Source: an uncultured delta proteobacterium (lineage in GTDB: Bacteria; Desulfobacterota; Binatia; HRBIN30; BPIQ01). Taken from it: 64,000 nucleotides of DNA. The position numbers and the translations under genes are program-made. Location of the stretch: contig CAVXGR010000005.1 of the NCBI GenBank assembly GCA_963761335.1, positions 229,684 through 293,683 on the forward strand, read 5' to 3'. Shown here piece after piece: positions 1-64,000 of this stretch; positions within the stretch are counted from its first letter, which is position 1, and each line of letters starts with the position of its first letter. The notes beneath the pieces were generated by a model that saw only the letters and a program-made list of their open reading frames with translations, was not told the DNA's origin and did not search any database.

Positions 1-886
1 CTATACCCTTTATCAGTCACAGGCATCGACGCCGCCTCCGGGGCGGCTGTCGGAGACGCCGGCGGGCGACCCACCCGATCTGAACGCCTGCGATCTGCCG
101 CCCGCCGACGGCCTGGTTCTCCTGGCGGCGCACCTCGGCGAGGGGCTGATCCTGATGGACATGATCGATCCCTCGGTCGTCGATGAGAGCGATCCGCTGT
201 CGGTCGATCCGGCGCTCGACCCCTACAATCCCGGGAACGGCTATCGCCGTCCGCCCGAGTCGAGCCGCTACACGGCGGAGTTCGTGCAGCGCTACCGCGG
301 CGCGCAGCGCGCCCGCATCGAGCGCCTCGACGCCGCGGCGCGCGCGCACCTGAAACGCCGCGGCGAGGCGCGCGCCGCCATCGGCGATTCCGGCTTCGCG
401 GCGCGGCCATGGGCGGAGCAGGCGGGCGCTCTGCGCGGCGGGGTCGTCTGCCCCTACGTGGTCGTCTACCGCACGGAGGCCGATCTTCGCGCCCTCGACC
501 TCTCGCTCGACCCGTCGGAACGCGACGCCGGGACGCTCTTCTCGTACCGTCCCGATCTGACCAACTACATGGAGTTCGGCTTCGGCCGCGTCTCCACCCC
601 GCGCGCCTGGCTGAGCACGTGGTCGGCGATCTCGTCGCACGCCAGCGTGCCGCGCAACGGGCGCGCCATCAAGGTCCCGTCTCTGGTGGTCTCCTACACC
701 GGGGACAATGCCATCTTCCCCGGTGACGCGCGGGCGGCCTTCGAGGCGCTCGGCGCCGACGACAAGGAGCTGACCTTCGTCCCCGGCGACCACTACGGCT
801 TCGCCGTCGGCACCCAGGAGCGCCGCGGCGCTCCCCAGGCGCTGGCGCGCCTCTGCGAATGGCTGGGGAAACGCTTCCCCAATTGA
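1..886 (+). CDS. alpha/beta-hydrolase fold protein, 5'-truncated at the window edge (C-terminal part only)
   Basis: The frame is open from nt 2 with no upstream stop. The C-terminal region has an alpha/beta-hydrolase-like GDHYG motif. The stop lies 1 nt before the next gene. Confidence 0.45.
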   Translation, partial: YTLYQSQASTPPPGRLSETPAGDPPDLNACDLPPADGLVLLAAHLGEGLILMDMIDPSVVDESDPLSVDPALDPYNPGNGYRRPPESSRYTAEFVQRYRGAQRARIERLDAAARAHLKRRGEARAAIGDSGFAARPWAEQAGALRGGVVCPYVVVYRTEADLRALDLSLDPSERDAGTLFSYRPDLTNYMEFGFGRVSTPRAWLSTWSAISSHASVPRNGRAIKVPSLVVSYTGDNAIFPGDARAAFEALGADDKELTFVPGDHYGFAVGTQERRGAPQALARLCEWLGKRFPN

Positions 887-887
887 G

Positions 888-1760
888 ATGATCCGCATGA
901 CCAAAGCGCAACAGATCCGCAACCTCCTGCGCCAGGGGCGACCACTGGTCCTCGGCGGCGTCTACGACGGCATCAGCACGCGCATCGCCCACCGCCAGGG
1001 ATTCGAGGTGCTCTTCGTGGGTGGCTTCAGCGTCGCCGCGGCGCTGCTGGGCGAGCCCGACTTCGGCTACCTGACGCAGACGGAGATGGCCGAGACGGCG
1101 CGGCGCGTCTGCCGCCTCACCGACCGGCCGGTCCTGGTCGACGCCGACACCGGCTACGGCAATGCGCTCAACGTCATCCGCACCGTGGAGCTCTGGCAGA
1201 ACGCCGGCGCCGCCGGCATCTTCCTCGAGGATCAGGTCTGGCCCAAGCGCTGCGGCCACATGGCCGGCAAGCGGGTCGTCGAGCGCGGCGAATGGCTGGC
1301 GAAGCTGCGCGCCGCGCTCGAACGCCGCGGCGATACCGACCTGTTCGTGGTGGCGCGCACCGACGCGCGCGCTGCGATCAGCCTGGAGGAGGCGATCGAG
1401 CGCGGCAAGGCGGCCGCCGGGCTCGGCGTCGACGCGGTCTTCGTCGAGGCGCCGCAGTCGCTCGCCGAGCTGGAGACCATCGGACGAGAGATCCCCGGCG
1501 TGCGCGTCGCCAACATGGTCGAGCACGGACGAACGCCGTTGTTGACGCCAGAGGAGCTGCACCAGCTCGGCTTCGACCTGATCGTCACGCCGCTGGCACC
1601 GCTGATGGCAGCCGCACGGGCGCTGGCGCGCACCTACGCCACGCTGCGGCAGCAGGGCACCATGCGCGACGATCTCGACGGGCTGATGCCGTTCGACGAG
1701 TTCAATCAGCTCGTCGAGCTGCCTCGGCACTACGATCTCGACGAGCGCTACCGCGGCTGA
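888..1760 (+). CDS. isocitrate lyase/PEP mutase family enzyme (2-methylisocitrate lyase / carboxyvinyl-carboxyphosphonate phosphorylmutase-like)
   Basis: DADTGYGN and EDQVWPKRCGH (K-x-C-G-H) signatures of the ICL/PEPM superfamily. 290 aa. Confidence 0.75.
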   Translation: MIRMTKAQQIRNLLRQGRPLVLGGVYDGISTRIAHRQGFEVLFVGGFSVAAALLGEPDFGYLTQTEMAETARRVCRLTDRPVLVDADTGYGNALNVIRTVELWQNAGAAGIFLEDQVWPKRCGHMAGKRVVERGEWLAKLRAALERRGDTDLFVVARTDARAAISLEEAIERGKAAAGLGVDAVFVEAPQSLAELETIGREIPGVRVANMVEHGRTPLLTPEELHQLGFDLIVTPLAPLMAAARALARTYATLRQQGTMRDDLDGLMPFDEFNQLVELPRHYDLDERYRG

Positions 1761-1784
1761 GCGCGGCGTCGCCCCCGGCGCTTC

Positions 1785-2354
1785 TCAGTCCCAGGCGGGG
1801 TGGATGTCGACGCCGGCGTTGCCGAGAAAGCACGGCGTGGTGACGTAATCCGAGAACGTCCCGGTCTGCCCCGGGTCGAGATCGGACGGCTCCACCGAAA
1901 TTTCTCCGCTCAGACAAGTCGTCCCCTGGCCGGGGTCGGTGATGCTCACCATGACGCTCACGCGGTGGGCGATCTCACCGCCGACGTTCTTCACCACGCC
2001 GGTGACCTTGCGGGTCTGCTGGCCGTCCGGCTTGGCGTTGTGCTCGGTCACGATCACCCGAGCCGGGCGGGGCTCCTGCTCGAGGTCCTGGGCTGCGGCC
2101 CCCCCCGCGGGCGACGGGGTGCCGGCCGCCTCGCTCCCGGGGTTGGCTCCAGGCGTTTCGTCGCCGCCGGTGGACAGCACGGGGGCGTTCTCGCCGAGCG
2201 AGCGCTGCTCGACGTTCTGCACGCCCTGGGGCTTCTGATCGGCAAAGTGGACGACACCGTTCTTGTCCTTCCACGTGTAGATGTTCTGGGCCACTGCCGC
2301 GGTAGCAAGCGCGGCAGTGACGACTGCGACCAGCAGGGTGGCTCGACAGGTCAT
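1785..2354 (-). CDS. DUF4124-domain secreted protein
   Basis: Signal peptide followed by YTWKDKNGVVHFAD (DUF4124 Y-x-W-x-D-x-x-G-x-x-H-F-S/A-D). The start was taken at the internal Met that precedes the signal peptide. Confidence 0.5.
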   Translation of the reverse strand: MTCRATLLVAVVTAALATAAVAQNIYTWKDKNGVVHFADQKPQGVQNVEQRSLGENAPVLSTGGDETPGANPGSEAAGTPSPAGGAAAQDLEQEPRPARVIVTEHNAKPDGQQTRKVTGVVKNVGGEIAHRVSVMVSITDPGQGTTCLSGEISVEPSDLDPGQTGTFSDYVTTPCFLGNAGVDIHPAWD

Positions 2355-2602
2355 TCGGCGACGAACTCTATGGTTGCCGGATGGACAAGTCAACGGCGAT
2401 TGAGCGAACGACACTCGGGCGACTTCGCCGTGTGCCGGCAGACGCACGATTTCGCACATCAGCTCACTCATTACCCGGCCGGCCGCGATGCCGGCGTTGA
2501 GAGTGGGCTGGTACGGAGATTGCCAGAACCTGCTCCTGGCTCCGATATCCGTCGATCTAGGACGAGTCTAGAGCTTGAAGGAGCCCGGAGGAGAAAACGG
2601 TT

Positions 2603-3823
2603 ATGCAAAGAGTGCTGTTGACAGCTGTCCTCTGTACCGCGTGGCTGGCTGCACCCGGGGGTGCTACCGCGGCCACGCACACGCTCCGATCTGCGAATCT
2701 GCGCAGCGCGCCGGTGCTGTCTCCGGCGACCCTGGTGAGGACGGTGCCCGCTGGAGCGGAGGTGGAGGTGCGCGGCCAGCGGGTCGTCGGCTCGGCGCGC
2801 TGGCTTTTGGTCAGTGCCGGTGGCGAGAGCGGATGGATACGCGCCGATCTGATCGCCGACGAGGCAAGTGCGCCGGCAGATGCGCAGGCGTCTGCGCCGA
2901 TCGCCGCCGAGGTGGCGGCGCCGCCGCCGGCCGCGGCGCCGGTTGCCGCGGCAGCCGCAGAGGAGAGTGCCCCACAGCCTGAAACCGCTCCCGCGTTCCC
3001 GCGCCTCGGTGCATCGCTGGCGCCGGATCTCGGCGTGGCCGAGGCGGAGGCGGCGACCGTGGCGCGCGCGCCGATCCCGCCGGCCGGCGGCTTGCCGTGG
3101 CCGCTGCAGCTCCTCCACGACTCGCAGTTCCTGCTGGCGGCGGCGCTGGTCTCGCTGGTTCTGGTGCGCAGTGAGCGGCGCCTGGCGCAGCACTGGAGCA
3201 GCTGGCGCGAGCAAGCGGTTTCCGTGGTGCACTCCGAGCCGGTGGCCTCGCATGTCGACGAGGCGCTGCGCAACGAAGGCATCCGGCGCGAGTACGACCG
3301 GCTGCTCAGCGCTCTGTGCGCCATCGAGCGCCTGCTGGTGCCGAACGGCAGCAACCGATCGACCTTCTCGCAGCTCACCGAGATGGTGGCCAGCGCCAAC
3401 ATCGCCGACAGCGCCGAGCGGGTGGAGACGCTGGACGCGATTCGCCGGCGCATGCTCGAGGTGGGGATGCTGCCGGCGTTCGGCCGCGTCTTCGAGGGCC
3501 TCTCCGGCTACGCTTTCACGCCGCAGCTGTGCGACAAGCTGCAGGGATTCATGGCGGTGCCCGACGCCGAGATCGAGGAGCGCTTCGATCAGGTGCGCGA
3601 AGGAGCGCGGCTCTGCTTCGACGATCTCCGCCGCCATCTGGTCGCCGACATCCTGCAGGGAGGCGCCATCACCTTTCTCTTCAGCCGCCAGCTGGAGCTG
3701 CTCGACAACGCCCGCGCCGCAGCCCAGAGCGCCTCGGCCCGCGGCTGGAGCATGCGCGACGTCACCTCGCTGCGCCAGATGGTGGTAGCCCAGCTGTTCG
3801 AGGCGCCGAAGACAGACGCGTAA
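2603..3823 (+). CDS. membrane protein with N-terminal signal peptide and bacterial SH3-like domain, Ala/Pro-rich linker, one TM helix, cytoplasmic C-domain of unknown function
   Basis: GGAG-like RBS before the ATG. SH3b-like segment (RSAPVLSPATLVRTVPAGAEVEV..GESGWIRADLI). Hydrophobic helix WPLQLLHDSQFLLAAALVSLVLV. Confidence 0.45.
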   Translation: MQRVLLTAVLCTAWLAAPGGATAATHTLRSANLRSAPVLSPATLVRTVPAGAEVEVRGQRVVGSARWLLVSAGGESGWIRADLIADEASAPADAQASAPIAAEVAAPPPAAAPVAAAAAEESAPQPETAPAFPRLGASLAPDLGVAEAEAATVARAPIPPAGGLPWPLQLLHDSQFLLAAALVSLVLVRSERRLAQHWSSWREQAVSVVHSEPVASHVDEALRNEGIRREYDRLLSALCAIERLLVPNGSNRSTFSQLTEMVASANIADSAERVETLDAIRRRMLEVGMLPAFGRVFEGLSGYAFTPQLCDKLQGFMAVPDAEIEERFDQVREGARLCFDDLRRHLVADILQGGAITFLFSRQLELLDNARAAAQSASARGWSMRDVTSLRQMVVAQLFEAPKTDA

Positions 3824-3886
3824 GTCCGCCCGCCCAGGGGCGTTGGCAGCGGCGGTCGGCTGCGGTAGAAGTCGCGGGCGATTGCC

Positions 3887-6712
3887 ATGGGGAGTGTCGA
3901 GACGATTGCCCGCAGCGGGAGCGTGCACCTGCTGGTGGTGCCGCACACCCACTGGGATCGCGAGTGGTACCAGCCCTTCCAGGAGTTTCGCCGCCGCCTG
4001 GTGCGTCTCGTCGATCGCCTGCTGGACACCCTCGATGCCGATCCCGAGTTCTCGCACTTCCATCTCGATGGCCAGACGATCGTCCTCGAGGACTATCTGG
4101 AGATTCGCCCGGAGCGCGGCGCGCAGCTCCGCCGGCTGATCCGCTCCGGCCGTATCGCCGTCGGCCCGTGGTACGTGCTCCCCGACGAGTTCCTGGTCAG
4201 CGGCGAGTCGATCATCCGCAACCTGCGCATCGGCCAGCGCACCGCCGCCGCCTTTGGTGCCGACGCCGCGGTCGGCTATCTCCCGGATCAGTTCGGGCAC
4301 ATCGCTCAGATGCCGCAGATCCTCGCCGGCTTCGGGCTGTCGTCGGCGGTGGTCTGGCGCGGAGTCGGCGCCGACGTGCGGAGAACCGAGTTCGCCTGGC
4401 AGGCGCCGGACGGCACCGAGGCGTTCACCGTCTACATGCCTTCGGGGTACTCCCTGGGCCGCGCCCTGCCGCTCGAGCCGGCGGCGCTGCGGAAGCGGCT
4501 GGCCGCCCTGGTCGGCGAGATCGAGCCCTTCCGGCAGATTTCCTCGGTGCTGATCATGAACGGCACCGACCATCAGGAGGCGCAGGCCGGGCTGCCGGCG
4601 GCGCTGCGCGCCGCGCTCGCTCCCGTGGAGGGAGTCAGCGCCGAGATCGCTTCCCTGTCCGCGTACGTTGCCCGTGCCCGCCGCGAGGCGGGGGAATCGC
4701 CGGTGCGCCACGCCGGCGAGCTGCGCAGCCCGCTGCGCGCCCATCTTCTCCCGGGAGTCACCTCGGTGCGGGTGCGGCAGAAGCAACGCGACTTCGCCAA
4801 CCTCAGCCGCCTCGAACGCTACGCCGAGCCGCTGGCGACCTGGGCCGACGCCCTTGCCGGCCGCCGCGATCTGACGGCCTTCACCGAGCACGCCTGGAAG
4901 CTCTCGGTGCAGAACCATCCGCACGACTCCATCTGTGGCTGCTCCGTCGATCAGGTCCACCGCGACATGGAATTCCGCTTCGATCAGGTGGACCTGATCC
5001 TGCGTCAGGTACAGCGGCAGGCCTTCGCGGCCATCGCGGCGTGCGTCGATACCACCGCCGCCGCCGAGACGGCGCTGCTCGTCTACAATCCGAACCCGGC
5101 CGGCCGCGCTCTCCTCGACGTCGAGGTTCCTCTCGACCTCTCCGGCGGCGTTTCGCTGCACACTCTCGCCGGCGAGGGCATCGTTGCGCAGGTGGAGCAG
5201 GGATCGGGCGCGTTGCTGCTCGACGTCGAGCTGCCACCGGCGGCGCTGCGCGGCGAGATCGAGGGGCTGCAGTCGCGCGAGTTCCTGGGTTTCTTCCTGA
5301 ACGGCATTCGCTTCGATCGGGCCGATGGCCGGCTGAAGGTGCAGATCGTCGCTGACCTGGTGCCGCGCGGTAGCTTCGACGTCATGGCGGCGCGGGGGCG
5401 TTGGCTCGAGCTGCTCGACGATGCGTCGCTCGAGCTGGTCCACGTCCACGCCCGCACCGCCACCCCGGCGCGTCTGATCGCCGCCGCGCCGCTCAACGGA
5501 CACGGCCTGACCCTGCTCTCGCTGCGACACCATGCATCGGCCGAGACGCCTCCGAGTCCCTTCGCGGTCGGCGTGGGCTCGATCGAGAATCGCTGGTACC
5601 GCGTCGCCGTGGGCGACGACGGCTCGCTGTCCATCGCCGACAAGGAGCTGGGCCTCGAGCTCGGGCGCTGCAACTGGTTCATCGACGAGCCCGACCGCGG
5701 CGACGAGTACAACTTCGATCCGCCGGCGCCGGTGCGCTCGGTGAGCGCCCCGATCTCGTCGCCGTCGATCAGCGTGGAGAGCGGGCCGGCCGTGGCGCGC
5801 CTGTGCCTGCGGATGACCTATCGGATTCCCCGCCGTCTGGATGCCGACCGCGAAACGCCCTCGACGGAGATCGCCGAGGTGCCGATCCGCTCGACGGTAT
5901 CTCTGTATGCGGGCGTGAAGCGCATCGACTTCGTGACCGAGGTCGACAACGGCGCCGCCGACCATCGCCTGCGGGTGCACTTCGAGACGCCGCTGCAGGC
6001 GCCGGCGGTACGCGTCGAGCAGGCCTTCTGCACCGTCGAGCGCCCGCTCGAGCTGGAGGCGGGCGGGGAGATCGAGCAGCCGATCGGCACCACGCCGCAG
6101 AAGACGTTCTGCGCCATCGGCGACGGGCGACTGGGCGTGGCCCTCTTCAACCGCGGCATCCCGGAGATCGAGGCGCGCCGATCGAACGGCGGGACCGAGC
6201 TGGCCATGACCCTGGTGCGCGCCGTGGGCTGGCTGTCGCGCGGCGACCTGCGCCTGCGCAAGGGCCATGCGGGACCGGCGATGGAGACGCCGGAGGCGCA
6301 GTCGCCGGGGCCGCACCGCTTCGAGTACGCGCTCACCACCTTCGCGGGCGATTTCGAGGCGGCGAACATCGTCGCCGAGGCGCACCGCTTCGCGTATCCG
6401 CCGCAGGCAGTCGCCGCCGAGCGGCACGAGGGGCATCTGCCGGCGGACGCCGCCCTGATGCGCTGCGACAACCCCGCGGTGGTGATCTCGGCACTGGAGC
6501 CGGGCCGCTCCCCGGAGAGGTATCGCGTGCGCGTGTACAACTCCTCGGCGGCGTCGCAGTCGGTGTGCCTCGGCTTTCCCGGAGCCCGGCGGGTGCGCTC
6601 CGTGAACCTGGCCGGGCAGCCGGCGGCCAGCGGCCTGCGTTGCGGCGGCGATACGGCACGCGGCAGCCTGCGCCCCTTCCAGATCGCCACGCTGGAGATC
6701 ACCCGCGCATGA
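3887..6712 (+). CDS. glycoside hydrolase family 38 alpha-mannosidase (mannosylglycerate hydrolase-like)
   Basis: N-terminal GH38 catalytic signature LLVVPHTHWDREWYQPFQE and GPWYVLPDEFLVSGESIIRNL. 941 aa, the typical length. Confidence 0.8.
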   Translation: MGSVETIARSGSVHLLVVPHTHWDREWYQPFQEFRRRLVRLVDRLLDTLDADPEFSHFHLDGQTIVLEDYLEIRPERGAQLRRLIRSGRIAVGPWYVLPDEFLVSGESIIRNLRIGQRTAAAFGADAAVGYLPDQFGHIAQMPQILAGFGLSSAVVWRGVGADVRRTEFAWQAPDGTEAFTVYMPSGYSLGRALPLEPAALRKRLAALVGEIEPFRQISSVLIMNGTDHQEAQAGLPAALRAALAPVEGVSAEIASLSAYVARARREAGESPVRHAGELRSPLRAHLLPGVTSVRVRQKQRDFANLSRLERYAEPLATWADALAGRRDLTAFTEHAWKLSVQNHPHDSICGCSVDQVHRDMEFRFDQVDLILRQVQRQAFAAIAACVDTTAAAETALLVYNPNPAGRALLDVEVPLDLSGGVSLHTLAGEGIVAQVEQGSGALLLDVELPPAALRGEIEGLQSREFLGFFLNGIRFDRADGRLKVQIVADLVPRGSFDVMAARGRWLELLDDASLELVHVHARTATPARLIAAAPLNGHGLTLLSLRHHASAETPPSPFAVGVGSIENRWYRVAVGDDGSLSIADKELGLELGRCNWFIDEPDRGDEYNFDPPAPVRSVSAPISSPSISVESGPAVARLCLRMTYRIPRRLDADRETPSTEIAEVPIRSTVSLYAGVKRIDFVTEVDNGAADHRLRVHFETPLQAPAVRVEQAFCTVERPLELEAGGEIEQPIGTTPQKTFCAIGDGRLGVALFNRGIPEIEARRSNGGTELAMTLVRAVGWLSRGDLRLRKGHAGPAMETPEAQSPGPHRFEYALTTFAGDFEAANIVAEAHRFAYPPQAVAAERHEGHLPADAALMRCDNPAVVISALEPGRSPERYRVRVYNSSAASQSVCLGFPGARRVRSVNLAGQPAASGLRCGGDTARGSLRPFQIATLEITRA

Positions 6713-6746
6713 CGCACGGATTCCTTTGCCGCGGCGGTGCAACTCA

Positions 6747-8267
6747 ATGAGCGGCCCCCGGCTGGCCGATCTGCTCGCCGACGTCGAGGTTCTCGAGCGG
6801 CGCGGCTCCGTCGACATTCACATCGGCCACATTCGCTCCGATTCGCGGCTGGTCGAGCCGGGCGACCTCTTCGTCTGTCTGCCCGGCTACCGCACCGAGG
6901 GCGGCGAGAAGCGCGCCGATCGCCACCTGTTCGTCCCCGAAGCGCTGCGGCGCTGCGCCGCCGCCCTGGTGGTGGAGCGAGAGCCCGACACGAAGCTGCC
7001 GGCGCATCTGCCGGTGGTGCGGGTGCGCGACTGCTGGGCGGCGATCGCGGCGCTCTCGTGCGGGTTCTACGGCCAGCCCTCGCGACAGCTGCGGATGGTC
7101 GGTGTCACCGGCACCAGCGGCAAGACCTCGACCACCTACTTCATCGATTCGGTTCTGTCCGCAGCGGGCCTGCCCGCGGCGCGCCTGGGCACGATCGAGT
7201 ACAAGCTCGGCAGTGTGCGTCTGCCGGCGTCGCAGACGACACCCGAAGCTCCCGAGATGCAGCAGCTGCTGCGCCGCGCGCTCGACGAGGGCGCCGCCGC
7301 AGTGGTGATGGAGGTTTCGTCGCATGCGCTCGAGCTGCGGCGCGTGCAGGGCATCGCCTACGACGTCGCGGTATTCACCAATCTCAGCCAGGACCACCTG
7401 AACTTCCACCCCGACATGCACAGCTATCTGCGCGCCAAGGGGCGCCTCTTCGAGGAGCTCGGCAGCGGCGGCAAGGACGCCGTGGCGGTGGTGAACCGCG
7501 ACGATCCGGCGAGCGAGTACATCGAGAAGGTCAATCGCGGGCGGCTGCTGACTTACGGAATCAGCCCTCGGGCGGACGTGCGGGCGGAGGACGTCTCCAT
7601 CGGCCAGGGCGGCAGCCGTTTCCGGGCGCGCACCCCCGCCGGCGACGTCGACGTCTCGCTGGCGCATCTCGGCGAGTACAGCGTCCACAACGCGCTGGCG
7701 GCGGCGGCGACGGGAGTGGCACTGGGCCTGCCGCTGGACGAGATCGCCCGCGGCATCGACGCCGCTCCGCAGGTTCCCGGGCGTTTCGAGCTGATCGATT
7801 GCGGCCAGCGGTTTGCGGTGATCGTCGACTACGCCCACAAGCCCGACGCCTTGGAGCGCGTCATCCGCAGCGTGCGCGGCCTGCGGCCGCGGCGGGTGAT
7901 CACGGTTTTCGGCTGCGGCGGCGACCGCGACCGCGGCAAGCGTCCGATCATGGGCGCGATCGCGGCGCGCCTGAGCGACGTCGCCGTGGTGACCTCCGAC
8001 AACCCGCGCAGCGAGAGCCCGGAGGCGATCATCGAGGAGATCTGCGGCGGAATTCCGGCAGACTCCGCGGCCGAGGTGGTCGTCGAGCCGGACCGCGCTC
8101 GGGCCATCGACACCGCCATGCGCCTGGCGCGGGCGGAGGATGCGGTGATCATCGCTGGCAAGGGCCACGAGAACTACCAGCTGCTCGGCGACCGCCGCAT
8201 CCACTTCGACGACCGCGAGATGGCGCGCCAGGCGCTGGCGCGCCGCACCGACCCACCGAGCCACTGA
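6747..8267 (+). CDS. murE: UDP-N-acetylmuramoyl-L-alanyl-D-glutamate--2,6-diaminopimelate ligase
   Basis: Mur ligase P-loop GVTGTSGKTST and the DNPR motif, with full-length MurE architecture. Start chosen at MSGPRLADL; the alternative start is at 6726. Confidence 0.85.
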   Translation: MSGPRLADLLADVEVLERRGSVDIHIGHIRSDSRLVEPGDLFVCLPGYRTEGGEKRADRHLFVPEALRRCAAALVVEREPDTKLPAHLPVVRVRDCWAAIAALSCGFYGQPSRQLRMVGVTGTSGKTSTTYFIDSVLSAAGLPAARLGTIEYKLGSVRLPASQTTPEAPEMQQLLRRALDEGAAAVVMEVSSHALELRRVQGIAYDVAVFTNLSQDHLNFHPDMHSYLRAKGRLFEELGSGGKDAVAVVNRDDPASEYIEKVNRGRLLTYGISPRADVRAEDVSIGQGGSRFRARTPAGDVDVSLAHLGEYSVHNALAAAATGVALGLPLDEIARGIDAAPQVPGRFELIDCGQRFAVIVDYAHKPDALERVIRSVRGLRPRRVITVFGCGGDRDRGKRPIMGAIAARLSDVAVVTSDNPRSESPEAIIEEICGGIPADSAAEVVVEPDRARAIDTAMRLARAEDAVIIAGKGHENYQLLGDRRIHFDDREMARQALARRTDPPSH

Positions 8268-8330
8268 GCCACCGGGCCACTGTTTCCGCCCTCGCGAAAC
8301 TCCCCGGGGTGGGTTACGCTGAGGCGACGC

Positions 8331-9080
8331 ATGCGAAGGCTGATCGCCATCGTCTTTGTCCTGGTCACCGCGACTCCCGCTCTGGCAAGCCCGGTGGCCA
8401 CCGGTCGATTGGACTACACGCTGTCGTGGAACGGCATCCCCGCCGCCAACGCCACCGTGGATGTCTGGCGAACTCGCCACGACGGCAAGGAGGAGTACCG
8501 CGTCGAGGCCACGGCGCGCACCAACCGCATCGTCGATCTGTTGTGGAGCCTGCGCGCCTATGCCGGCTCGCGCTTCACCAACAGCGCGCCCACACCGCTG
8601 TGGTTTCGCTTCGACCGCTACGTGAACGACGAGCGCAGCGTCACCGAGATCGCCTTCGATTCCTCGTCGCCGCATGCCGTCGGCACCCTGGTCCGACCAC
8701 GGGGCTCGAAGGTGATGGACGTCGACGACCCGGGAGTGCTCGACCCGATCACGGCCATCTTCCATGCGCTCTCGCAACCGGTGAGCGTCGGCGATGACCT
8801 GCAGTACGAGCTGTTCACCGGGGAAGCCCTGTATCGCGTCAAGCTGCACATCGAGGACGAGGAGCTCCTGGACATTGCCGGCGCGACCCTGCCGACGTGG
8901 CGGGTGACGCCGCAGCTGTGGAAGATCGGCACAGGTGTCGACAAGCGCCTCCGCGACGCCACCATCTGGGTCTCGCAGGCGCCCGTGCGCACGGTGCTGC
9001 GCATTCGCAGCGACGTCTTCATCGGCGCCGTGTACTGCGACCTGCAACGTCTCCCGGCGGCTGCGCCGCCGTCGGGTTGA
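8331..9080 (+). CDS. DUF3108-like secreted protein
   Basis: Signal peptide MRRLIAIVFVLVTATPALA. About 250 aa with good GC3 codon bias. The family assignment is from memory only. Confidence 0.4.
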   Translation: MRRLIAIVFVLVTATPALASPVATGRLDYTLSWNGIPAANATVDVWRTRHDGKEEYRVEATARTNRIVDLLWSLRAYAGSRFTNSAPTPLWFRFDRYVNDERSVTEIAFDSSSPHAVGTLVRPRGSKVMDVDDPGVLDPITAIFHALSQPVSVGDDLQYELFTGEALYRVKLHIEDEELLDIAGATLPTWRVTPQLWKIGTGVDKRLRDATIWVSQAPVRTVLRIRSDVFIGAVYCDLQRLPAAAPPSG

Positions 9081-9085
9081 GAGGC

Positions 9086-9196
9086 CCTCTCAAAACCTGG
9101 GCAAGACGATTCCGCCGGCCCGCGGGCCGAGTCGAAGCGGCGTCTCGCCGCTTCGGAAAGCGCCGGGACGGCGCTTCTACTTTGGTGTTGAGACAG
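9086..9196. repeat. MITE-like repeat family A, roughly 110 bp, with CTGTCTCAA/TTGAGACAG-type terminal inverted repeats and the internal palindrome GAAGCGGCGTCTCGCCGCTTC
   Basis: Near-identical copy at 12643-12752. Partial copies at about 23125-23175 and 62090-62140. Confidence 0.7.
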
Positions 9197-9911
9197 CCTC
9201 TTGCGCGGGGGGGGACAGCGGATCCGCTCTGCGGACCTCGCCTTCCCTTCGCGGCTGTCATGTCCCGTCCCTCCCGCGGTGAAAATTGTACAGGGATGCG
9301 GCGACGGGGACCCCTGAGGACGCTTTTCTCTGGCAATACGATCGATATGCGGAGCAGAATGCCGATGGTTGGGCCGTTGCTATTGCGTGCAGAATGTATT
9401 GTCAGCGACTCTTCGTCGCCGTTGTGGTGTCGATGTTGGTTGGCGTCCTGCCGGTGCAGGCGCGACGCCTGAATGTATCGACGCAAATTGTCACTTCCGA
9501 TGCCGTCGGCGGCTATGACGCCGCGGCTCTTCCCTTCGATCCGATGACCTTCGAGAGCCCCCATTCGGGATGGGGCGAGCTCGGTAAGACCCGGTGGTGG
9601 GCCATCCTCGTCGCCCAGGTCGTGGTCCGCTTGGGGATCGTCGGCACGGAGTATTCCCCCCGGCTGGTCGAGCTCACCGAGGGACTCATGCACCACCCCG
9701 AGCTCGACTGGCAGATGCGCCTCGGTCGAGCGCAGAAGACCCGGCTGAACTTCCAGCTGAAGGCGGCCCATGGCGGCCCGAGGGCGGGGGTGTTGTTCAG
9801 ATGGTAGGGCGGCTCAGCATCTCAGTATCTCGGTGCCTCAGTGTCTCGGTACATTCGGTGGCCTCATTGAGCCACCGAGACACCGGGTTACCGAGCCACC
9901 GGGTCACCGGG

Positions 9912-10397
9912 TCACTGAGACACCGGTTGACCGGCTTGCAGATGCCGCAGCGTTTCGATCGCTTCGTCGATATGGACGTCGATGCCGAGCTCGCTCTGGA
10001 TGACGTGCTGGATGACGCCGTTCTTGTCGATGACGAAGGTGACGCGCTTGGTGGGCAGCCAGCCGCCGAGGCGCTGGACGCCGTAGGCGGTGGCGATGCG
10101 GCCGTCGCGATCGCTCACCAGCGGGTAGGGCAGCTGGTACTTCTCGGCGAAGGCCCCGTGTTTCTCCGCGGTATCGAGGCTCACGCCGATGATCTCGCCG
10201 TCGAGCGCGGCGATCTCGGCGCGGCGGTCGCGGAAGCTGCACGCCTCCTTGGTGCAGCCGGGGGTGAAGTCCTTCGGAAAGAAGTAGAGGATCACGTGGC
10301 GCCGGCCGCGGTAATCGCTCAGCTTGAGCTGGCGGCCGCCGGCGAGAGTTCCCGTGAAGTCGGGTGCGGCATCAGTCTTTGAGAGCATCTCTGGCAT
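9912..10397 (-). CDS. bcp: thiol peroxidase / peroxiredoxin Bcp (AhpC/TSA family)
   Basis: FFPKDFTPGCTKEAC peroxidatic-Cys motif. 161 aa. Confidence 0.85.
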   Translation of the reverse strand: MPEMLSKTDAAPDFTGTLAGGRQLKLSDYRGRRHVILYFFPKDFTPGCTKEACSFRDRRAEIAALDGEIIGVSLDTAEKHGAFAEKYQLPYPLVSDRDGRIATAYGVQRLGGWLPTKRVTFVIDKNGVIQHVIQSELGIDVHIDEAIETLRHLQAGQPVSQ

Positions 10398-11139
10398 CCA
10401 GCAGGCTCGAGAGTGAGGTCTTCAGATATCCCGAAGGGGGTGCGAACTCCGAATCTTCGATGTCGGCGCGCGACACGCGCACCACTTCCTGGCCGATGAC
10501 CGACTGGCCGAGATAGGCCTGCATGCGCATCGGAAAGCCGCGATCGTAGAGCTTGCGGTACTCCGGGTCGGCGCGCATGGCGGCGTACATGGCCCCGGTC
10601 TTTCCGGGAAGGGTGTTGGCCACCCTTGCCAGGTACTCGTTCAGGGCGCGCATGTCGAGGTCTGTCCCCAGGTTCAACCCCGGCGCAATCCAGATCTGCT
10701 GCAGGACGTCATCCCCGGAGAGGACCTCGTACTTGGTCGTCTTGTAGCTGCCGATGGTGTCGGTGATCTCCGTCGGCTTCACCTTGATCGGTTCGGTGGG
10801 CATGGTCGAGTGCGGCCGGTCCGGGAGCCTGCGCTTGTTCGGCTCGATGGCGGCGAGGTCGCGGAGATACTGGCCCGCGGTGCCGCTCCAGAAGAGGCTG
10901 CGCGCCGGAACCAGCAGCGTGTAGCGATCGTTCTTGTAATCGATGATGGCCACCGTCTTGCCGCTGGTCTGCCGCACCCGGTCCTTGGAAATGCGCAGGG
11001 TGGCGGTCGTCTCGTAGATCGTGTCCCCGTTCGGCCGCCGGTTGTAGCTCTTCTGCTCGATCTCCCAGCCGGCGCGGGCGGAAGCGGAGACCAGGAGAAA
11101 CGAGGAAAGGAGCAGGGCGATCGTGGCTGTGCGCGTCAT
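10372..11139 (-). CDS. secreted hypothetical protein
   Basis: Signal peptide MTRTATIALLLSSFLLVSASARA. Coding-like GC3. Overlaps bcp by 26 nt, so an operon is likely. Confidence 0.45.
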   Translation of the reverse strand: MTRTATIALLLSSFLLVSASARAGWEIEQKSYNRRPNGDTIYETTATLRISKDRVRQTSGKTVAIIDYKNDRYTLLVPARSLFWSGTAGQYLRDLAAIEPNKRRLPDRPHSTMPTEPIKVKPTEITDTIGSYKTTKYEVLSGDDVLQQIWIAPGLNLGTDLDMRALNEYLARVANTLPGKTGAMYAAMRADPEYRKLYDRGFPMRMQAYLGQSVIGQEVVRVSRADIEDSEFAPPSGYLKTSLSSLLDARDALKD

Positions 11140-11270
11140 GATCGCCGGAGTGTAAGAAGCTCATGGGGGCAAGTCAATTTATGGGAGCGCGGCCATCCGG
11201 GCCGCATCTCTTCGTTCGCCCCTCCTGCACGCCGCTTGATTCCCCCCGACCCGGGCGATAGCCAGGATCC

Positions 11271-12335
11271 ATGCAGGTCGGCGCAGCCGTCATCTTTCAG
11301 AACCTCGGACGCCCGCGGAGCGATCGCAGCGTCTATGCGGACGAGCTTCGCCTCGCGGATCTGATCGAGCCGCTCGGTTTCGACTCGCTTTGGAGCGTCG
11401 AGCACCATTTCACCGACTACACCATGGTGCCGGACGTCACCCAGCTTCTCGCCTACATGGCGGGGCGCACGCGGCGCGTGTCGCTCGGCACCATGGTGGT
11501 GGTCCTGCCGTGGCACGACCCAGTGCGTGTCGCCGAGGAGATCTCGATGCTCGACATCCTCGCCGACGGGCGCCTCATCCTCGGCATCGGCCGCGGCGCC
11601 GGGCGCGTCGAGTTCGAGGGGCTGCGCGTGCCTCAGTCCGAGTCGCGCGGCCGTTTCGTCGAGGCGGCGGAGCTGCTGCTCGGCGCCCTCGAGGAGGGGC
11701 GGACCGAGTTCTCCGGCACCCACTACCGCGTGCCGCCGCGCGACATCCGCCCGGCACCCTTCAAGTCCTTCCGCGGCCGCACCTACGGCGCCATGGTCAG
11801 CCCGGAGACGGCGGAGATCCTGGCGCGTCTCGGGGTAGGCATGCTGATCATCCCGCAGAAGGCGTGGGAGGACATTGCCGCCGATCTCGCCCACTATACC
11901 CGCGCCTGCGCCGAGCACGGGCGCCAGCCGCTGCCGCCGGTGGCGGCCTGCTGGGTGTACTGCGCCGCCAGCGAGCGCCGGGCCGAGGCGGGGGCGCGCC
12001 AATGGATCGGCAACTACTGGAAGTCGGCGCTGGCGCATTACGAGATCGGCGGCCAGCATTTCAAAGGGCTCAAAGGCTACGAGTACTACGGCAAGCTGAC
12101 GGAGATGATGGAGTCGGCCGGTCCCGGCGTGCACGATCTCATCACCGAAGCGTTCGTCGCCACGCAGGTGTGGGGCACGCCAGAGCAATGCCTGGAGAAG
12201 ATCTCCGACATCGCCGCCCGCGTCGCCAACGATCACTTCGTCGGCGTCTTCAGCTACGGCGGTATGCCCTACAACGCGGCGGAGAAGAGCATGCGGCTCT
12301 TCGCGTCCGAGGTTGTCCCGAAGCTGCGCGGGTGA
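11271..12335 (+). CDS. LLM-class (luciferase-like) flavin-dependent oxidoreductase
   Basis: Typical LLM N-terminus (AVIFQNLGRP..LGFDSLWSVEHHFTDY) and the overall TIM-barrel monooxygenase pattern. Confidence 0.8.
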   Translation: MQVGAAVIFQNLGRPRSDRSVYADELRLADLIEPLGFDSLWSVEHHFTDYTMVPDVTQLLAYMAGRTRRVSLGTMVVVLPWHDPVRVAEEISMLDILADGRLILGIGRGAGRVEFEGLRVPQSESRGRFVEAAELLLGALEEGRTEFSGTHYRVPPRDIRPAPFKSFRGRTYGAMVSPETAEILARLGVGMLIIPQKAWEDIAADLAHYTRACAEHGRQPLPPVAACWVYCAASERRAEAGARQWIGNYWKSALAHYEIGGQHFKGLKGYEYYGKLTEMMESAGPGVHDLITEAFVATQVWGTPEQCLEKISDIAARVANDHFVGVFSYGGMPYNAAEKSMRLFASEVVPKLRG

Positions 12336-12830
12336 AGTGGCTCGGTGGCTCGGTTATCGGGTTGTCGGGTTATCGAGTTTTGGTGATGGTAGCCGGTGGG
12401 TTTCAACCCGCGGCTGTGGCGTTTGGGCGCCTGCGCCCCTGACGGGGCGCGTGCAGAAGCCTGCCAATTTCCCCGGGTTTCACCCGGGGCTACACGCCTG
12501 CGCCCCCTTCGGGGGCGGCATCCGAATCGGCCTCGCCTGCGCCCCCTTCGGGGCGGCATCCGAATCGGCCTCGCCTGCGCCCCGGGGGCGGCATCCGAAG
12601 CGGCCGATGGGCGTCCAACCTCGTCGCCGGGGGTTGAACAGTCTGTCTCAAGACCTCGGCAAAACGATTCCGCAAGCCCGCGAACCAAGTAGAAGCGGCG
12701 TCTCGCCGCTTCGGAAAGCGCCGGGACGGCGCTTCTACCTCGGTTTGAGACAGCTTCTGAGACCCCCGGCTACCATCAACAGACCCGCCAACCCGCCAAC
12801 CCGATAACCGAGCCACCGAGCCACCGGCTT
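12336..12830. mobile_element. composite non-autonomous repeat element bounded by 28-bp perfect inverted repeats
   Basis: GTGGCTCGGTGGCTCGGTTATCGGGTT at 12336-12365 is the exact reverse complement of 12797-12826. The interior holds family-B palindromes (CCCCGGGTTTCACCCGGGG, GCGCCCCCTTCGGGGGCG x3) and one full family-A MITE (12643-12752). Confidence 0.6.
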
Positions 12831-14262
12831 ACTTTCCGAACCGCTGCAGCGACATCGGATCGAAGAGATTTTCGCGCAGCGGCACGCGGCGCTGGAAGGG
12901 CGCCTGCGCGTCGGGGCGCATGCCGCCGAGGGTAGCGCGGTCCTCCTTGAAGTTCTCGGCGCAGGCCCAGACCTGGGTGCTGGCGGGCAGCCATTCCTGA
13001 TCCGGCGGTGAGCCAGCGGGATGATTGATCCTCGCCATCGTCTGGTAGGTGTTGATCAGCTCGCCGTTCCAGCTGAACTTCCGGTTCCACGAGCCGTCCC
13101 AGGTCTCGGCGTCGATCCACAGCTCGATGCGGCCGAAGAGGTAGTACTTGTCCTTGGGAGTGGCCTCGATGATCCACATCGGCCGCTTCGCCAGGCCGGC
13201 GTCGATCGGTGCCCAGGGCAGACCGGTCCAGCCCTCCTGGCGGTAGCCGACGGTCGGCGGATTGCGGTCGGTGAGGATGATCCAGCCGCCGCCGGGAATC
13301 GGGTCGATCTTCACCGGGCCGTTCACCGACTCCGGATCGACGACGCGGAGCCCGTCCTTGTGGCCGATCACCTTCCAGGTGAAGTCCTCCGGCTTGCCGT
13401 CGAAGAAGAAGCCGTCGTCGCCGCTGAGGTCGGAGCCGAGATAGCCGTCGGAGCGGTTCGCCGGGCTCACGGCGCGAACGCGGCGGATGGCGGGCACGTA
13501 GGCCCAGACTGAGTCGCGCTTGTCGGGGTCGCGGTAGCGCCAGGTGAGCGAGGCCGTGCCCTCGAGGTCGGCGGGCTTGAGGGCGGCGCCGAGGAAGCGG
13601 CTCTGCAGGTTGAGCGGGTTCGGCTGGCGATACTTGGGGGTCTGGCCGTCGAAGAACTGAAACCAGCCGTCGGCGACGATTTCGCGGTCGACACCGGTGT
13701 GGTTGAGCATGGTGACCAGGGTGCGGTTGTAGGAGTCGCCGCCGTACCAGTACGCCAGGAACTGGTTCCAGGCGATCTTCACCCCGGCCTTGGGGTCGTG
13801 CTCGTCGATCTTCGGGAAGGGAATGCCGTAGTAGAAGTCCGGCTGCTTTCCGGTGGCGCGATCGATGATGGTGCCGCGGTCGTCGACGTCCAGGCGCGTG
13901 GCGTTCTGCTCGGTAGCGTCGAGGAACGACTTCTCCCAGGTACCGGTTCCCAAGGGGTAGTCGATGATCGGGTTGCGGTACTCTCCCTTGGCGTAGTGCG
14001 CCAAGATCTCGGGTGGCAGCAGATCCTTGGCGAGCTGCGCGTTCTCCTTGCCGAGGACGTCGCCCACCTTCAGCCCGGGTGCTACCTCCGCCCCCGCGGC
14101 CGCCGCCTGCGGCGCGGCTTGCGGCTTGGCGGCGGTCGACTGCGGCGTGGGTTTCGCCGCATCGGCGGCGAAGGCGGCGGGCAGCGGCAGCAGCAGCGCC
14201 AGAGCGATTGCGAGACAGCCGGCGTGGTCGCCGGCGTTGCGGATCAAGTATCGGATGCGCAT
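12829..14262 (-). CDS. DUF1329-family periplasmic/outer-membrane-associated protein (lipoprotein-sorting-like)
   Basis: 477 aa with a signal peptide. Size and composition fit the DUF1329 family, which is often linked to uptake of hydrophobic substrates. The assignment is from memory. Confidence 0.55.
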   Translation of the reverse strand: MRIRYLIRNAGDHAGCLAIALALLLPLPAAFAADAAKPTPQSTAAKPQAAPQAAAAGAEVAPGLKVGDVLGKENAQLAKDLLPPEILAHYAKGEYRNPIIDYPLGTGTWEKSFLDATEQNATRLDVDDRGTIIDRATGKQPDFYYGIPFPKIDEHDPKAGVKIAWNQFLAYWYGGDSYNRTLVTMLNHTGVDREIVADGWFQFFDGQTPKYRQPNPLNLQSRFLGAALKPADLEGTASLTWRYRDPDKRDSVWAYVPAIRRVRAVSPANRSDGYLGSDLSGDDGFFFDGKPEDFTWKVIGHKDGLRVVDPESVNGPVKIDPIPGGGWIILTDRNPPTVGYRQEGWTGLPWAPIDAGLAKRPMWIIEATPKDKYYLFGRIELWIDAETWDGSWNRKFSWNGELINTYQTMARINHPAGSPPDQEWLPASTQVWACAENFKEDRATLGGMRPDAQAPFQRRVPLRENLFDPMSLQRFGK

Positions 14263-14454
14263 CGATCCCCCTTTGGATGTGAGACCCTCGGATTCAACTG
14301 GACCCGGCCGCAGATTTCAACTGCGGCGCCACGGGACAGGCTACTTCTGCCCTTCGAGATCAGATGAGCGCGGCGGCAACAGCCGCAAAAGTTGCCTGTC
14401 CCCCACACCTTTCCTGCATTGTCCCCCGATCGCCTCCGTCTAGCATCGACCGTG

Positions 14455-14483
14455 TTGACAAACAAACGTTTGTTCCGTTAAAC
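14455..14483 (+). promoter_or_regulatory. promoter with a TTGACA -35 box immediately followed by the perfect palindrome AACAAACGTTTGTT (putative TetR operator)
   Basis: Palindrome at 14461-14474. TTGACA at 14455-14460. Possible -10 box TTAAAC 17 bp downstream. ATG of the DUF35 gene at 14492. The identical palindrome occurs at 52103-52116. Confidence 0.55.
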
Positions 14484-14491
14484 AACCCCGC

Positions 14492-14968
14492 ATGTCGACG
14501 CGCCCGCATCCGGTGAGCGACTCGGTGGAGCCGATGCACCAGGACATCGTCATGGAGTTTCCGTACACGCGCTCCACCGGCGAGACCGTCGGGCGCTTTC
14601 TCGCCGGTCTGAAGGAGCAGAAGAAGATCTGGGGGCGGCGTGTCGCCGGACAGGGCGTGGTCGTGCCGCCGATCGGCTACTCCGAGATCGACGCCTCTCC
14701 TGCCGGCGAATGGGTCGAGGTGAAGGACAGCGGCGAGGTCACCGCCGTCGCCGTGGTGGAGCAGCCGATCGAGCACCTGCATCCGTTCGCGCAGCGCTTT
14801 GCCTTCGTGCTCGTCCGCCTGGATGGCGCCGACACGGCGATGGCGCACGTGGTGAAGGACGATCTCGACAAGCTGCGGGTGGGAGCGCGCGTGCAGGCGG
14901 TGTGGGCGGCGGACGGGCAGCGCGGCGGCACCATTCGCGACATCGAGTGCTTCCGCGTCGTCGGCTGA
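14492..14968 (+). CDS. DUF35 OB-fold protein (thiolase/aldolase-associated)
   Basis: Size and OB-fold pattern match DUF35 proteins that partner SCP-x / Ltp2-type thiolase-like enzymes. First gene of the operon. Confidence 0.6.
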   Translation: MSTRPHPVSDSVEPMHQDIVMEFPYTRSTGETVGRFLAGLKEQKKIWGRRVAGQGVVVPPIGYSEIDASPAGEWVEVKDSGEVTAVAVVEQPIEHLHPFAQRFAFVLVRLDGADTAMAHVVKDDLDKLRVGARVQAVWAADGQRGGTIRDIECFRVVG

Positions 14969-15015
14969 GAACCGCAAAGGGCGCAGAGAGAGGCGCAAAG
15001 GACGCAAAGAAGAGC

Positions 15016-15516
15016 ATGAACGAGCCGCCCCGGGAGCCGATCACCTACATCAAGACGACGGTGCGGCTGCCGTACCACTACGTCGCCGGCGACTACAAGG
15101 CGCGATATCTGCGCGCCCTGAAGGACAAGGTGATCCTCGGCTCGAAGTGCTCGAAGACCGGCAAGGTCTTCGTGCCGCCGCTGGTGAACTCCCCCGAGAG
15201 CTTCGCGCCGGCGGACGAGTTCGTCGAGGTGCCGGACCGCGGTCTGATCACCACCTTCTGCGTGGTCAACATCCCGGTGATCGGCCGCAACCTCGAGCTG
15301 CCCTACGTCGTCGCCTCGGTCGCCCTCGACGGCGCGGCGCTCTCCATCTTCGCCCTGATCCAGGAGGCGAAGCCGGACGAGGTGCGCATGGGCATGCGCG
15401 TCGAAGCGGTGTGGAAGCCCGATGGCGAGCGCCAGGGCAGCCACGAGGACATCCTCTACTTCCGCCCCACCGGCGAGCCCGACGCACCCCTCGAATCCTT
15501 CATCCACCGCCTGTGA
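15016..15516 (+). CDS. DUF35 OB-fold protein with N-terminal rubredoxin-like zinc ribbon
   Basis: Zn-ribbon-like CSKTGKVFVPP segment followed by an OB-fold. A stop 5 nt upstream separates it from the preceding gene. Confidence 0.65.
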   Translation: MNEPPREPITYIKTTVRLPYHYVAGDYKARYLRALKDKVILGSKCSKTGKVFVPPLVNSPESFAPADEFVEVPDRGLITTFCVVNIPVIGRNLELPYVVASVALDGAALSIFALIQEAKPDEVRMGMRVEAVWKPDGERQGSHEDILYFRPTGEPDAPLESFIHRL

Positions 15517-15521
15517 GATCC

Positions 15522-16640
15522 ATGTCGCTGCGCAACGTCGCCGTCGTCGGCTTCGCCCAGGAACCCATCGTCGCCCGTGACCAGCACCGCACGGCGCAGG
15601 AGATGCTCTACCCGCAGGTGCGGCGGGCGCTCGCCGACTGCGGCGTGGCCCGCGACGACATCGACTACCAGGTGGCGGGCTCCGCCGACTACATCGACGG
15701 GCGGCCGTTCGGCTTCGTCGCCTCGCTCGACTACATGGGCTCCTGGCCGCCGCGGCAGGACCTCCATCTGGAGATGGACGCCGCCTTCGCCGCCTATTAC
15801 GCCTGGCTGCGCCTGCAGACCGGCGAATGCGACACCGCCATGGTGGTGGGCTACGGCAAGACCTCGGAGGGCGAGCCCGACGTGGTGCTGAACCTCCAGC
15901 TCGAGCCCTTCTACCAGGGCGCCATCGGCCTCGACCCGACCTCGACCGCAGCTCTGCAGGCGAGCGCCTACATGGCGCGCAGTGGCGCTACGGATCGCAC
16001 CTTCGCGGAGGTGGCGGCGCGCCGCCGCGCCGCCGGGGCCCGCAACCCCGACGCGCAGGTGCGCGAGCCCGCTTCCGCCGACGACCTGCAGCGCACTCCC
16101 TTTGCGGTGGCGCCGCTGCGCCGTGGATACATCCCTCCCGTCGGCGAGAGTGCCGTCTGTCTCATCCTCGCCGCCGAGGGCAAGGCGGAGCGCATGTGCA
16201 GCAAGCCCGCCTGGATTCACGGAGTCGACCAGCGCGCCGAGCTGCAGACCCTGGGGGCGCGCGACCTGTCGCGCAGCGCCGGCGCCCGGATGGCGACGGA
16301 GAAGGCGCTGGCGATGGCCGGCCTCGAGAGTGCCCGCCAGGTCGATGTGCTCGAGCTGATGGCGACCAACCCCGCCGAGGAGCTGATCCTGCGCGAGGCC
16401 ATGGGCGTTGCGGCGGAGGGAGGCGTGCCGGCGGTGAACCCCTCGGGCGGACCGCTCACCGGGAACCCGCTGATGATGACCGGTTTGATTCGCCTGGGCG
16501 AGGTCTTCCGCCAGCTGAGCGGCGCGGCCGCGGCGCACGCCGTGAGCGGCGCCGAGCGCGGCATCGCCCACGCGGTTGAGGGGCAGTGCCTGCAGCAGAA
16601 CGTCGTCTGGGTTCTCGGGCGAGAGCGGAGGTGGAAATGA
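15522..16640 (+). CDS. thiolase-superfamily protein (SCP-x/Ltp2-like, non-canonical, probable aldolase/lyase)
   Basis: Thiolase fold with an NPSGG motif. At the nucleophile position the sequence reads ..EMDAAFAA.. with no Cys, and the GHP motif is replaced by GNPLMMTG. Confidence 0.75.
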   Translation: MSLRNVAVVGFAQEPIVARDQHRTAQEMLYPQVRRALADCGVARDDIDYQVAGSADYIDGRPFGFVASLDYMGSWPPRQDLHLEMDAAFAAYYAWLRLQTGECDTAMVVGYGKTSEGEPDVVLNLQLEPFYQGAIGLDPTSTAALQASAYMARSGATDRTFAEVAARRRAAGARNPDAQVREPASADDLQRTPFAVAPLRRGYIPPVGESAVCLILAAEGKAERMCSKPAWIHGVDQRAELQTLGARDLSRSAGARMATEKALAMAGLESARQVDVLELMATNPAEELILREAMGVAAEGGVPAVNPSGGPLTGNPLMMTGLIRLGEVFRQLSGAAAAHAVSGAERGIAHAVEGQCLQQNVVWVLGRERRWK

Positions 16641-17788
16641 AGCGGCCGGTCGCCGTCGTCGGCGTCGGGCAGACGCATCACAGCTCGCGCCGGGTGGACG
16701 TCAACACCGCCGAGCTGGTGCGTGAAGCGATCGACCGCGCTCTCCTCGACGCCGGTCTCGAGCATCGCGATATCGACGCCATCATCATCGGCAAGGCTCC
16801 GGACATGCTCGAGGGCATCATGCAGCCCGAGCAGCTCCTCATCGGCGCCGTCGGCGGCCATCTCAAGCCCGTCCTGCGCGTGCACACCGCCGGCTCGGTC
16901 GGCGCCTCGACGGCCCTCGCCGGCGTCACCCACGTCACCTCGGGGCTGTTCGACCGCGTGCTGGTGGTCGCCTTCGAGAAGCAGTCGGAGGGCAACGTCA
17001 TGTGGGCGCTGTCGCCGAACATGCCGTTCACGGCGCCGCTGGTGGCCGGGGCGGGCGGCTTCTTCACGCCCTACATCCGCGCCTACATCCGACTGACGGG
17101 GGCGCCGCCGCACATCGGCCCGATGATCGCCGCCAATGCGCGCGCCAACGCCGGCCGCAACCAGTACGCGCACCTGCGCGAGCCGGTGACGGTCGAGGAC
17201 GTCATGCAGTCGCCGATGCTGTGGGACCCGATCCGCTACCTGGAGACCTGCCCGTCGTCGGACGGCGCCGTCGCCCTCGTGATCTCCAGCGAGGAGCAGG
17301 CGCGCAAGGGGCCGCGCAAGCCGGCCTGGGTGAAGTCGGGCGCCTCCTACGCCGAGGCCATGTGGGTGCCGGGCCGCGATCAGGTGAACCCCACGGCCGG
17401 ACGGGTGTGCTCCAAGGCGGTCTATGACGCCGCCGGCATCACCGACCCCTGGAACCAGATCGACGTCGCCGAGATCTACGTGCCGTTCTCGTGGTTCGAG
17501 GCGATGTGGCTCGAGAACCTCGGCTTCTGCGGCCACGGCGAGGGCTGGAAGATCGTCGACCGCGGCGAGCAGAAGTTCGGTGCGCACCTGCCGATCAATC
17601 CCTCCGGCGGCGTGCTGTGCACCAACCCCATCGGCGCCTCCGGCATGCTGCGCCTCGGCGAGGCGGCGCTGCAGGTGATGGGGCGCGCCGGCGAGCATCA
17701 GGTCGAGGGGGCGAAGGTCGCCCTCGGCCACGCCTATGGCGGCGGTGCGCAGTACTTCGCCATGTGGATCGTCGGCAGCGAGCAGTAG
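16637..17788 (+). CDS. thiolase-superfamily protein (SCP-x/Ltp2-like, non-canonical)
   Basis: ATGA start/stop overlap with the previous gene. NPSGG motif. The nucleophile Cys is absent (HTAGSVGAS) and the GHP motif reads TNPIGASG. Confidence 0.75.
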   Translation: MKRPVAVVGVGQTHHSSRRVDVNTAELVREAIDRALLDAGLEHRDIDAIIIGKAPDMLEGIMQPEQLLIGAVGGHLKPVLRVHTAGSVGASTALAGVTHVTSGLFDRVLVVAFEKQSEGNVMWALSPNMPFTAPLVAGAGGFFTPYIRAYIRLTGAPPHIGPMIAANARANAGRNQYAHLREPVTVEDVMQSPMLWDPIRYLETCPSSDGAVALVISSEEQARKGPRKPAWVKSGASYAEAMWVPGRDQVNPTAGRVCSKAVYDAAGITDPWNQIDVAEIYVPFSWFEAMWLENLGFCGHGEGWKIVDRGEQKFGAHLPINPSGGVLCTNPIGASGMLRLGEAALQVMGRAGEHQVEGAKVALGHAYGGGAQYFAMWIVGSEQ

Positions 17789-17871
17789 CTCAGTAGCCCA
17801 GTGGCTCGGTAGGTCTGAGTAACGGGCAACCAGTCGATCTCGGCGCCGCAATTCCTCTCAAGGAGCATTTC

Positions 17872-18684
17872 ATGTCTGAACCGGCCGTCCTCTATTCGAA
17901 GCAGGATCACGTCGCCACCGTCACCCTCAACCGCCCGCAGGTGCGCAATGCCCTCAATGCGGAGATGCTCTGCCGTCTGGCCGACGCCTGGCAGAACATC
18001 ATCGACGACGTCGAGGTGCGCGCCGCCATTCTCACCGGGGCGGGAGAGGACGCCTTCTGCGCCGGCGCCGATCTCGATCGCCTGGTGAGAATGATGCAGG
18101 GGCTGCGGCCACCGGAGGACGAGTTCGACCACCGCATCAAGAACGACGTCACCATCATCTACAAGGGTCTCCTGCGCAACATCGAGGTGCACAAGCCGAT
18201 GGTCGCCGCGGTGAAGGGCTTCTGCGTCGCCGGGGGCATGGAGATCCTGCAGTGCACCGACATCCGCGTCGCCGCCGACGATGCGCAGTTCGGCCTCGCC
18301 GAGGTGAAGTGGAGCCTCTTTCCGATGGGCGGCTCGACGGTGCGGCTGCCGCGACAGATCTCTTACTGTCAGGCGATGGAGATCCTGCTCACCGGCGAGC
18401 GCATCCCGGCGCAGGAGGCGTGGCGCATCGGCCTGATCAACAAGGTCGTGCCGGCGGGAAAGGTGCTGGAGGAGGCGCAGCGCTACGCGTCGCTGCTCGC
18501 CGAGAACGGACCGCTGGCGGTGCAGGCGGTAAAGCGCTCGGTGCTCGCCGGGCTGGGCGTGCCGACGGCGGCGGCGCTCGACAAGGAGTTCGAGATCGGC
18601 GTGCCGGTGTCGATGTCGGAAGACTCGCGGGAAGGGACGAAGGCCTTCAAGGAAAAGCGCAAGCCGGTCTTCAAAGGGAAGTAG
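17872..18684 (+). CDS. enoyl-CoA hydratase/isomerase (crotonase) family protein
   Basis: Crotonase-fold motifs AGADL and GFCVAGGMEIL. RBS AAGGAG lies 8 nt upstream of the start. Confidence 0.85.
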   Translation: MSEPAVLYSKQDHVATVTLNRPQVRNALNAEMLCRLADAWQNIIDDVEVRAAILTGAGEDAFCAGADLDRLVRMMQGLRPPEDEFDHRIKNDVTIIYKGLLRNIEVHKPMVAAVKGFCVAGGMEILQCTDIRVAADDAQFGLAEVKWSLFPMGGSTVRLPRQISYCQAMEILLTGERIPAQEAWRIGLINKVVPAGKVLEEAQRYASLLAENGPLAVQAVKRSVLAGLGVPTAAALDKEFEIGVPVSMSEDSREGTKAFKEKRKPVFKGK

Positions 18685-18714
18685 AGGCGGCGGCGAGGCT
18701 GGCAGAGAACCCCG

Positions 18715-18880
18715 CTGTTTTCCGTCGAGTTCTCCGTTCTCATTCTCGGTTCTCGTCCCGTCGTTTTCCATTGTTCTGCGAGCCGCGGCGAAACCGGTCA
18801 GCTGCGGGTTTCTCGGGGCTGTCAGAGCGAATGGAAAACGACGAGACGAGAACCGGGAATGAGAACGGGAATGGGGGAGA
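18715..18880. repeat. long imperfect inverted repeat (arms of about 45 bp) with an internal small hairpin, AT-enriched
   Basis: CCGTTCTCATTCTCGGTTCTCGTCCCGTCGTTTTCCATTG pairs with CAATGGAAAACGACGAGACGAGAACCGGGAATGAGAACGG. Lies between the crotonase and SGNH-hydrolase genes. Confidence 0.5.
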
Positions 18881-18949
18881 TCCTGCGGTTCCTTCGCCCA
18901 ACCGACCGGTGTCGCCGCTTTACCCGCCTGCGGTGATCTGCTGATCTGA

Positions 18950-19966
18950 ATGCCCATGTCCAGGCTTGCGGCGGTCCTCTTCGGACTCTTCCTCGGGCTG
19001 GCGCTGGCCGAGGTCGGCGATCGCCTGGTCACCAACGGGCAGCTGTCGCTGCCGCCGCAGTGGTGGGTGAATGACGCAGACCTGATCTTCCTGCACAACC
19101 CGGAGGTCTACCCCCAGACCTTCGTCTACGAGGGGCCGTCGCCGCTGCGCGCCGGCGAGGTGCGCATCGCCTGCCTGGGCGGCTCGACGACGGCGGGATA
19201 CAAGCTGCGCGGCGACCAGATGTGGCCGGCGGTCGCCGAGCGTGAGCTGCGCCAGAAGGGTGTCGACGCCCAGGTGCTCAACGCCGCCGTCGCCGGCTAC
19301 GGCAGTCGCCAGCTGCTGGTCCGCTACCGGCGGGATGTGGCACCGCTCTCGCCCTCATACGTGGTCATCTACGAGGGCTGGAACAAGACGGGTGCCCTGG
19401 TGGATCCGGCGGAGTTCGTTCCCTTCGGTATCGACCTGCCCGGCGAAGGCGTGGCGCGAGGCGCGCTGGTCGGGCTCGGCCGCCACGTTCTGTTGGTGCG
19501 CCACGCCATCGGCGCGGTGAACCGCATCGAAGAGCGCTTCAGCCGCGCCGACTGGAAGCCCGACCAGCATCACGACATCTGGGTCGCCGATATGCGCGCC
19601 CTGGTCCAGGAGATCATTGCCGACGGCCACACGCCGGTGTTCGTCATCTATCCGGCGCTCTACCACGCCGACATGACGCCGGAGGAGCTCGAGATCTACA
19701 AGCCGGAGATCGCCAACTGGAAGTACTACCGCCCCAAAATGCTCTGGGAGCTCGGGCGCAAGCACGACGCCATCCGCTCCCTGGCGGCGGAGAACCACTT
19801 CCCGGTGATCGACGTCGAGAAGCAGCTGAGCGGCTACCGCGGCGCGGCGCGCGCCCGCCTCTTCTTCGACGAGATGCACATGACCCGCGACGGCGAAGAG
19901 CTCGTCGGCAAGATCGTCGGCGACGGGCTGGCGGCGATGATCGAGGCGCGCCGGCGGGCCTCGTGA
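18950..19966 (+). CDS. SGNH/GDSL-type hydrolase family protein, secreted
   Basis: Signal peptide. CLGGSTTAGY (block I, Ser) and DEMHMT (D-x-x-H block V). Confidence 0.55.
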   Translation: MPMSRLAAVLFGLFLGLALAEVGDRLVTNGQLSLPPQWWVNDADLIFLHNPEVYPQTFVYEGPSPLRAGEVRIACLGGSTTAGYKLRGDQMWPAVAERELRQKGVDAQVLNAAVAGYGSRQLLVRYRRDVAPLSPSYVVIYEGWNKTGALVDPAEFVPFGIDLPGEGVARGALVGLGRHVLLVRHAIGAVNRIEERFSRADWKPDQHHDIWVADMRALVQEIIADGHTPVFVIYPALYHADMTPEELEIYKPEIANWKYYRPKMLWELGRKHDAIRSLAAENHFPVIDVEKQLSGYRGAARARLFFDEMHMTRDGEELVGKIVGDGLAAMIEARRRAS

Positions 19967-19970
19967 GCTC

Positions 19971-21326
19971 CTATCGACCCTCGAGCTGGCGCAGCTTCAG
20001 GTAGAGGAGCCCCATCACCAGGACGATCAGCGCCAGCGGAATCAGCAGGTTGCGGCGCCGGTTCCAGGCCTCCTGCAGAGTCGACTTGGCCGAGGCCTCG
20101 GTCTTCTCGGCCGTCTTGATCGCGGCATCGGCGGCCTTGACCACGACGTTGGGGTCGCCGAGGTGGGTGTCGGTGCGCACCTTGATCAGCGCCGGGCGTA
20201 CCTCCTCGTTCAGAGTGTACTGTTCGTCGCTGACCTCCATGCCCATCTGGCTCGCCTTGGTGAGCGTCGCCTCGGCATTGGTCACCACCGTCTGCAGCTG
20301 GTCGATCGCCTGGCGCATCTCCACGGCGCCCTTGTAGCCGTCGCTGCCGGGTTGGTGGCAGCGCCGGCACACGGCGCCTTCGTCGCCGCCGAGCATGAAA
20401 TCGCCGGTGTGGTGGATCTCGTGGTTGCTGTGGCAGGTGACGCACTGGGGCAAACCGAGGCGATCGAAGGCCGCCTTGTGCGGGCTCTTGAGGAAGTAGG
20501 TGGCGTTGTTGACGTGGCACTGGCCGCACACCTCGGCGATGGAGTTCACCCCCGGCGGGTAGGCGCCGTGGTTGCCGTGACAGTCGTTGCACGCCGGCGC
20601 CGAGAAGTCGCGCTGCACGAGGAGGGCCTCGGCGTGAACGCTCTTCTTCCACTTTTCCTCCTGATCGGTGGGGATCTTGTACTCCGCCATGTACTGCGGG
20701 TTGGAGTGGCAGTGACCGCAGGTGTCGGGAACGTTGGCCGGAAAGACCTTCGACTCGGCGCGGTCGGGAGGCAGGATGCCGTGCACGCCGTGGCAGCTCA
20801 CGCAGGTCGCCACCTTCTGGTCGCCGTTTTTCAAGCGCTGGCCGTGGACGCTCGTCCAGTACTGCGACAGCTGATCGGTCGGCAGCTTCGGGTCGAAGCG
20901 GCGCATGTAGGTCTCGTTCGCGTGACAGCGACCGCAGAACTCCGGGATCTGCTGGTGCTTGGGTGCGCCGCGAAAGCCCTTGGCCGGGTCCATGGCGCTG
21001 GGATCCATGACCGTCGGGTCGCCGCCGTGGCAGTCGGCGCAGGAGAGGCCCTTGTCGGCGTGGATGTCGTGCTCCATTCCCTTCACCGGGGCGCCCAGCT
21101 TGTCGGGTAGCACCTTGTGACACTCGATGCAGCTGTTCACCGCCGGCGTCGTTCCCGCCGCCTCGACCGCCGGCGCCGCCGTGGGTGTGGGCGTCGGCTG
21201 GGCCCGGGAGGTACGCGGCCCGAGGGCGACGATCACCGCGCAGCCGAGCGCAACGAGCAGGCAACGCGCCGAGACCGCGGCGAAGCCGTGCCGCGGCGCG
21301 CGCTCAGTAGGGCTTGAGATACGCAA
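19971..21326 (-). CDS. nine-haem c-type cytochrome, membrane-anchored (C-terminal TM helix)
   Basis: Nine CxxCH motifs (CIECH, CADCH, CGRCH, CVSCH, CGHCH, CNDCH, CGQCH, CVTCH, CRRCH). N-terminal signal peptide. C-terminal hydrophobic helix LLIPLALIVLVMGLLYL. Confidence 0.8.
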   Translation of the reverse strand: MRISSPTERAPRHGFAAVSARCLLVALGCAVIVALGPRTSRAQPTPTPTAAPAVEAAGTTPAVNSCIECHKVLPDKLGAPVKGMEHDIHADKGLSCADCHGGDPTVMDPSAMDPAKGFRGAPKHQQIPEFCGRCHANETYMRRFDPKLPTDQLSQYWTSVHGQRLKNGDQKVATCVSCHGVHGILPPDRAESKVFPANVPDTCGHCHSNPQYMAEYKIPTDQEEKWKKSVHAEALLVQRDFSAPACNDCHGNHGAYPPGVNSIAEVCGQCHVNNATYFLKSPHKAAFDRLGLPQCVTCHSNHEIHHTGDFMLGGDEGAVCRRCHQPGSDGYKGAVEMRQAIDQLQTVVTNAEATLTKASQMGMEVSDEQYTLNEEVRPALIKVRTDTHLGDPNVVVKAADAAIKTAEKTEASAKSTLQEAWNRRRNLLIPLALIVLVMGLLYLKLRQLEGR

Positions 21327-22413
21327 GCGACACCATGGTGATGATGAAGACGATGATCAGCACCCCGATCAGCGTGAACACCGGGCTCCGGCGGTCGCGC
21401 GCCGCGTTGCGATCGAGGAACGGGACCAGAAAGAGGAAGAGGCCGCCCAGGCCGAAGCCACAGATGCCGACGATGTCGCCGTCGATGCCGAGAATCTTGC
21501 CGGGCAGATATTTCAAGCTCTGGGACATGAACGTGAAGTACCACTCCGGGTGGATGCCGGCCGGCGCCGAGGCAAACGGGTCCGCCTTGGCGCCGAGCTC
21601 CCAGGGCAGGAAGGTGCAGAGCACGATCAGGACGCCGAGCACACCGAGCCAGAGGATGGCGTCGCGAAGCATGAACCCGGGGTAGAACGGCATCCCCTCG
21701 ACCTTCTTCCCCTTCGACGAGATCGACTCGCTCATCCCCTGGCGCTGGATGAAGAGGAGATGCAGCCCCAGAACGGCGGTGAAGGCGGCGGGCAGCATGG
21801 CGACGTGGATACCGAAGAACCGCGTCAGGGTGGCGCCGCTGACGCTCTCGCCGCCGCGCAGGAGGTCGGCGATGGCGGGACCCACGACCGGCACGAGACC
21901 GGCGATGTCGGTCCCGACTTTGGTGGCGAAGAACGCCAGCGTGTTCCAGGGCAGCAGGTAGCCGGAGAAGCCGAAGGTCATGGTCAGCAGCAGCAGCACC
22001 ATCCCGGTCATCCAGGTGAGCTCCCGCGGCGGGCGGTAGGCCTTCAGGAAGTAGACGCTGAACATGTGCACGAAGACGGTGAACACCATCAGGTTCGCCG
22101 ACCACGAGTGCAGCGAGCGGATCAGCCAGCCGAACGGAACCTGGGTGACGATGAACTGAACGCTCTCGTACGAGCTGTCGGCGCCGGGCTTGTAATAGAA
22201 GAGCAGCAGCAGGCCGGTGGCGACCTGAATGCCGAAGAGAAAGAGGGAGACGCCGCCGAAGTAGTACCAGGTGGAGCTGACGCGGCCTTCCATGGGGACG
22301 GTCTTGTGACGCAGGAACTCGATCGCCCCACTGATGCCGAGACGCTCGTCGAACCAGCGAGCGACCCCAGACCGAGACGGGCTAGGCGCGCCGGGAGACG
22401 ACGACATCCTCAC
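21304..22413 (-). CDS. cytochrome b subunit of a cytochrome bc-type complex
   Basis: Typical cytochrome b helices with haem-ligand His residues (WSANLMVFTVFVHMFSVYF ..) and PEWYF in the C-terminal part. Confidence 0.85.
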   Translation of the reverse strand: MRMSSSPGAPSPSRSGVARWFDERLGISGAIEFLRHKTVPMEGRVSSTWYYFGGVSLFLFGIQVATGLLLLFYYKPGADSSYESVQFIVTQVPFGWLIRSLHSWSANLMVFTVFVHMFSVYFLKAYRPPRELTWMTGMVLLLLTMTFGFSGYLLPWNTLAFFATKVGTDIAGLVPVVGPAIADLLRGGESVSGATLTRFFGIHVAMLPAAFTAVLGLHLLFIQRQGMSESISSKGKKVEGMPFYPGFMLRDAILWLGVLGVLIVLCTFLPWELGAKADPFASAPAGIHPEWYFTFMSQSLKYLPGKILGIDGDIVGICGFGLGGLFLFLVPFLDRNAARDRRSPVFTLIGVLIIVFIITMVSLAYLKPY

Positions 22414-22834
22414 CTCTCACGTTCACGTCGAACGACTCGAGGGGCGTCGGCGGTGGGCCGCCGACATTCTTCCCGGCGAGATTGTAGCGTCCGTTGTGGC
22501 ACGGGCACCAGATCAGCTCGAGGTCGCTGCGGAACTGCACCGTGCAACCGAGGTGCGTGCAGACGGCGGTGAAGGCCCGAAACTGCCCCGACGGCAGGCG
22601 GATGAGAATCCCGGGCTTCGAGCCGAAGCGGAAGATCAGCCCTGAGTTCGGCTTGACCTGATCGGCCTTCGCCGCCACGACACTGCTCGCCGAGGTCTCC
22701 TGAACCTTCGGCGTCGTGAGATAGCGGGTCACCGGGTAGAGCACGGCACCGAGAAAGGCGAGAAGGCCGCCGGACAGGAAGACGTCGAGCAGGCGGCGGC
22801 GGCTCACCTCGTTGTCTGCCGTGTCGGCGCCCAT
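22382..22834 (-). CDS. Rieske [2Fe-2S] iron-sulfur subunit
   Basis: Box I CTHLGC and box II CPCHNG. N-terminal TM anchor. Confidence 0.8.
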   Translation of the reverse strand: MGADTADNEVSRRRLLDVFLSGGLLAFLGAVLYPVTRYLTTPKVQETSASSVVAAKADQVKPNSGLIFRFGSKPGILIRLPSGQFRAFTAVCTHLGCTVQFRSDLELIWCPCHNGRYNLAGKNVGGPPPTPLESFDVNVRGEDVVVSRRA

Positions 22835-23039
22835 CCAGCTTTGTCTGCCAGCGAACAGCTGTTGCGTCAAGGTGGAAAGTCGCGGAATGTCCAGACTTGT
22901 CGCGACCACACAGGGCGTGCCCTGGGCAGAGCATTTGACTCGACTCGCCGCCTGCTCGATGGTTTGCTCCCATGGAAGACCGTCTGGAGCTTCGGCGAGC
23001 GACCGCTGCGGACCTCGAAACCTCTGGCTAGGTTCATGT

Positions 23040-23260
23040 GCCCCCCGGCGCTCCGTGATCGTAGCCGGGGGTTTCAACCCCCGGCGGGCGGGAACGATGT
23101 CCCTCCGCACCAAAGAAGCGGCGCGGCAGTGCACGAGGAAAGCGGCGAGACGCCGCTTCTACTTGGCTCACTTGCCGTTGGAAAGCATTCGCCGCCGCTC
23201 AGGCGGCGGCCAGTCGCCGAACGAGTCGCGATGGTCGCCGCGAGGTCCAGCGGCGCCGTA
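23040..23260. repeat. intergenic repeat patch: a CCGGGGGTTTCAACCCCCGG palindrome plus a partial family-A repeat
   Basis: Shares GAAGCGGCGAGACGCCGCTTCTAC with 9130-9185 and 12700-12755. Confidence 0.5.
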
Positions 23261-23309
23261 TGCATCGGTTCTTCCGGGGACGCCGCCGCTGTTGTATGGT
23301 CGCCGCACC

Positions 23310-24020
23310 ATGCGCATCTCGGGGCTCTTCGAGGACATCACCGCCCCCTACGGCGCCGTCCAGGCGTGGACCTACGATCGCATCATCGCGCCTGCGGTCA
23401 CGGAGCTTCTCGAAGGGAATCTCGGCGAGATCATCGACGAGATTCCCGAAGGCGCCCAGATGCTCGACGTCGGCTGCGGCGGCGGTCAGGCCCTCGAGCT
23501 GCTTGCCGGGCGGCGGCCCGACCTCCGCCTCCACGGCGTCGACCTGTCGCCGGGTCAGGTGGCGCGGGCGCGCGCTCGACTCCGCAATCGCGCCACCATC
23601 GTCGAGGGCAGTGCTCTCGCGCTCCCCTACGCCAGCGACCGCTTCGACTTCGTCTTCAGCGACGCCTCGATCAAACATTGGACCGATCCCGCCCGAGGGC
23701 TTCGCGAGTGCGTCCGCGTGCTCCGCCCCGGCGGCCACCTGGTCGTCACCGAAGCCGACCGCGGCTGCCGTCTCGAGGACGCCGCCGCCTTCGTCCGCAA
23801 GTGGTGGCTGCCGCGGGCCGTGTCGCCGCTCACTCTGGCGTTCTTCCGCACCTGGGTCGCCGGCCGGGCTTTCGATCTCGCCGAGCTCGAAGCTTTTGCC
23901 GCGGCGCTGCCGCTCGACGAGTGGCGGGTGTGGCGAATCGAGGGCACGCCCGGAATTGCGCTCGAGGGCGTCAAGCACCCGAAGCCGCAGTCGGGCAAAC
24001 GCCGGAAGAAAAGTGACTGA
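23310..24020 (+). CDS. class I SAM-dependent methyltransferase (small-molecule type)
   Basis: Motif I LDVGCGGGQALELL. Post-I acidic residue in HGVDLSP. Confidence 0.75.
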   Translation: MRISGLFEDITAPYGAVQAWTYDRIIAPAVTELLEGNLGEIIDEIPEGAQMLDVGCGGGQALELLAGRRPDLRLHGVDLSPGQVARARARLRNRATIVEGSALALPYASDRFDFVFSDASIKHWTDPARGLRECVRVLRPGGHLVVTEADRGCRLEDAAAFVRKWWLPRAVSPLTLAFFRTWVAGRAFDLAELEAFAAALPLDEWRVWRIEGTPGIALEGVKHPKPQSGKRRKKSD

Positions 24021-24432
24021 GAAACGATCGCCTCGAGGAGCGGCAAGCGAATCACCACCGGCAAGCAGTGAGGCAAGCAGGTAGGATTTGAGCGGGCGCC
24101 GGGCATCCAGCTAACCGCGGTAGGTACGCCCGGTGCGGCGATAGCTCGCGGCCGAGCGGATTCGGGCGGCCATCCGAGTGCCTCCGCCGCGAACTCGTCG
24201 CCGCTCAAGACGCGCAGCCCATAGGGCCGCAGCGAGGGGTTGATGAGTGCGCTTGATCTCCTGGTGCTCGCCGAACGGGCAGCAGCCAGTGGACCGCACC
24301 TCACCCGCGTGGCGGCGCGCCTGCCGCCGAAGCCGGCAATCTGGTTGCGCTCGGTGCTACGCGAGCACCTCTGTCGCGGTGGGAACCTTCGCGGAGGTGT
24401 GCTACAGCGCCTTCACGTGGGAGGTGGATGGG

Positions 24433-25452
24433 ATGGGAAAGGCGAGATGCGCTGTCTGCTCCACGGGTAAAGCCCGCCGTCTGTGTGATTTGAACGGCCA
24501 CTCTCGCATATGCGCGCCCTGTTGCGCCCGGATGCGAGGCCCTCAATGCGAGGGCTGCATCTACTGGGAGCAGGCGCGCAGCTATTCGCGGAGCCGCGAG
24601 CAGCGGCCGCCATTGGAGCTGATCATGATTCCGCGCGACGTGAGCGATCAGGTGGATGGCGCCATGGAGCTCGCGAGCCGCGCGCAGCTCGATGAGGCCG
24701 AGGGCATTGCGCTGCCGCTTCTGGAGGAATACGGCGATCTGGATGTTGTACAGCACGCGGTTGGTGTGATCCGCGCATTGCAGGGCCGCACCGACGAAGC
24801 CCTCGAGCATTTCGGCTGCGCCATCGCGATCTGTCCGGATTTCACCGAGGCGTGGTTCAACAAGGCGTGCGCGCATCGAGAGCGGCTCGAGATCGGGCCG
24901 ATGATCCGCTGCTTTCAGACGGTGGTCGAGATCGGCGATCCGGATGAGAGCCACGTTCGAGAGGCGGCCGAGGAGATTCGCCGCCTGGAAGAGGTGATCC
25001 GCGACAGCGACGGCCTGTCGCTCGACCGCTATTTGCACCTCATGGACGTCTTCAACGGGGCGTCTACCGAGATGGCGCGGGGGAAATGGGAGCGCGCCAT
25101 TGCGGGGTTTCAGAAGGTGCTCGCCGAGAACCCGCGCCACGTCCAGTCGCACGGCAACATTGGCCTCTGCTGCGCCTTTCTCGGTCGACGCCAGGAAGCG
25201 CTCGCATCTCTCGACGCGGCCCTCGCCCTCGAGCCCGGCTATGAGCTTGCACAGACCAAACGCGCCGCCGTTCTGAGGTTAGGTGGGGGCGAGGCGCTGC
25301 CGCCGCGTTTCCGCCAGTGTGACTACTACGTCGAGAAGCACAATCTGCCGCCGGCAAGCCCGGAGCTCCGAGCCGGAGCCAGCCGTTCTGCTGGTCGGCT
25401 GAGCCGAGCTCCAGCAGGACGGTCGCCCGGCCGGCCATCGGCGGGGCGGTAG
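24433..25452 (+). CDS. TPR-repeat protein with N-terminal Cys-rich zinc-finger-like module
   Basis: N-terminus CAVC-x8-C-x8-CAPCC-x7-CEGC. TPR-like helical repeats downstream. Confidence 0.45.
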   Translation: MGKARCAVCSTGKARRLCDLNGHSRICAPCCARMRGPQCEGCIYWEQARSYSRSREQRPPLELIMIPRDVSDQVDGAMELASRAQLDEAEGIALPLLEEYGDLDVVQHAVGVIRALQGRTDEALEHFGCAIAICPDFTEAWFNKACAHRERLEIGPMIRCFQTVVEIGDPDESHVREAAEEIRRLEEVIRDSDGLSLDRYLHLMDVFNGASTEMARGKWERAIAGFQKVLAENPRHVQSHGNIGLCCAFLGRRQEALASLDAALALEPGYELAQTKRAAVLRLGGGEALPPRFRQCDYYVEKHNLPPASPELRAGASRSAGRLSRAPAGRSPGRPSAGR

Positions 25453-25491
25453 CTGCGCGTCATGTCTCCATGAACCGCAGTTCCGCCAGGG

Positions 25492-26109
25492 CTATCGACG
25501 CTTGCGCCGAGATGGCGAGTGCGGGCGGGCGACGGCATCGATCTCCTGCCACAAGGAGTCGAGGTCGAGCACGAGCCCCGGACATCCGGGCACACGGGCG
25601 CGCCCTTCGCCCGCGGAGAGAGCGAGCACATAGCTTCGCGAAGCGGCGAGCTCGAAGATCTCCAGGCTGCGGAGCTGGGGATCGACGATCCAGTAGTAGC
25701 GGATGCGCGCCGACGCATAGTCGCGGAGCTTGTCGAGGCGGTCCCTGCGGGTGTCGCGCGGCCTCGGCGAGGTGACCTCGACGACCAGGTGCGGGGTCAC
25801 GCGAATGAGTGCATCGTCGAGATCGGGAAGGTGCCCTCGCAGGTAGACTGAAAGGTCCGGCTTGCGGCCCCGCCGCGGACCGACGGCGATCTTCGTCTCC
25901 GAGCCCGCCACCTGAGCGCCGCGGCGGCGCGCCCACCGGCGCAGCTCCGCGATCAGCCAGGCGACGACGATCTCGTGCAAGAAGCTCGGCATCTCCTCCT
26001 CCTTGAGGACGCCATCGACGAGCTCTCCCTCGATATCCTCGTCGAGCCGTGCCCACTCCGCGAGCGTGAGGGGCCTCTCCTGTGCGACATCCGCCGCGCT
26101 GCGCGACAT
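25492..26109 (-). CDS. Uma2-family (DUF820) putative endonuclease
   Basis: Matches the Uma2 / restriction-endonuclease-like fold pattern (..LVVEVTSP..YWIVDP..). Confidence 0.65.
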   Translation of the reverse strand: MSRSAADVAQERPLTLAEWARLDEDIEGELVDGVLKEEEMPSFLHEIVVAWLIAELRRWARRRGAQVAGSETKIAVGPRRGRKPDLSVYLRGHLPDLDDALIRVTPHLVVEVTSPRPRDTRRDRLDKLRDYASARIRYYWIVDPQLRSLEIFELAASRSYVLALSAGEGRARVPGCPGLVLDLDSLWQEIDAVARPHSPSRRKRR

Positions 26110-26262
26110 GCGGCGAACACTACCACGGTGAGCTCTCGGGATGAAGGACCGGGCACCGCGATCTCCATGGGCAAGCCCAGCCGCCACGTCTCGGGACGCA
26201 GCCGCACCCAGGAGCTACCTTGGCCATGCCGGGTTGTGCGGCCCGCCGCCGCACCGCCGATG

Positions 26263-26930
26263 TCAGGGACGTCGTTCGGCGACAACGATCTCGGAGGGCA
26301 CACCGTAGGGAGCCACGCGATTGACGTGCAGCACCTGCCATTGTGTCTCGTCCAGGAGCTGCCGCAGCTCCAGCGGCCGGCAACCGCCGACGAGGGATGG
26401 TCGTATGCGGTGGATCGTCGTCCAGACGGCAATCACGAAGCGGCTCGGCAGGCTCGTCCCGAACGTGAGGCTCGTCAGGCACAGCCGCCCGCCGGGTCGA
26501 GAATGCGGCGGGCGTCGGACAGGGTCGCGGCGATGTCTTCCTTCGACAGGAGGTCGAGGACGTAGGTCGAGAGGAAGCGGTCGCAGCTTCCATCGGCAGT
26601 GGGCAACGGCAGCGTGCCCGCGGCCTGGCGCACCTCGGCGCGCTCGCCGAAGCGCTGCAGGCGCCGTTGGGCCAGGCCGACCATGGTCGAGCTGACGTCC
26701 ACGCCGAGGTAGTGCGCCTGCGGCGGAAGATGACTCTGGAGAAGCATCTCGGCGACCCGTCCGGTGCCGCATCCGAGCTCGAACACGCTTCGCGCCTCTT
26801 CGAAAGCGGCATGGGCGATCAGATCGCGCAGCGCCGGCTCCTCGTAGAACGCCTGGCTGTCCTGCTTTGCCCCGAAACCGTCGTAGAAGGCGCGGGCTTC
26901 GTCGTGGCTGAGGGTTTTCAGTTCGTCCAT
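26263..26930 (-). pseudogene. class I SAM-dependent methyltransferase interrupted by an apparent +1 frameshift near 26480-26500
   Basis: The N-terminal part (ELGCGTGR motif I) terminates ..ILDPAGGCA*. The adjacent frame continues PGGRLCLTSLTFG.. to 26263, which fits the methyltransferase C-terminus. Confidence 0.45.
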
Positions 26931-26981
26931 CTGCAGGCCCTCCCGTCGAACGTGTGATTCCGATCGTATGCGCGCTCAGAT

Positions 26982-27941
26982 TCAAGCGGCGCTACGGGCT
27001 CCGTCGAGACAGCGATGCACCTCGACGGTGACGTGCGCCAGATCGCGGTGGCTCGCCAGGAGCTGCTTGTAGTGCGCCGGCTCACGCGGGTGCTGCGTGA
27101 CCACCGAGATGATTGCCGCCAGGTGCTGCGGGCCGACGCGCCACAGGTGCAGATCGGCCATCCGGTTGTCTGCATCCGCCTCGATTGCCTTCCTGATCGA
27201 CTCGTGGCGCTCCTCACCGGCCTCGGCATCGAGCAGCACGCGGCTGGTGTCGCGCAAGAGCCCCCAGGACCAACGAGCAATCACCACCGAGCCGATCAGA
27301 CCGGTCATCGAGTCCATCCATGTCCAGCCGAAGTACTTGCCCGCCGTCAGGGCGCCGATGGCCAGCACCGAGGTCAGCGCGTCCGCCAGCACGTGGAGGT
27401 AGGCACCGCGCAGGTTGTGATCGTGGTGGTGGTGATCTTCGCCGACAGTGGAGAGCGCGTGATCCTCGCGCAGCAGAACGGCACAGACGATGTTGACGAG
27501 AAGCCCGACCCAGGCGACCGCGATCGCCTCGTTGAAGCGGATCGGGGACGGGGTGGCGAGCCGCTCGACGCTCTCGCCGCAGACCAGGATGGCGACCACC
27601 GCCAGGCCGACGGCGCTGGCGAAGCCGCCGAGCGCCGCTACCTTTCCGGTGCCGAAGCTGTAGCGGGGATCGTCCGCGTGGCGCCTGGCGTAGGCATAGG
27701 CGAAGGCGGCGACGCCCAGGGCGGCGGCGTGCGTCGCCATGTGCCAGCCGTCCGCGAGGAGTGCCATCGAGCCAAACGCCAGGCCGGCGACGATCTCGAC
27801 CACCATCATGGTTGCGGTCAGGCCGATGACCCATCGGGTGCGCTGCTCGCCCCGCGTCTTGATGCCGGTTCCGAACGAATGGCGGTGCCGCCAGGGCTCC
27901 GTGGATTCGAGGTGCATGCTTTCCTTCCTTACTTTGCTCAT
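26982..27941 (-). CDS. cation diffusion facilitator (CDF) family metal transporter
   Basis: Six-TM CDF architecture, His-rich loop HHHHDH and a C-terminal cytoplasmic domain. Confidence 0.8.
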   Translation of the reverse strand: MSKVRKESMHLESTEPWRHRHSFGTGIKTRGEQRTRWVIGLTATMMVVEIVAGLAFGSMALLADGWHMATHAAALGVAAFAYAYARRHADDPRYSFGTGKVAALGGFASAVGLAVVAILVCGESVERLATPSPIRFNEAIAVAWVGLLVNIVCAVLLREDHALSTVGEDHHHHDHNLRGAYLHVLADALTSVLAIGALTAGKYFGWTWMDSMTGLIGSVVIARWSWGLLRDTSRVLLDAEAGEERHESIRKAIEADADNRMADLHLWRVGPQHLAAIISVVTQHPREPAHYKQLLASHRDLAHVTVEVHRCLDGARSAA

Positions 27942-27987
27942 ATCGCCCCGAGCCGCAGCCCTCAAGGTCGACACGGGGCACTTGCCG

Positions 27988-30900
27988 TCACGACGCCTGC
28001 GCCGTGCCGCGACCCTTCCACAGCGCGAAGATGGCCGGATAGACGGTCAGCTCCAGCAGGAACGAGGTCGCCAGCCCGCCGACCATGGGCGCGGCGATGC
28101 GGCGCATGACGTCGGCGCCGGTGCCGGTGCTCCACATCACCGGCAGAAGGCCGATGAAGGTGGTGAGCACGGTCATCAGCTTCGGGCGGATGCGCCGCGC
28201 GGCGCCCTCGACGATGGCCTCGCGCAGGTCCGCCGGAGATCGCATCCGGCCCTCCTCCCGGGCGCGCTCGTAGGCGAGCTTCAGGTAGAGCAACATGACC
28301 ACGCCGGTCTCGGCGTCCAGACCGGCGAGGGCGATGAGCCCCACCCAGACGGCGACGCTGGTGTTGTAGCCGAGCAGGTAGAGGAGCCACACGGCGCCGA
28401 TCAGAGAGAACGGCACCGCCGCCAGGACGATCGCCACCTCGGTCGCCGAGCCGGTGTTGAAGTAGAGCAGCAGGCAGATGAGGAAGAGCGTGACCGGCAC
28501 CACCACCTTGAGGCGCTCCTTGGCGCGCTCGAAGTACTGGAACTGACCGGCCCACTCGAGGCGCAGGCCCGCAGGCAGGCGCACCTGGCGGGCGACCACC
28601 TCCTTGGCCTGCGCGACGTACTCCGCGATCGCCCGGTCCCCGGTGTCGACGAAGACGTAGCCCACCAGGCGGCCGCCCTCGCTGCGGATCATCGGTGGTC
28701 CGGTGGCGAACTCGATGTCGGCCACCTGCCGCAGGGGCACCTGCGCGCCTCCCGGAGTCGCCACCAGCACGCGCTCGAGGGCCGTCGGGTCGTCGCGGAA
28801 ATCGCGAGCGTAGGCGACGCTCACCGGGTAGCGCTCGCGCCCCTCGACGGTCTCGGACACCTGCATGCCGCCGATTGCCGTCTGCACCACGTCGTTGACG
28901 TCGGCGACGCGCAGCCCGTAGCGCGCCGCCGCGGCGCGATCGACTTTCACGTCGAGATAGAAGCCGCCGGTGGAGCGGTCGGCGAAGGCGCTGCGCGTGC
29001 CGGGGATCGCCGCAACCGCCTGCTCGATGCGCACCGCGGTGTCCTCGATGGTCGCCAGATCGTCGCCGAAGATCTTGATGCCGAGTGGGCTGCGAATGCC
29101 GGTGGAGAGCATCTCGGTGCGCGTCTGGATCGGCATCCACCAGATGTTCGGCATGCCGGGATAGCGCAGCGCGCGATCCATCTCGGAGATCAGGTCGTCC
29201 CAGGTCATTCCTTGCCGCCACTGCTCCCGCGGCTTGAGCATTACCACCGTCTCGACCATGCCGATCGGCGCCGGATCGGTGGGTGAGCTGGCGCGCCCCA
29301 TCTTGCCGAAGACGCTCATCACCTCGGGGAACTGCTTGAGCTTGCGGTCCATCGACTGCAGCAGCACGCTGGCCTCGCTCATCGACATTCCCGGCGGAGC
29401 GGTCGGCATGTAGAGGATGGCGCCCTCGTTGAGCGGCGGCATGAACTCGCTCTGGATCTGCAACGCCGCCGGAACGGTCAGGGCCACGGCGATCACCGCC
29501 AGGGCGATGACCGAGCGACGGAAGCGCACCACGAAACGGACCACCGGCACGTAGAGGGCGATGAGAATGCGGTTGAGCGGGTTGGCCTCCTCGCCGCGGA
29601 TGCGGCCGCGCACGAAGATGGCCGCCAGCGCCGGGGTGAGCGTGATCGCCAGCAGCGCCGCGAAGCCCATGGAGTAGGTCTTGGTGAAGGCCAGCGGCCG
29701 AAACAGGCGGCCCTCGACCGCCTGCAGGGTGAACACCGGCAGAAAGGAGACGGTGATCACCAGGAGCGAGAAGAAGATGCTCGGGCCCACCTCCTGCATG
29801 GCCCCGATCAGCACCTGCAGTCGGTCGCCGGGACGGCCGACCTCCTCCCAGACCTCGAGCTTCTTGTGGATGTTCTCGATGATGATGATCGAGGCGTCGA
29901 CCATGGCGCCGATGGCCACGGCGATGCCCCCGAGCGACATGATGTTGATGGTCAGCCCCTGGTAGAACATGGGCACGAAGGAGAGCAGCACGGCCAGTGG
30001 CAGGGTGACGATCGGCACCAGAGCGCTGCGCGCGTGCAGCAGGAAGACGAAGATCACCAGGCTGACCACCAGCATCTCCTCGATGAGCGTGTGGCGCAGG
30101 GTGTCGATCGAGGCCTCGATCAGCCCCGAGCGATCGTAGGTGGTGACCACCTTCACGCCTGCCGGCAGCGTCTTCTGCAGCTGCGCCAGGCGCTCCTTCA
30201 CCGCGCCGATGACGCGCAGGGCGTTCTCCCCGTAGCGCATGACGACGATGCCCCCGACCACCTCGCCGCGGCCGTCGAGATCGGCGAGGCCGCGGCGCGG
30301 CGCCGGACCGAGCTTCACCTCGCCGACGTCGCGGATGTAGACCGGGGCGCCCGTGGTCCCGACCTTCAGCGGCACGAGCTCGAGATCCTGCTTCTTCTTC
30401 ACGTAGCCGCGACCGCGCACCATGAACTCGTGCTCGGAGAGCTCCAACACCTGGCCGCCGACCTCCTGGTTCGACTCGCGCACCGCCTGCACCACCTCGC
30501 GCAGGGGGATGCCGAGGGCCACCAGCTTGTTCGGGTCGAGAAGGATCTGGTACTCCTTGCCGAAGCCGCCGACCGAGGCGACCTCGGCGACTCCGGGCAC
30601 GCTCTCGATGGCGTAGCGCAGGTTCCAGTCCTGCAGGCTGCGCAGCTCCTGGAGGTCGAGCGTGCCGCTCTCGTCGACGAGCGCGTACTCGAACACCCAG
30701 CCGACACCCGTGGCATCGGGGCCGAGGACCGGCGTCACCCCCTGCGGCAGCGCATTGGAGACCTCGTCGAGATACTCGAGGACTCGAGAGCGCGCCCAGT
30801 AGATGTCGGTTCCGTCCTCGAAGATGGCGTAGACGAAGGACATGCCGAACATCGACTGGCCGCGCACGTACTTGATGCGCGGCGCCGCCAGGAGGCTTGC

Positions 30901-31110
30901 GGAGATTGGATAGGTGATCTGGTCCTCGACGATGTCGGGGCTCTGTCCGGGCCACTCGGTGAAGACGATCACCTGCACGTCCGACAGGTCCGGTATGGCG
31001 TCGAGCGGCGATTGGCGCATCGACCACGCCCCCCATGCCGCCAGGGCGGCGACGAAGAGCAGCGTGAGAAGAGGGTGCCGCGCGCAGGCGGCGATGACCC
31101 GGCCGATCAT
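27988..31110 (-). CDS. heavy-metal efflux RND pump, CusA/CzcA family
   Basis: 1040 aa. N-terminus MIGRVIAACARHPLLT with conserved HME-RND blocks throughout. The 279-aa upstream extension of the raw ORF is Arg-rich junk, so the start was taken at the internal Met. Confidence 0.9.
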   Translation of the reverse strand: MIGRVIAACARHPLLTLLFVAALAAWGAWSMRQSPLDAIPDLSDVQVIVFTEWPGQSPDIVEDQITYPISASLLAAPRIKYVRGQSMFGMSFVYAIFEDGTDIYWARSRVLEYLDEVSNALPQGVTPVLGPDATGVGWVFEYALVDESGTLDLQELRSLQDWNLRYAIESVPGVAEVASVGGFGKEYQILLDPNKLVALGIPLREVVQAVRESNQEVGGQVLELSEHEFMVRGRGYVKKKQDLELVPLKVGTTGAPVYIRDVGEVKLGPAPRRGLADLDGRGEVVGGIVVMRYGENALRVIGAVKERLAQLQKTLPAGVKVVTTYDRSGLIEASIDTLRHTLIEEMLVVSLVIFVFLLHARSALVPIVTLPLAVLLSFVPMFYQGLTINIMSLGGIAVAIGAMVDASIIIIENIHKKLEVWEEVGRPGDRLQVLIGAMQEVGPSIFFSLLVITVSFLPVFTLQAVEGRLFRPLAFTKTYSMGFAALLAITLTPALAAIFVRGRIRGEEANPLNRILIALYVPVVRFVVRFRRSVIALAVIAVALTVPAALQIQSEFMPPLNEGAILYMPTAPPGMSMSEASVLLQSMDRKLKQFPEVMSVFGKMGRASSPTDPAPIGMVETVVMLKPREQWRQGMTWDDLISEMDRALRYPGMPNIWWMPIQTRTEMLSTGIRSPLGIKIFGDDLATIEDTAVRIEQAVAAIPGTRSAFADRSTGGFYLDVKVDRAAAARYGLRVADVNDVVQTAIGGMQVSETVEGRERYPVSVAYARDFRDDPTALERVLVATPGGAQVPLRQVADIEFATGPPMIRSEGGRLVGYVFVDTGDRAIAEYVAQAKEVVARQVRLPAGLRLEWAGQFQYFERAKERLKVVVPVTLFLICLLLYFNTGSATEVAIVLAAVPFSLIGAVWLLYLLGYNTSVAVWVGLIALAGLDAETGVVMLLYLKLAYERAREEGRMRSPADLREAIVEGAARRIRPKLMTVLTTFIGLLPVMWSTGTGADVMRRIAAPMVGGLATSFLLELTVYPAIFALWKGRGTAQAS

Positions 31111-32720
31111 TGCCAGTGCTCCATCGCCAGCTTGAGCCGGCTCTCGGCGGCGATCAGGAAGTTCCCGGAGGTGACGATGACATCGCCCTCCTGCAGTCCC
31201 GCGGTGATCTCCACCAGATTTTCGGACTTCTGTCCGATCTCGACGCGCTGCGGCTTGAGGCGTCCCTGGCCGAGATCGAGGAAGACGAAGCGGCGCGCAC
31301 CGGCATAGAGGATCGCCTGCTCCGGGACGGTCAGGCGCTCGCCGAGGTCGCGCTGCAGCTCGACGTTGGCGTACATGTCCGGCTTCAGACGGCGGCCGGG
31401 GTTGTCGAGCTCGACGCGTACGCGGCCGGTGCGCGTCGTGTCGTCGAGGTAGGGATAGACGAAGGCGACGCGCCCGTGCAGGACCTCGCCGGGAACATAC
31501 GCCAGGGTGACCACCGCTTCGTCTCCGGGATGCACCAGGGCCAGCTCCGACTCGTAGACCTCGGCCTCCACCCAGACGCGATCCAGGCCGGCGATGCGGA
31601 ACAGCTTCATGCCCGGCTCGACGGCGGCGCCCTCGACGACGTTCTTCTCGACCACGGCGCCGGACACCGGAGAGAGGATGGGAACATACTCGAGCGGCTT
31701 GCCGGAGCGCGCGATCCGATCGATCTGCGCCTCGCCCAGATCCCACAGGCGCAGTCGCTGCCGCGCCGCGCCCACCAGGTAGTCGGCGCGATCGGGTGCC
31801 GAGGTCTTCGCCGCGGCGCGCCGGCTGGCCAGCGCCGTGAGGAGCTCCTGCTGGGTGGCGTAGAGATCCGGGCTGTAGAGGGTGAACAGCGGCTCGCCCT
31901 TGTGCACCTCCTGGCCCGGAGTGTCGGCGTAGAGAGTGCCGATCCACCCCTGATACTTGACGGAGACGTCGGCGAGGCGGGTCTGGTCGTAAACCACCTT
32001 GCCGACGGCGCGGATGGTGATCGTCAGCGGTCGCCGCTGCACCGGCGCCGTGGTGACGCCGATGGTCTGCCGGCGCTGCGCATCCACCATGATGACTCCG
32101 GTCTCCGCCTCGCTGCGCGTCACCGGCACCAGATCCATCGAGCAGATCGGGCAGGTGCCCGGCTTCTGGCTGCGCACCGACGGATGCATCGAGCAGGTGT
32201 AGTAGGCGATCTCGTCACCGCCCGCGGCGGCGTTCTTTCCGTCGTCTGCCGACCCCGTTCCGGTCGATCCGGCGGTCAGCCCGCGACGGCCGACGGTGAT
32301 GCCGTAGTTGGCCTCCGCGGAAGTGCCGCCGGCGGCGATTGCGACCTGCACCGTCCAGCTGCCCCCCATCGGGAAGTCCAGAGCGGCGATGTAGCGCCCG
32401 CCGCCGAGCGGCGTCACCGGACCCTTGCCGCGCATCTCCGACATGGCGCCCATGGCCGGCATCAGGTAGCCCACCTGGATCTGGGCGTTCTCGACTGGAG
32501 CGCCGAGGGCGTCGGTGAGGCGCAAGCGCAGGGCATTTCCCTTTTCCGCGGGCGGATCGGGGCGGATCTCGGCGGCGATGGTGAAGTCCCCCGCGCGAGT
32601 CTCCACGGTGTTGCCGGGGGGGCGGTCGCAGGAAAGTGGCGTCGCCACCAGGGTGAGCATCGACATGAAGCGCGCCAGCGTCGAAAGGCGCGTGAGCGCA
32701 ATTGACGTGAACATCTTCAT
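31107..32720 (-). CDS. efflux RND periplasmic adaptor (membrane-fusion protein), CusB-like, with N-terminal heavy-metal-binding domain
   Basis: YYTCSMHPSVRSQKPGTCPICSMDLVPV heavy-metal-binding motif. Adaptor beta-barrel and lipoyl regions. ATGA overlap with the pump gene. Confidence 0.85.
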   Translation of the reverse strand: MKMFTSIALTRLSTLARFMSMLTLVATPLSCDRPPGNTVETRAGDFTIAAEIRPDPPAEKGNALRLRLTDALGAPVENAQIQVGYLMPAMGAMSEMRGKGPVTPLGGGRYIAALDFPMGGSWTVQVAIAAGGTSAEANYGITVGRRGLTAGSTGTGSADDGKNAAAGGDEIAYYTCSMHPSVRSQKPGTCPICSMDLVPVTRSEAETGVIMVDAQRRQTIGVTTAPVQRRPLTITIRAVGKVVYDQTRLADVSVKYQGWIGTLYADTPGQEVHKGEPLFTLYSPDLYATQQELLTALASRRAAAKTSAPDRADYLVGAARQRLRLWDLGEAQIDRIARSGKPLEYVPILSPVSGAVVEKNVVEGAAVEPGMKLFRIAGLDRVWVEAEVYESELALVHPGDEAVVTLAYVPGEVLHGRVAFVYPYLDDTTRTGRVRVELDNPGRRLKPDMYANVELQRDLGERLTVPEQAILYAGARRFVFLDLGQGRLKPQRVEIGQKSENLVEITAGLQEGDVIVTSGNFLIAAESRLKLAMEHWQ

Positions 32721-34357
32721 CGCGGTTCTCCGTGGTCGGACTGCTGGTGGGTTTCCGCCGTTGTCGGAACGGCGGGGGCGAACGCCGTGCCGGGAAGGCC
32801 GCCGAGGAGGCGGGTGAGCTCGGCCAGACGCCGGTGGAAGTCGGCGAGCGCCTCTTCGTAGCTCAGCTGCACGGCGCGCTGGTTGCGCTCCGCGTCGATG
32901 AGGGCGAGGAAGCTGTTGCCGCCGCTCTCAAATCCGGCGCGCGCCGCCTGCACCTGATCGCGGGCGGCGGGCAGCAGGCGGCCGAGGTAGAGGTCGACGA
33001 TGTGGTGCATCTCCAGCAATCGCGCCGCCGTTTGCTCGACGTCGGAGCGGACGTCGTCAATGAGGCGCTGGCGCTCGCTCTCTGCCTGCTGCAGCTTGGC
33101 GCGCGCCTCGGCTTCGGCGGCGTCGAGACGCCCGCGCCAGATCGGCAGGTTGACAGAGGCGCCAATCATCCAGCGGTGCTCCTCGTCGTTCCACATCGAG
33201 TTGTATGAGCTGGTGAGGCCGAAATCCGGATAGCGCTCCAGCCCGGCCAGCTCCACGGCGGCGCGGCGGCCGCGGACATCGGCGGCGGCCATCGCCAGCT
33301 CCGGTCGCCGTTCGACGGCGAGATCGGCGAGGCGATCGACATCGGTGTGGGCCATCTGCAGCAGCGGGCTCTCGGTGGGCGGCGGCAGCATCTTTGGCGG
33401 CGGCGGCAGCGGCGCCGCATAAGATCGGTGCAGCAGCGTGTTGATGCGGGCGACGAGCACGTCGCGGTCGGTTGCCAGGGTCACCTTGCGGTGCTCCAGG
33501 TGCGCCAGCTCGACCTCGGCCGCCAGCGGCTCCTGCTGCGACAGACGTCCGGCGGCGTACTGGTCGGTGGCGGCGCGCTTGAGCGCGGCGAGCAGGCGGA
33601 CGTGCTCGTCGTTGATCTCGTCGGCGCGGTCGAGAAGGTAGTAATCGTAGAAGAGAAAGGTCGCCGCCAGAGCCGTCTCCAGGCGCAGCGAGTCGTACGC
33701 CTGCCGGCTCGATTCCGCCTCGGCGAGGGCCGCCTCGCCGCGCAGCCGCAGCTTTCCCGGCCAGGGGAGCTTCTGTGAGAGCTCGATCTGCTGGCCGTAG
33801 TCGACGCTGCTCGAGCCGATGCTCAGGGGCGCCAAGCCGTAGGCGAACATCGGATCGTCGAGCGCCGTGGCTTGCGGGTAGCGCGCTACGGTGGCGGTCC
33901 AGGCGCTGCGCAGCGCCGCCAGGCTCGGGTTGCGGCGCAGCACGGCGCGCCGCAGCTCGTCGACGTCGAGCACGGCTTCGCCCTGAAAGAGCGGCGCGTC
34001 ACTGAACGCGGCGCCCCGCCGCGTAGTGAGGAGGCGGGACGCCTCCTCTACAGTGGACGCGGCGTCCCGCCGCGTGGTGAGGAGGCGGGACGCCTCCTCT
34101 ACAGTAGACGCGGCGTCCCGCCGCGTGGTGAGGAGGCGGGACGCCTCCTCTACAGTGGACGCGGCGTCCCGCCGCGTGGTGGGGAGGTGGGACGCCTCCT
34201 CTACAGTGGACGCGGCGTCTCGCCGCGTGGTGGGGAGGCGGGACGCCTCCTCTACTTTGGGCCGCGGCCCGGAGCAGCCGGAACCACCGGCGGCGATGAT
34301 CAGCATCGAGCTCCAGAGCACGCGAGCGATAGGTCGTCGCATGTGCAGTACTCCCAC
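32717..34357 (-). CDS. TolC-family outer-membrane efflux lipoprotein (CusC/CzcC-like)
   Basis: Lipobox (AAGGSGCSG) and paired outer-membrane-factor repeats. ATGA overlap with the adaptor gene. Confidence 0.8.
   Translation of the reverse strand: MGVLHMRRPIARVLWSSMLIIAAGGSGCSGPRPKVEEASRLPTTRRDAASTVEEASHLPTTRRDAASTVEEASRLLTTRRDAASTVEEASRLLTTRRDAASTVEEASRLLTTRRGAAFSDAPLFQGEAVLDVDELRRAVLRRNPSLAALRSAWTATVARYPQATALDDPMFAYGLAPLSIGSSSVDYGQQIELSQKLPWPGKLRLRGEAALAEAESSRQAYDSLRLETALAATFLFYDYYLLDRADEINDEHVRLLAALKRAATDQYAAGRLSQQEPLAAEVELAHLEHRKVTLATDRDVLVARINTLLHRSYAAPLPPPPKMLPPPTESPLLQMAHTDVDRLADLAVERRPELAMAAADVRGRRAAVELAGLERYPDFGLTSSYNSMWNDEEHRWMIGASVNLPIWRGRLDAAEAEARAKLQQAESERQRLIDDVRSDVEQTAARLLEMHHIVDLYLGRLLPAARDQVQAARAGFESGGNSFLALIDAERNQRAVQLSYEEALADFHRRLAELTRLLGGLPGTAFAPAVPTTAETHQQSDHGEPR
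34015..34265. repeat. in-frame tandem repeat, 51 bp x about 5, encoding VEEASRL(P/L)TTRRDAAST in the N-terminal linker of the outer-membrane factor
   Basis: Each DNA unit carries two GC-rich hairpins (GAGGAGGCgggacGCCTCCTC; GGACGCgGCGTCC). Confidence 0.8.
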
Positions 34358-34478
34358 GGTCAGAGTTCATGAGAACGAGGGCACCCCACCACCGGGCGCG
34401 GAGATGCGGTATTCGCGCGCCGCGGCGGGCGCGAGCTGAACGGGACGAGGCCGTCCCGCCGTCACCGACCGAGGGTGA

Positions 34479-34892
34479 TCAGATCAGAAAGGAGCAGTTG
34501 CGAACGAAGAGAGGTAGGGGAGCGCCATGTGGAGGACCGCGCCAGGAAACGGCTTCCATCCGCGGCGCCGGGCTCGGGGCGTGAGTCACGGCGGTGGTGG
34601 CTGCCAGGACGGACGGAGGAGCGCCAGTGTCGGCGGCGACCGAGGAGACGGCTCCCGCCGGAGTGCGCTCGATTGTGCGCATCTGGCAGCAGCTCTTCGG
34701 CACCGCCGAGATCGAGGCACCCGAGGAGTTGCCGTTCTTCTGCGGGCAGCAGCAGGACAACCGCGCCTGTCCATCCACCGAGCAGATATAGAGGAGCATG
34801 CCCGAGAAGGCGGGCGAGGCGAGCAGCACCAGCGGCAGGATGAGCGCCGCGAGGGCTCCCTTGCTGCGGCTGGTGGTGCGGCGGATGAACAT
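34479..34892 (-). CDS. small secreted Cys-rich protein (SCCCPQK.., ..SCCQ motifs) directly upstream of the heavy-metal RND efflux operon
   Basis: Signal peptide and strong GC3 bias over about 80 codons. Homologous to the small ORF upstream of the second efflux operon (43491-43875). Confidence 0.4.
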   Translation of the reverse strand: MFIRRTTSRSKGALAALILPLVLLASPAFSGMLLYICSVDGQARLSCCCPQKNGNSSGASISAVPKSCCQMRTIERTPAGAVSSVAADTGAPPSVLAATTAVTHAPSPAPRMEAVSWRGPPHGAPLPLFVRNCSFLI

Positions 34893-34958
34893 GGACGCGA
34901 ATTCTAGGCCAGTTGCGCGGCTTTGCCAATCGCCGTCTGCGGATGGTGAGCGCGGCCC

Positions 34959-35498
34959 TCAGCCGGCGGCTCCTTGGTGGTGGTGCTCTTCTTCCTGCGT
35001 CGCGGCGCGCAGCTCGGACTTCTCCTGCGGGGTGAGGTGCGGCAGGTGGCGGACGAAGGCGACGATCTTCCAGATCTCCTCGTCGGTGTGCGTCGGCGCG
35101 AAGGCGGGCATGCCGGTCATGCGCACACCTTGCCGGATGGTCCAGAAGAGCTCGCCGTCGCTGATCTCCTCGGAGTCCTTCCACAGCTCCGGAGCGTCGG
35201 GATGGAGCCCCTTGGCCAGCTCGGCGGGCTCGACGTCGGGGGCGCCGTGGCAGACGACACAGTTCTCGCGATAGTGGTCGAGGCCGACGGCGATCGCCGC
35301 CGGATCGCCGTCGAAGCGGCTTTGTGCCTGCGGCGCGGCGTGCTCGATCCACGAATCGTAGGCGAGCTCGCCCACGAAGCTCTCGACCGGCCCGGGCTCG
35401 GGCTTCGCCGACATGTCGATGAAGCCGAGCCGAAGAGCCAACAGCGGCGTGCCGATGCAGACGATCACCCCGAAGACGAAACCGGCCCAAAAGCGCAT
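34959..35498 (-). CDS. membrane-anchored mono-haem c-type cytochrome
   Basis: N-terminal TM helix. Single CVVCHG haem site. The downstream Met in GVRMTGMPAF is the likely sixth ligand. Confidence 0.7.
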   Translation of the reverse strand: MRFWAGFVFGVIVCIGTPLLALRLGFIDMSAKPEPGPVESFVGELAYDSWIEHAAPQAQSRFDGDPAAIAVGLDHYRENCVVCHGAPDVEPAELAKGLHPDAPELWKDSEEISDGELFWTIRQGVRMTGMPAFAPTHTDEEIWKIVAFVRHLPHLTPQEKSELRAATQEEEHHHQGAAG

Positions 35499-35599
35499 GT
35501 GCGTTCTCCTTTCTCGCTTCGCCAATTCCAACTGGGGACGCCGAGGCGTCGAGCCGTCCCGTATTGGCCTGCAACCATTGTGGCTGAGACCGTGCGGGA

Positions 35600-36010
35600 C
35601 ACAAGTCAGCCGCTACTTCGAAAATCTGCTGGGTGAAGGTCTGGCGGAGCCCCGGCGCTTGGGGTGGAGATTATCGCCCCGGAGGGGCGCGGGCATGTAG
35701 CCCCGGGTGCCAACCCGGGGACCGCGTCCCGATTGCCCGGATCTGCGCCCCGGAGGGGCGCAGGCGTAGGGGCCGCGTGAATCACGTCGATGAGCTTTCC
35801 ACGCACCCAGCGGTGATCATCGGCGTACAGGCGCGACATCGACGAAATTTTGCCCGCGCCCCTGGCGGGGCGCCTATGACGGACCGTGCACTTTTCCCCG
35901 GGTTTCACCCGGGGCTACACGCCACTGCCCCTCCGGGGCGAACTTCGCCGAGGCCGGAACCCCCAAATCTCTTCCCGGGTCAGAACCCCGGCCTCATTTT
36001 CATCGTCTGC
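35600..36010. repeat. MITE-like repeat family B (roughly 400 bp, full-length copy)
   Basis: Related copies at 58409-58625 (5' part, above 90% identity) and 56040-56710 (reverse orientation with an internal duplication of about 205 bp). Imperfect terminal inverted repeats of about 70 bp starting GAAAAT and ending CGCCCCGGAGGGGCG. Fragments also lie inside 12420-12640. Confidence 0.7.
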
Positions 36011-36105
36011 TGGCGAGCCGCAAGGCAAGGCTCATGACGCACTGCTTCGAAAGTGTCGTGGGTGGGCCATCCGAGTGGCGTGGGGTCGTGGTCGCAAGCG
36101 CGGAG

Positions 36106-36579
36106 CTACCCGAGCGCGCCGGAAGCGAACTCCTCGGCGCTCAAGACCTGCACTCCGTAACGCAGCAGGGAGCCGAAGTGGCGCCGATTGTCCGTGACCA
36201 CGACGCTGGCGCCGTTCGCTCGTGCGGTCTGGGCGATGTGAAGATCGTACGCGCGTCCTCCGCTGATCCGATCGGCAACGGCATCGTCGAGCAGGCGCAA
36301 GCGCTCCGAGACAGGCAGGTCGTACACCTCGAACCGCTTGAGGATCTCCTCACGGAGCAGGCCGGCGGCATCCGCTGGGGATAGACGCAGCTCCGCAGGC
36401 AGGCGAGTCGAGACCGAGTAGAACTCCAGGCAGCAGTGCCACGCGGTGGCGGGCTTTCTCACTCGTCCTTCGGCAATGGCTGTCATCACGCTTTGGGAGT
36501 GCACGGCTGCCGGGCCGATGTCGATCAGGCCGGCCAGCAGGATCGTCGTATCGAAGAACACCGGCTTCACCACGGCCAT
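36106..36579 (-). CDS. vapC: PIN-domain ribonuclease toxin, VapC-like
   Basis: PIN acidic residues (VFFDTTIL.., ..VVTDNRRHF). About 157 aa. Confidence 0.7.
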   Translation of the reverse strand: MAVVKPVFFDTTILLAGLIDIGPAAVHSQSVMTAIAEGRVRKPATAWHCCLEFYSVSTRLPAELRLSPADAAGLLREEILKRFEVYDLPVSERLRLLDDAVADRISGGRAYDLHIAQTARANGASVVVTDNRRHFGSLLRYGVQVLSAEEFASGALG

Positions 36580-36824
36580 CGATCGCGCTCTTCTTCGACG
36601 AGCCGAGCGACATCGATCTTTGGCAGTGACCTCGCGTCTACCGAGGGCTTGGCGACGAGCCGCTTTCCGACCCGCGTGAGCTTCGGGCCTGGGGCCGTGC
36701 GGCTCAGCCGAATGCTGGAGTCCTCGAGCACGACCTCGATCTCGGTCCCCGGCACGAGCCCGGCCCGCCGCCGGAGATCCGCGGGAATCACCACTCTTCC
36801 TGCCCGATCAATGGTAGTTTTCAT
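36567..36824 (-). CDS. vapB: AbrB/MazE/SpoVT-type antitoxin, VapB-like
   Basis: 85 aa. Swapped-hairpin-like N-terminus RAGRVVIPADLRRRAG. Overlaps the vapC start by 13 nt. Confidence 0.65.
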   Translation of the reverse strand: MKTTIDRAGRVVIPADLRRRAGLVPGTEIEVVLEDSSIRLSRTAPGPKLTRVGKRLVAKPSVDARSLPKIDVARLVEEERDRWPW

Positions 36825-36851
36825 GCCATTTGTATGGCATGGACTATCCCG

Positions 36852-39800
36852 TCAGACAACCGGCTCCGCGGAAGCGGGAGCCGTCGGCGCGCCGTGCGGC
36901 AGGTGCCAACCGCGCCAGACGAAGTAGATGGCGGGGTAGACGACCAGCTCCATGACGAACGAGGTGACGACGCCGCCGACCATGGGAACGGCGATGCGCT
37001 TCATGACGTCGGCGCCGGTGCCGTGGCTCCAGAGAATCGGCAGCAGGCCGGCGAGAATGACGGAGACGGTCATCGCCTTCGGGCGTACGCGCTGCACGGC
37101 GCCGTGGTAGATCGCCTCGCGCAGGTCGCCGAGGGTGCGCAGCATGCCCTTGCTCTGCCACTCATCGTGGGCGACGTTGAGATAGAGCAGCATGACCACG
37201 CCGGTCTCGGCGTCGAGGCCGGCGAGGGCGATCATCCCCACCCACACCGCAATGCTCATGTTGTAGCCGAGGAACCAGATCAGCCAGACGGCGCCGACCA
37301 GGCTGAAGGGCACGGCGAGCAGGACGATGAAGGTCTCGAGCAGGCTCTGGGTGTTCAGATAGATGATCAGCACGATGATCAGCAGGGTGATCGGCAGGAT
37401 CACCAGCAGCCGCTGCTGGGCTCGCTGCATGTACTCGTACTGGCCGGACCAGGTGAGCGCGTAGCCGACCGGCAGAGTGATCTGGCCCTGGGCTTTCGCC
37501 TCGGCCACCGCCTTCTGGGCTCGCTCGACGTAGGTGCCGACGTCGATGCCGCGGATGTCGATGTAGATCCAGGTGTTCGGCCGGCTGTTCTCGCTCTTGA
37601 TGCCCGGAGCTCCCTTGGCGATCTCCATGTGGACGAGCTGCCCGAGGGGAATGTGCTGTCCCATGGGCGTCGGCACCAGGATGTTGTCGAGCTCCTCCAG
37701 GTTGGAGCGCAGCTCGCGCGGGTAGCGCAGGTTGATCGGATAGCGCTCCAGGCCCTCGACCGTGGTGGCCACGTTCATGCCCCCGATGGCGCTGGCGATG
37801 ACGTCCTGCACGTCGCCGAGGGTCAGACCGTAGCGGCCGATCTCCTCGCGGTCGATGGTGAAGTTGACGTAGTTGCCGCCGGCGACGCGCTCGGCGTAGG
37901 CGCTCAGGGTGTTCGGTACGCGCCGCATCACGGCTTCGACCTCCTCGCCGACGCGCTGCAGCGTCGGCAGGTCGGGGCCGGAGATCTTGATGCCCACCGG
38001 GGTCTTGATGCCGGTGGAAAGCATGTCGATGCGCGTCTTGATCGGCATCGTCCAGGCGTTGGTCACCCCGGGGAACTGGACCGCCGCATTGAGGGCGTCG
38101 ACCAGCTCGTCCGGCGTGCGGCGGCGGTGCGCGATCACCTGCCCGCCGGCGTCGGTGATGTCGACCGCCGGCCAGGTGTCCTCGTCGTTCAGCATCACCG
38201 TCGTCTCGATCATGCTCAGCGGCGCCGGGTCGGTGGCGGTGTCGGCGCGGCCGATCTTGCCGAAGACGTGATGCACCTCGGGGAAGCGCTTGATGATCCG
38301 GTCCGTCTGCTGCAACAGCTCGCGCGCCTTGGTGATGGAGATGCCCGGCAGGGTCGTTGGCATGTACAGGAAGTCGCCCTCGTAGAGAGGCGGCATGAAC
38401 TCCGACCCCAGCCGGCTGTAGGGCCACCAGGTGGCCGCTACGGTGAGCGCCGCGGCGCCGATGATGCCCCAGCACAGGGCGCGGTGGCGCAGGATGAACT
38501 CGATCACCGGATGGTACACGGCGATGAGCAGACGGTTCAGCGGATTGCGGTGCTCCGGCACGATGCGGCCGCGGACGAAGTAGCCCATGAGCACCGGGGC
38601 CAGGGTGATCGACAGGAAAGCGGCAGCGGCCATGGAGTACGTCTTGGTGAAGGCCAGCGGCTTGAAGAGGCGCCCCTCCTGCGCCTGCAGGGTGAACACC
38701 GGAACGAAGCTCACGGTGATCACCAGCAGGGAGTAGAAGAGCGTCGGGCCGACCTCGATGGAGGCGTCGCGGATGATCTCCCAGTGCGGCTTGCGGCCGG
38801 CGTCGCGCTCGACGTGCTTGTGGGCATTCTCGACCATGATGATGACCGCGTCGACCATCGCCCCGATGGCGATGGCGATGCCGCCGAGGCTCATGATGTT
38901 GGCGCCGATGCCCTGCGCGTACATGACGATGAAGGCCATCAGCACCGCCATTGGCAGGGTGACGATCGCCACCAAGGCGCTGCGAAAGTGGAAGAGGAAG
39001 AGGACGCAGACCACCGACACCGCCAGCGACTCCTCCAGCAGCTTCTCGCGCAGGGTGTGGATGGAGCGATCGATGAGCGAGGAGCGGTCGTAGGCGACGT
39101 GGATCTGCACGTCGGGCGGCAGGCCCGCCTTCAGCTCCGCCAGCTTCGCCTTGACGCGACTGATGACGTCGCGGGCGTTGGCGCCGTAGCGCACCACGAT
39201 GATGCCCCCGACCGTCTCCCCGGTGCCGTTCCACTCGGCGATGCCGCGCCGCATCTCCGGGCCGATGGACACCGTGCCGAGGTCGCGCAGCAGGATGGGT
39301 GTGCCGTCGGCGCGGGCGCCCACCGCCGCCTCCTCGAGCTCGCGCGGGTCGGTGATGTAGCCCTTGACGCGCAGGATGTACTCGGTCTCCGACATCTCCA
39401 TGACGCGGCCGCCGACCTCGCCATTGGATCGCTGAATCGCCTGCCGCACCTTGCCCAGCGGGATGTCATAGGCGCGCAGCTTCTCGGGATCGACGGTGAC
39501 CTGATACTGCTTGACGAAGCCGCCCACGCTGGCGACCTCGGAGACGCCCTCGGTCGCGGTGAGCTCGTACTTCAGGTACCAGTCCTGGATGCTGCGCAGC
39601 TGCTGGAGGTCGCGGCTGGGGCTGGTGAGGCTGTATATGAAGGCCCAGCCGACGCCGGTGGCATCGGGCCCGAGCGTCGGCGTCACCCCGCGCGGCAGCT
39701 GCCCCTGGAGCTGGCTCAGATACTCGAGCACCCGGCTGCGCGCCCAGTAGAGGTCGGTGCCGTCCTCGAAGATCACGTAGACGAAGGAGAAGTTGAAGAA

Positions 39801-40058
39801 GCTGTAGCCGCGCACCACCTTGGCGTAGGGCACCGACAGCATCTTGGTGGTGATCGGGTAGGTGATCTGGTCCTCGATGATGCGCGGTGCCTGGCCGGGA
39901 TACTCGGTGAAGACGATCACCTGGACATCGGACAGATCGGGGATGGCGTCGAGCGGCATGCGCGGGAGCACGTAGACGCCACCGAGGACGATGAACAGCG
40001 CCAGCAGGAGAACGATGAACTTGTTCTCCAGCGAGAAGCGGATGATGCGGGCGATCAT
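36852..40058 (-). CDS. heavy-metal efflux RND pump, CusA/CzcA family (second copy)
   Basis: 1068 aa. About 60% identity to the 27988-31110 protein by eye (MIARIIRFSLENKFIVLLL.. versus MIGRVIAACARHPLLTLLF..). Confidence 0.9.
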   Translation of the reverse strand: MIARIIRFSLENKFIVLLLALFIVLGGVYVLPRMPLDAIPDLSDVQVIVFTEYPGQAPRIIEDQITYPITTKMLSVPYAKVVRGYSFFNFSFVYVIFEDGTDLYWARSRVLEYLSQLQGQLPRGVTPTLGPDATGVGWAFIYSLTSPSRDLQQLRSIQDWYLKYELTATEGVSEVASVGGFVKQYQVTVDPEKLRAYDIPLGKVRQAIQRSNGEVGGRVMEMSETEYILRVKGYITDPRELEEAAVGARADGTPILLRDLGTVSIGPEMRRGIAEWNGTGETVGGIIVVRYGANARDVISRVKAKLAELKAGLPPDVQIHVAYDRSSLIDRSIHTLREKLLEESLAVSVVCVLFLFHFRSALVAIVTLPMAVLMAFIVMYAQGIGANIMSLGGIAIAIGAMVDAVIIMVENAHKHVERDAGRKPHWEIIRDASIEVGPTLFYSLLVITVSFVPVFTLQAQEGRLFKPLAFTKTYSMAAAAFLSITLAPVLMGYFVRGRIVPEHRNPLNRLLIAVYHPVIEFILRHRALCWGIIGAAALTVAATWWPYSRLGSEFMPPLYEGDFLYMPTTLPGISITKARELLQQTDRIIKRFPEVHHVFGKIGRADTATDPAPLSMIETTVMLNDEDTWPAVDITDAGGQVIAHRRRTPDELVDALNAAVQFPGVTNAWTMPIKTRIDMLSTGIKTPVGIKISGPDLPTLQRVGEEVEAVMRRVPNTLSAYAERVAGGNYVNFTIDREEIGRYGLTLGDVQDVIASAIGGMNVATTVEGLERYPINLRYPRELRSNLEELDNILVPTPMGQHIPLGQLVHMEIAKGAPGIKSENSRPNTWIYIDIRGIDVGTYVERAQKAVAEAKAQGQITLPVGYALTWSGQYEYMQRAQQRLLVILPITLLIIVLIIYLNTQSLLETFIVLLAVPFSLVGAVWLIWFLGYNMSIAVWVGMIALAGLDAETGVVMLLYLNVAHDEWQSKGMLRTLGDLREAIYHGAVQRVRPKAMTVSVILAGLLPILWSHGTGADVMKRIAVPMVGGVVTSFVMELVVYPAIYFVWRGWHLPHGAPTAPASAEPVV

Positions 40059-40063
40059 CGCGC

Positions 40064-41845
40064 CTACTCCCGGCCACCCGCCGCCGGCGTCTTCTCGACC
40101 TGCGACTCCGGCACCGGGATGAGCGACATGCCGCAGATCGGGCACTTGCCCGGCCCGGGGCGGTGCACGGACGAGTGCTCCGGCATCGGGCAGGTCCAGT
40201 AGGCGATCTTCGGCTTCTCGACGTGTCCGCCGCGCTTACGGACCGGCACCAGCTGCATGCCGCAGATCGGGCACCTGCCCGGCTTGTCGTAGAGAATGTC
40301 GGAGTGCTCCGGCATCGGGCACACGTAGAAGAGCTCCCCCTCGCCGGGCGGAGGCGCTGCGGCGCCGCTCTGGCGGGTGGCGTCCTTGATCGGCTGGGCG
40401 CCGCCGACGGTTCCGGGCTCCATGAACTTCACCGCGGCCTCCCGCAGGCGACTCTCGGAATCGAGGAGGAACTGCCCGGAGATCACCACCGTCTCGCCCG
40501 GCGAGAGGCCGGAGAGCACCTGCAGGTAATTGTTGTCGTCGCGCGCCCCGATCTTCAGCTCGCGGGGCTCGAAGTGGCCGGGGCGTGGCATGACGAAGGC
40601 GACGGCGCGCATGCCGGTGCGGATGACCGCCATGTCCGGAACCATGGTTGCCTCGGCGGCGACCTGGCTCACCAGCGACACGGTGGCATACATGCCGGGC
40701 TTCAGCTCGTATCCGGGATTGTGGAACTCCATGCGCACCGGCACAGTGCGCGTTTTGGCTTCGAGATACGGGTAGACGTAGGTAACGCGCCCGCGGAAGG
40801 TCCGGCCCGGCAGGTAGGTGAGCGTCATCAGAGCTTCCTGTCCGAGCTTCACGTAGGGGGCGTCGGACTCGTACACCTGGGCGATCACCCAGACGTTGGA
40901 GATGTCGGCGAGCTTGAAGACGTCGGTGCCGGCGGCGATCTTCTGTCCCTCGACGACGTTCTTCTGGGTGACGATGCCGGTGAAGGGCGCGCGGATGGAG
41001 AGCGTCTTCGTCACCTCGCCGCTCTTCTTCAGCTGCGCGATCTGCTCGGGGGAGATGTCGAAGAACTCCAGCCGCGTGCGCGCGTCGCGCACCAGCGCTT
41101 GCGAGTCGATGCGCGATCGGGGAATCAGTGGCAGGTCCGCCGTCTGCTCGTTGCGCAGCGCCGCGACGTATTCCTGCTGGGCCGAGAACAGCTCCGGCGA
41201 GTACAGGTCGAACAGCGGATCGCCCTTGTGCACCTGCTGGCCGGTCTGATCCACGTAGAGCTTCTCGATCCAGCCGCCCACCTTGGTGGCGACCGCCGCC
41301 AGCGTGGTCTCGTCATAGGCGACGTTGCCGAGGGTGCGGATGCTCTTGTTGAGTGGCGCGCGGATCACCTTGTCGACGCGCACGCCCATGTTCTGCTCGA
41401 TCACCGGGTCAATGCGGATGGTTCCGGCAGAGGCTTCGTCGGCGTACACGGGGACGAGGTCCATCCCCATCGAGTCCTTGCCCGGCTCGCTGTGGGTCTC
41501 CCCGGGAATCATCGACGATTTCCAGTAGAGGGTCTTGCGCTCCGGGGCTGCGGCTTCCGTCCGTTTGATCGGTGGTGACGCCGCCGGCTGGCTGAGACCC
41601 ATGGCGGCGGCGCGGTCCGCGGCCATGGGTTGCAGCTTCATGCCGCACTTCGGGCAGTCGCCGGGATGGTCCTGGACCACCTCCGGGTGCATGCCGCAGG
41701 TGTACCAGGTCCTGGCGCTCTGCGGCGCCGCGCTCGCGTCGACGACGCTCTCCTGGTGCTGCCGCTGCATCCACAGCCAGGCGCTGCCGGCGCCGGCGGC
41801 GAAGACGATACCGGTGAGGGCGATGAGGGAAATGGCGCGCTTCAT
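40064..41845 (-). CDS. efflux RND periplasmic adaptor, CusB-like, with three heavy-metal-binding-domain motifs
   Basis: N-terminal YTCGMHPEV..CPKCGMKL. Two C-terminal copies YVCPMPEHS..CPICGMQL and YWTCPMPEHS..CPICGMSL. Start taken at the internal Met MKRAISL. Confidence 0.85.
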   Translation of the reverse strand: MKRAISLIALTGIVFAAGAGSAWLWMQRQHQESVVDASAAPQSARTWYTCGMHPEVVQDHPGDCPKCGMKLQPMAADRAAAMGLSQPAASPPIKRTEAAAPERKTLYWKSSMIPGETHSEPGKDSMGMDLVPVYADEASAGTIRIDPVIEQNMGVRVDKVIRAPLNKSIRTLGNVAYDETTLAAVATKVGGWIEKLYVDQTGQQVHKGDPLFDLYSPELFSAQQEYVAALRNEQTADLPLIPRSRIDSQALVRDARTRLEFFDISPEQIAQLKKSGEVTKTLSIRAPFTGIVTQKNVVEGQKIAAGTDVFKLADISNVWVIAQVYESDAPYVKLGQEALMTLTYLPGRTFRGRVTYVYPYLEAKTRTVPVRMEFHNPGYELKPGMYATVSLVSQVAAEATMVPDMAVIRTGMRAVAFVMPRPGHFEPRELKIGARDDNNYLQVLSGLSPGETVVISGQFLLDSESRLREAAVKFMEPGTVGGAQPIKDATRQSGAAAPPPGEGELFYVCPMPEHSDILYDKPGRCPICGMQLVPVRKRGGHVEKPKIAYWTCPMPEHSSVHRPGPGKCPICGMSLIPVPESQVEKTPAAGGRE

Positions 41846-43305
41846 GATCTGTTGCTCCCATTCGTCGATTCGGTTGGGGCGGGGGCCGTCGCCGGCTCGA
41901 GGTCGGCGCGCCGCGGCACCTGCACGCCGATCAGCTGGCGCAGGTCGGCGAAGCGCTGCTCCAGCTCCGCCAGGGCGCGGTGGTAGGAGAGCGTGAGGTT
42001 GAGCCACTTGCGCCAGTTCTCGATCAGCGCTGTGAACTCGATGGCATTTGCCTGGTAAGCGGAGTTGGAGGCCTCGATCGCCTGCCAGGCGCGCGGCACG
42101 ATGAGATCGCGGAACAGAAGCGCCTGGCGGTACTGCGTGTCGATCTTTACCAGCGTGTCCTGGAGCTGGAGGAAGATCTGGTTGCGCAGCTCGTCGTACT
42201 CCTCGACCGAGGCGAGCGTCTGCGCGTTGCCCTCGAGGACGCGGGCCCGCAGTCGCTTCCACCAGATCGGCAGGTTCAGGCCCAGCGATAGATTCCAGGC
42301 GTCGTCGCCGGTGCGCACCGGGCTGATGCCCGAGCTGGAGATGGCCGTGTACGTCGTGCCCAGGGTCAGATCCGGATAGTAGTTGAGATGCGCCAGATCG
42401 ACGGCCTCGAGGTCGCGCCGGATCTGGGCCCGCAGTCGCTCCAGGCGCGGGTTCGAGGTGACGGCCCGGTCGATTGCCTGCGGCAGCTTCCACTCCACGG
42501 CGGCCAGCTCGAAGGGGCGGGGCGGGGGCAGCGGCGCGTCCACCGGTCGATTCATCAGGCTGTCGAGCTGCGCCTGGGCCGTGGTGCGTTGCTGCTCGAG
42601 GGTGATGAGGTCGTTGGCCAGCCCGTAGAGCTCGACCTCGGCGCGCAACACGTCCTGCTGCGTCGCCTGACCCGTGCGGTAGCGGGCGGCGGCGACCTCG
42701 CGGATCTGGCCGAGGAGCCTCTCACTCTCGCGGGTGATCTGGATGGAGACCTCGGCGAGGTAGTAGCTGTAGTAGGCCCTCTGCACCTGACCGACGGTCG
42801 AGACCCGCGCCTCGTCAATGCCGTCCAGAGCCATGCGCACCGCCTGCTCGGCGACGCGCCCGCGGGCCGCCAGCTTGCCGGGGAAGGGCAGCTTCTGCGA
42901 CACGCCCACGGAGCCGGCCATCATTCCGGCGGCGGTCTCGATCATGTCGCCGGTGGGCGGGATCAGGGTCAGCATCGGATCGTCGAGCGAGGTCATCTGC
43001 GGGACCTGGTATCCGAGAACCTGGGCCTGGCGGACGGCGCGGCGAATCGCGGGATTCTCGGCGAGGGCGACGCGGACGTAGTCGTCCAGCCCGGCGCCCG
43101 AAGGCAGGGGCTCGACAGGCGGAGGCGCCCCGGCGTGCAGGCTCTGCGCCGCCGTATCGACGACGGCCTGATCGTCTTCGACGGCCGGCTGCAGCGGCGC
43201 CGCTTCGGCGGCGACGCGTCGCTGCAGTTTGCCGTCTACCGCGGCGCAGCCGGTGACCGCCAGCAGCGCCAGCAGGGCGATGAAATGTATCGGTTGTGGC
43301 TTCAC
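41842..43305 (-). CDS. TolC-family outer-membrane efflux lipoprotein (CusC/CzcC-like, second copy)
   Basis: Lipobox LLAVTGCAA. Outer-membrane-factor repeats. 4-nt overlap with the adaptor gene. Confidence 0.8.
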   Translation of the reverse strand: MKPQPIHFIALLALLAVTGCAAVDGKLQRRVAAEAAPLQPAVEDDQAVVDTAAQSLHAGAPPPVEPLPSGAGLDDYVRVALAENPAIRRAVRQAQVLGYQVPQMTSLDDPMLTLIPPTGDMIETAAGMMAGSVGVSQKLPFPGKLAARGRVAEQAVRMALDGIDEARVSTVGQVQRAYYSYYLAEVSIQITRESERLLGQIREVAAARYRTGQATQQDVLRAEVELYGLANDLITLEQQRTTAQAQLDSLMNRPVDAPLPPPRPFELAAVEWKLPQAIDRAVTSNPRLERLRAQIRRDLEAVDLAHLNYYPDLTLGTTYTAISSSGISPVRTGDDAWNLSLGLNLPIWWKRLRARVLEGNAQTLASVEEYDELRNQIFLQLQDTLVKIDTQYRQALLFRDLIVPRAWQAIEASNSAYQANAIEFTALIENWRKWLNLTLSYHRALAELEQRFADLRQLIGVQVPRRADLEPATAPAPTESTNGSNRS

Positions 43306-43490
43306 GACTCCTCCAGCTCGGTTTCCTGCTTTGCACGTCTCCGACGTAGGGGCGGGTTTGCCCAGCCAGGCGATGTGCCAGCGTTGCCCCCCGCCGCCGC
43401 GAAAAGGCGCGGCGGAAAAGACGAGGCGCGCGCGAGCGACGGCTGCGAGTGCAGCCGTTCAGCGCGGTCCCGGCGAAGCGGCTGGAGGAA

Positions 43491-43875
43491 TCAGATCAGG
43501 AGTGTGGAAAGGGCGAGATAGCGGGGCGGGTCGTGGGAGGTGCGGGCGACTGGTGCCGGCAGTACGAACGGCGCAAATGGCGCGAGCCCGGTGGCGAGCG
43601 CCGGCGCCGGGTGCGCCGGCGGAGCGGCGATCGCGTTGCCGTTGCTGCTGGTGACGGTGCGCACGAAGCACTTTCCCGCCTGACAGCAGGCGTGCCCGGC
43701 CGGCATCGGCGCCCGCGCCGGCGCCTTCATCGGCATCCCCGCCTCGGGCGGCCATGGCGCAGCCCTGGTGGCTGGCGGGCCCATCGGCGCAGCGCAGCAG
43801 CCCGTAGGGCACCCAGGCCAGACTCAGGAGCAGAGCGGTCGCGGGGAAGAGATAGCTTCTGACGAGTCGGGCCAT
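43491..43875 (-). CDS. small CC-motif ORF upstream of the second efflux operon, apparently split between two frames (frameshift or error)
   Basis: The signal-peptide part (MARLVRSYLFPATALLLSLAWVPYGLL..C.DG) is in one frame. The HACCQAGKCF..SSNGNAIAAP.. part, which aligns with the 34479-34892 protein, is in the +1 frame. Confidence 0.3.
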
Positions 43876-44269
43876 GTCGCGGAACCGTTGGTGATGCAGG
43901 GAGTGTGCCACTTTTTTCGGCGTTCGTAAACCTGGCTCAGCCAGGCGAGCCTTATTGACAGTGACAGAGACGTGTCCGCAACATTTCCGAATGGCGCGCT
44001 TTTGAGACTCCATAAAGCAACCGGCGTCAGACGGCCTCGGGACAGATTCGCGACCAGCACTCGCCGAGGAACGCATCGCCCAAGGCGCTCATTCTGCGGC
44101 TTGGGCCTGCCGGCTGCGCACGATCCCTCGCACCTCTGATAGCGCACGCCATCCGTCAACGTCGAACGCCCTGCATGTCAGAAGGATGCTGCAGCAGATC
44201 GGCAGAGCCGACAACGCATAGGGCCCTGCCTCTTTCCTAACGGAAGGATTGTGGCTATATACCCCGGCC

Positions 44270-44620
44270 ATGCGCGTCCGCCTGGGCTTTTTCTTGCTAG
44301 CCTGTATGGGCTGGTGTCTCTGCGCGCCCATGGCGGCGATCGCCGCGCAGCCGCCGGGGACGCGGTCTGCAGCGATCGCTGCAGAGGGCGAGCCGCAGAA
44401 CATCGCCTGGGCCCCGCGTACCACCTTTCAGGATCTGGTTCGTTCTCCCGACGAGCATCCGCGCCGCATGGCGCGGGTCGTGGCGGAGCGGCGAACCGGG
44501 ACAGCCCCCGTGGAGCCGCATGGCGGTATCCGCGTCGCTGCCCTTCACCGGAGTTTCTATCCGGCGCGCCGCTGCGTGCAACGGCTGGTGCGCTCGGATG
44601 AAAACGACCCACCCGCCTGA
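44270..44620 (+). CDS. small secreted hypothetical protein
   Basis: Signal peptide MRVRLGFFLLACMGWCLCAPMAAIAA. Acceptable GC3 bias. No recognisable domain. Confidence 0.3.
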   Translation: MRVRLGFFLLACMGWCLCAPMAAIAAQPPGTRSAAIAAEGEPQNIAWAPRTTFQDLVRSPDEHPRRMARVVAERRTGTAPVEPHGGIRVAALHRSFYPARRCVQRLVRSDENDPPA

Positions 44621-44989
44621 TCTTCGGCGTTTCTCACCTCGAGGTAGGACAGAGGAAATGACGCACCAGACGTGTGCGCCGAGAGACGATGCGGCGCCTG
44701 CCCCGGCAGGGCTGCACCAACCGAGGTTCAGGAGAGTGACAGATGTCCACTCATGTGGGTGCGGATCATGGATGAACAGAAACCATCGCCGGAGCCGGGG
44801 CAGCCCGAGCCCAGCGGGTCTGTGCTTCTGGCGCGGACCCTGTTCTTCTTGATCATCTTGCCGGCCATCGTGATCTATCTCGTGAAGCTGTTCACGGGTT
44901 GAAGCGGCTTCGAGGCGGGCGCTCAGGCGCCCGCCCCGGGTCTTTGACGGATTCAGAGGCAAAATAAATCAATCGCAGAGGGATGGTTC

Positions 44990-47149
<2,160 letters not shown>

Positions 47150-47194
47150 GCGGCGGTGCGGGTCGCGAGCACCGCAGTGCCGCCGCCGAAGGTT

Positions 47195-47278
47195 GTTAGG
47201 TGGTTGCGTTGTTGGTTGTTGGTAAGAAGGGGGGACTGACCTAACAACCTAACAACGTAGCAGCCAACAACCCGCCCG
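47195..47278 (+). terminator. long hairpin built from GGTTGTTAGG / CCTAACAACC motifs downstream of hppA
   Basis: GGTTGTTAGGTGGTTGCGTTGTTGGTTGTTGG .. loop .. CCTAACAACCTAACAACG..CCAACAACC. There is no U-tract, so an intrinsic-terminator role is uncertain. Shares the motif of the 54225-54460 array. Confidence 0.35.
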
Positions 47279-47490
47279 CAGCAAATGGGAATCCCGTTGG
47301 GCAAAGCCACCCGTTCTTGGTGTTCTCGTGGCTCTGCGCCGCGGCGCCGCCTCCTTCGCGCCTCGCCATTGCCGACCGCGGCTTGCCGGAAGCTCAGGAG
47401 TCGGGTAGCGATTTCATTACTTTGCGGCTGAACCCGATCACCCTGATCCTGTCCTTCTCACGTCCGAGAGAAGGGGCGCGTAGCCGATGC

Positions 47491-48900
47491 GTGGTGTCGT
47501 GTGCGGCTCTCTTGTTGGTCGCTGCAACCGTTGCCGCGGCGGCGCCGGTGCGTTGGATCGCCGTCGGCGGCGGCGCGGATCCGCGCTCCACGCAGGTTTC
47601 CCTGGAGCAGGATGTGGCTCTGGCGAAAGAGACGCTGGGGCCGGGCGGAAAGCTCTTCTTCGCCGGCGGAGAGGACGCCTACGCGGTGCAGGTGTTGAAC
47701 CAGACGCCACACGGCGACGCGCTGCTGCGCGAGCTGGGTGATCTGTTCGAGCCCCGCGACGGCCGCGACGCGCACTACCGCCGCCCCGCCGTGCACACCG
47801 ACGGACCGGCGACGGACACCGAGCTCTTCGATGCCCTGTCGGCGGCGCTGCAGGACGGCGCCGCGCCGCTCCTCGTCTATGTTGCCACGCACGGCGACGT
47901 GGGCGAGAGCCCCAGCGAGAACTCGATCCACCTGTGGGGCGACGAGGCGGTGACCGTCGGCGACCTCGCCGAGTTTCTCGCCCGGCACCGCAGCCGGCGT
48001 CCGCTGCGTTTCGTGGTCACTTCCTGCTATTCCGGCGGCTTTGCCGAGCTCGCCTTCGCCGGCGCCTCGCCCGAGAACGGCGCGGCCCCGGGGATCCGCT
48101 GCGGCCTGTTCTCCACGGAGTGGGATCGGCAGGCGAGCGGCTGTGACCCGAATCCCGATCGCGGCACGCAGCAGGGGTACGGCATCCACTTTTGGCACGC
48201 CCTGCGCGGCGAGGATCGCGATGGTCAGCCATTGCCGCCGTCGGTGCTCGACCTCGACGGCGACGGCAAGATCTCGTTGCTCGAGGCGCACACGCGGGCG
48301 CGCATCGCCTCGACCTCGATCGACATCCCGACGACGACCTCGGAGCGCTGGCTGCGCGAAGCGGTGCCCGCCGGAGGCGCCATCGAGACCATCGCCGCGG
48401 CGGCGCCGATGTCGTTTCCCGAGGAAGATGCGGTCATCGCCACGCTCGGGAGCCAGCTCTCGCTGCCCAACGAGGTCACCGCCCGGCGGCGCTTCGACCA
48501 CCTTTCGGACGAGCTGCGGCAGGCCAACGACGCCGAGGCGCGCGCCGAGGACGACGAGGCGGATGCCTATGCCGACCTGCGCATCTCGCTGCTCGGCCGT
48601 TGGCCGGTGCTCGACGATCCCTGGCATCCGGACTTCGCGAGCACGATTCGCGACCATCGCGCCGCCATCGACGCGGCGCTGCACCAGGGCACGCGCCCCG
48701 CCGTCTATCACAGTGCCCTCGACCGCCTGTCACGCGCCGGCGATGTGGCCGAGCGCGTGCTGCTCGAGTACGCCCGTGTGGCGCGCCTGGTGCGCGCCTA
48801 TGAGACGCGTGCCCTCGCCAACCGCCTGCGGGCCCAGGGCGGCCCCGCATGGGAAACCTACCGCCGCCTCCTCGAGTGCGAGCGCGGAACCCCGAGGTAG
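47491..48900 (+). CDS. secreted caspase-like (clan CD, C13/legumain-like) cysteine peptidase with an EF-hand Ca-binding motif
   Basis: His/Cys dyad context (VYVATHGD and FVVTSCYSGGF). Canonical 12-residue EF-hand loop DLDGDGKISLLE. Start uncertain: GTG at 47491, or the upstream TTG/ATG at 47317. Confidence 0.5.
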   Translation: MVSCAALLLVAATVAAAAPVRWIAVGGGADPRSTQVSLEQDVALAKETLGPGGKLFFAGGEDAYAVQVLNQTPHGDALLRELGDLFEPRDGRDAHYRRPAVHTDGPATDTELFDALSAALQDGAAPLLVYVATHGDVGESPSENSIHLWGDEAVTVGDLAEFLARHRSRRPLRFVVTSCYSGGFAELAFAGASPENGAAPGIRCGLFSTEWDRQASGCDPNPDRGTQQGYGIHFWHALRGEDRDGQPLPPSVLDLDGDGKISLLEAHTRARIASTSIDIPTTTSERWLREAVPAGGAIETIAAAAPMSFPEEDAVIATLGSQLSLPNEVTARRRFDHLSDELRQANDAEARAEDDEADAYADLRISLLGRWPVLDDPWHPDFASTIRDHRAAIDAALHQGTRPAVYHSALDRLSRAGDVAERVLLEYARVARLVRAYETRALANRLRAQGGPAWETYRRLLECERGTPR

Positions 48901-48970
48901 AAGGGGGAGCGCGACCAGCTCGGCCGCCCTGGGAGCGCGGCCGTCCCGGCCGCAAGAGCCCTCTCAGCGG

Positions 48971-49891
48971 CTATTTCACTGCCAGAGGGTTGAGGGGTGA
49001 GCCGACGCCGCCGGTCACCTTGAGGGGCGGCGCGCTGAAGAGAAACTCGTAGACGCCGTCGGCGGCGCAGTCGGCGGCGAGATCGCCGAGGTCGAACATC
49101 TCGCCCAGCGTCAGACCCATGTCGCGGATGCACAGCAGGTGGAGCGGCAGCGGCGTGCTGGCGTCCTCGAAGGGAATCACCTCGACGGCGTTGGTGTCGC
49201 TCGCCACGGCCGCCACCTCGCGGGCGTGCAGCCACTCGGCGCAGGCGACCCCGAGACCGGGCATCTGGCGCATGTAGCCGACGCGGTCTCCATCCTTCTT
49301 GAAGACGTCGAGGTGGCCGGTGCGAATGAGCAGGACGTCGCCGGACTCGGCGCGGACGCCGGCGGCGCGCTCGGCGGTCTCGAGATCACCGGGACCGATG
49401 ACGCGGCCGGGCGGCAGTCGATCGACGCCGGCGGCGCGGGCGAGGTCGAGGAGCACGCCGCGGGAGACGATGCCGGCGCCCACCTTGTCGATGCCGTTGC
49501 GGGCCGCCCCGGCGGGCGTGATCGTCGAGGCGGGATAGCCGTTGTAGAGCTGTCCGCCGTAGTGGACGTGCGCCAGGCTGTCCCACTGGGTGGCGCACTG
49601 CAGCGGCATGACGACGACGTCGTCGGAGTAGCGGAAGCCCTCCGGGTCGGGACCGATCTGTCCGGCCACGGCGCTCATCAGGTGCAGTGGGTTGACGCGC
49701 CCGCCCTGGCCGATCTGGGGCCCCTCGGCGCCGAAGTTGAGACCGAGGCTGAAGACGTCGCCGCGCTTCACGCGGGCGGCGCCGCGCCGCACCACCTCCG
49801 GGGTGATGAAGTTGAGAGTGCCGCGCTCGTCGTCCGCGCCCCAGCGCCCCCAGTTCGAGACCCTCTTCGCGAGAGCGCGTACCTTCTCCAT
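48971..49891 (-). CDS. putative cyclase family protein (kynurenine-formamidase-like fold)
   Basis: 306 aa. Pattern ..HVHYGGQLYNGY.. and ..DLLIRTGH.. is typical of the putative-cyclase family. Last gene of the tetR-P450-fdx operon. Confidence 0.6.
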   Translation of the reverse strand: MEKVRALAKRVSNWGRWGADDERGTLNFITPEVVRRGAARVKRGDVFSLGLNFGAEGPQIGQGGRVNPLHLMSAVAGQIGPDPEGFRYSDDVVVMPLQCATQWDSLAHVHYGGQLYNGYPASTITPAGAARNGIDKVGAGIVSRGVLLDLARAAGVDRLPPGRVIGPGDLETAERAAGVRAESGDVLLIRTGHLDVFKKDGDRVGYMRQMPGLGVACAEWLHAREVAAVASDTNAVEVIPFEDASTPLPLHLLCIRDMGLTLGEMFDLGDLAADCAADGVYEFLFSAPPLKVTGGVGSPLNPLAVK

Positions 49892-49907
49892 GGTTGCCGG
49901 CGCCGCC

Positions 49908-50102
49908 TCAGTCTTCGACGATCGAGAGCGCCTGGCGCGGGCAGAGCCGCACCGCTTCCTCCACCTTGCTGCGCAGAGACTCGGGCGGTCGCTCCTGCTT
50001 GAGATGGGCCTTGTCGTCGTCCTCGACGACGAAGACCTCGGGCGCCGCCTTCTGGCACTTCGCGTTTCCCTCACACAGATCGTAATCGACCACGACTCTC
50101 AT
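49908..50102 (-). CDS. small [3Fe-4S]/[4Fe-4S] ferredoxin, P450 redox partner type
   Basis: 64 aa. C-x5-C ... CP cluster ligands (DLCEGNAKC .. LCPRQA). Immediately downstream of the P450. Confidence 0.75.
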   Translation of the reverse strand: MRVVVDYDLCEGNAKCQKAAPEVFVVEDDDKAHLKQERPPESLRSKVEEAVRLCPRQALSIVED

Positions 50103-50156
50103 AGAAGCCCTCTCTCGAATGGAAGTGGCCTAAATTTGCGCGTGCGGAGCCCGGCG

Positions 50157-51368
50157 TCAACCCGCCGCCGGCGTGAAGCGCACCGGCATCCGCTTGATTC
50201 CGGCGATGAAGTTGGAGCGCAGGCGCGCCACCGGCCCGGCCAGCTCGATGTCGGGGAGACGGCGCAGCAGCTCCGCGAACATGAGGCGGATCTCCAGGCG
50301 CGCCAGATTGGAGCCGAGGCAGAAGTGCTCGCCGATGCCGAAGGCGAGGTGGTTGTTGGGCGTGCGGCCGACGTCGAAGTGGTCGGGTGCCGCGAAGACG
50401 TCCTCGTCGCGGTTGGCGGAGATGTAGTAGATCACCACCTTGTCGCCCTCGCGGATCCGGTGGCCGCGCAGCTCGGTGTCGCGGGTCGCGGTGCGGCGGA
50501 AGTGGGTCACCGGGGAAACCCAGCGCAGCATTTCCTCGACGGTGGTGTCGATGAGCGACGGATCGGCGAGCAGGCGGGCGCGCTGCTCGGGGTGCTCGAT
50601 GAGCGCCAGCATACCGCCGGAGATGAGGTTGCGGGTGGTTTCGTTGCCGGCCACGGCGAGCAGCAGGAAGAAGAGGTCGAACTCGAGCTCGCTGAGCTGC
50701 TGGCCGTCCACCTCGCCGTTCATCAGCACGCTCACCAGGTCGTCGCCGGGGTGCTGGCGCCGCTCGATGGCGAGCTGGTTGGCGTAGACGTACATCTCGG
50801 TGGCGGCGATCTTGCCGTCCTCCAACGAGGTCTGGAACTCCGGGTCGTCGAAGCCGATCAGCCGATTGCTCCACTCGAACAGCTTGTGCCGATCCTCCAG
50901 CGGGATTCCCATCATCTCGGCGATGACCTGCAGCGGCAGCTCGCAGGCGATGTCGGCGACGAAGTCGCACTCGCCGCGCGCCGCCACCTTGTCGACGATG
51001 AGGCGCGCCTGCTCGCGAATGCGGGGCTCGAGGCGGCTGATCATGCGCGGCGTGAAGCCGCGGCTCACCAGCGAGCGCAGCTTGGTGTGCTTCGGCGGGT
51101 CCTGATTGAGCATCATCAGCTGCATCTGTTGCAGGTCCTCCTCCGCCGGCTCGAAGAGGAAGGTCGCCCGGCGCTCGGAGGAGAAGGTGCGGGGATCGCG
51201 AGACACGGTGATGACGTCGGCGTGCTTGGTGACCGCCCAGAAGCCGGGTCCCTGCGGGTCGGGATGCCAGAACACCGGCGCCTCGGCGCGCAGGCGCGCG
51301 AAGGCGGCGTGCGGCACGCCCTTCTCCCAGAGGTCCTGGCTGTAGAGATCGATGTCGGACAGGCTCAT
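50157..51368 (-). CDS. cytochrome P450 monooxygenase
   Basis: Haem-thiolate loop FGIGEHFCLG. EEMLRW (ExxR). I-helix AGNETT. Confidence 0.9.
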   Translation of the reverse strand: MSLSDIDLYSQDLWEKGVPHAAFARLRAEAPVFWHPDPQGPGFWAVTKHADVITVSRDPRTFSSERRATFLFEPAEEDLQQMQLMMLNQDPPKHTKLRSLVSRGFTPRMISRLEPRIREQARLIVDKVAARGECDFVADIACELPLQVIAEMMGIPLEDRHKLFEWSNRLIGFDDPEFQTSLEDGKIAATEMYVYANQLAIERRQHPGDDLVSVLMNGEVDGQQLSELEFDLFFLLLAVAGNETTRNLISGGMLALIEHPEQRARLLADPSLIDTTVEEMLRWVSPVTHFRRTATRDTELRGHRIREGDKVVIYYISANRDEDVFAAPDHFDVGRTPNNHLAFGIGEHFCLGSNLARLEIRLMFAELLRRLPDIELAGPVARLRSNFIAGIKRMPVRFTPAAG

Positions 51369-51410
51369 GGTCGGATCTCCCGCAGTGCGGCCCGCGGCGT
51401 TGCCGCCGGC

Positions 51411-52088
51411 TCAGCGCCTGCGCACGGCGCGCGGCCGCGCTCGGCCGGCGCCGAGAAGCTCCGCCACGGCGGTCTTGAGGAAGCGGCGTTGCCGTTGCAG
51501 CGCTGCGGGATCGAGGGGATCGCCCTGCATCACCGTCTGCAGGAGCTTGGCGTTGGCGAAGTAGCCGAAGATCAGCAGGTAGAGGCCGGCGGCGAGGTGC
51601 GGCAGCTCCTCCGCCGTCCACGGCCCGCCGCTGCTGGCCAGCACCTGCACGCCTTCGGCGTAGACGGGCCGCAGGAGCCGGGTGATGGTGCTGCGCAGGT
51701 AGCGGCTGTCGTCGAGCGCGGCGCGCTGGATCAGCCGCGGCAGCTGCGGATGCTCGACCAGGTAATCGAACATGCGGTCGAGGAAGTGATCGACGACGCC
51801 CGCCTCGACGGCGGCGCCGCTCCCCTTCTCGGCATCGACGCGGGCGCTCTCCGCCACCAGCTCGAGAACCGGATCGAGGCCGCGCGCTAGCGCCGCCTCG
51901 TAGAGCGCCCGCTTGTTGCGGAAATGGTTGTAGAGGCTGGCCTGGTTCTTCAGCCCCGCCTCGGCGGCGATGCCGCGCACCGAGACCCCGGCGAAGCCGC
52001 TCTCCGCGAAGCGCCGCTCCGCGGCGTCGAGGATCAGATCCCGCGTCGACCGCGCCTCGGCCTTGCGCGCCGCGCCGCTGCCAGCCAT
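51411..52088 (-). CDS. TetR/AcrR-family transcriptional regulator
   Basis: N-terminal HTH (GFAGVSVRGIAAEAGLKNQASLYNHFRNKRALY). First gene of the P450 operon. Confidence 0.85.
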   Translation of the reverse strand: MAGSGAARKAEARSTRDLILDAAERRFAESGFAGVSVRGIAAEAGLKNQASLYNHFRNKRALYEAALARGLDPVLELVAESARVDAEKGSGAAVEAGVVDHFLDRMFDYLVEHPQLPRLIQRAALDDSRYLRSTITRLLRPVYAEGVQVLASSGGPWTAEELPHLAAGLYLLIFGYFANAKLLQTVMQGDPLDPAALQRQRRFLKTAVAELLGAGRARPRAVRRR

Positions 52089-52096
52089 GCGCCCTG

Positions 52097-52122
52097 TTAC
52101 AAAACAAACGTTTGTTCGTCAA
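52097..52122 (-). promoter_or_regulatory. tetR promoter/operator: TTGACG -35 box immediately followed by the perfect palindrome AACAAACGTTTGTT
   Basis: Palindrome at 52103-52116, 15 nt upstream of the tetR ATG (52088). Same sequence and architecture as 14455-14474. Confidence 0.55.
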
Positions 52123-52125
52123 GCC

Positions 52126-52322
52126 GCCAAGGCGAACCGCAGAGGCGCCGAGGGTGCAGAGAAAGGACACCGCCACGATCCGTTACCGGCGTCCCTTCGC
52201 CTGGGGCGTTGCCCCAGGCTGTTGAATTGCGCCCATTCGGGGCTGGAGTGGTCCGAATCTCCCTCGGCGTCCTTGGCGAGCTTCTCCTCTGCGCCCTCGG
52301 CGCCTTGGCGGTTCGCCTTGGC
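52126..52322. repeat. 36-bp imperfect inverted repeat (33/36 matching) flanking a structured segment of about 125 bp in the tetR-dxs intergenic region
   Basis: GCCAAGGCGAACCGCAGAGGCGCCGAGGGTGCAGAG versus CTCTGCGCCCTCGGCGCCTTGGCGGTTCGCCTTGGC. Internal hairpin CCTGGGGcgttgCCCCAGG. Confidence 0.5.
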
Positions 52323-52411
52323 GGCTCTTTGCACCGGTTCTGCACGATCTCTCTGCTGGAATTCCTCGCCGCGGCTCTGCAGTCGTCAAACTCGTATGCT
52401 CTTCTGGGGGC

Positions 52412-54241
52412 ATGAAAGATCAGCTCTCCGCCGCGACCCGTCTGGCTCCGGATGTCTCGCCGCCGCTGCCGGCTCTCGAATATCTGCGGGGGCCGGAGGA
52501 CGTCAGGCGGCTGTCGCCGGCGCAGCTGCAGAGGCTCGCCGAGGAGATGCGCGAGTTTCTCATCGACGCGGTCACCCGCATCGGCGGGCACCTCGGGGCC
52601 GGGCTCGGCGTCGTCGAGCTGACCATCGCGCTGTTCGCCGAGCTCGATCTGAACGATGGCGACAAGCTGGTGTGGGACGTCGGCCACCAGTGCTATCCGC
52701 ACAAGCTGCTCACCGGGCGGGCTCGCGGTTTCGAGTCGCTGCGCCGCCGCGGCGGCATGTCGGGCTTTCCGGATCCGCGCGAGTCGAGCTGGGACACGGT
52801 GAAGACCGGGCACGGGGGCACCAGCATCTCCACCGCCGCCGGCTTCGCCCTCGCCTGGAAGCACGCCGGAGCAGACCCGGAACGGCGCGCCGTGGCGGTG
52901 ATCGGCGACGGCGCCCTGCAGGAAGGCAGCGCCTACGAGGCGCTGCATCACGCCGGCAGCATTGCCGACCTGCCGCTGATCGTCGTCCTCAACGACAACG
53001 GCATGTCGATCAGCCCCAGCGCCGGGGCTCTTCCCGGCCTTCTCGATCGGCAGGGCCGCTCGGGCGGCGACAACTTCTTCGAGCAGCTCGGCTTCCGCTA
53101 CTGCGGTCCGTTCGACGGTCACGACATCGAGGCCGTGCGCCGGGCGCTGCGCACCGCCCGCTGCGAGCCGGGGCCGGTGGTGCTGCACCTGCTGACTCGC
53201 AAGGGACGCGGCTACCGCGACGGCGAGCCCGAGCACACCTGCTATCACGCCGTCTCCGCCGCGGGCGGTGGCGCTGTCGAGTATCCGCAGCAGGGCGGGC
53301 CGAGCTTCACTGCGGCGTTTGCCGACGCCGCCATCGCCATGGCGGAGGAGGATCCGCGCCTGGTGGTGGTCACCGCGGCGATGCTCGAAGGGACCGGGCT
53401 GGTGAAGTTCCAGCGGCGCTTCCCGGATCGCTGCCACGACGTCGGCATGGCGGAGCAGCACGCCGTGGCGCTGGCGGCCGGCTTGGCGCTCGCCGGCCGG
53501 CGGCCGATCTGCGCCATCTACTCGACCTTCCTGCAGCGCGCCTACGACCAGGTGTTCCAGGAGGTGGCGCTGCAGCGCGCCCGGGTTCTCTTCTGTCTCG
53601 ACCGCGGCGGCCTGGTGGGCTCCGACGGCGCCACTCACAACGGCGTCTTCGACGTCGGCTATCTCCGCTGCCTGCCGAACCTGGCGCTGATGGCGCCGCG
53701 CGACATCGGCGAGCTGGCGCAGATGATGCGCCTCGCCTGGGAATGGGATGGACCGGTGGCCATCCGTTTCCCGCGCGGCAGCGGCGCGCGGCCGGAGTGG
53801 CAGCTGCCGCATGCGCCGCTCACCTTCGGCCGCGCCGAGCGCGTCGCCCCGGGGGAGGACGGGTGCATCCTCGCCTACGGGGCGATGACCTATGCGGCCC
53901 TGGAAGTACGGCGGCGCCTGCTCGCCGAGAGCGGCGTGCGGCTGGCCGTGGTCAACGCGCGCTTCGCCAAGCCTCTCGACGAGGACCTGATCGCCGAGGA
54001 GCTACAGCGGCAGCCGGTGGTCTTCACCCTCGAGGATCACGCCCTCAGCTGCGGCTTCGGCGCCGCCGTCGCCGAGCTGGCGCACACCCGCCTGTCGGGG
54101 CAGATGGACAGCGGCCGCCTCTGCCTCCTCGGTATTCCCGATCGCTTCTTCGACCACGCCGAGCGCGCCGAGCAGCTCGAGGAGGCCGAGCTTGGTGTCG
54201 ATCAGATCAAGGGGCGGGTTGTTAGGTTGTTAGGTTGTTAG
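52412..54241 (+). CDS. dxs: 1-deoxy-D-xylulose-5-phosphate synthase
   Basis: TPP-binding GDGALQEGSAYEAL plus transketolase-like pyrimidine and C-terminal domains. The last 8 codons and the stop are encoded by the octamer repeat array. Confidence 0.9.
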   Translation: MKDQLSAATRLAPDVSPPLPALEYLRGPEDVRRLSPAQLQRLAEEMREFLIDAVTRIGGHLGAGLGVVELTIALFAELDLNDGDKLVWDVGHQCYPHKLLTGRARGFESLRRRGGMSGFPDPRESSWDTVKTGHGGTSISTAAGFALAWKHAGADPERRAVAVIGDGALQEGSAYEALHHAGSIADLPLIVVLNDNGMSISPSAGALPGLLDRQGRSGGDNFFEQLGFRYCGPFDGHDIEAVRRALRTARCEPGPVVLHLLTRKGRGYRDGEPEHTCYHAVSAAGGGAVEYPQQGGPSFTAAFADAAIAMAEEDPRLVVVTAAMLEGTGLVKFQRRFPDRCHDVGMAEQHAVALAAGLALAGRRPICAIYSTFLQRAYDQVFQEVALQRARVLFCLDRGGLVGSDGATHNGVFDVGYLRCLPNLALMAPRDIGELAQMMRLAWEWDGPVAIRFPRGSGARPEWQLPHAPLTFGRAERVAPGEDGCILAYGAMTYAALEVRRRLLAESGVRLAVVNARFAKPLDEDLIAEELQRQPVVFTLEDHALSCGFGAAVAELAHTRLSGQMDSGRLCLLGIPDRFFDHAERAEQLEEAELGVDQIKGRVVRLLGC

Positions 54242-54460
54242 GTTGTTAGGTTGTTAGGTTGTTAGGTTGTTAGGTTGTTAGGTTGTTAGGTTGTTAGGTT
54301 GTTAGGTTGTTAGGTTGTTAGGTTGTTAGGTTGTTAGGTTGTTAGGTTGTTAGGTTGTTAGGTTGTTAGGTTGTTAGGTTGTTAGGTTGTCAGCTCAGTC
54401 GTTGAAGAGGGTTCATCCGTACCTAACAACCAACAACTCAACAACTTAACAACCTGCCCT
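54225..54460. repeat. tandem array of about 22 copies of the octamer GGTTGTTA, followed after a spacer by about 4 inverted copies (TAACAACC-like)
   Basis: Read directly from the sequence. The dxs stop codon TAG lies in the third unit. The 3' inverted copies can pair with the array to form a hairpin. Confidence 0.9.
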
Positions 54461-54510
54461 CAAGAACAATCAGGCTTGACTGTTTGTTTGTGATTCGCTA
54501 GCTTCACCGG

Positions 54511-55146
54511 ATGCCGATCGCAGCAGCGGTGAGGGCGCGGCGCACCCAGGCGGAGCGCAGCGCGGCAATGCAGGCGCGCCTGCTCGACGCGGCGCTCGAC
54601 TGTCTGGTCGAGCACGGCTACGCCGGCACCACCACCACCCTGGTCGCCGAGCGCGCCGGGGTATCCCGCGGCGCCCAGCTGCACCACTACCCGACGCGCG
54701 CCGCGCTGGTCTCCGCCGCCATCGAGCACCTCTTTGCCCGGATGACCGAGGAGTACGTCGACGGCTTCGCCCGCCTCGCCCCGGGCGCCGACCGCCTGCG
54801 CGCCGCCGTCGACATGCTCTGGTCGATGTACGCCAGGCCGCCCTACGCCGCCGTCCTCGACCTCTACATCGCGGCGCGCACCGACGCCGAGCTGCGCGCC
54901 CATCTGAAGCCGATCGCCGAACGCCATCAGGAGAACGTCTTCCGCCTGGCGCGCCGCTACTTTCCCGAGGCGGCGCGCCACAATCCCGATTTCGACGTCA
55001 CCCTGGAGCTGGTTCTCGACGCCATGCAGGGCATGGCGGTGTCGCGCTTCGTGCACGGGCGCGCCGCCGCCGGGGCTCGACGCCTGGAGGCCGTGCAGCA
55101 GATCGCCGCCCGCGCCCTGCGTTTCCGTGTTCCCGGGAGGAAGTGA
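54511..55146 (+). CDS. TetR/AcrR-family transcriptional regulator
   Basis: N-terminal HTH (GYAGTTTTLVAERAGVSRGAQLHHYPTRAAL). The promoter has TTGACT followed by GTTTGTTTG. Confidence 0.85.
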   Translation: MPIAAAVRARRTQAERSAAMQARLLDAALDCLVEHGYAGTTTTLVAERAGVSRGAQLHHYPTRAALVSAAIEHLFARMTEEYVDGFARLAPGADRLRAAVDMLWSMYARPPYAAVLDLYIAARTDAELRAHLKPIAERHQENVFRLARRYFPEAARHNPDFDVTLELVLDAMQGMAVSRFVHGRAAAGARRLEAVQQIAARALRFRVPGRK

Positions 55147-55150
55147 AGCG

Positions 55151-56014
55151 ATGCCCGACCTGACCATCTATGCCATCCCGGCGTTCTTCGCCCTGATGAT
55201 CGCCGAGGGAGTGCTCGCCGGCGCCACCGCCATGCGCGGCTACGAGTCCCGCGACACCGCCGCCAGCCTCGCCATGGGCGTCGGCAACGTGCTCATCGAC
55301 CTGCTGATGAAGGGCGTTCACCTGGCGTTGCTCTTCTGGGTGGCGCAGCACGCCGTGCTTCACCTCGGGCACGCGTGGTGGTCGTGGGTGCTGCTGCTGG
55401 TCGCCGGCGACCTGGTCTACTACTGGTTTCACCGCCTGCACCACGAGGTGCGCTTTCTGTGGGCGGCGCACGTGAATCATCACTCCAGCCAGCGCTACAA
55501 CCTGTCGACGGCGCTGCGGCAGTCGTGGACCACGCCCTTCACCATCATGCTCTTCTGGTGGCCGCTCGCCCTCATCGGCTTCGACCCGCTGATGATCATG
55601 GCGGCCATCGCCATCAACACCGTCTACCAGTTCTGGATCCACACCGAGGCCATCGGCCGGCTGGGCGTGCTCGAATGGGTGCTCAACACCCCGTCGCATC
55701 ACCGCGTCCACCACGGCGCCAACGTCGAGTACCTGGACCGCAACTACGGCGGCATGTTCATCGTCTGGGACTTTCTCTTCGCCAGCTTCGAGCCGGAGCG
55801 GGCCCGGGTGCGCTACGGGCTCACCAAGAACATCGACACCTTCAACCCGGTGAAGATCGCTTTCCACGAGTGGATCGCCATGCTCGGCGACGCCTGGCGC
55901 GCCGATTCCTGGCGCGACCGCATGGCGCATCTGCTCCAGCCCCCCGGCTGGAGCCCCGACGGCTCAACGCTCACCGCCCGCGAAATGCAGGCCGCCCCTA
56001 CCGCTGCCGGGTGA
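55151..56014 (+). CDS. sterol desaturase / fatty-acid hydroxylase superfamily membrane protein
   Basis: Three His boxes: HRLHHE, HVNHHS and HHRVHHG. Start lies 4 nt after the TetR stop. Confidence 0.8.
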   Translation: MPDLTIYAIPAFFALMIAEGVLAGATAMRGYESRDTAASLAMGVGNVLIDLLMKGVHLALLFWVAQHAVLHLGHAWWSWVLLLVAGDLVYYWFHRLHHEVRFLWAAHVNHHSSQRYNLSTALRQSWTTPFTIMLFWWPLALIGFDPLMIMAAIAINTVYQFWIHTEAIGRLGVLEWVLNTPSHHRVHHGANVEYLDRNYGGMFIVWDFLFASFEPERARVRYGLTKNIDTFNPVKIAFHEWIAMLGDAWRADSWRDRMAHLLQPPGWSPDGSTLTAREMQAAPTAAG

Positions 56015-56039
56015 AAGGGGACAGTGCGTCATGAGCCTG

Positions 56040-56710
56040 CGGCTCACCAGCAGACGATGAAGATGAGGCTGGGGATCTGCCCCGTAGAGAGATTTGGCGG
56101 TTCTCGCCTGGGCGAAGTTCGCCCCGGAGGGGCGGTGGCGTGTAGCCCCGGATGAAACCCGGGGAAAAATGCGCGCTCCGTCATAGGCGCCCCGCCAGGG
56201 GGCGCGGGCAGATTTTCGTCGATGTCGCGCCTGTACGCCGATGATCACCGCTGGGTGCGTGGGAAGCTCATCAACGTGATTCACGCGGCCCCTACGCCTG
56301 CGCCCCTCCGGGGCGCTGATCTGGGCAATCGGAACGCGGTCCCCGGGTTGGCACCCGGGGAAAAATGCGCGCTCCGTCATAGGCGCCCCGCCAGGGGCGC
56401 GGGCAGATTTTCGTCGATGTCGCGCCTGTACGCCGATGATCACCGCTGGGTGCGTGGGAAGCTCATCAACGTGATTCACGCGGCCCCTACGCCTGCGCCC
56501 CTCCGGGGCGCTGATCTGGGCAATCGGAACGCGGTCCCCGGGTTGGCACCCGGGGCTACATGCCCGCGCCCCTCCGGGGCGATAATCTCCACCCCAAGCG
56601 CCGGGGCTCCGAGAGACCCTCCGGGGCGATAAGCCTCCACCCCAGCGCCGGGACTCCGCCAGACCTTCACCCAATAGATTTTCGAAGCAGGCTACTTTTG
56701 CGGCTCGAGG
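56040..56710. repeat. family-B MITE-like element in reverse orientation with an internal tandem duplication of about 205 bp
   Basis: 56150-56350 and 56355-56560 are near-identical. The ends match the reverse complement of the 35600-36010 ends. Confidence 0.7.
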
Positions 56711-56760
56711 TCGGGTGAGAGCAACAATCTCGCGTGCAAAAGTTGCCTGTCCCCAGCCCC

Positions 56761-58188
56761 TCAGCCCCAGATGGGCGGGCGGCGGTCGCGCCAGGGGCGG
56801 GCCTCTTCGAGCTGCGCCGCCAGGCGGAAGAGCGTCGCCTCGTCGCCGAAGCGGCCGGTGAACATGAGGCCGACGGGAAGGCCGTCGGCGGTCCAGTGCA
56901 ACGGCAGCGAGATCGCCGGCTGGCCGGTGGCGTTCTGCATCGGCGTGAAGGGCACGTACTCCATCACCGGGGCCATCGCCTTCATCGGGTCCTTCTCCTG
57001 GATGTCGATCGTGCCGAGGCGAATCGGCGGCGATGCCAGCGTCGGCGTCAGCCAGCAGTCATAGGTCTGGTGGAAGCGCGCGATCTGGCGCGAGGCCATC
57101 TGCAGCATCGCCATCGAAAGATGATACTGGCTCGCGGGCACCTGCTTCCCCTGCTGATAGAGGGCCCAGGTGAGCCCCTCGAAGTCCCCTTCGCTCGGCG
57201 TGCGGCCGTTCATGAGACCGAAGCCCTCGATCATCGCGGCGTGAGCCGAGAGGAAGACGGAGAGGAAGGCGCCGCTGAGCATGCCGACGTCGACCGGCGG
57301 AGACGACTCCTCGAGCGTGTGTCCCAGCTCCTCGAGCAGCTTGGCGGTCGACTCCACGGCGGCGACGCACTCCGGGTGCAGGGCCGCGCCACTCGGTGAT
57401 CGCGTCGCGAAGGCGATGCGCAGGCGGCCGGGCGGCGTTCCGGTCTCCTCGAGGAACGGCCGCTTCACCGGCGGCGCCCAGTACGGATCGCCGGGCTCGG
57501 GGCCGTGGGTGCAGTCGAGGGCGGCGGCGCTGTCGCGAACCGTGCGGCTGACGACACCCTCGACGACAATGCCGCCGGCGAAGTCGCCGATGTCCGGCCC
57601 CATCGGGTTGCGGGCCCGCGTCGGCTTGAGACCGACGAGACCGCAGCACGATGCCGGAATGCGAATCGAGCCGCCGCCGTCATTGGCGTGCGCCAGCGGG
57701 ACGATCCCCGCAGCCACGGCGGCGGCGGAGCCGCCACTGGATCCGCCGGTCGAGTGATCGGGGTTCCACGGATTGCGTGCCGGCCCGTAGAGCGCCGACT
57801 CGGTGGTCGGCAGGATGCCGCATTCGGGCGCGTTGGTCTTGCCCAGCGGAATTAGGCCCGCCGCCTTGAAGCGCACCACCAGCGTATCGTCGCGGTGCGC
57901 CGGCACTCCCACCATGAAGCGGCAGGCCGACGCCGTCGGCACGCCCTCGAGGTTGCCGAGGATGTCCTTGAGGAGAAACGGCACACCGCCGAAGGCGCCG
58001 TTCGCCGGTTGCGCCGCGGCGCTGCGGGCGCGGTCGTAGATCTTGTAGACGACCGCGTTCAGCTGCGGGTTGTGTCGCTCGATGCGCGCAATCGCCTCAT
58101 CGACGAGCTCGGCAGGAGTGACCTCGCCGCGGCGCACGAGATCCGCGAGGCCGAGGCCGTCATGGGCGGCATATTCGGAAAAGGACAT
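56761..58188 (-). CDS. amidase (amidase-signature family)
   Basis: [14 protein letters not shown] amidase-signature motif and Ser-cisSer-Lys context. 475 aa from MSFSEY. Confidence 0.85.
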
Positions 58189-58408
58189 GCGCGCACGATT
58201 AGCGCCGCGGCCGCCGCGGTTCAATGGCGGAGGAGAGCCGAGGGGGACTGGCTCCTCTTCGGCTCGAGTGGCGCACTTCGAACGGCGTGTCGCTCGCCGC
58301 CGAAGAGGTGCCTGTCCCCCACCGCCGCGCGCCGCTGGGGACAGGCAACTCTTGCCGTCGGAGGGCGGCAGTTTTCCCGTTTGGTGGTGGCCGGCAAAGT
58401 AGCCTGCT

Positions 58409-58625
58409 TCGAAAATCTGTTGGGTGAAGGTCTGGCGGAGTCCCGGCGCTGGGTGGAGGCTTATCGCCCCGGAGGGGCGTAGGCATGTAGCCCCGGGTGT
58501 CAACCCGGGGACTGCGGTTCCGATTGGCCCAGATCAGCGCGCCGGAGGGGCGCAGGAGTAGAGGCCGCGTGAATCACGTCGATGAGCTTCCCACGCACCC
58601 AGCGGTGATCATCGGCGTACAGGCG
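58409..58625. repeat. family-B MITE-like element, 5' portion
   Basis: Above 90% identical to 35621-35855. Confidence 0.7.
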
Positions 58626-58626
58626 A

Positions 58627-59580
58627 TCATTGCGCACCTCCACCGGGGATCGCCCGGATCGCGAGCGGCGAGCGGACGCGCACGTCCGTCTCGACCAGGG
58701 GTTGGCCAAATCCGCGGGTGTAGCGGCTCTGGGCTTCGGGGCGCGACAGGTTGCGCACCAGCCGCAGCGGCTGCGGGTCGTCGTAGCGCCGGGCGCTGTA
58801 GCACTGCTCGATGTCGCCGATCATCAGGGCGACGACCTCGATCATCGCCACCAGGCCGACGCCGCTGCCGCCCGCCACGTCCGTCTGCACCACCGTGACC
58901 ACGCGCTTGTTCTTGGACAGCGGCGTCACCAGGTCGACCAGCGCCCCGGGATTGCAGGCGTGATAGAGGCCGGGAATCTCATAGAAGTCGACGACCTCGC
59001 CGGCGACCGGGGTGTGGTTGTAGTGGTACTGATCCGGCGTCAGGCGGAGAACGGAGAAGGCGCCGGTGCCGAATGCCTCCAGCCACCGCGGCTTGTTGGC
59101 CCCGAGCAGCTCGCGGAGATCGAAGAACTTGTCCTTGAGAAAGAGCGGATTGCCCGCTTCGAGCGAGCCGACCACGGCGCGCGCGTCCGCGGGGGAGACC
59201 ACCGCAGCTGTGGGCGCGCGCATCGGCCGGCACTCCCAGTAGCGGATCTTGCGCTCGAAGATCTTGCGGGGGGTATCGAAGCTCTCGGTCGGATCGAGAC
59301 AGTCGTCGAGGTCGACGCCGCAGGAGCGCAGAAAGCGCCGGTGCCCGATCAGCCGGGGGGCGAGCGGCAGGTCGAAGTTGACGAAGGCGAGCATCTTCGA
59401 GGTCCAGGCGCTGCTCAGCGCCCGGTAGAGAGGCCCGCTCTGCTCGCGTGCCCGGGAATAGAGGAAGTTCAGGATCCAGTCGCCGAGAAGCGTCTCGGTG
59501 ACCACCCGTCCATCGCCGCGGCGCACGTACTGGTGGATCGTCGGCGCCGCCGGGCGCGGCTCATTTTCGACTCGGTACAC
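58627..59580 (-). CDS. phosphatidylserine decarboxylase family protein
   Basis: LTPDQYHYNHTPV matches the phosphatidylserine-decarboxylase D-x-Y-H-x-x-H motif. A Gly-Ser site (AGGSGVG) is a possible pyruvoyl-forming cleavage site. Confidence 0.55.
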   Translation of the reverse strand: MYRVENEPRPAAPTIHQYVRRGDGRVVTETLLGDWILNFLYSRAREQSGPLYRALSSAWTSKMLAFVNFDLPLAPRLIGHRRFLRSCGVDLDDCLDPTESFDTPRKIFERKIRYWECRPMRAPTAAVVSPADARAVVGSLEAGNPLFLKDKFFDLRELLGANKPRWLEAFGTGAFSVLRLTPDQYHYNHTPVAGEVVDFYEIPGLYHACNPGALVDLVTPLSKNKRVVTVVQTDVAGGSGVGLVAMIEVVALMIGDIEQCYSARRYDDPQPLRLVRNLSRPEAQSRYTRGFGQPLVETDVRVRSPLAIRAIPGGGAQ

Positions 59581-59793
59581 TCGCGTGTCTGCGCATCGTG
59601 CCCCGTATGATAGCCGCGTAGTGTTATCGGATGTTTACGGGAATCTAAATTTCCGGTTACGAATGCGAGAGCGGCCCGCCTGACCGTGCACCCCTAGGAG
59701 GGCGCCCGAGCGGCCCGTCCGGGGAGCGGGTGGCTGGCCGCGGCCCCGGCGTCCTCCTTGCGCCTCGCCAACGGCCGGTGAATCATCGGCCCG

Positions 59794-61071
59794 ATGAGCA
59801 GCGAGACGGCCCCGCCCGCGGCGCCCCCGCGGCGCCTGCGCCTGCCGCGGCTGGCTCTTCCCTTCGACGCGCGCTTGCTCGCCGTCGTCTGCCTGGTCGG
59901 AATTCTCGCGGGGTTGCTGGCGTCGCTGTACTTCTTCGCACTGGACGCCATGCTCCGCCTTTCTACTCGCCTGGGCTCCGCTGTTCCGGTGTGGGCGCTG
60001 ATGCCGGCGGCGGGCGTCCTCGTCGGCCTGGGATGGCTGCTCGGCGAGCCGGGCGAAACGGACGCCGTGGTCGACAACATTCACGTTGCCAACGGCCGCA
60101 TCGACACCAGGGCCAACCTGCCGCTGGTTCCCGTCTCGCTGCTGTCGATCGCCGCCGGCGGCAGCGCCGGTCCCGAGGCGCCGATGGTGTATCTCACCGG
60201 CAGCGTCGGCACCTGGCTGCATCGCTGGCTGAAGCTGCCGGAGAGCTGGGTGCGCACCCTCACGCTCACCGGCATGGGCGTCGGCTTTGCGACTCTCTTC
60301 GGCGCCCCGATCGGTGCGGCGCTCTTCGCCCTGGAGATCCCGCACAAGCGCGGCATGGAGTACTACGAGGCGACCATCCCCTCGATGATCGGCTGCCTGG
60401 TGGGCTACGCGGTCTATGCGCACGTCACTCACCACGGCCTCGGCCCGGCGTGGCACTTCCCAGCCTACCGCCTGTCGGATCCCTTCGATCTCCTGCGGGC
60501 GGCGGGCGTAGGGCTGGTCGCGGCGCTGGCGGCGTTTCCGTATGTCTGGATGATTCGCGGCGCCAAGCGCGCCGGCGAGCGCCTGCGCCTTCCCATGTTC
60601 GTCAAGGCGGCGGCGGGGGGTGCCGTTCTCGGGCTCTTCGCCTGGGGTCTTCCGGCGACGCGTTTCTGGGGAGAGTCGCAGCTGCAGACGTTCCTGCTGG
60701 ACGCCTCTCCCGGAATTGCCCTTCTCCTCGTCCTCGCCGCCGCGAAGATGGTGACCGTATCGGTGACCCTGGCGTCGGGTTGGCGTGGCGGCATCATCAT
60801 TCCGTGCTTCTTCATCGGCGCGGCCGTCGGCAAGGCGGTGGCTCTTGCAGTTCCCGGGCTCGATCCCACCCTGGCGATGCTGGCAGGGATGGCGGGAGTG
60901 AACGTCTCGGTGATGAAGGTGCCGCTGGCCACCGTCCTCGTGGTTGCCGGCATGAGCGGCATCGCCTCCCTGCCGGTGATCGGCGCTGCCAGCTTCACAG
61001 CCTTCGCCGTCGGCGGCGGCATCGAGTTTCTGGAATCGAAGCGCAGCCGGGCCGAGATCGATCTTCCGTAA
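59794..61071 (+). CDS. ClC-family anion channel/transporter without CBS domains
   Basis: ClC motifs GSAGPEAP (GxEGP-like) and FGAPIGAALFALE (GxFxP-like). About 10-12 TM helices. 425 aa with no C-terminal CBS pair. Confidence 0.75.
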   Translation: MSSETAPPAAPPRRLRLPRLALPFDARLLAVVCLVGILAGLLASLYFFALDAMLRLSTRLGSAVPVWALMPAAGVLVGLGWLLGEPGETDAVVDNIHVANGRIDTRANLPLVPVSLLSIAAGGSAGPEAPMVYLTGSVGTWLHRWLKLPESWVRTLTLTGMGVGFATLFGAPIGAALFALEIPHKRGMEYYEATIPSMIGCLVGYAVYAHVTHHGLGPAWHFPAYRLSDPFDLLRAAGVGLVAALAAFPYVWMIRGAKRAGERLRLPMFVKAAAGGAVLGLFAWGLPATRFWGESQLQTFLLDASPGIALLLVLAAAKMVTVSVTLASGWRGGIIIPCFFIGAAVGKAVALAVPGLDPTLAMLAGMAGVNVSVMKVPLATVLVVAGMSGIASLPVIGAASFTAFAVGGGIEFLESKRSRAEIDLP

Positions 61072-61079
61072 CCCCGGCT

Positions 61080-62057
61080 TCACCCTCCCCGGACGATTCC
61101 GGCGGCGGCGCGCAGCAGCTCCTCGGCGCCTTCGGCCAGCTCGCGCACGATCTCGGCCGCCGGCTGGATGCGCTCGACGCGGCCGACCGTCTGGCCGGCG
61201 TAGAGGGCCATGGCCTCGATGGTGCCGGTGGTGCCGCGGATCGGCGCCGGCACGGCGCGGGGCGGCAGTGGAAAGACGACGTCGCCGAGAGGAAGCTCGG
61301 CGACGATGTCGCCCTCGAAGGCGCGCGCCGCCTCGATGCTCGAGCGCAGAACTCGATGGGGCGCATTCGGCCACATGACCGAGAAGGTCTCGGTGAGCTC
61401 GGTGTCGCCGGCGCCGGCGCCGAGCAGGGCGTCGACGTAGCCGGGATGGATGTTGCATTCCGGCGTGGCGAGAAAGCGGGTGCCGACGCGTGCCGCCGCG
61501 GCTCCGGCGGCGAGCACCGCCGCCATGGCACGGGCGCTGCCGATGCCGCCGCCGGCGATCACCGGCACCTCGACGGCGTCGAGCACATCGGCGAGCAGCG
61601 GCAGCACGCCGATGCGGCCGCGAACGTGGCCGCCCGCCTCGACGCCCTGGGCGACGACGAGGTCGCATCCGGCGCGAGCCGCAGCGACCGCCTCCTCGAC
61701 CGAGCCGACCTGCCAGGCGGCGAGAGCCCCACCGGCGTGGACGAGATCGACGAGCGACGGGTCGGGGTCGGCGTAGAAGAACTCGACCAGGCGGCAGCGC
61801 GATGCCGCCGCCTCGACCGCATCTCTCTCCAGGAACGGCATGAGGAAGTTCACCCCGAAGGCGCCGGCGGTGCGGCTGGCGGCGTCCTCGAGCATCTGCG
61901 CCATTCTGATCGCCGGCACCCGGGCGCCGCCGATCATCCCCAGGGCCCCGGCCTCGGCAACCGCGACCGCGAGATCGGCGGTGGCCACGCCACCCATTCC
62001 GGCCTGCTGCAGCGGCACGCCGCAGCCGATCCTTTCCGTGAAGCTCGTTGTCAGCAC
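61080..62057 (-). CDS. nitronate monooxygenase (NMO / 2-nitropropane dioxygenase-like, FMN-dependent)
   Basis: NMO TIM-barrel pattern (GMGGVATADLAVAVAEAGALGMIG .. GGHVRG .. IAGGGI). Confidence 0.8.
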   Translation of the reverse strand: MLTTSFTERIGCGVPLQQAGMGGVATADLAVAVAEAGALGMIGGARVPAIRMAQMLEDAASRTAGAFGVNFLMPFLERDAVEAAASRCRLVEFFYADPDPSLVDLVHAGGALAAWQVGSVEEAVAAARAGCDLVVAQGVEAGGHVRGRIGVLPLLADVLDAVEVPVIAGGGIGSARAMAAVLAAGAAAARVGTRFLATPECNIHPGYVDALLGAGAGDTELTETFSVMWPNAPHRVLRSSIEAARAFEGDIVAELPLGDVVFPLPPRAVPAPIRGTTGTIEAMALYAGQTVGRVERIQPAAEIVRELAEGAEELLRAAAGIVRGG

Positions 62058-62237
62058 TGTTCCCCCTCTCTCGCCGGAAGATTACTCAGACGCCACGCGG
62101 CTGCAAGGTAGAAGCGGCGTCTCGCCGCTTCCGTGGGGGCAGGGACGTTTCGCTGTGACCGCTTCGCCGCAGGTTCGTTCAAGCGCGACGATGAATGGCG
62201 CAGGTCAGGTGCCCCCTTTCATGTCGGAAGAAAAGCT

Positions 62238-62591
62238 TCAGAACAGATCCAGGAATTCCGCCAGTGCGCGCCGCATCTCGTCGCGCAGCCCTTCGGGGAT
62301 GGGGCCGAGGTCCCGACGGAACAGGTCGTTGTCCCAAGCCAGGATCTGGTCGACGAGCACGTCGCTGTCTCGCGTCAGTCCACAGACGCCGGCGGGTATG
62401 CGCACGCGCAGCGGAAATGCGTCGCCTACGACCTTGGTCGTGAGCGGCAGCACCACGGTGCTCGGTAGCCCCGCCTCGGCGAACTCCGTCGGCTGGATCG
62501 CCAGGCAGGGGCGCTGCTTGCCCGGCTTCGTCCCCACGCGGGGATCGAGCGCGACAACGTAGATGTGCCAGCGCTGCGGAACTGGTGTCAT
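62238..62591 (-). CDS. mazF: MazF/PemK-family endoribonuclease toxin
   Basis: 117 aa. Motif ..WHIYVVALDPRVGTKPGKQRPCLAIQP.. typical of the MazF/PemK family. Confidence 0.7.
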   Translation of the reverse strand: MTPVPQRWHIYVVALDPRVGTKPGKQRPCLAIQPTEFAEAGLPSTVVLPLTTKVVGDAFPLRVRIPAGVCGLTRDSDVLVDQILAWDNDLFRRDLGPIPEGLRDEMRRALAEFLDLF

Positions 62592-62830
62592 CACTCCAGC
62601 CGGCGCAAGCGGCTGTGGGCGCGGAAGTCTCGAAGCGCCGCACGACTTTCGCCGGCAACCAGGCCCACGGCCCTGCGCCATCTCGCCACTCGGTCGGCGC
62701 GCTCGGCATCGCGCTCGAGCAAATCGAGCGCCGAGCGCACGACGTCGATTTTCGTTCGCGCTCCCAACCGCCTCTTCAGCGTCTCGATCCGCTCGGCATC
62801 GGCGTCCTGCAGCATGAGAGGTCTCCCCAT
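62591..62830 (-). CDS. cognate antitoxin (small DNA-binding protein)
   Basis: 79 aa. Overlaps the toxin start by 1 nt. No other support. Confidence 0.45.
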   Translation of the reverse strand: MGRPLMLQDADAERIETLKRRLGARTKIDVVRSALDLLERDAERADRVARWRRAVGLVAGESRAALRDFRAHSRLRRLE

Positions 62831-62977
62831 CGGTATCTACACCTCGATTGATATACGGATATATCAACAGCTATATTCGACGGACGCCAGTCGCGCAACC
62901 GAGTAGCGTCCTGCGTTGCCGAATGCGCGCCGTGACATCGATGATCGGTTGGCCTTTGCGGCGCCAGCGCCATCCGT

Positions 62978-64000
62978 TCAGTGCAGCAGCGCAACGGTGC
63001 CCTCACGGACCCAGCTGGACGAGATACTCCAGCGCTTCAGGGGCGGCCGGCCGATCTCCTCGTCGCTCAGCGGGCGCGGCGCACTGACCAGGTAGTACGA
63101 GTAGGGGCCGCACGGCGGACCGGCGTCGTACCAGAGGAAGTTGATCTCTGCGAGGTTGCGGGCCAACCAACCACTGCCCTCGAAGCGGCGCAGCAGCCAG
63201 CCGGCCTCGCGCCGACAGCTGAAGGCTTCCATCAGCTGTCGCTGCGAATAGAACGCCATGGTCCCGATCTCGCCCTGGAGCTTGATCCTCTCGCCGGGGC
63301 CGAGGTGATCGCGCAGCCAGAGGGCGATCTCTTCGTACTGGTCGCGCGTTGCCCAGTTGGTGTGGATCGGCGCCTCGGTGGGAGGAAAGCTGTCGGCCCG
63401 CAGGAAGAATACACACACACCAACGACGGCGAGCAGCGGAACCACGCAGAGCGCCGCTCGCGCCACCGGAGCTCGCGCACGGGAGTATGCCGCCGCCAGT
63501 CCGAAGCTGCCCATCAGGGCGCCGCTGGCGGCCAGGGGCGCGAAGTACCAGTGGTATGGCCCGACCTCCATCAGCGCGTAGGCGGCGTAGTACGCTGCCG
63601 CAAACCACGCCAGCACCCGCAGGATACGCGCCCCCTCTCGGTTTCGATTGAGCACGGCAAGGGGAACGAACGGCACGAGGGCAAATGAAGACAGAGTCTG
63701 CAACGGGTAGCGCCTCAGGTACAGGCCGAGACCGGAGGCGAAACCGTACCTGCCCCAGGGATTGGCGACCTTGAGAAAGAAGGTGTCGGGCAGCGCCGAG
63801 CCCAGATACACCCACGAGAACACGTACCAGGGCAGCAGGCAGAGGAGATAGACGGCGGTGAACCGCGCCCGCAGCCGCCATCGACCCGAGGCTTCAAGCG
63901 CTCGTCGGCCCTGGGCGGCCTTCGTACCGTCCCCGGCCGGGTCGATGAAGAACACCATTACGGCGAAGAGCACCGCGCCATCCGGACGCGCCAGGGTCAG
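62978..64000 (-). CDS. polytopic membrane protein (possible glycosyltransferase-like), N-terminus outside the window
   Basis: Many hydrophobic helices and good GC3 bias. The frame is open to the window end. Confidence 0.4.
   Translation of the reverse strand: MTLARPDGAVLFAVMVFFIDPAGDGTKAAQGRRALEASGRWRLRARFTAVYLLCLLPWYVFSWVYLGSALPDTFFLKVANPWGRYGFASGLGLYLRRYPLQTLSSFALVPFVPLAVLNRNREGARILRVLAWFAAAYYAAYALMEVGPYHWYFAPLAASGALMGSFGLAAAYSRARAPVARAALCVVPLLAVVGVCVFFLRADSFPPTEAPIHTNWATRDQYEEIALWLRDHLGPGERIKLQGEIGTMAFYSQRQLMEAFSCRREAGWLLRRFEGSGWLARNLAEINFLWYDAGPPCGPYSYYLVSAPRPLSDEEIGRPPLKRWSISSSWVREGTVALLH

Follow-up and report, generated by a model that had tools for sequence, protein, structure and literature searches.

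Mirrored octamer arrays enclosing REP/BIME-type palindromes in a convergent gene spacer of an uncultured Binatia bacterium

Xanthomonas and Nostoc genomes carry heptamer repeats, GGGAATC in the former and GGGGA(T/C)T in the latter, which are about 90% intergenic and lie at a mean distance of 28 nt from the upstream ORF (PMC4692102). In Xanthomonas, 70-75 convergent pairs per genome could fold into stem-loops, and the repeats show no association with insertion sequences (PMC4692102). The STRR hairpins of cyanobacteria are found between co-transcribed genes (PMC2670836). In the Beggiatoaceae, TAACTGA heptamers constitute abundant intergenic 7-nt tandem repeats, common to distant lineages and unexplained in their origin (PMC4679880).

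Palindromic elements of another sort, the REP/BIME/REPIN elements of Proteobacteria, are mobilised by RAYT (TnpA-REP) transposases (PMC3333891, PMC2817692). Their hallmarks are a GTAG head, an imperfect palindrome, inverted doublets and tandem amplification (PMC3333891, PMC2817692).

The locus described here belongs to an uncultured member of the Binatia and was studied within a window of 64 kb, by which we mean the whole stretch of 64,000 nucleotides analysed. It consists of a mirrored array hairpin with a cluster of REP/BIME-type elements in its loop, and these parts are independent of each other. By comparison with the described systems, the heptamer hairpins of Xanthomonas and cyanobacteria are the closest precedents for the arms, and REP/BIME clusters for the interior. 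Like the heptamer SSR/STRR repeats, the arms are built of tandem units whose length is not a multiple of 3, lie close to the upstream ORF and form paired convergent arrays that can fold into a stem-loop. Unlike them, the unit is of 8 nt here (7-8 nt in the Binatia), many unrelated units coexist in place of a single G-rich motif, the array units are devoid of quadruplex-forming G-runs and the loop is occupied by other repeats. The Beggiatoaceae repeats differ in being direct rather than inverted, in consisting of one motif and in lying just upstream of start codons (PMC4679880).

The spacer and its octamer arms

The interval studied is a spacer of 494 bp, measured from stop codon to stop codon, between two convergent genes. 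On the left, a luciferase-like monooxygenase gene (11271-12335, + strand; Pfam Bac_luciferase, 1.4e-60) ends with a TGA stop at 12333-12335. On the right, a DUF1329/LolA-like gene (12829-14262, - strand; Pfam DUF1329, 6.9e-34) has its stop codon at 12829-12831. The DUF1329 protein matches a database protein (P0001) at 100% identity, and its other relatives, from Candidatus Binatia MAGs, reach at most 76% identity. Both genes are intact and each has its own stop codon. The inverted repeat begins 1 nt past the stop codon of the monooxygenase gene and finishes 4 nt short of that of the DUF1329 gene, so that the element makes up the entire convergent spacer.

The genome has a GC content of 67%, and the long ORFs flanking the interval carry the corresponding coding signature, with GC3 around 0.9. 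Four interior ORFs of 98-164 aa were rejected as coding since their GC1/2/3 values are flat (0.65-0.74), whereas those of the flanking genes are 0.69/0.47/0.90. The region is best annotated as an intergenic repeat mosaic, elaborate but ordinary.

The 27-mer GTGGCTCGGTGGCTCGGTTATCGGGTT has exactly two matches in the window, at 12337-12363 (+) and 12798-12824 (-), and none in 100 dinucleotide shuffles. Since G12364 also pairs with C12797, the perfect repeat measures 28 bp (12337-12364 / 12797-12824). A preliminary description of this DNA had recognised a perfect inverted repeat of this length; the repeat is real, and its ends had been misplaced by one or two bases. The 28-bp repeat extends imperfectly to 42 nt at 90% plus 19 nt at 89%, the latter being the inner arm pairing of 12381-12399 with 12763-12781. 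By blastn, the arms match over 69 nt at 87% (12337-12405 versus 12758-12824).

Both arms are period-8 arrays, to which no strand is assigned. The left arm (12337-12379) reads GTGGCTCG GTGGCTCG GTTATCGG GTTGTCGG GTTATCGA, and TRF detects period 8 at 12337-12354 (100%) and 12352-12379 (85%). The right arm (12783-12826) reads ACCCGCCA ACCCGCCA ACCCGATA ACCGAGCC ACCGAGCC ACCGG, with period 8 detected by TRF at 12783-12809 and 12807-12826; its matched part stops at 12824 and the trailing array bases reach 12826. Read from the outside inwards, either arm gives the series GTGGCTCG, GTGGCTCG, GTTATCGG, GTTG(T/G)CGG and onwards. Variant units stand in mirror order, which makes one arm a copy of the other.

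The terminal motif had been described as related to octamer arrays in other parts of the window, and this is borne out by the 10-mer GTGGCTCGGT. Its 7 occurrences in the window are confined to octamer arrays and are distributed over four intergenic loci (8255, 9890, 12337-12815 and 17801), that is, the present locus and three others. All four stand at gene 3' ends, within the segment from 8.2 to 17.8 kb. Hairpins at 47190-47272 and 54217-54456 are made of a second unit family, GGTTGTTA, and the array at 54217 is perfect, with 22 copies. The units are diverse, including GTGGCTCG, GGTTATCG, GGTTGTTA, GTGACCG, CACGGAGG and more, and they lack runs of three or four G residues.

Two ideas on the source of the units are speculative. 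The array at 17783-17812, whose first unit holds the stop codon, had suggested that arrays are seeded by duplication of an octamer at a stop codon; this is a misfit at the present locus. The other, that the octamers are multiplied GT[AG]G heads serving a RAYT-like enzyme, is at odds with units such as CGCGAAGG.

Palindromes nested in the loop

The two array arms are separated by 404 nt, and the content of this interior consists of REP/BIME-type palindromes. The first of them, in the inner left arm at 12380-12414 (+), is a GTAG-headed, intact hairpin of REP type, GTGATG-GTAG-CCGGTGGG-TTTCAA-CCCGCGGC (also written GTAG-CCGGTGGG-TTTCAA-CCCGCGG). By blastn, 12383-12414 is 91% identical to 23055-23085, in a different intergenic region.

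The hairpin is followed, at 12415-12520 (+), by about 110 nt from the end of a REP-bounded repeat, other copies of which lie at 35830-35945 and, in reverse complement, at 56100-56232. Within it are the palindrome GCGCCCCTGACGGGGCGC (12432-12449), the inverted REP CCCCGGGTTTCACCCGGGG-CTAC (12471-12494) and the palindrome GCGCCCCCTTCGGGGGCG (12499-12516). In blastn, 12429-12517 matches 35852-35940 at 79% and 56209-56120 at 78%, while 12470-12517 matches 58511-58465 at 86%. A four-sequence alignment of the repeat has a mean column identity of 80%.

A tandem array of 3.0 copies of 38 bp occupies 12495-12605 (+). Each unit comprises a GCGCCCCC-TTC-GGGGGCG palindrome and the linker GCATCCGAATCGGCCTCGCCT; TRF gives a score of 180 with 90% matches, and the third copy is degenerate (63% ungapped identity). 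These are the three tandem family-B units of the preliminary description, which had also correctly placed family-B palindromes in the interior: GCGCCCC..GGGGCGC occurs four times in the interval.

Next comes what had been called a family-A MITE, at 12622-12781 (-). It is real as a repeat, 12622-12758 being 85% identical to 9064-9201 (139 nt), and it has an inverted repeat of its own (12623-12651 / 12745-12773). Structurally, it consists of the two halves of a REP hairpin, GTAG-CCGGGGG ... TTCAA-CCCCCGG, with about 125 nt inserted into the loop. The hairpin is of the same type as that at 12388-12414, and its halves match the intact copy at 23055-23087. The GTAG-bearing half (12763-12781) is at the same time the inner portion of the right arm.

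At the centre of family A, inside the ~125-nt insert, sits a REPIN/BIME-like REP doublet (12689-12738, no strand assigned), GTAG-AAGCGGCG-TCT-CGCCGCTT cgga AAGCGCCG-GGA-CGGCGCTT-CTAC. Its arms, 12689-12711 and 12716-12738, are 87% complementary. Other copies of the doublet are found at 9131, 62108 and 23140 (reverse complement), and a related array of 51 bp x5 (4.9 copies) lies at 34006-34255. The 20-mer core of the doublet occurs in more than 120 metagenome contigs among the matches listed, where it is headed by GT[AG]G and often accompanied by an inverted partner. Likewise, the consensus of the hairpin at 12692 has GT[AG]G immediately 5' of it (137 metagenome instances among the matches listed). 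A REP hairpin split by an insert that bears a REP doublet is a case of one element inserted in the loop of another, as the preliminary description had proposed for the small elements of this region.

The REP-type palindromes at 12388-12414, 12432-12449, 12471-12494, 12499-12516, 12689-12711 and 12716-12738 are all extragenic. GTAG is found at 12388 and 12689, and CTAC at 12491-12494, 12735-12738 and 12772-12775. The interior thus shares with REP/BIME elements its imperfect, GC-rich palindromes of 20-40 nt with a 5' GTAG foot (CTAC on inverted copies), as well as inverted doublets, clustering, amplification (38 bp x3) and an extragenic position directly past stop codons. In addition, the hairpin GTAGCCCCGGGTGAAACCCGGGG resembles the listed Pseudomonas mendocina REP GTAGCCCGGATGCAATCCGGG (PMC3333891, PMC2817692). 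Unlike the described REP/BIME elements, the cluster is found in an uncultured Binatia host, with no RAYT in the window, and is enclosed in an octamer-array hairpin. In the form of its palindromes, its GTAG foot, its inverted doublets, its clustering and its tandem amplification, the interior behaves like a REP/BIME cluster.

Each type of interior element is present in 3-8 copies in the 64 kb, and every interior part is found elsewhere in the window without octamer arms. This recurrence supports nested insertion and argues against a single composite MITE. None of the interior parts was found in 52 related Binatia loci, and no RAYT, other transposase or integrase was found in the approximately 45 window ORFs scanned.

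Array hairpins across the Binatia

The survey set comprised 52 Binatia loci around DUF1329 homologues and the window, 858 kb in all. In none of these 52 loci does the monooxygenase gene adjoin the DUF1329 gene, and the comparison is therefore confined to the DUF1329 side. A reverse-complement partner within 300 nt is present for 19 of 47 period-7 arrays and 19 of 65 period-8 arrays, as against 3/47 and 1/65, respectively, for a reverse-only control. Partners were found for 2 of 41 period-9 arrays, and period 6 gave no excess over controls.

When gaps were classified with a simple GC3-based gene call, 55 period-7/8 arrays fell in tandem, 12 in convergent and 3 in divergent gaps, the total lengths of these classes being 73.5, 26.6 and 35.5 kb. 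Given these lengths, arrays are depleted in the promoter-side (divergent) gaps. Array hairpins typically fill their gap: 1-22 nt separate them from the upstream stop codon, and 4-17 nt from the start codon that follows.

Behind the DUF1329 orthologue itself, arrays are present in eight loci (L004, L005, L016, L022, L023, L026, L027 and L028), and six of the eight show a clear inverted pair. The units at this position vary and include GTGACCG, GTGAGCCG, GGTTGTT, AGTGTTC and others. At L025 and L029, which have the same downstream gene (at 78-85% nucleotide identity), no array is found behind the orthologue and the gap is of merely 6-9 nt. Loops in the other examples measure from 0 to about 160 nt between arrays, L026 being a parallel expanded case with a loop of ~160 nt. 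L028, a second such parallel, carries behind DUF1329 a 39-nt inverted repeat at 95%, with 456 nt between its arms and nested palindromes. Since related loci share the position and span a range of loop sizes, the present element can be seen as the large-loop extreme of a recurring series. Hairpins of this array type also occur without such interiors, and the same architecture is seen in independent MAGs from separate studies, long contigs included.

Inverted 7-8-nt arrays in narrow gaps behind stop codons are a lineage-wide feature of the Binatia, with units that differ by locus and genome. A partial literature search found no prior description of octamer or foldback arrays in bacteria or in the Binatia. 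These hairpins are a variant, not described before in the literature searched, of a known and unexplained type of bacterial repeat.

Origin and possible role of the element

The interpretation that we prefer, and consider probable, is that the locus comprises two independent layers rather than one mobile unit: a hairpin of mirrored octamer arrays, and REP/BIME-type elements that fill its loop. The hairpin would have come first and the loop would then have been colonised stepwise, an order drawn from comparison among loci rather than from an empty site at the present one. Arrays may arise and change in length through replication slippage, and their arms may be kept symmetrical by copying between arms or by selection for pairing. 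The REP-type elements would owe their mobility to a RAYT-like single-strand-DNA transposase, acting in trans from a gene outside the window; such a mobilising enzyme is assumed because neither RAYT nor another transposase is found among the ~45 window ORFs. If these elements land preferentially in existing hairpin or REP DNA, as we propose, this would account for their accumulation in the loop. The foldback on either transcript could act as a two-way 3'-end barrier, by stopping transcription or by blocking exonucleases, and the element would be dispensable for the function of the flanking genes.

The reading that survives best among the alternatives gives more weight to this last effect, and holds that the locus is an element selected at the RNA level, a two-way terminator or 3'-end stabiliser for which the repeats merely served as raw material for a long stem. 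Its position exactly between two stop codons fits this role, as do the depletion of arrays in divergent gaps and the presence of a hairpin behind the DUF1329 orthologue in many genomes despite its differing sequence. The same role has been suggested for the cyanobacterial STRR hairpins (PMC2670836). For either strand of the whole interval the predicted folding energy is -318 kcal/mol (z about -13), and because of so stable a predicted fold the region could block transcription or exonucleases from both sides. A further point in its favour is that canonical terminators are no commoner than chance region-wide (3 found versus 7.7 expected). The element itself is not an intrinsic (Rho-independent) terminator, since a GC-rich hairpin with a U-run is absent from its ends; no U-tail terminator was detected at either end, and the sole match in the interval, 12684-12669 (-), is a 6-pair stem inside family A.

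Several results speak against selection of this kind, which we consider unlikely. The hairpin is missing at the same junction in L025 and L029, and many other convergent gaps in the window are of 5-40 nt and do without one. The sense strand is the better folded in only about 9 of 21 tandem-gap hairpins, which is a weak test; with the sense strand not consistently favoured, G-U pairs do not point to selection at the transcript level. A search of the interval against Rfam (gathering, E<=1) returned nothing but a chance-level snoRNA-like match. One copy of the REP-bounded repeat, at 58465-58510, scores 40 bits with Acido-Lenti-1 (RF01687; threshold 37), yet the segment 12471-12516 gives no match to this family at E<=1 despite 86% identity to 58465-58511. 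Lastly, a terminator has no need of a 404-nt loop filled with repeats.

The preliminary description had also considered a larger MITE that captured others. In its full form this would be a single composite "foldback" MITE with terminal inverted repeats built of octamers, which moved in as a unit and either carried the inner elements or captured them later. The 28-bp perfect ends are what such an element would show. Identical or near-identical array hairpins recur at several loci of a single genome: the CACGGAGG type at L027 (15876 and 17681) and L025 (17951), and the GGTTGTT(A) type in the window at 47190 and 54217 and in L016 at 11323. Arrays of the same unit are locally clustered, as local hopping would produce. 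Like bacterial MITEs (Correia, ERIC, MITEAba12), the element is small, non-coding, intergenic and bounded by inverted repeats. In eukaryotes, Foldback (FB) transposons have long inverted ends made of short tandem sub-repeats around a variable middle. They belong to another domain of life and another scale.

The capture of small elements by a larger MITE is nevertheless a quite improbable account of the locus. No copy of the repeat ends beyond the two arms exists in the 64-kb window, and searches with a 22-nt core of the repeat found nothing in 596 Gb of GTDB genomes (one per species) or in JGI metagenome contigs, neither of which contains the source genome. Target-site duplications, for which the flanks had been singled out for inspection, are absent: no direct repeat of 2-9 bp lies within 3 nt of either end (flanks ...GCGGGTGAA / CGGCTTACT...). 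The interior parts and the type of arm each exist without the other, and the ~45 ORFs of the window include no transposase. Of the marks of a MITE, terminal inverted repeats were found, and target-site duplication and, in the data searched, further copies were not. The element further differs from bacterial MITEs in having no related insertion sequence among the window ORFs scanned and in having ends of tandem sub-repeats. On the data searched, the 28-bp perfect inverted repeat, striking as it is, is not a transposon end. An integron attC site was also rejected, because the ends (GTGGCTC... / ...GAGCCAC) do not correspond to the RYYYAAC ... GTTRRRY core sites, the flanking genes are convergent and metabolic and keep their order with or without the hairpin, and no integrase is encoded in the window.

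An assembly artefact or a chance palindrome hardly deserves consideration: the source is a MAG contig, and palindromes and perfect short arrays such as the 22 copies at 54217 are hard to assemble, but the flanking genes are intact with their own stops, the same architecture is present in independent MAGs of different studies, including long contigs, and the shuffles put the chance expectation of the palindrome at zero.

To return to the two-layer interpretation, slippage might not be all that the arrays need. The recurrence of one octamer unit at several nearby loci exceeds what slippage alone would give and hints at some copying mechanism. A bolder proposal, which we put forward tentatively and regard as doubtful, is that the inverted 7-8-nt array hairpins form an undescribed self-propagating class of palindromes in the Binatia, and perhaps in other uncultured phyla that share the REP hairpin. 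These would be bacterial "foldback" elements with ends of tandem sub-repeats, which spread over short range to gaps behind stop codons, turn over fast and serve as landing sites for REP elements. If this is true, the present locus would be the most heavily colonised example.

Years after they became known, the comparable heptamer hairpins of Xanthomonas and cyanobacteria still have no accepted origin or function. In uncultured Binatia genomes, the few bases that separate a stop codon from the following gene hold many families of 7-8-nt array hairpins, which come and go between close relatives and appear to attract further palindromic elements. With its many unit families, and with filled, empty and expanded states at orthologous sites, this lineage is a good comparative system. 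It may be used to ask how such arrays originate, how the complementarity of their arms is kept up and whether they influence transcript ends.

Octamer arrays at gene ends

The 3' end of dxs carries the start of an array of 21.8 perfect copies of GGTTGTTA (174 bp; window 54217-54456), which is followed about 30 nt later by a partner array in inverted orientation (ACCTAACAACC...). The TAG stop codon of dxs falls in the third unit of the GGTTGTTA array, and the last ~8 codons of the gene are therefore array-encoded. The perfect identity of the copies suggests either that the array expanded very recently or that the site is hypervariable and sensitive to assembly.

Solo octamer arrays that lack an inverted partner also overlap gene ends, at 8246-8280 and 17783-17812. 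The stop codon of a Mur-ligase gene lies within the third octamer unit (CACTGAGC), while that of a thiolase gene is held in the first (CAGTAGCT), this stop-bearing unit then being reiterated as CAGTAGCC, CAGTGGCT and CGGTAGGT. The latter arrangement hints that some octamer arrays begin by duplication of the stop-codon region.

REP-type repeats and the efflux genes

A tandem array of REP doublets, i.e. pairs of inverted GC-rich palindromes, occupies 34006-34255 (51 bp x 4.9, 95% matches), with the doublet unit GTGG-ACGCGGCG-TCC-CGCCGCGT ... GGCGGGACGCC-TCCTCTAC. By a naive ORF call, an outer-membrane efflux gene would include this array in its N-terminus; its true start is probably downstream of the array. 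An RND-type efflux gene region is present twice (28029-31009 and 36926-39957; 71-80% identical, offset by ~8.9 kb), with an outer-membrane efflux (OEP) gene after each copy, and constitutes a duplicated efflux operon.

A REP-bounded repeat of ~200-340 bp is found in three places (window regions 35660-35945, 56105-56665, 58450-58625 and 52200-52244) and is once tandemly duplicated, as two 195-bp copies of 99% identity (56157-56555). A gene pair for a PIN-domain toxin and a MazE-like antitoxin (36106-36824) is located ~160 bp from the repeat at 35660-35945. Its end module at 58465-58510 passes the Rfam model Acido-Lenti-1, for which the threshold is 37 bits, with a score of 40 bits; a second site reaches 33 bits. 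As represented in this genome, the Acido-Lenti-1 "sRNA" family appears to be a REP-type doublet (hairpin + CTAC + hairpin).

Array hairpins in related Binatia and repeats beyond them

Array hairpins, that is, inverted pairs of tandem arrays of 7-8-nt units, also occur at related Binatia loci fetched around DUF1329 homologues. At one of these (L028, 3425-3958), the gap behind the DUF1329 orthologue is filled by an inverted repeat (39 nt, 95%) whose arms stand 456 nt apart. Three more palindromes lie inside it, among them another GGTGACC array hairpin and one of 40 nt at 95%. It forms, at the orthologous position, a nested composite independent of that in the window. Behind the cyclase gene, the convergent gap contains a hairpin with arms of 10-nt units (CACAGATGG+1) in L027 (12319-12436), octamer arrays in L016, a plain inverted repeat in L025 and only 9 nt in L029, which is a complete turnover of hairpin type among relatives.

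The 20-mer hairpin GAAGCGGCGTCTCGCCGCTT, the core of the REP doublet at 12689-12738 in the window, is found on over 120 contigs of diverse environmental origin (contig GC 47-68%; metagenome loci L053-L172), and among the matches listed it is often present in several copies per contig and as inverted doublets. Contigs bearing it also carry 7-8-nt arrays (CACGGAGG, CGCGGAGA and ATAGTCG x 9.6, the last with an inverted partner); both the hairpin and the arrays therefore reach well beyond Binatia.

In L027 (15876-17807), near-identical CACGGAGG array hairpins stand on either side of a 1.7-kb gene (15934-17667). This gene is missing from the otherwise collinear L025, where a single CGCGAAGG-type array hairpin lies at the junction (15665-15732). 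Genes may be gained and lost by way of these hairpins, or the hairpins may mark such events.

Follow-up and report, generated by a model that had tools for sequence, protein, structure and literature searches.

The cholesterol regulon of actinobacteria (cyp125, echA19, ltp3/ltp4 and others) is repressed by the TetR-family protein KstR, whose operator motif we take to be TnnAACnnGTTnnA. A second TetR-family repressor, PaaR (TTHA0973) of Thermus thermophilus HB8, represses phenylacetate degradation; its REPSA-selected consensus is 5'-AACnAACGTTnGTT-3', the 'wt' REPSA probe AACAAACGTTTGTT is bound with a KD of 5.4 nM, and its natural sites overlap core promoters, including that of its own gene (-3 relative to TTHA0973) (PMC6651687). 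Its effector is a CoA thioester, PaaR being a phenylacetyl-CoA sensor according to Sakamoto 2011, as cited in PMC6651687. On the enzymatic side, Cys-less aldolases of the thiolase superfamily work with DUF35 partners (PMC10398937), and Ltp3 and Ltp4 are given as essential for the degradation of C24-branched sterol side chains (Wilbrink 2012, as cited in PMC10398937). In M. tuberculosis some of these genes form the block echA19(Rv3516)-cyp142-Rv3520c(F420 LLM)-Rv3521-ltp4-ltp3 (PMC6429209). CYP125MRCA, a reconstructed ancestor of the CYP125 family, hydroxylates the terminal methyl of cholesterol and phytosterols (PMC12100521), and the genomic description of the Binatota presents them as alkane degraders with P450 (Cyp153) and LadA-type genes and leaves sterols unmentioned (PMC8262859).

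The stretch of DNA analysed here (64 kb in all, hereafter the window) holds two copies of a palindrome that is letter for letter the 'wt' probe of PaaR, a match found by full-text literature search with the core 12-mer. The likeness is one of operator sequence, and it means that precisely this sequence is recognised by TetR proteins. It suggests that very distant TetR regulators which respond to different effectors have retained a common DNA-recognition specificity. The genes concerned differ: the Thermus targets are paa genes, whereas the genes found here are CYP125-like, Ltp-like, DUF35 and hydratase genes. Moreover, the sites that occur naturally in Thermus are imperfect (AACGGCCGTTAGTT, AACAAACGACCGTT); the lineages described here use the perfect optimum.

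With KstR the locus shares its logic, namely a TetR protein and palindromic operators at dispersed promoters, which in the KstR regulon govern a P450 C26-hydroxylase and side-chain beta-oxidation genes and here would govern CYP125-like, Ltp3-, Ltp4- and EchA19-like genes. The KstR motif as we know it, however, is unlike AACAAACGTTTGTT (AAA at 4-6 and TTT at 9-11; ends A/T, not T/A), and the host lineage is another one, so that KstR is an analogue and not an orthologue; of the 81 PDB sequence matches, the 60 that were listed include no KstR structure. The gene set is paralleled by the M. tuberculosis block from echA19 to ltp3 (PMC6429209). PsrA, the FadR proteins of Thermus and Bacillus and Fad35R/BkaR resemble the TetR of the window in fold and are acyl-CoA-responsive repressors of beta-oxidation-type genes. 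Among them are its best, if weak, matches (PsrA, NF053516 in the HTH only and 2fbq; Rv2506 Fad35R/BkaR; B. subtilis FadR), but identity is 16-24%, the curated models score far below their cut-offs and the operators are of other sequence and spacing. As in the Ltp2-ChsH2(DUF35) and Ltp3/Ltp4 systems, thiolase-superfamily proteins without the nucleophilic Cys occur here together with DUF35 OB-fold partners and an enoyl-CoA hydratase. Different from those systems, however, there are two free-standing DUF35 and two thiolase-like proteins, which presumably form a heteromer, and the Ltp4-type and EchA19 models remain below their cut-offs in the window. The system is closest to Thermus PaaR in its operator and closest to actinobacterial KstR in its logic, and it is a member of neither.

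Two palindromes and the proposed promoters around them

A search of both strands of the window found two exact copies of the 14-mer AACAAACGTTTGTT, a perfect, loop-free 14-bp palindrome with 7-bp A/T-rich arms (Table 1). That there are only two, as the earlier note had claimed, holds even when up to three mismatches are tolerated on either strand: two matches are observed against 0.19 expected from shuffles, one of 100 of which reached two. By our own arithmetic an exact 14-mer with 10 A/T at 68% G+C would occur about 1e-5 times per window. A PWM derived from sites of other genomes scores 30.8 bits at both copies and 6.7 bits at the runner-up position, a value within the range of the maxima from 20 shuffles (4.3-15.2 bits), and no weaker site above shuffle level was found in the window, including the promoters of the luciferase-like, GDSL, dxs, TetR2 and fatty-acid hydroxylase genes. 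Rfam has no match at either palindrome. A reading of the palindrome as an RNA hairpin or terminator was rejected, since its arms are 7 bp long and A/T-rich, a loop is lacking and it lies upstream of the predicted start sites.

Read on the plus strand, site 1 has the order TTGACA / AACAAACGTTTGTT / CCGT / TAAACA / ACCCCGC / ATG (14492) and is located in the 229 nt that separate the DUF1329 gene from DUF35a. On the minus strand, site 2 has the order TTGACG / AACAAACGTTTGTT / TTG / TAACAG / GGCGC / ATG (52088). The direct fusion of a TTGAC(A/G) hexamer to each copy had been recognised correctly in the earlier note; the distance from copy 2 to the TetR gene, given there as 15 nt, is 14 nt when counted to the ATG.

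Table 1. Features of the two promoter regions and of the genes that they would govern, in order of position in the window.
Feature	Position	Strand	Basis
DUF1329/LolA-like protein, signal-peptide-like N-terminus	12829..14262	-	Pfam PF07044, PF17131; divergent position conserved
Putative extended -10 of DUF1329 promoter, TGCTAGACG on minus strand	14437..14445	-	Block at fixed distance in 6 loci
-35 hexamer TTGACA of DUF35-operon promoter, fused to operator	14455..14460	+	TTGAC(A/G)-operator fusion kept in nearly all related loci
Operator copy 1, AACAAACGTTTGTT	14461..14474	strand-neutral	30.8 bits; identical site precedes DUF35 operon in L083, L084 and 8 genome loci
Putative -10-like element, TTAAAC (17-nt spacer) or TAAACA (18-nt spacer)	14478..14484	+	7-8 nt before ATG 14492
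DUF35a, OB_ChsH2_C-domain protein	14492..14968	+	Pfam PF01796; orthologues 63-77% identical in related loci
DUF35b, second OB_ChsH2_C-domain protein	15016..15516	+	Pfam PF01796
Thiolase-like protein A	15522..16640	+	Thiolase_C_1; NF005924 ('lipid-transfer protein' PRK07937) 338 bits, below cut-off 419
Thiolase-like protein B	16637..17788	+	PRK08313 subfamily, NF006180 597 bits, above cut-off 514
Crotonase-family enoyl-CoA hydratase, EchA19-like	17872..18684	+	ECH_1; NF051848 EchA19 308 bits (cut-off 400); PRK07799 313 (cut-off 316)
PF04199 'cyclase'-family protein, last gene of operon	48971..49891	-	Conserved after ferredoxin in L084, L094, L110, L116
64-aa ferredoxin, probable P450 redox partner	49908..50102	-	ORF; 60-68% identity in L084, L086, L094, L110, L116
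Cytochrome P450, CYP125/CYP124-like	50157..51368	-	64.5% to CYP125MRCA (8vxi); 45.8% to M. tuberculosis CYP125A1 (7r1i)
TetR-family repressor, presumed operator-binding and autoregulated	51411..52088	-	Pfam TetR_N, TetR_C_29
Putative -10-like hexamer TAACAG, 17-nt spacer	52094..52099	-	5 nt before ATG 52088; comparison with relatives
Operator copy 2, AACAAACGTTTGTT	52103..52116	strand-neutral	30.8 bits; 14 nt to TetR start codon; conserved before TetR orthologues
-35 hexamer TTGACG of TetR-P450 operon promoter	52117..52122	-	Read from sequence

The earlier note had further placed the palindrome in the spacer between a -35 and a -10 element. Neither site is picked up by a strict E. coli-type sigma-70 promoter scan, since the last letter of the -10-like hexamers is not T. 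In the relatives, then again, a TAnAnn hexamer follows the operator at 3-4 nt and the start codon lies 14-19 nt past it, and because both are conserved we retain the promoter model. The proposed spacer geometry is thus based on the TAnAnn element kept in the relatives and not on the E. coli consensus. An ECF-sigma promoter (AAC...CGT) was considered and rejected on account of its wrong spacing. As the start codons in the window are found 14-17 nt past the operator, both mRNAs are probably leaderless or nearly so. This would not apply to all such operons, since some of the DUF35 operons met in the genome-wide scan have 35-95 nt between operator and start codon. Within DUF35a an internal ATG at 14534 is preceded by GGTGGAG and could be the true start of the gene.

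On the DUF1329 side of site 1, a CTAGCA(T/C) block precedes TTGACA by exactly 15 nt in each of the six loci that have a divergent DUF1329 gene (the window, L083, L084, L105, L111 and L117), while the sequence between the two varies. Read on the minus strand the block gives TGCTAGAnn, an extended -10, and with a 17-nt spacer the implied -35 of the DUF1329 gene would be TTGTTT (14460-14465), which overlaps the left half of the operator. The block is missing in L087, L104 and L124, where no DUF1329 match was found upstream. A similar block is seen in L123 upstream of a sequence that by eye resembles a tRNA, which argues for a general promoter element. Given the overlap, one bound repressor would block both promoters, and this suggests that the same operator also shuts off the divergent DUF1329 gene. 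The divergent adjacency in six loci, the -10-like block at fixed distance and the overlap of the implied -35 with the operator agree with the earlier assignment of DUF1329 as a probable member of the regulon, possibly one that handles the hydrophobic substrate.

Gene content and conservation of the two units

The gene identities proposed in the earlier note hold throughout, both for DUF1329, the two DUF35 proteins, the two thiolase-like proteins and the crotonase and for TetR, P450, ferredoxin and cyclase. The best NCBIfam model of thiolase-like protein A, PRK07937, is presumably Ltp4-like, and the PRK08313 subfamily, to which protein B belongs, we take to be Ltp3-like. In protein B a Gly replaces the nucleophilic Cys ('vhtaGsvGa' as compared to 'vnnnCstGs', 'ieaaCasGg' and 'vqsaCsaGa' of true thiolases), so that it combines the features of an Ltp2/Ltp3/Ltp4-type aldolase, a Cys-less SCP2-type thiolase with two PF01796 genes immediately upstream. 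A luciferase-like monooxygenase gene lies adjacent to this operon. The 30 kb between the two units carry unrelated functions, among them a cytochrome bc-type complex, two paralogous heavy-metal RND systems and an H+-pyrophosphatase. The labels that homologues bear indicate Binatia.

Related loci (denoted by L numbers) come from metagenomes and MAGs; a set of metagenome loci was retrieved by similarity of the TetR protein alone, with orthologues of 56-72% identity. In these relatives the two units are contiguous and co-oriented in the order DUF35a-DUF35b-thiolase A-thiolase B-crotonase-TetR-P450, and on the longer contigs of L083 and L084 the same string is extended by a divergent DUF1329 gene upstream and by ferredoxin and cyclase genes downstream. 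The succession of crotonase, TetR and P450 recurs in L005-L011, L013, L083-L085, L094, L110, L116 and L122, and in several relatives an acyl-CoA synthetase gene is inserted between crotonase and TetR (in L094 NF005863 with 643 bits, cut-off 543). The ferredoxin orthologue of L084 carries Fer4_15 and Fer4_13. TTGACA joined to a AACAAACGTTTGTT-like palindrome is found directly before the TetR start in L007, L009-L013 and L015-L017, that is, in most of the close orthologues with upstream sequence. Perfect operators precede the DUF35 genes of L083 (position 5708) and L084 (position 5320), the latter also having a variant operator before TetR (position 9970). The number of operators per string is one in some loci, as in L083, and two in others; the window has two, 38 kb apart. 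A further locus, L082 of a Binatia MAG, encodes a 64%-identical TetR after ChsH2-like, MaoC, Ltp-type and thiolase genes, with the operator variant AACAAACGTTCGTT upstream; its Ltp-type gene reaches 627 bits with NF005892 (cut-off 469) and its thiolase 684 bits with the 'steroid 3-ketoacyl-CoA thiolase' (FadA5) equivalog (cut-off 515). The proposal of the earlier note that one regulon spans both units gains support from these loci, in which the units are contiguous or would form one operon and the operator is kept before the TetR as well as the DUF35 genes.

The 20-mer TTGACNAACAAACGTTTGTT was also searched for exact matches in 185,579 representative genomes. By our own estimate roughly 4 matches would be expected by chance at equal base frequencies, and far fewer in G+C-rich genomes; 40 were found. 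Fourteen lie directly before relatives of this TetR (12 at 53-64% identity and 2 at 41-42%), in most cases with the P450 gene next, 8 precede DUF35a operons, 1-2 precede the P450 gene itself and 3 precede more distant TetR genes. One more is located before a 502-aa gene with, by eye, a wax-ester-synthase-type HHxxxDG motif, 2.8 kb from a TetR-P450 pair. The host labels are Binatia, 'Deltaproteobacteria', Chloroflexi/Dehalococcoidia, Myxococcales and bacterium HR30. About 12 of the matches belong to unrelated taxa (low-G+C Firmicutes, Castellaniella, Ellagibacter and others) and have unrelated genes behind them; the sequence therefore occurs outside this system as well, and these matches may be due to chance or be operators of other TetRs.

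The presumed repressor and its proposed operators

The TetR encoded next to site 2 has an N-terminal TetR-type HTH (PF00440, E = 1.8e-13, residues 19-66), and its AF2 model is all-helical, with 10 helices and a pLDDT of 88.9. All 50 Foldseek matches listed for this model against the PDB are TetR-family proteins with TM up to 0.79, and as these matches are many, 16-24% identical and similar in score they give no information on the effector. Sequence searches of PDB and NCBIfam match only the HTH of assorted TetRs, far below cut-offs. Homologues are abundant (1163 at E <= 1e-10), and among the orthologues the HTH segment containing VSVREIAAEAGLKNQASLYHHFRNKRALYEAVL is nearly invariant, which matches the invariance of the operator. 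The palindrome itself, as in known TetR operators, is found between a -35 and a -10-like element at the repressor's own and at a target promoter and is conserved in the orthologous loci. Very probably the two palindromes are the sites at which a single TetR-type repressor binds and so shuts down both operons.

Could the palindrome be a real operator to which another regulator binds, the adjacent TetR having another target? We regard this as unlikely. A second TetR gene (TetR2, 54511-55146) is located only 2.4 kb away, these genomes are rich in TetR paralogues (L082 and L084 have further TetR genes each), so that the regulator might also be encoded elsewhere, and distant TetR genes of about 40% identity or less stand behind the same 20-mer in L086, L090, L106, L108 and L120. 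However, in Binatia, Chloroflexota-type and other MAGs the site travels with the orthologues of the adjacent TetR and immediately precedes their start codons, whereas TetR2 differs in its HTH and is absent from those loci. Less probable still, and in our view very improbable, is that the 20-mer serves as a strong core-promoter module, a -35 with a favoured spacer that needs no repressor and is common to both operons because they are highly expressed. Such a module would not readily explain the perfect dyad symmetry, the identity with a biochemically defined TetR site, the presence of only two copies in 64 kb or the restriction to one gene set, the CTAGCA promoters of the L123 tRNA-like sequence and of DUF1329 having no palindrome of their own; it would fit the constant fusion of the block to a -35 hexamer and its fixed distance from a -10-like element.

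It is extremely unlikely that the two copies arose by chance or belong to a mobile or dispersed repeat, even though the window is otherwise rich in repeats and long palindromic elements, one of which abuts the TetR promoter. The similarity between the copies is confined to 20 nt and their flanks are otherwise unrelated, which argues against a repeat element; a many-copy repeat with extended flanking similarity would look different. The number of exact matches expected by chance is negligible (see above), and many genomes have kept the site at the orthologous position. The earlier note would have given up its reading had the 14-mer belonged to a dispersed repeat at many unrelated loci; instead, there are the two copies in the window, and across genomes the 20-mer mostly precedes orthologues of the same genes, so that this alternative has already been refuted.

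The explanation that we prefer, and as a whole consider likely, is that the palindromes are operators of the TetR encoded next to site 2, and that they link the P450 operon, the DUF35 operon and probably the DUF1329 gene. Each operator would fill a promoter spacer in the order TTGAC(A/G), 14-bp operator, 3-4 nt, TAnAnn, so that a bound repressor dimer would exclude RNA polymerase. Site 2 would govern tetR-P450-ferredoxin-cyclase and, since it lies before the repressor's own operon, would confer autoregulation. Site 1 would govern DUF35a-DUF35b-thiolase-like A-thiolase-like B-enoyl-CoA hydratase and probably also the divergent DUF1329 gene, whose putative -35 falls inside the operator. An ancestral cluster would have been split by rearrangement into pieces 38 kb apart, with the circuit keeping both halves co-regulated, and the inducer would probably be the substrate or a CoA-thioester intermediate. 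The kind of circuit is already known; it is that of a textbook TetR repressor with a palindrome in the core promoter, autoregulation and several target promoters.

Substrate and biological meaning

Together, the enzymes would fit a route in which a methyl-branched side chain is oxidised at its end and shortened by beta-oxidation/retro-aldol steps. On the most economical reading the pathway consists of terminal oxidation, CoA activation, hydration and a retro-aldol or thiolytic shortening step, and to judge from the protein families the branched side chain is most likely of sterol or isoprenoid type. The P450 aligns with CYP125MRCA (8vxi) at E = 1e-173 and 581 bits, and with its two identities of 45.8% and 64.5% it falls within the CYP125 family as delimited by at least 40% identity. 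The Ltp3/Ltp4- and EchA19-like matches point in the same direction, and the hydrophobic substrate (steroid, isoprenoid or lipid) that the earlier note had suggested would fit this set of enzymes.

But would the substrate have to be a sterol? Methyl-branched alkanes or fatty acids, acyclic isoprenoids, hopanoid side chains or, as in the PaaR regulon, aromatic acyl-CoA would be alternatives that concern the pathway only, and to these we give serious weight, somewhat short of an even chance. Among extant enzymes CYP124, an omega-hydroxylase of methyl-branched lipids, scores like CYP125 (358 and 353 bits, respectively; the CYP153 alkane hydroxylases are clearly lower), yet the best P450 match by far is the sterol-oxidising CYP125 ancestor. 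For the Binatota, alkane degradation with P450 and LadA-type genes has been described (PMC8262859), a luciferase-like monooxygenase is encoded nearby and steroid-ring degradation genes were not found in the 64-kb window. On the other hand, linked genes of the relatives pass the cut-off for 'steroid 3-ketoacyl-CoA thiolase' and include the ChsH2/MaoC/Ltp set. For an aromatic acyl-CoA one may point to the operator, which equals that of a phenylacetyl-CoA sensor; paa genes, however, are absent from the window and the related loci, the PaaF model reaching 182 bits with a cut-off of 371.

More tentatively, and with some doubt on our part, the loci may represent a widespread, as yet undescribed regulon for sterol or phytosterol side chains in uncultured Binatia and Chloroflexota/Dehalococcoidia-type MAGs. 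It would comprise a CYP125-type P450, ferredoxin, FadD, an EchA19-like hydratase, an Ltp3/Ltp4-DUF35 aldolase and a DUF1329 lipid carrier, controlled by a PaaR-type TetR from leaderless, back-to-back promoters. If true, aerobic catabolism of sterol side chains would no longer be limited to Actinobacteria and Proteobacteria, and P450s that have been counted as alkane hydroxylases in Binatota would need reinterpretation.

For the preferred reading of the operators, the analysis provides a precise, predicted operator/repressor pair for an uncultured phylum, with a motif that is usable for regulon mapping in MAGs. It would also be a case of a split gene cluster in which co-regulation persists because an operator copy has stayed with each piece. 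Finally, it links a CYP125-like P450 with a cassette of Ltp3/Ltp4, DUF35 and hydratase genes in genomes of Binatia and of Chloroflexota type, which points to catabolism of sterol- or isoprenoid-type side chains in these bacteria.

Possible rearrangement between the regulon halves

In relatives, where the two halves of the regulon are contiguous, the TetR gene comes next at exactly the point that is occupied in the window by an inverted repeat, and this repeat may therefore mark a rearrangement breakpoint. It lies just 3' of the crotonase stop codon. A second, longer repeat, present in inverted orientation, has copies at 35.6 kb and 56.3 kb. The TetR-P450 operon is located on the 20-kb segment that these two copies enclose, which makes an inversion between them conceivable. 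Within the longer repeats the Acido-Lenti-1 RNA motif of Rfam occurs in several copies (58465-58510 on the minus strand, scoring 40 bits).

Located between the regulon halves is what looks like a metal-resistance block, composed of two paralogous heavy-metal RND efflux systems together with a cation-efflux gene and a Uma2 endonuclease gene. The two RND systems are about 8.9 kb apart and share nucleotide blocks that are 71-80% identical.

Features of the window and of the compared loci
Feature	Position	Details
8-nt-unit arrays	12337-12378 / 12783-12824	ACCGAGCC- or ACCGGGTC-like; inverted arms, 42 nt
Similar 8-nt-unit arrays	8247-8289, 9866-9940	two further intergenic sites
Inverted repeat	18734-18868	arms 39 nt, 95% complementary; centre 57 nt
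Uma2 endonuclease gene	25492-26187	
Cation-efflux gene	26982-27974	
RND efflux systems	27988-34357, 36852-43305	AcrB-type pump, HlyD_D23/HMBD adaptor, OEP
51-nt unit, five tandem copies	33955-34260	within 5' part of outer-membrane efflux protein gene 32717-34357
Inverted repeats, ~280 nt	35613-36022, 56038-56704, 58390-58625	identity up to 94-96%
Palindromic element, 205 nt	52122-52326	TetR-dxs intergenic region; arms 40 nt, 93% complementary
Octamer GGTTGTTA, tandem array	54217-54392	perfect, ~22 copies; between dxs end and second TetR gene
Second TetR gene and fatty-acid hydroxylase (PF04116) gene	54511-56014	
20-mer, locus L089	4062-4081	Castellaniella hirudinis; TTGACAAACAAACGTTTGTT, then TTACAAAAT
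20-mer, locus L099	3930-3949	C. defragrans; TTGACAAACAAACGTTTGTT, then TTACAAAAT
20-mer, locus L118	5713-5732	Binatia MAG GcC5-6, contig 1; perfect promoter/operator

Elements around the TetR genes and the DUF1329 gene

The -35 hexamer of the TetR gene is directly adjoined by a long palindromic element whose inner hairpin reads GCCTGGGGC-gtt-GCCCCAGGC. Folded as RNA the element yields -141.7 kcal/mol (z = -9.4); it may represent a dxs leader, a MITE, or else an insulator or terminator. The second TetR gene, which overlaps the start of the fatty-acid hydroxylase gene, forms with it a separate, small regulator-enzyme pair, and the 14-bp operator palindrome is absent at this pair. The inverted arms built of 8-nt units enclose the intergenic region between the luciferase-like gene and the DUF1329 gene.

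The promoter/operator 20-mer in other genomes

The 20-mer, comprising the -35 hexamer and the operator, recurs in Castellaniella 84-90 nt 5' of a gene for a secreted protein of 671-676 amino acids, which by eye looks like a GDSL-type autotransporter esterase. Since the site is kept in both C. hirudinis and C. defragrans, it probably serves a different TetR-type regulator as its operator. A further copy is found in L118, a locus of the same Binatia MAG as L082, the locus with a TetR orthologue. Here the 20-mer is placed 62 nt 5' of a gene for a 261-aa protein with by-eye resemblance to BcrAD/BadFG-type ATPases, and this gene may be an extra member of the regulon in that organism.

Follow-up and report, generated by a model that had tools for sequence, protein, structure and literature searches.

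A tandem-DUF35, Ltp4-like and Ltp3-like operon from an uncultured bacterium probably encodes a heteromeric thiolase-fold retro-aldolase

Actinobacteria need the ltp3 and ltp4 genes to take the branch off plant-sterol side chains. Degradation of C24-branched sterol side chains requires Ltp3 and Ltp4 (Rv3523/Rv3522), which belong with Rv3521 and EchA19 to the KstR sterol regulon; the two have been proposed to act together as a heteromeric aldol-lyase, releasing the C24 branch as propionyl- or acetyl-CoA (PMC6678751; PMC10832528). No biochemical or structural data on Ltp3/Ltp4-type proteins were found in the literature searched. Two other aldolases combine a thiolase fold with a DUF35 partner. 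Ltp2-ChsH2 (6ok1), the steroid C3-side-chain aldolase, releases propionyl-CoA from a tertiary 3-hydroxyacyl-CoA by retro-aldol cleavage and needs the zinc-binding DUF35 domain of the MaoC hydratase ChsH2. In Sal-Shy (9myr), a proteobacterial bile-acid aldolase of alpha-beta-beta-alpha arrangement, the DUF35 cap is joined to a MaoC hydratase in one protein and carries a Cys3His zinc finger. Both Ltp2 and Sal form homodimers with two flanking DUF35 domains, and their YDHF and YDCY motifs, respectively, are equivalent to HDCF (PMC12329534). Ltp2 has Gly at the nucleophile position and Sal also lacks the nucleophilic Cys; the first Tyr of the motif is the base in both, and the acid is Tyr344 in Ltp2 and Cys304 of YDCY in Sal. 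Other complexes that pair thiolase-fold subunits with small DUF35 proteins rely on a catalytic Cys and a zinc-binding DUF35, and carry out Claisen, thiolytic or Friedel-Crafts reactions.

We analysed a 64-kb stretch of DNA, hereafter the window, and located an operon of five genes, A to E (Table 1). The host of the operon is an uncultured soil bacterium. The translations of all five genes (5/5) agreed exactly with protein calls on the public source contig, and these calls and Pfam bore out a preliminary description of the locus as two DUF35 OB-fold genes, two thiolase-fold genes and then a crotonase gene. That description also had the thiolase-fold genes coupled by an ATGA, which is real at the C/D junction (16637-16640) because the ATG of D (16637-16639) shares bases with the TGA of C (16638-16640); between B and C there is instead a gap of 5 nt and no ATGA. 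The arrangement had been called unrecognised, but it is that of a known actinobacterial sterol-cluster module, tandem-DUF35 (Rv3521-like)-ltp4-ltp3 with echA19 nearby. Since the A-E operon is kin of the Ltp3/Ltp4 genes, it is a new member of a known system rather than a new kind, and its closest known family is best read as Ltp3/Ltp4, not Ltp2.

Table 1. Features of the operon and of associated loci, in window coordinates.
Feature	Position	Strand	Length	Description
DUF1329 / LolA-like lipoprotein	12829..14262	-		Divergent from A; PF07044 7e-34, LolA_like 3e-15
Putative promoter + operator	14455..14474	+		-35-like TTGACA, then directly palindrome AACAAACGTTTGTT
Gene A	14492-14968	+	158 aa	Stand-alone DUF35 OB-fold protein, Zn-less type
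Gene B	15016-15516	+	166 aa	Stand-alone DUF35 OB-fold protein, A paralogue
Gene C	15522-16640	+	372 aa	Ltp4-like thiolase-fold protein
Gene D	16637-17788	+	383 aa	Ltp3-like thiolase-fold protein
Gene E	17872-18684	+	270 aa	Crotonase-family enoyl-CoA hydratase, EchA19-like
PF04199 'putative cyclase' family protein	48971..49891	-	~306 aa	Last gene of TetR-P450 operon; PF04199 3.7e-20
CYP125/CYP124-family P450	50157..51368	-	403 aa	Same operon as TetR gene
TetR-family regulator	51411..52088	-		TetR_N 2e-13, TetR_C_29
Second AACAAACGTTTGTT copy	52103..52116			After TTGACG -35-like box, 14 nt 5' of TetR ATG

The order A-B-C-D was conserved in 80 genome loci of Binatia-like bacteria, Acidimicrobiia, Actinomycetes, Myxococcota and Spirochaetes, with C and D always adjacent and the stop of C overlapping the start of D in 66/80. 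PRK08313 and PRK07937 are the families of the ltp3/ltp4 pair in a Mycobacteriales sterol cluster. D passed PRK08313 (597 bits, cut-off 514), and the best NCBIfam match of C was PRK07937 (338 bits, under the cut-off of 419). In Pfam, D matched Thiolase_C_1 (2.3e-33) and Thiolase_N (8e-7), and C matched Thiolase_C_1 (6.6e-11). C evolves faster than D: identity to the respective Tsukamurella proteins was 40% for C (PRK07937) compared to 58% for D (PRK08313), and within the Binatia-like loci it was 71-75% compared to 81-85%. In Tsukamurella, the tandem-DUF35 gene is followed by the PRK07937 and PRK08313 pair, and the module has an EchA19 equivalog, an acyl-CoA ligase, a P450 and the steroid thiolase FadA5 as neighbours. 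The window operon resembles the Ltp3/Ltp4 module in its gene order and stop/start overlap, in its associated EchA19-like crotonase and CYP125-family P450, and in the absence of the catalytic Cys. In contrast to that module, its host belongs to a Gram-negative-type uncultured lineage (Binatia-like), its DUF35 is split into two genes, and it lies outside any steroid-ring catabolic cluster, with no ligase or carboxylase gene nearby. No acyl-CoA ligase, acyl-CoA dehydrogenase, carboxylase or steroid-ring genes were found within the 64-kb window, so the pathway context there is incomplete.

To compare the active sites, D was aligned to SCP2-thiolase, whose 'NNNCSTGS' fell on 'HTAGSVGAS', replacing the Cys by Gly86 as in Ltp2; in C, the Cys of the archaeal thiolase aligned with Met85 of 'EMDAAFAA'. 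The absence of the nucleophilic Cys, as first described, thus stands after a mis-placed Cys was looked for by alignment, as does the replacement of the GHP His by Asn (Asn330 of 'TNPIGASG' in D, Asn315 of 'GNPLMMTG' in C). At the HDCF/YDHF/YDCY position, C reads 'LMAT', without Tyr or Cys, and D has Tyr281 (YVPF), which aligns with the residue that serves as catalytic base in Ltp2 (Y294DHF) and Sal (Y302DCY). Together with His83 and Tyr367, these residues are near-invariant among D sequences (G86, Y281 and Y367 in 77/78; N330 and H83 in 78/78). D lacks the catalytic acids of both Ltp2 and Sal, with Asn330 at the position of Tyr344 and Pro at that of Cys304, and it matched Ltp2 (E 2.7e-21) more weakly than true thiolases; the match to Sal was distant (E 1.3e-18). 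Of the proposal of an Ltp2-type retro-aldolase, retro-aldol cleavage of a bulky or branched acyl-CoA, with Tyr281 in D, remains the best reading, but the Ltp2 type gives way to the PRK08313/PRK07937 families. D is probably the catalytic aldolase subunit and C its non-catalytic partner.

A and B both matched PF01796 (DUF35 OB fold; 2.2e-9 and 1e-13) and are 36% identical to each other. A aligned with residues 3-133 of the 309-aa Tsukamurella OB-fold protein (38.5% identity) and B with residues 147-309 (45% identity); they correspond to the N- and C-terminal halves, respectively, of the fused Rv3521-like protein. The zinc ribbons that had been ascribed to them are degenerate. A has no Cys in the zinc-ribbon region, as in 58/73 members of its family. 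Alignment to 3irb and to the DUF35 protein 6esq_E showed that B keeps the first of four ligands only ('CSKTG...SPES' compared to 'CSKCG...CEHC' of 3irb), and its zf-ChsH2 score of 18.4 bits was under the Pfam cut-off of 23.2. The B-family ligands C-x2-C...C-P-x-D/C are present in most lineages (C45 in 60/82, C48 in 55/82 and C59 in 57/82 sequences), including the actinobacterial versions, and are gone in the window and in the Binatia-like loci L001 and L003-L005.

E matched ECH_1 (1e-59) and fell under the cut-offs of both PRK07799 (313 bits, cut-off 316) and the EchA19 equivalog (308, cut-off 400), which the Tsukamurella EchA19, 47% identical to E, passes at 428. On visual comparison with the rat enoyl-CoA hydratase motif, both catalytic Glu are apparently present ('GGME', 'GLAEV'). 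E lies directly 3' of D in the Binatia-like loci L001, L004 and L005. The partner hydratase is a crotonase, unlike the MaoC partner of Ltp2. The (22R)-hydroxyacyl-CoA product of EchA19 is rejected by the pathway dehydrogenase and has been proposed to feed an aldolase (PMC8204306).

A perfect 14-bp palindrome, AACAAACGTTTGTT, lies at 14461-14474, ~17 nt 5' of the A start codon. The 64-kb window has exactly two copies (expected 0 from 100 shuffles), with the same layout of -35-like box and palindrome at A and at the TetR gene, and the palindrome is kept with 0-2 mismatches 5' of gene A in the Binatia-like loci L003, L001 and L005. The window TetR is 62-64% identical to TetR genes adjoining the module in L001 and L003. 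The protein is not specifically KstR-like, and the operator also differs from the KstR motif. The TetR is predicted to repress both its own and the A-E operon through AACAAACGTTTGTT, which would place the CYP125-family P450 under the same operator. PDB matches of this P450 were CYP125MRCA (583 bits, E 1.9e-174), CYP124 (361 bits) and Mtb CYP125 (354 bits); the first of these oxidises cholesterol at its terminal methyl, with a preference for phytosterols (PMC12100521). In 9 actinobacterial loci, P450s 49-57% identical to that of the window occur within ~6 kb of the A-D module, and the window cyclase shares 77.5% identity with the one located after TetR-ferredoxin next to the L001 module. Through the shared palindrome, the A-E module is tied to the oxidation of sterol-like or methyl-branched side chains at their terminus. 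A branched side chain of sterol-like or isoprenoid type that has been terminally oxidised is therefore the likely substrate.

Together, these results make it reasonably probable that A-D form one heteromeric retro-aldolase (aldol-lyase) of Ltp3/Ltp4 type, with E as its feeder hydratase. The domain families, residue replacements, synteny, doubled operator and P450 family are direct observations; formation of the complex, its reaction, its substrate and the repression are inferred. E would hydrate an enoyl-CoA with a bulky or beta/gamma-branched chain, giving a 3-hydroxyacyl-CoA beyond the reach of ordinary beta-oxidation. A C·D pseudo-dimer capped by Zn-less A and B (1:1:1:1), which would mirror the alpha-beta-beta-alpha DUF35-Ltp2-Ltp2-DUF35 architecture, would then cut the C-alpha/C-beta bond in a retro-aldol reaction of the Ltp2 kind. 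Tyr281 of D may take the beta-hydroxyl proton, and the acyl-CoA enolate may be stabilised by what was the thiolase oxyanion site, with re-protonation by an acid other than those of Ltp2 and Sal; this acid could be one of three invariant residues of D (His83, Tyr367, His365) or a residue supplied by C. The products would be a ketone or aldehyde and acetyl- or propionyl-CoA, and the role of C would be chiefly structural, shaping one enlarged pocket.

C may instead be catalytic within the same complex, with D performing the retro-aldol step and C, for example, a decarboxylation or other conversion of the beta-keto-acid or carboxylated product that removal of the C24 branch is expected to yield. 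Across 83 sequences, C has an invariant polar cluster (H82, E84, D86, H350, Q358, N360), and His280 stands at its HDCF position in 60/83. The related Cys-less protein TbSLP decarboxylates malonyl-CoA weakly (PMC12329534), and the proposed sitosterol route has a C28-carboxylated intermediate (PMC6678751). However, in the window lineage His280 is Met and His237 is Gln, although both are conserved elsewhere, and C evolves faster than D and lacks any known catalytic motif, which makes this reading unlikely. The invariant cluster is nonetheless unexpected for a pure scaffold and counts against a structural-only C.

Two pairs forming separate Ltp2-like alpha2-beta2 aldolases (e.g. A2C2 and B2D2), each a homodimer with its own DUF35 cap, had been suggested in the preliminary description. 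Two genes of each kind and the homodimers of Ltp2 and Sal described above fit this suggestion. However, the DUF35 pair is fused in 18/72 and split in 54/72 loci in which both DUF35s could be placed, and it is one polypeptide in Tsukamurella; A and B would therefore both be fixed in one particle. The constant adjacency and frequent overlap of C and D, the lack of a catalytic Tyr in C and the literature proposal of a heteromeric Ltp3-Ltp4 (PMC6678751) also favour one pseudo-symmetric A:B:C:D complex, and we regard two separate aldolases as improbable.

The AF2 model of C (pLDDT 94.7) fell by Foldseek in the DUF35-partnered thiolase branch, and its closest structural neighbours were the thiolase of the archaeal thiolase/HMGCS/DUF35 complex (TM 0.93 to 6et9_C) and PhlC; TM values to the Cys-using complexes were 0.86-0.93. 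This resemblance, and the historical annotation 'lipid-transfer protein', would suit a condensing or acyl-transfer machine (cf. PhlABC, archaeal thiolase-HMG-CoA synthase) or a sterol/lipid carrier rather than a catabolic lyase. However, the catalytic Cys on which PhlC and the archaeal thiolase depend is missing from both C and D, the SCP2 sterol-carrier domain was not found by Pfam, and the partners (hydratase, CYP125-type oxidase, ligand-type TetR) are catabolic, so that such a role is very unlikely. The BbsB equivalog score was 119 bits, compared to a cut-off of 750. Although SCP2-thiolases were the top PDB sequence hits of D (E 4e-36), the alignments already refute ordinary SCP-x/SCP2-type thiolases with a mis-placed Cys, and the replacements at the nucleophile, HDCF and GHP positions hold in 77-83 orthologues.

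The DUF1329 gene and A share the intergenic region that contains the putative operator, and a 68%-identical orthologue of the DUF1329 gene lies directly 3' of E in L001. We infer that the lipoprotein is probably an accessory for the handling of hydrophobic substrates.

The two DUF35 genes A and B, the thiolase-fold genes C and D and the crotonase gene E are all co-directional and form a five-gene operon in the window. The translations of all five were identical to predicted proteins of the public source contig, which independently backs the gene boundaries. Pfam searches assigned the DUF35 OB fold (PF01796) to A (E-value 2e-9, 37.5 bits) and B (1e-13, 51.5 bits), both above the cut-off of 27.1 bits, a thiolase C-terminal-like domain to C (6.6e-11) and D (2.3e-33), with Thiolase_N also present in D, and a crotonase match to E (1e-59). 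The TGA of C is overlapped by the ATG of D, and the gap between B and C is 5 nt. Neither a sigma-70 promoter nor a terminator was detected in the operon by a consensus scan. Both catalytic glutamates of crotonases appear to be kept in E ('GGME', 'GLAEV') in a by-eye comparison with the motif of the rat enzyme. The GDSL/SGNH hydrolase gene 266 bp downstream of E encodes an N-terminal hydrophobic signal-like segment and was not conserved beside the module in the other Binatia-like loci.

Features of the A-E operon and of other genes discussed in the text
Feature	Coordinates	Strand	Description
DUF1329 gene	12829-14262	-	DUF1329/LolA-like lipoprotein
First palindrome	14461-14474		AACAAACGTTTGTT, perfect 14-bp; between TTGACA box and ATG of A, about 14-17 nt before the ATG
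A	14492-14968	+	158 aa, DUF35 OB fold PF01796
B	15016-15516	+	166 aa, DUF35 OB fold PF01796
C	15522-16640	+	372 aa, thiolase C-terminal-like domain
D	16637-17788	+	383 aa, thiolase C-terminal-like domain and Thiolase_N
E	17872-18684	+	270 aa, crotonase
GDSL/SGNH hydrolase gene	18950-19966	+	
Cytochrome genes	19971-22413	-	multihaem c-type cytochrome (451 aa) overlapping cytochrome b (369 aa)
Cation-diffusion-facilitator gene	26982-28046		near the RND systems
Two neighbouring RND efflux systems	27988-34366 and 36852-43458	-	
P450 gene of the TetR operon	50157-51368	-	CYP125/CYP124 family
Second palindrome	52103-52116		AACAAACGTTTGTT; TTGACG, palindrome, short spacer, ATG of TetR gene; about 14-17 nt before the ATG
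Second TetR gene and PF04116 gene	54502-56014	+	PF04116, fatty-acid-hydroxylase/sterol-desaturase family
NMO-family gene	61080-62081	-	nitronate monooxygenase family, ~43 kb from A-D

The preliminary description of this stretch had not recognised the gene arrangement. In NCBIfam searches D matched PRK08313 with 596.9 bits (cut-off 514), while the best match of C, PRK07937, reached 338 bits against a cut-off of 419. The top two matches of E, PRK07799 (313 vs 316) and the EchA19 equivalog (308 vs 400), were both below cut-off. The ltp4- and ltp3-type proteins of a Tsukamurella (Mycobacteriales) sterol cluster belong to PRK07937 (593 bits) and PRK08313 (734 bits). Their genes directly follow that of a 309-aa 'OB-fold' protein, in which PF01796 occurs twice and a zinc ribbon once, and their neighbours encode EchA19 (428 vs a cut-off of 400), an acyl-CoA ligase, a P450 and the steroid 3-ketoacyl-CoA thiolase FadA5. 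The N-terminal half of the 309-aa protein shares 38.5% identity with A, and the C-terminal half 45% with B; C, D and E are 40%, 58% and 47% identical to the ltp4-type, ltp3-type and EchA19 proteins, respectively. The KstR regulon includes ltp3, ltp4 and echA19, and a KstR site has been placed between Rv3520c and Rv3521 (PMC1995591). Together, the Tsukamurella synteny, the family matches and the layout of the KstR regulon identify the arrangement as the known module of a tandem-DUF35 (Rv3521-like) gene, ltp4 and ltp3 with echA19 nearby, here with two separate genes in place of the one for the tandem-DUF35 protein. The place of C in this conserved gene order supports its assignment as the Ltp4-like orthologue; the matches to the Tsukamurella Ltp4-like protein bore generic names, none being explicitly labelled 'Ltp4'.

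Ltp3 and Ltp4 are required for the degradation of C24-branched sterol side chains, and one proposal is that they work as a heteromeric aldol-lyase, splitting the C24-C25 bond once carboxylation and hydration have taken place (PMC6678751; PMC10832528). They are still called 'putative' aldolases in the literature searched, for example 'putative SCP-2 aldolases' in 2021 (PMC8204306). In that literature DUF35 and Ltp3 appear together in a single paper, which draws no connection between them. Judged from its sequence, A-E is of this Ltp3/Ltp4 kind, genetically defined elsewhere and of uncharacterised biochemistry, and represents a known module in a further lineage. It differs from the actinobacterial module in that its DUF35 gene is split and the products are predicted to be Zn-less, C is further degenerated and the regulator is different. 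In the 64-kb window the module does not form part of a KstR-controlled sterol cluster.

D has thousands of close relatives. Identity to D is 81% or more throughout the best 120, with 'Candidatus Binatia', 'Deltaproteobacteria' and one 'Burkholderiales' (all metagenome-assembled genomes, MAGs) as the named sources. When one genome of each species was scanned with an 8-sequence alignment as query, 80 loci were retrieved, from Binatia-like MAGs, Acidimicrobiia, Actinomycetes (Actinomadura, Embleya, Spirillospora and Blastococcus), Myxococcota and Spirochaetes. C and D were adjacent and in constant order, with the DUF35 gene or genes upstream, in 80/80 loci, giving the same order of tandem DUF35, ltp4 and ltp3 with coupled translation as in the window and in Tsukamurella. 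Among the 72 loci where positions could be assigned to both DUF35 units, 54 had them split and 18 had them fused. The start of D overlapped the stop of C by 1, 4 or 8 nt in 66 of the 80 loci, and the other gaps were mostly 3 nt or less. The DUF35/thiolase-fold grouping originally reported is real and highly non-random. No universal partner beyond A-D was found among the flanking genes of the 80 loci; the recurrent ones encoded SDR (25 loci), TetR (18), EchA19-like crotonase (17), NMO (15) and CYP125-like P450 (9) proteins. The NMO-family genes lie near A-D in 15 actinobacterial loci (for example at 655-1803 in L030 and 7233-8336 in L083) and also occur in the Tsukamurella sterol cluster.

The same description had stated that both thiolase-fold proteins lack the nucleophilic cysteine and carry asparagine for the histidine of the GHP motif, and alignment to solved thiolases confirmed this. 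Opposite the nucleophilic Cys, the HDCF motif and the GHP His of the zebrafish SCP2-thiolase, D has Gly86 (in 'HTAGSVGAS'), 'YVPF' and Asn330, and C has Met85, 'LMAT' and Asn315. In the characterised aldolases Ltp2 and Sal the nucleophile position is also Gly, and the Ltp2 YDHF and Sal YDCY motifs correspond to HDCF; in Ltp2, Tyr294 of Y294DHF is the base and Tyr344 the acid, and in Sal the catalytic residues are Tyr302 and Cys304 of Y302DCY (PMC12329534). D shares the glycine and the base tyrosine with these enzymes (G86 in 77/78 sequences, Y281 in 77/78), whereas C has neither (M85, 'LMAT'). The spacing from Y281 to N330 is about +49/+50, with a one-residue deletion, compared with +50 for the two His positions of SCP2-thiolase, for Ltp2 Y294-Y344 and for Sal Y302-Q352. 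These equivalences of Y281 and N330 were deduced from the alignment to SCP2-thiolase, the motif correspondence in the literature and the matching spacing. Among 78 D sequences, R81-V-H83-T-A-G86-S-V-G, E114-K-Q-S, C205-P-x-S-D-G-A, E279-x-Y281-V-P-F, N330-P-I-G-A-S-G and H365-A-Y367-G are near-invariant. Invariant in 83 C sequences are H82, E84, M85, D86, E278, N306-P-S-G-G, H350, Q358 and N360; His280, at the HDCF position, is present in 60/83 and His237 in 79/83, and both are lost in the lineage of the window.

The zinc ribbons of the DUF35 proteins, taken as present in the preliminary description, proved to be degenerate: A has no Cys in the region and B keeps one of the four ligands. The four-ligand ribbon family PF12172 (zf-ChsH2) gave no match in A and 18.4 against a cut-off of 23.2 in B, which reads 'CSKTG...SPES' where the aligned structure 3irb has 'CSKCG...CEHC'. 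B-type DUF35 proteins keep C-x2-C...C-P-x-(D/C) in most lineages, for example in Actinomycetota, Myxococcota and Spirochaetes, and the ligands are lost specifically in the Binatia-like group (the window, L001 and L003-L005). A-type proteins are Cys-free in 58/73 sequences.

The operon had been proposed to encode an Ltp2-type system, and the Gly and base Tyr of D are features of such an aldolase. Ltp2, however, is a homodimer that works with the zinc-binding DUF35 of a MaoC hydratase, whereas here there are two paralogous thiolase-fold genes, a crotonase hydratase and two stand-alone DUF35 genes with predicted Zn-less products. D has Asn330 in 78/78 sequences where Ltp2 has its second Tyr, and its motif is YVPF instead of YDHF; no thiolase-like ORF with YDHF or YDCY was present in the comparison loci examined. 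By sequence, D is closest to SCP2-thiolases (4e-36) and BbsB (6e-33), with weaker matches to Ltp2 (2.7e-21) and Sal (1.3e-18). An AF2 model of C built from a diverse alignment (pLDDT 94.7) was nearest to the thiolase of the archaeal thiolase/HMG-CoA-synthase/DUF35 complex (TM 0.93), followed by PhlC, BbsB, SCP2-thiolases, Sal (rank 21) and Ltp2 (rank 29), all of them DUF35-partnered thiolase-fold proteins or SCP2-type thiolases. These matches, structural for C and by sequence for D, indicate that C and D form a separate clade of this branch and are not members of the Ltp2/Sal family. Family scores and gene order instead make Ltp3/Ltp4 with the tandem-DUF35 (Rv3521-like) protein and EchA19 the appropriate comparator. 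An SCP2/SCP-x-type thiolase was rejected since the nucleophilic Cys, the acid/base Cys of HDCF and the GHP His are all replaced in both C and D. A BbsAB-type benzoylsuccinyl-CoA thiolase was dismissed on BbsB and BbsA equivalog scores below cut-off (D 118.9 vs 750, C 23 vs 750, B 20.5 vs 250).

Retro-aldol cleavage, the other half of the Ltp2 proposal, remains the best-supported mechanism for the Ltp3/Ltp4-like module. D combines the Gly and base Tyr of Ltp2 and Sal with Pro283 at the Sal acid position and Asn330 at the Ltp2 acid position, suggesting retro-aldol chemistry with another proton donor. In D, three invariant residues, His83, Tyr367 and His365, would be candidates for this role. C has no such Tyr and diverges more quickly than D, both relative to Tsukamurella and among the Binatia-like loci (71-75% identity for C, 81-85% for D), as suits a mainly structural partner; given its polar cluster, which is invariant, a second catalytic role is nevertheless possible. 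The two DUF35/thiolase pairs had been pictured as an alpha2-beta2-type hetero-complex. The fusion of the DUF35 units in many genomes and the alpha-beta-beta-alpha architecture of Ltp2 and Sal (PMC12329534) make one pseudo-symmetric A:B:C:D particle likelier than a pair of separate alpha2-beta2 enzymes. The (22R)-hydroxyacyl-CoA product of EchA19 is rejected by the pathway dehydrogenase, and C-C cleavage has been proposed as its fate (PMC8204306). This precedent supports a hydratase-to-aldolase couple for E and A-D.

The palindrome before A recurs once in the window, 37 kb away, before the TetR gene at 51411-52088 that heads a TetR-P450-'cyclase' operon. With up to two mismatches allowed, these were the only two sites, and 100 shuffles gave 0 matches. 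The twin palindromes and their like layout suggest a common, putative TetR operator joining both operons. Three further Binatia-like loci keep the palindrome upstream of gene A, and in two of these an orthologous TetR gene (62-64% identical) adjoins the module. In the locus L001, two more genes lie beside the module, an orthologous cyclase gene (77% identical) and, at 68% identity, a DUF1329 gene. The TetR protein showed no specific likeness to KstR or another characterised sterol regulator, and the KstR motif (PMC1995591) differs from the window operator. The DUF1329/LolA-like lipoprotein gene accompanies the module in two Binatia-like genomes, in L001 at 10113-11459, with differing positions and orientations, and may reflect handling of a hydrophobic substrate in the periplasm or outer membrane.

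The P450 that shares the putative operator with A-E matched a reconstructed CYP125 ancestor (8vxi) with 583 bits, CYP124, named as a methyl-branched lipid omega-hydroxylase, with 361 bits, and Mtb CYP125, named as a steroid C26-monooxygenase, with 354 bits. A P450 of this family was unexpected in a Binatia-like genome. The CYP125 ancestor oxidises cholesterol at its terminal methyl group and has phytosterols as its preferred substrates (PMC12100521). In nine actinobacterial loci, P450s 49-57% identical to that of the window lie within ~6 kb of A-D. No ligase, ACAD, carboxylase or steroid-ring genes were found in the 64-kb window. From these sequence relationships, the most fitting substrate class is a branched side chain, sterol-like or isoprenoid, that has been terminally oxidised; the chances that it is specifically a sterol are roughly even.

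Bacterial removal of the C24 branch, ethyl or methyl, from plant sterols has so far been inferred from labelling and knock-outs. What is conserved across phyla is a four-part unit of two distinct DUF35 caps and two distinct thiolase-fold subunits, and this shows which proteins to co-express for reconstitution; the analysis also names specific catalytic candidate residues. Uncultured soil lineages carry the module in abundance, linked there to a CYP125-type oxidase. A tentative joint reading, which we consider rather unlikely as a whole, is that the four-protein particle is a general 'branch-removal' aldolase present in five or more bacterial lineages, whose catalytic solution would be a third one within the thiolase fold, a Tyr base with an acid that is neither the Ltp2 Tyr nor the Sal Cys, possibly across the C·D interface. 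In soil Binatia, together with the CYP125-type oxidase under one TetR operator, it would make up a previously unrecognised capacity for attack on phytosterol-like or methyl-branched isoprenoid side chains. If confirmed, sterol- or isoprenoid-side-chain catabolism would extend past Actinobacteria and Proteobacteria, and new aldolases for steroid synthons would become available.

The rest of the window encodes metal-efflux systems, cytochromes, an H+-PPase, a DXS-like protein and others. Each RND system comprises an AcrB-type pump, an HlyD_D23 fusion protein with heavy-metal-binding HMBD repeats and an outer-membrane factor, and together with the cation-diffusion-facilitator gene they look like a metal-resistance island. 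The multihaem cytochrome has cytochrome c7/c3 motifs and, with the overlapping cytochrome b gene, looks like an unusual bc-type respiratory module directly downstream of the GDSL-lipase gene. The DXS-like gene is divergent from the TetR-P450 operon, and just past it the second TetR gene is followed by the PF04116 gene, a pair that may add lipid-modifying capacity to the neighbourhood.

Follow-up and report, generated by a model that had tools for sequence, protein, structure and literature searches.

In Rickettsia, selfish palindromes located in frame in protein genes are reportedly tolerated where the encoded protein forms a linker or lies at the surface (Ogata et al. 2000); these Rickettsia palindromic elements (RPEs) are 100-150 bp long, are inserted singly, and belong to an AT-rich genome. 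More elaborate arrangements are found among GTAG-REPs, which carry a terminal GTAG (in some cases GTGG, as in O. terrae GTAG-20), a GC-rich stem of 6-9 bp, and a loop of 2-3 nt; these REPs form head-to-head dimers 1-5 bp apart that are reiterated in tandem, and are mostly extragenic, between convergent genes (PMC3733652). Some GTAG-REPs are located in frame in ORFs, in clusters encoding 43-82 residues (Di Nocera, De Gregorio & Rocco 2013; PMC3733652). In E. coli BIME-2, tandem copy number is strain-variable, and strand transfer by TnpA_REP can assemble arrays (Ton-Hoang et al. 2012, PMC3333891). In REPINs, two inverted REPs, which jointly fold into one long hairpin, represent the presumed mobile unit (Bertels & Rainey 2011, PMC3116915).

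Here, we describe a 51-bp unit present five times in a row in a 64-kb window (i.e., the whole stretch of DNA that was analysed) from an uncultured high-GC bacterium. This unit is very probably a head-to-head GTAG-REP dimer, and the five units a BIME-2-like tandem array located in frame in the tether of a CusC-type outer-membrane factor (OMF). The array is a clean, fresh case of the already published intragenic REP phenomenon, and represents no novel system or mechanism. Head, stem, loop, head-to-head dimers, tandem reiteration, and in-frame insertion are common to this locus and the GTAG-REPs of Di Nocera et al. However, the ten REPs and 85 residues observed here are slightly above the largest cluster reported there; the host region is the tether of an outer-membrane efflux lipoprotein, whereas replication and repair genes were emphasised in that study; the source is an uncultured high-GC bacterium; and allelic copy-number variation, as well as a decayed orthologous relic, is documented. 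With BIME-2, the array shares the alternation of REPs and inverted REPs, a fixed short spacing, near-identical copies per locus, and strain-variable copy number, but BIME-2 is extragenic and contains imperfect REPs of 30-40 nt, whereas the array is intragenic and contains shorter, perfect hairpins of 23 nt. As for an equivalent of the E. coli RAYT (Y1/HUH transposase) TnpA_REP, the gene for which is often flanked by REPs (a REPtron), a regular-expression scan of six-frame translations found the HUH motif in no credible ORF of the 64-kb window or of the orthologous loci L019-L022. As in REPINs, the presumed mobile unit would consist of two inverted REPs. The array shares with RPEs a selfish palindrome tolerated in frame, but would differ from them in consisting of tandemly amplified GTAG-REP dimers, and its sequence is unrelated. 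The initial, sequence-only reading of this stretch did not recognise the units as GTAG-REP doublets, a class already described, also inside genes.

Host gene and anatomy of the repeat array

The array and the genes around it comprise the following features:

32717-34342 (-): OMF gene, OEP/TolC family, CusC-like, 541 aa (PF02321 match; AF2 body)
34274-34342 (-): lipoprotein signal peptide MRRPIARVLWSSMLIIAAGGSGC, conserved at all four orthologous loci
34205-34255, 34154-34204, 34103-34153, 34052-34102, and 34001-34051 (-): unit array, five in-frame 51-bp units
31107-32720 (-): CusB-like membrane-fusion protein (HlyD_D23, YtkA, HMBD), next gene of the operon

The ORF that encloses the array (32717-34357, minus strand) matched PF02321 over two stretches (E = 1.7e-44); the OMF start is an ATG at 34342 with GGGAG upstream. 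The lipobox AAGGSGC is legible directly in the sequence (Cys codon at 34274-34276), and the array begins six codons past the lipobox Cys and, without breaking the frame, separates the lipoprotein signal peptide from the TolC-like body. ORF 27962-31036 is a putative RND pump gene, as judged from its position and from its syntenic counterparts in L019 and L021, which match ACR_tran. The locus thus presents the features of the OMF lipoprotein family, i.e., two OEP stretches, a signal peptide with a lipobox Cys, and genes for a membrane-fusion protein and a putative RND pump. In the AF2 model, the OMF body is predicted with high confidence from residue ~125 (pLDDT > 90), while residues 18-62 presented a pLDDT < 50; units 3-5 were modelled as helix with a pLDDT of 50-80, and this portion of the tether may form a helix instead of being unstructured.

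Tandem Repeats Finder reported a repeat at 34006-34255 with a period of 51, 4.9 copies, 95% matches, 0 indels, and a score of 451; when phased by codons, the array measures exactly 5 x 51 nt (34001-34255, minus strand; mutual likeness of the units, 95%) and codes for 85 residues (17 codons per 51-nt unit), which read, unit by unit, VEEASRLPTTRRDAAST / VEEASHLPTTRRDAAST / VEEASRLLTTRRDAAST (twice) / VEEASRLLTTRRGAAFS. The sequence-only reading had placed about five in-frame 51-bp copies, each with two hairpins, in the N-terminal linker of the first-operon OMF. The copies are borne out by both of these analyses, the host gene and linker position by the PF02321 match and by the location of the array between lipobox and body, and the two hairpins by the predicted fold described below; the array as such was thus real, but its coordinates had been given as 34015-34265, which is ~10 nt off. 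The paralogous OMF (41842-43305, minus strand), which had been described as lacking the repeat, indeed contains no such repeat.

Each unit consists of a 23-nt REP-a (GTAGAGGAGGCGTCCCGCCTCCT), a 4-nt spacer (CACC), an inverted 23-nt REP-b (the reverse complement of GT[A/G]GACGCGGCGTCCCGCCGCGT), and a 1-nt linker. A module of the array is 23 nt in total, with a GTAG head, an 8-bp stem, and a 3-nt TCC loop; the GTAG heads face outward in each two-REP unit, and the ten REPs alternate in orientation, separated by linkers of 4 nt and 1 nt by turns. The spacer of REPINs is longer than the 4 nt found here. REP-a and REP-b arms are ~71% complementary within the coding unit, as compared to 21/23 paired positions (counted by eye) between the two REPs of the L127 relative described below, and the predicted fold of the coding unit favours two separate hairpins. 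Folded as DNA, a single unit formed two hairpins with stems of 9 bp and 8 bp and 3-nt loops (dG -21.8 kcal/mol, z = -6.4). When the 51-mer was used for searching, four units were matched at <=3 mismatches versus 0.00 expected from shuffles. All five REP-a copies carry a GTAG head, while the heads of REP-b are GTGG (3/5), GTAG (1/5), and CTGA (1/5). The predominance of GTGG in REP-b counts against the GTAG-REP reading; GTGG variants are described for this class.

Several other assignments were considered and rejected, including a CRISPR-like array (no spacers between units), an intrinsic terminator (T tract absent), and an integron attC site (core-site motif not seen on reading the sequence). 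Two antisense ORFs on the plus strand (33872-34372 and 34026-34439) were rejected as shadow ORFs of a sequence with 68% GC, and no Rfam family covers the array.

The array must be translated, because a conserved signal peptide and lipobox are found upstream of it and a conserved TolC-like body downstream. According to Di Nocera et al. (PMC3733652), many N-terminal "intragenic" REPs are annotation errors, and the OMF start could likewise be downstream of the repeat, in which case an ordinary 5′ untranslated REP cluster would have been mis-annotated as coding. We consider this extremely improbable for the OMF gene, given that its sole signal peptide and lipobox are located upstream of the array and are near-identical in L019, L020, L021, and L022, that the next Met after the repeat falls in a DDPMF motif ~50 residues inside the body (conserved columns begin at residue 125), and that the frame is open in both the five-unit allele and the three-unit allele of the sister strain.

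REPs of the same family elsewhere in the window

The suggestion to look for the 51-mer elsewhere proved productive, as members of the same family were found at four intergenic loci within the window, two of them doublets, with a longer composite repeat around the doublet at 12689-12738:

12689-12738: extragenic REP doublet, GTAGAAGCGGCGTCTCGCCGCTT + CGGA + inverted GTAGAAGCGCCGTCCCGGCGCTT, 38/50 identical to coding unit 34104-34153
9131-9180: second extragenic REP doublet, 49/50 identical to 12689-12738
23140-23162 (-): lone extragenic REP GTAGAAGCGGCGTCTCGCCGCTT whose partner is degenerate, immediately upstream of the Rieske gene 22382-23134 (-)
62108-62130 (+): lone extragenic REP, the identical 23-mer, whose partner is likewise degenerate, upstream of the nitronate-monooxygenase-like gene 61080-62057 (-)
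12631-12758: composite repeat of ~129 nt with the REP doublet at its core, 86% identical to 9074-9201

These loci contain only six extragenic modules within 64 kb (0.00 expected by chance), five of which carry the GTAG head; the 23-mer GTAGAAGCGGCGTCTCGCCGCTT is found at 9131, 12689, 23140, and 62108 (0-1 mismatch) and its partner at 9158 and 12716. Extragenic copies are placed either where two convergent genes meet or a short way upstream of a gene. The doublet at 12689-12738 is located between the convergent genes 11271-12335 (+) and 12829-14262 (-), and the one at 9131-9180 between 8331-9080 (+), encoding a DUF3108 protein, and 9912-10397 (-), encoding AhpC. The outer inverted ends of the composite repeat at 12631-12758 are TGTCTCAAGACC and GGTTTGAGACA. 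The doublet at 12689-12738 presents the same 23+4+23 spacing as the coding unit (74.5% over 51 nt in plain BLAST), and with the extragenic REP as query, array modules were matched at 3 mismatches versus 0.00 expected from shuffles.

Stem differences among members of the REP family are compensatory. Across 26 modules, 92% of cells were paired, as compared to 80% in shuffles; three of the eight stem pairs vary on both sides, and the covariation score was 0.277 versus 0.069 in shuffled data (reached by 0/500 shuffles). Perfect hairpins with a GT[AG]G head numbered 25, as compared to 0.9 in Markov controls; the genome is REP-rich.

A native coding repeat would account for the array differently, as a 17-residue linker stretch amplified by slippage, with palindromes that are incidental or arose later and extragenic look-alikes that are unrelated GC-rich hairpins. 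Such an origin would fit the N-terminal linker, which is hypervariable across all OMF homologs, and the L019 ortholog (83% identical), in which just one homologous stretch, AEEDALALPLMRRDAAST, is present and good hairpins are lacking. It is nevertheless very unlikely, since the extragenic elements match the coding unit in head (GTAG), loop, length of stem, and 23+4+23 spacing and are 76% identical to it, with 0.00 chance matches expected, since stem differences are compensatory, and since ~1.5 decayed REP dimers, one GTAG head included, can be recognised on alignment of the L019 stretch itself. The same palindrome family being intergenic in the same window agrees with an earlier suggestion that a repeat element was inserted and tolerated in a coding region.

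Copy number among relatives

Unit counts differ among close relatives, with five units in the window, three in L021, ~1.5 decayed units in L019, and none in L020 and L022, in which the linker is unrelated. The variable linker that the sequence-only reading had envisaged is thus observed, rather than the invariant, widely conserved copy number that it had named as the opposing case. In the sister strain L021, the OMF body is 98.7% identical and three units are present at the same site; the flanks of the array are identical to those in the window, and the two alleles differ in length by 102 nt. The frame is open through the three-unit allele, as in the five-unit allele, consistent with the earlier expectation that a period that is a multiple of 3 keeps the frame. 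The first half of the middle unit in L021 is not REP-like, which was counted against the reading as a REP array.

Short tandem arrays are prone to mis-assembly, and an array expanded or collapsed by assembly had also been considered beforehand. This is scarcely credible for the present locus, as nine unit-specific substitutions tell the five units apart, a 473-kb contig has yielded a database record of the identical protein, and the sister strain, which was assembled separately, carries at this site an in-frame array whose unit variants are its own.

The decayed units of L019 (the stretch without good hairpins described above) include a GTAG-headed REP-b relic. This relic indicates that the insert is old. 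An old insert is puzzling next to the near-perfect hairpins in the window and in L021, unless turnover, homogenisation, or re-insertion has occurred.

Searches in other sequence collections

A search for the core pair GGCGTCCCGCC and GGCGGGACGCC, 10-14 nt apart, gave 123 metagenome matches, approximately one third of which carry GT[AG]G...C[CT]AC heads; this pattern is itself palindromic and thus also matched generic hairpins, but it still exposed a wider REP superfamily as well as an element of the L127/L075 family. The latter is 90% identical to the whole unit, is located within a non-coding dispersed element of ~95 nt, and in L127 is covered by no Rfam family. A strict two-hairpin pattern had no match in metagenome contigs, and the extragenic element had no BLAST match in plasmids. 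The hairpin-1 21-mer gave 18 single matches in the genome contig collection (without the source genome), from unrelated phyla and mostly in ordinary sequence without a GTAG head. When the 85-residue array was compared with 1.84 billion representatives by phmmer, nine weak matches were found, of which P0128 alone is relevant; the other eight are periodic but unrelated proteins.

Origin and possible role of the array

A GC-rich stem-loop within the 20-40 nt size range of REPs, a GTAG foot, dispersed extragenic copies, and compensatory stem changes are the features by which the modules were assigned to GTAG-type REPs, and alternating REPs, regular short spacing, tandem reiteration, and a unit number that differs between strains are those by which the array was classified as BIME-2-like. 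Such an array may have arisen when a REP doublet entered the linker via RAYT-type single-strand transposition or recombination. Only open-frame insertions would survive, and the frame in use would read GTAG as GTA-GAG; the doublet and one linker base would then give the 51-nt period, i.e., 17 codons. Copy number could subsequently shift without frameshift by replication slippage, unequal recombination, or RAYT strand transfer, as in E. coli BIME-2, and the 17 extra residues per unit may be tolerated because, across the family, this linker is hypervariable and for the most part lacks structure. For the same reason, the array is probably a near-neutral passenger that makes the length of the tether polymorphic.

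The array could instead be functional, either as a helical spacer, exapted to fix how far the barrel is from the lipid anchor, or as ten strong mRNA hairpins, located early in the first gene of the operon, that tune translation or mRNA stability, with copy number as the tuning knob. The predicted mRNA fold of the whole array (-176 kcal/mol) is far stabler than that of shuffles (z = -7.7), AF2 predicts helices for units 3-5 (pLDDT 50-80), and the hairpins are near-perfect although the insertion looks old. We nonetheless consider a function unlikely. The hairpin-breaking substitutions in units 1-2 carry no compensating change, and the nine unit-specific substitutions include three synonymous and six non-synonymous changes; both observations fit the expectation for neutral decay. 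No terminator-like or promoter-like sites were found at the array, the 83%-identical orthologs and the paralog manage without it, and the AF2 helix prediction lacks alignment depth.

That the selfish palindrome has been exapted as a "length dial" driven by RAYT or slippage, rather than being a passive passenger, is a still more doubtful proposition. If true, copy number would reversibly alter the length of the lipid-anchor tether of an efflux channel, or translation of the first gene of the operon via ten strong mRNA hairpins; metal efflux would be tuned at the population level, and the near-perfect hairpins in an old insertion would reflect selection or active turnover.

With the array read as GTAG-REP dimers in a tolerant linker, the locus illustrates how protein sequence can be gained from a selfish palindrome: a REP doublet with an open frame, and with a period that is a multiple of three, becomes a 17-residue repeat of polymorphic length in a lipoprotein that is exported. 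Three evolutionary stages, i.e., five units, three units, and a decayed relic, can be seen side by side, and the known biology of GTAG-REPs now takes in an uncultured lineage of high GC content. The case also carries a warning for annotators: when a tandem repeat in a coding region contains palindromes, it should be compared with the REP families of the same genome before being called a functional protein repeat.

Array Structure and Host Gene

Tandem Repeats Finder reported a strong single array at 34006-34255 (period 51, 4.9 copies, 95% matches, 0 indels, score 451). The reading frame was taken from 32717-34357 (minus strand), the sole long, high-GC3 open reading frame (ORF) across the array; in this frame the array, as assembled, comprises exactly 5 × 51 nt (34001-34255, minus strand) and encodes the units VEEASRLPTTRRDAAST, VEEASHLPTTRRDAAST, VEEASRLLTTRRDAAST (twice), and VEEASRLLTTRRGAAFS. 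Folded on its own, one unit forms two hairpins, whose stems measure 9 bp and 8 bp and whose loops measure 3 nt (DNA ΔG = −21.8 kcal/mol, z = −6.4). Both results confirm the sequence-only reading, which had described about five copies of an in-frame 51-bp repeat with two hairpins per unit, although its coordinates were off by approximately 10 nt. The mRNA of the whole array has a predicted fold of −176 kcal/mol (z = −7.7), and no promoter- or terminator-like sites were found in 33800-34600; the ten strong hairpins may influence how the mRNA is translated or how stable it is, although nothing here supports this.

The host ORF encodes an outer-membrane factor (OMF) of the OEP/TolC family (PF02321, E = 1.7e-44), with its best named homologs in Thermoanaerobaculia and Myxococcota; these and an Acido-Lenti-1 Rfam match are no more than a hint of an Acidobacteriota-like lineage. 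Its downstream neighbour (31107-32720) encodes a fusion protein of CusB type, which carries YtkA and heavy-metal-binding domains. The next ORF (27962-31036, 1024 residues) encodes a putative RND pump, a reading based on position and on ACR_tran matches to the syntenic genes of two related loci (L019 and L021). The database start of the OMF (P0001, 541 aa, 100% identical) is the ATG at 34342, with GGGAG just before it. The OMF carries an N-terminal lipoprotein signal peptide, MRRPIARVLWSSMLIIAAGGSGC, that is near-identical across four orthologous loci; the array starts six codons past the lipobox Cys codon (34274-34276), and the conserved OMF body (DAPLFQGEAVLD...) directly follows the array. 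Because this conserved signal peptide lies upstream and no plausible start or other signal peptide was found downstream of the array, translation must run through the array. The paralogous OMF (41842-43305, minus strand) does lack the repeat, as had been noted from the sequence, and has a non-repetitive linker of 55 residues. A gene pair encoding a MazE-like antitoxin and a PIN-domain toxin (36106-36824, minus strand) is located between the two RND efflux operons and is kept in the sister strain (L021), from whose syntenic genes the domain calls were taken.

The Repeat Unit Is a GTAG-REP Dimer

The repeat consists of GTAG-type repetitive extragenic palindromes (REPs) paired head to head, with the dimers arrayed in tandem and in frame. 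A related element was first seen when a hairpin pattern, loose by design, was scanned over metagenome contigs; this ~95-nt non-coding dispersed element is found at one locus on two contigs and, with other flanks, on a third.

Copies of the ~95-nt element (JGI Ga0194112/13/25, lower-GC organism)
L127, ~1235-1330
L037, same locus, reversed
L075, ~2275-2375

Over its 49-nt core, GTAGACGAGGCGTCCCGCCTCGTAAGACGCGGCGGGACGCCGCGTCTAC, the element shares 90% identity with the window unit. From this the architecture became visible: two inverted modules of 23 nt, each built from GTAG followed by a stem of 8 bp that is closed by a TCC loop. The L075 copy is bounded by a perfect 15-nt inverted repeat (CTCTTGCAAAACCCC / GGGGTTTTGCAAGAG).

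Fuzzy matching with the 23-nt modules then showed that this family also occurs between genes of the window, as a mismatch-tolerant DNA search confirmed. The module GTAGAAGCGGCGTCTCGCCGCTT is present at 9131, 12689, 23140, and 62108 (0-1 mismatch), its partner GTAGAAGCGCCGTCCCGGCGCTT at 9158 and 12716, and the array modules match the extragenic REP at 3 mismatches; shuffles expect 0.00 in each case. Two doublets (9131-9180 and 12689-12738) have a 23+4+23 geometry identical to that of the coding unit. The second doublet is identical to the unit at 34104-34153 at 38 of 50 positions, and the six differing positions in REP-a, the first module, represent three compensatory pairs. Across 26 modules (from the array, the extragenic sites, L021, L019, L127, and L075), 92% of stem cells were paired (80% in shuffles), three of eight stem pairs were altered on both sides, and the covariation score was 0.277, as compared to 0.069 in shuffles (reached by 0/500). 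Extragenic copies are located between convergent genes (DUF3108/AhpC; luciferase-like/DUF1329) or just upstream of Rieske and nitronate monooxygenase genes. Overall, the window is REP-rich, with 25 perfect GT[AG]G-headed hairpins, including a second family, versus 0.9 in Markov controls. The full 51-mer was not found elsewhere in the window at ≤3 mismatches (0.00 matches in shuffles). The same REP family is intergenic there, bearing out the earlier suggestion of a repeat element inserted and tolerated in a coding region. A regular-expression scan for the HUH motif found no gene for the REP-associated transposase (RAYT) in the window or related loci.

GTAG-type REPs have been defined as 20-40-nt palindromes that bear GTAG, or GTGG in certain families, at their terminus and have stems of 6-9 bp and loops of 2-3 nt; complementary stem changes distinguish the sub-families. 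The elements are found singly, as head-to-head dimers with GTAG outside and 1-5 bp between the two members, and as tandem clusters of dimers (PMC3733652). The window units match these features in head, stem, loop, complementary stem changes, head-to-head dimers, and tandem clusters. The class is already described, both between and within genes; published intragenic copies are mostly dimers or groups encoding 20-30 residues, with clusters encoding 43-82 residues in Thauera and R. conorii, and have been suggested to be neutral in flexible linkers or termini (PMC3733652).

Other Repeats in the Window

The extragenic doublets form the core of a ~129-nt composite repeat (9074-9201 and 12631-12758, 86% identical) with outer inverted ends, which resembles a MITE built round a REP doublet. 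The convergent intergenic region that holds doublet 12689-12738 and a family-B REP also holds a 38-bp unit present three times (CGCCTGCGCCCCCTTCGGGGGCGGCATCCGAATCGGCCT, 12495-12605), with one hairpin per unit. The second GTAG-REP family (family B), GTAGCCCCGGGTG..AACCCGGGG, and further repeats are listed below.

Further repeats
Family-B REPs: 12471-12493(-), 23061-23084(+), 35697-35720(+), 35896-35918(-), 56536-56559(-), 58487-58510(+)
Repeat of ~195 bp, four copies, 94-100% identical: 56157-56351, 56353-56546, 35710-35903 (reverse), 58501-58625 (partial, reverse)
Perfect octanucleotide array (GGTTGTTA) × 21.8: 54217-54390
Short tandem repeats, period 8, differing unit sequences: 8246-8280, 9813-9934, 12337-12379, 12783-12826, 17783-17812, 47191-47272, 54425-54453

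Family-B copy 58487-58510 overlaps a match to Acido-Lenti-1 RNA (58465-58510, minus strand, 40 bits), the only one in the window that reaches an Rfam gathering score; this "sRNA" motif may be a REP-type repeat in this genome. Two copies of the ~195-bp repeat are in tandem; its end adjoins a family-B REP, and it contains a short ORF fragment (..MSRLYADDHRWVRGKL..). The period-8 repeats cannot be coding.

Copy Number in Related Loci

OMF orthologs in four related loci (body identity to the window; linker)
L021 (ENA ERZ25039539 contig_58901, syntenic): 98.7%; three 51-nt units, in frame
L019: 83.2%; ~1.5 decayed units
L020: 83.6%; unrelated linker
L022: 82.4%; unrelated linker

Copy number in the orthogroup is 0, ~1.5 (decayed), 3, or 5, in agreement with the variable linker proposed in the sequence-only reading, and differs even at 98.7% body identity (5 vs. 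3). The flanks in L021 are identical to those in the window, and the 102-nt length difference equals two units. The two outer units of L021 are orthologs of the window's first and last units. Its middle unit retains a perfect GTAG REP-b beside a first half that is not REP-like; this half (8100-8126, CGCAGCGACGCCCCCTACTCCATCCCG) encodes RSDAPYSIP, with a faint likeness to the native SDAPLF just past the array. The L019 linker aligned to ~1.5 decayed units with a score of 44 (17 for the L020 control) and holds a GTAG-headed REP-b relic encoding MRRDAAST; no perfect hairpin is left. The L020 and L022 linkers showed no similarity to the unit, and those of more distant homologs, roughly 40-70 residues long, are unrelated too. 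The L020/L022 linker holds a long palindrome of its own, GGCGACGTGCCGGTAGCCGGCCACGTCGCC; in both loci (L020 5749-6000, L022 2835-3060), the OMF body does not share the reading frame of its signal peptide, a sign of either a pseudogene or an indel from assembly. Many genes on ERZ25039539 contigs are fragmented, suggesting indel-rich long-read assemblies.

When the 85-residue array was searched with phmmer against 1.84 billion representatives, the sole relevant match was P0128 (E = 8e-5), whose N-terminal 18-residue repeats (...TRQDVASTVEAASS...) are GTAG-REP dimers at the DNA level, with period 54, on contig L143 (50% GC).

Candidate array on L143 (JGI 3300009513, Ga0129285_10029356)
40-260: ~3.5 tandem 54-bp GTAG-REP dimers, predicted N-terminus of a TPR protein, in frame

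The ASTVE(E/A)AS motif is the translated tail-to-tail junction (CTAC, one base, GTAG). This candidate may be another array of REPs in frame; alternatively, the start of the ORF, which reaches the contig end, may have been called wrongly.

Origin and Consequences of the Array

In an AlphaFold2 model of the OMF built on 56 homologs, the TolC-like body had pLDDT > 90 and residues 18-62 had pLDDT < 50; for residues 63-112, which have no alignment depth, helices were predicted (pLDDT 50-80). The five units carry three synonymous and six non-synonymous differences from the consensus, and the changes that break hairpins, of two kinds (CTC to CCC and CGC to CAC), have no compensating partner; this pattern fits neutral decay better than selection on peptide or RNA structure.

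We propose that a REP doublet entered a permissive OMF linker in a frame that reads GTAG as GTA-GAG; the +1 frame would give a TAG stop. The doublet plus one linker base would set the 51-nt period and, because this equals 17 codons, expansion or contraction through slippage, unequal recombination, or RAYT-mediated strand transfer would keep the frame. E. coli BIME-2 elements are likewise tandem REP/inverted-REP arrays, with near-identical copies at the same locus and strain-variable number, and strand transfer by TnpA_REP can build such tandems in vitro (PMC3333891). The finding is of modest interest in that three evolutionary stages are seen together at an unusual host site, where the array most likely acts as a near-neutral addition of polymorphic length to the tether of the lipid anchor.
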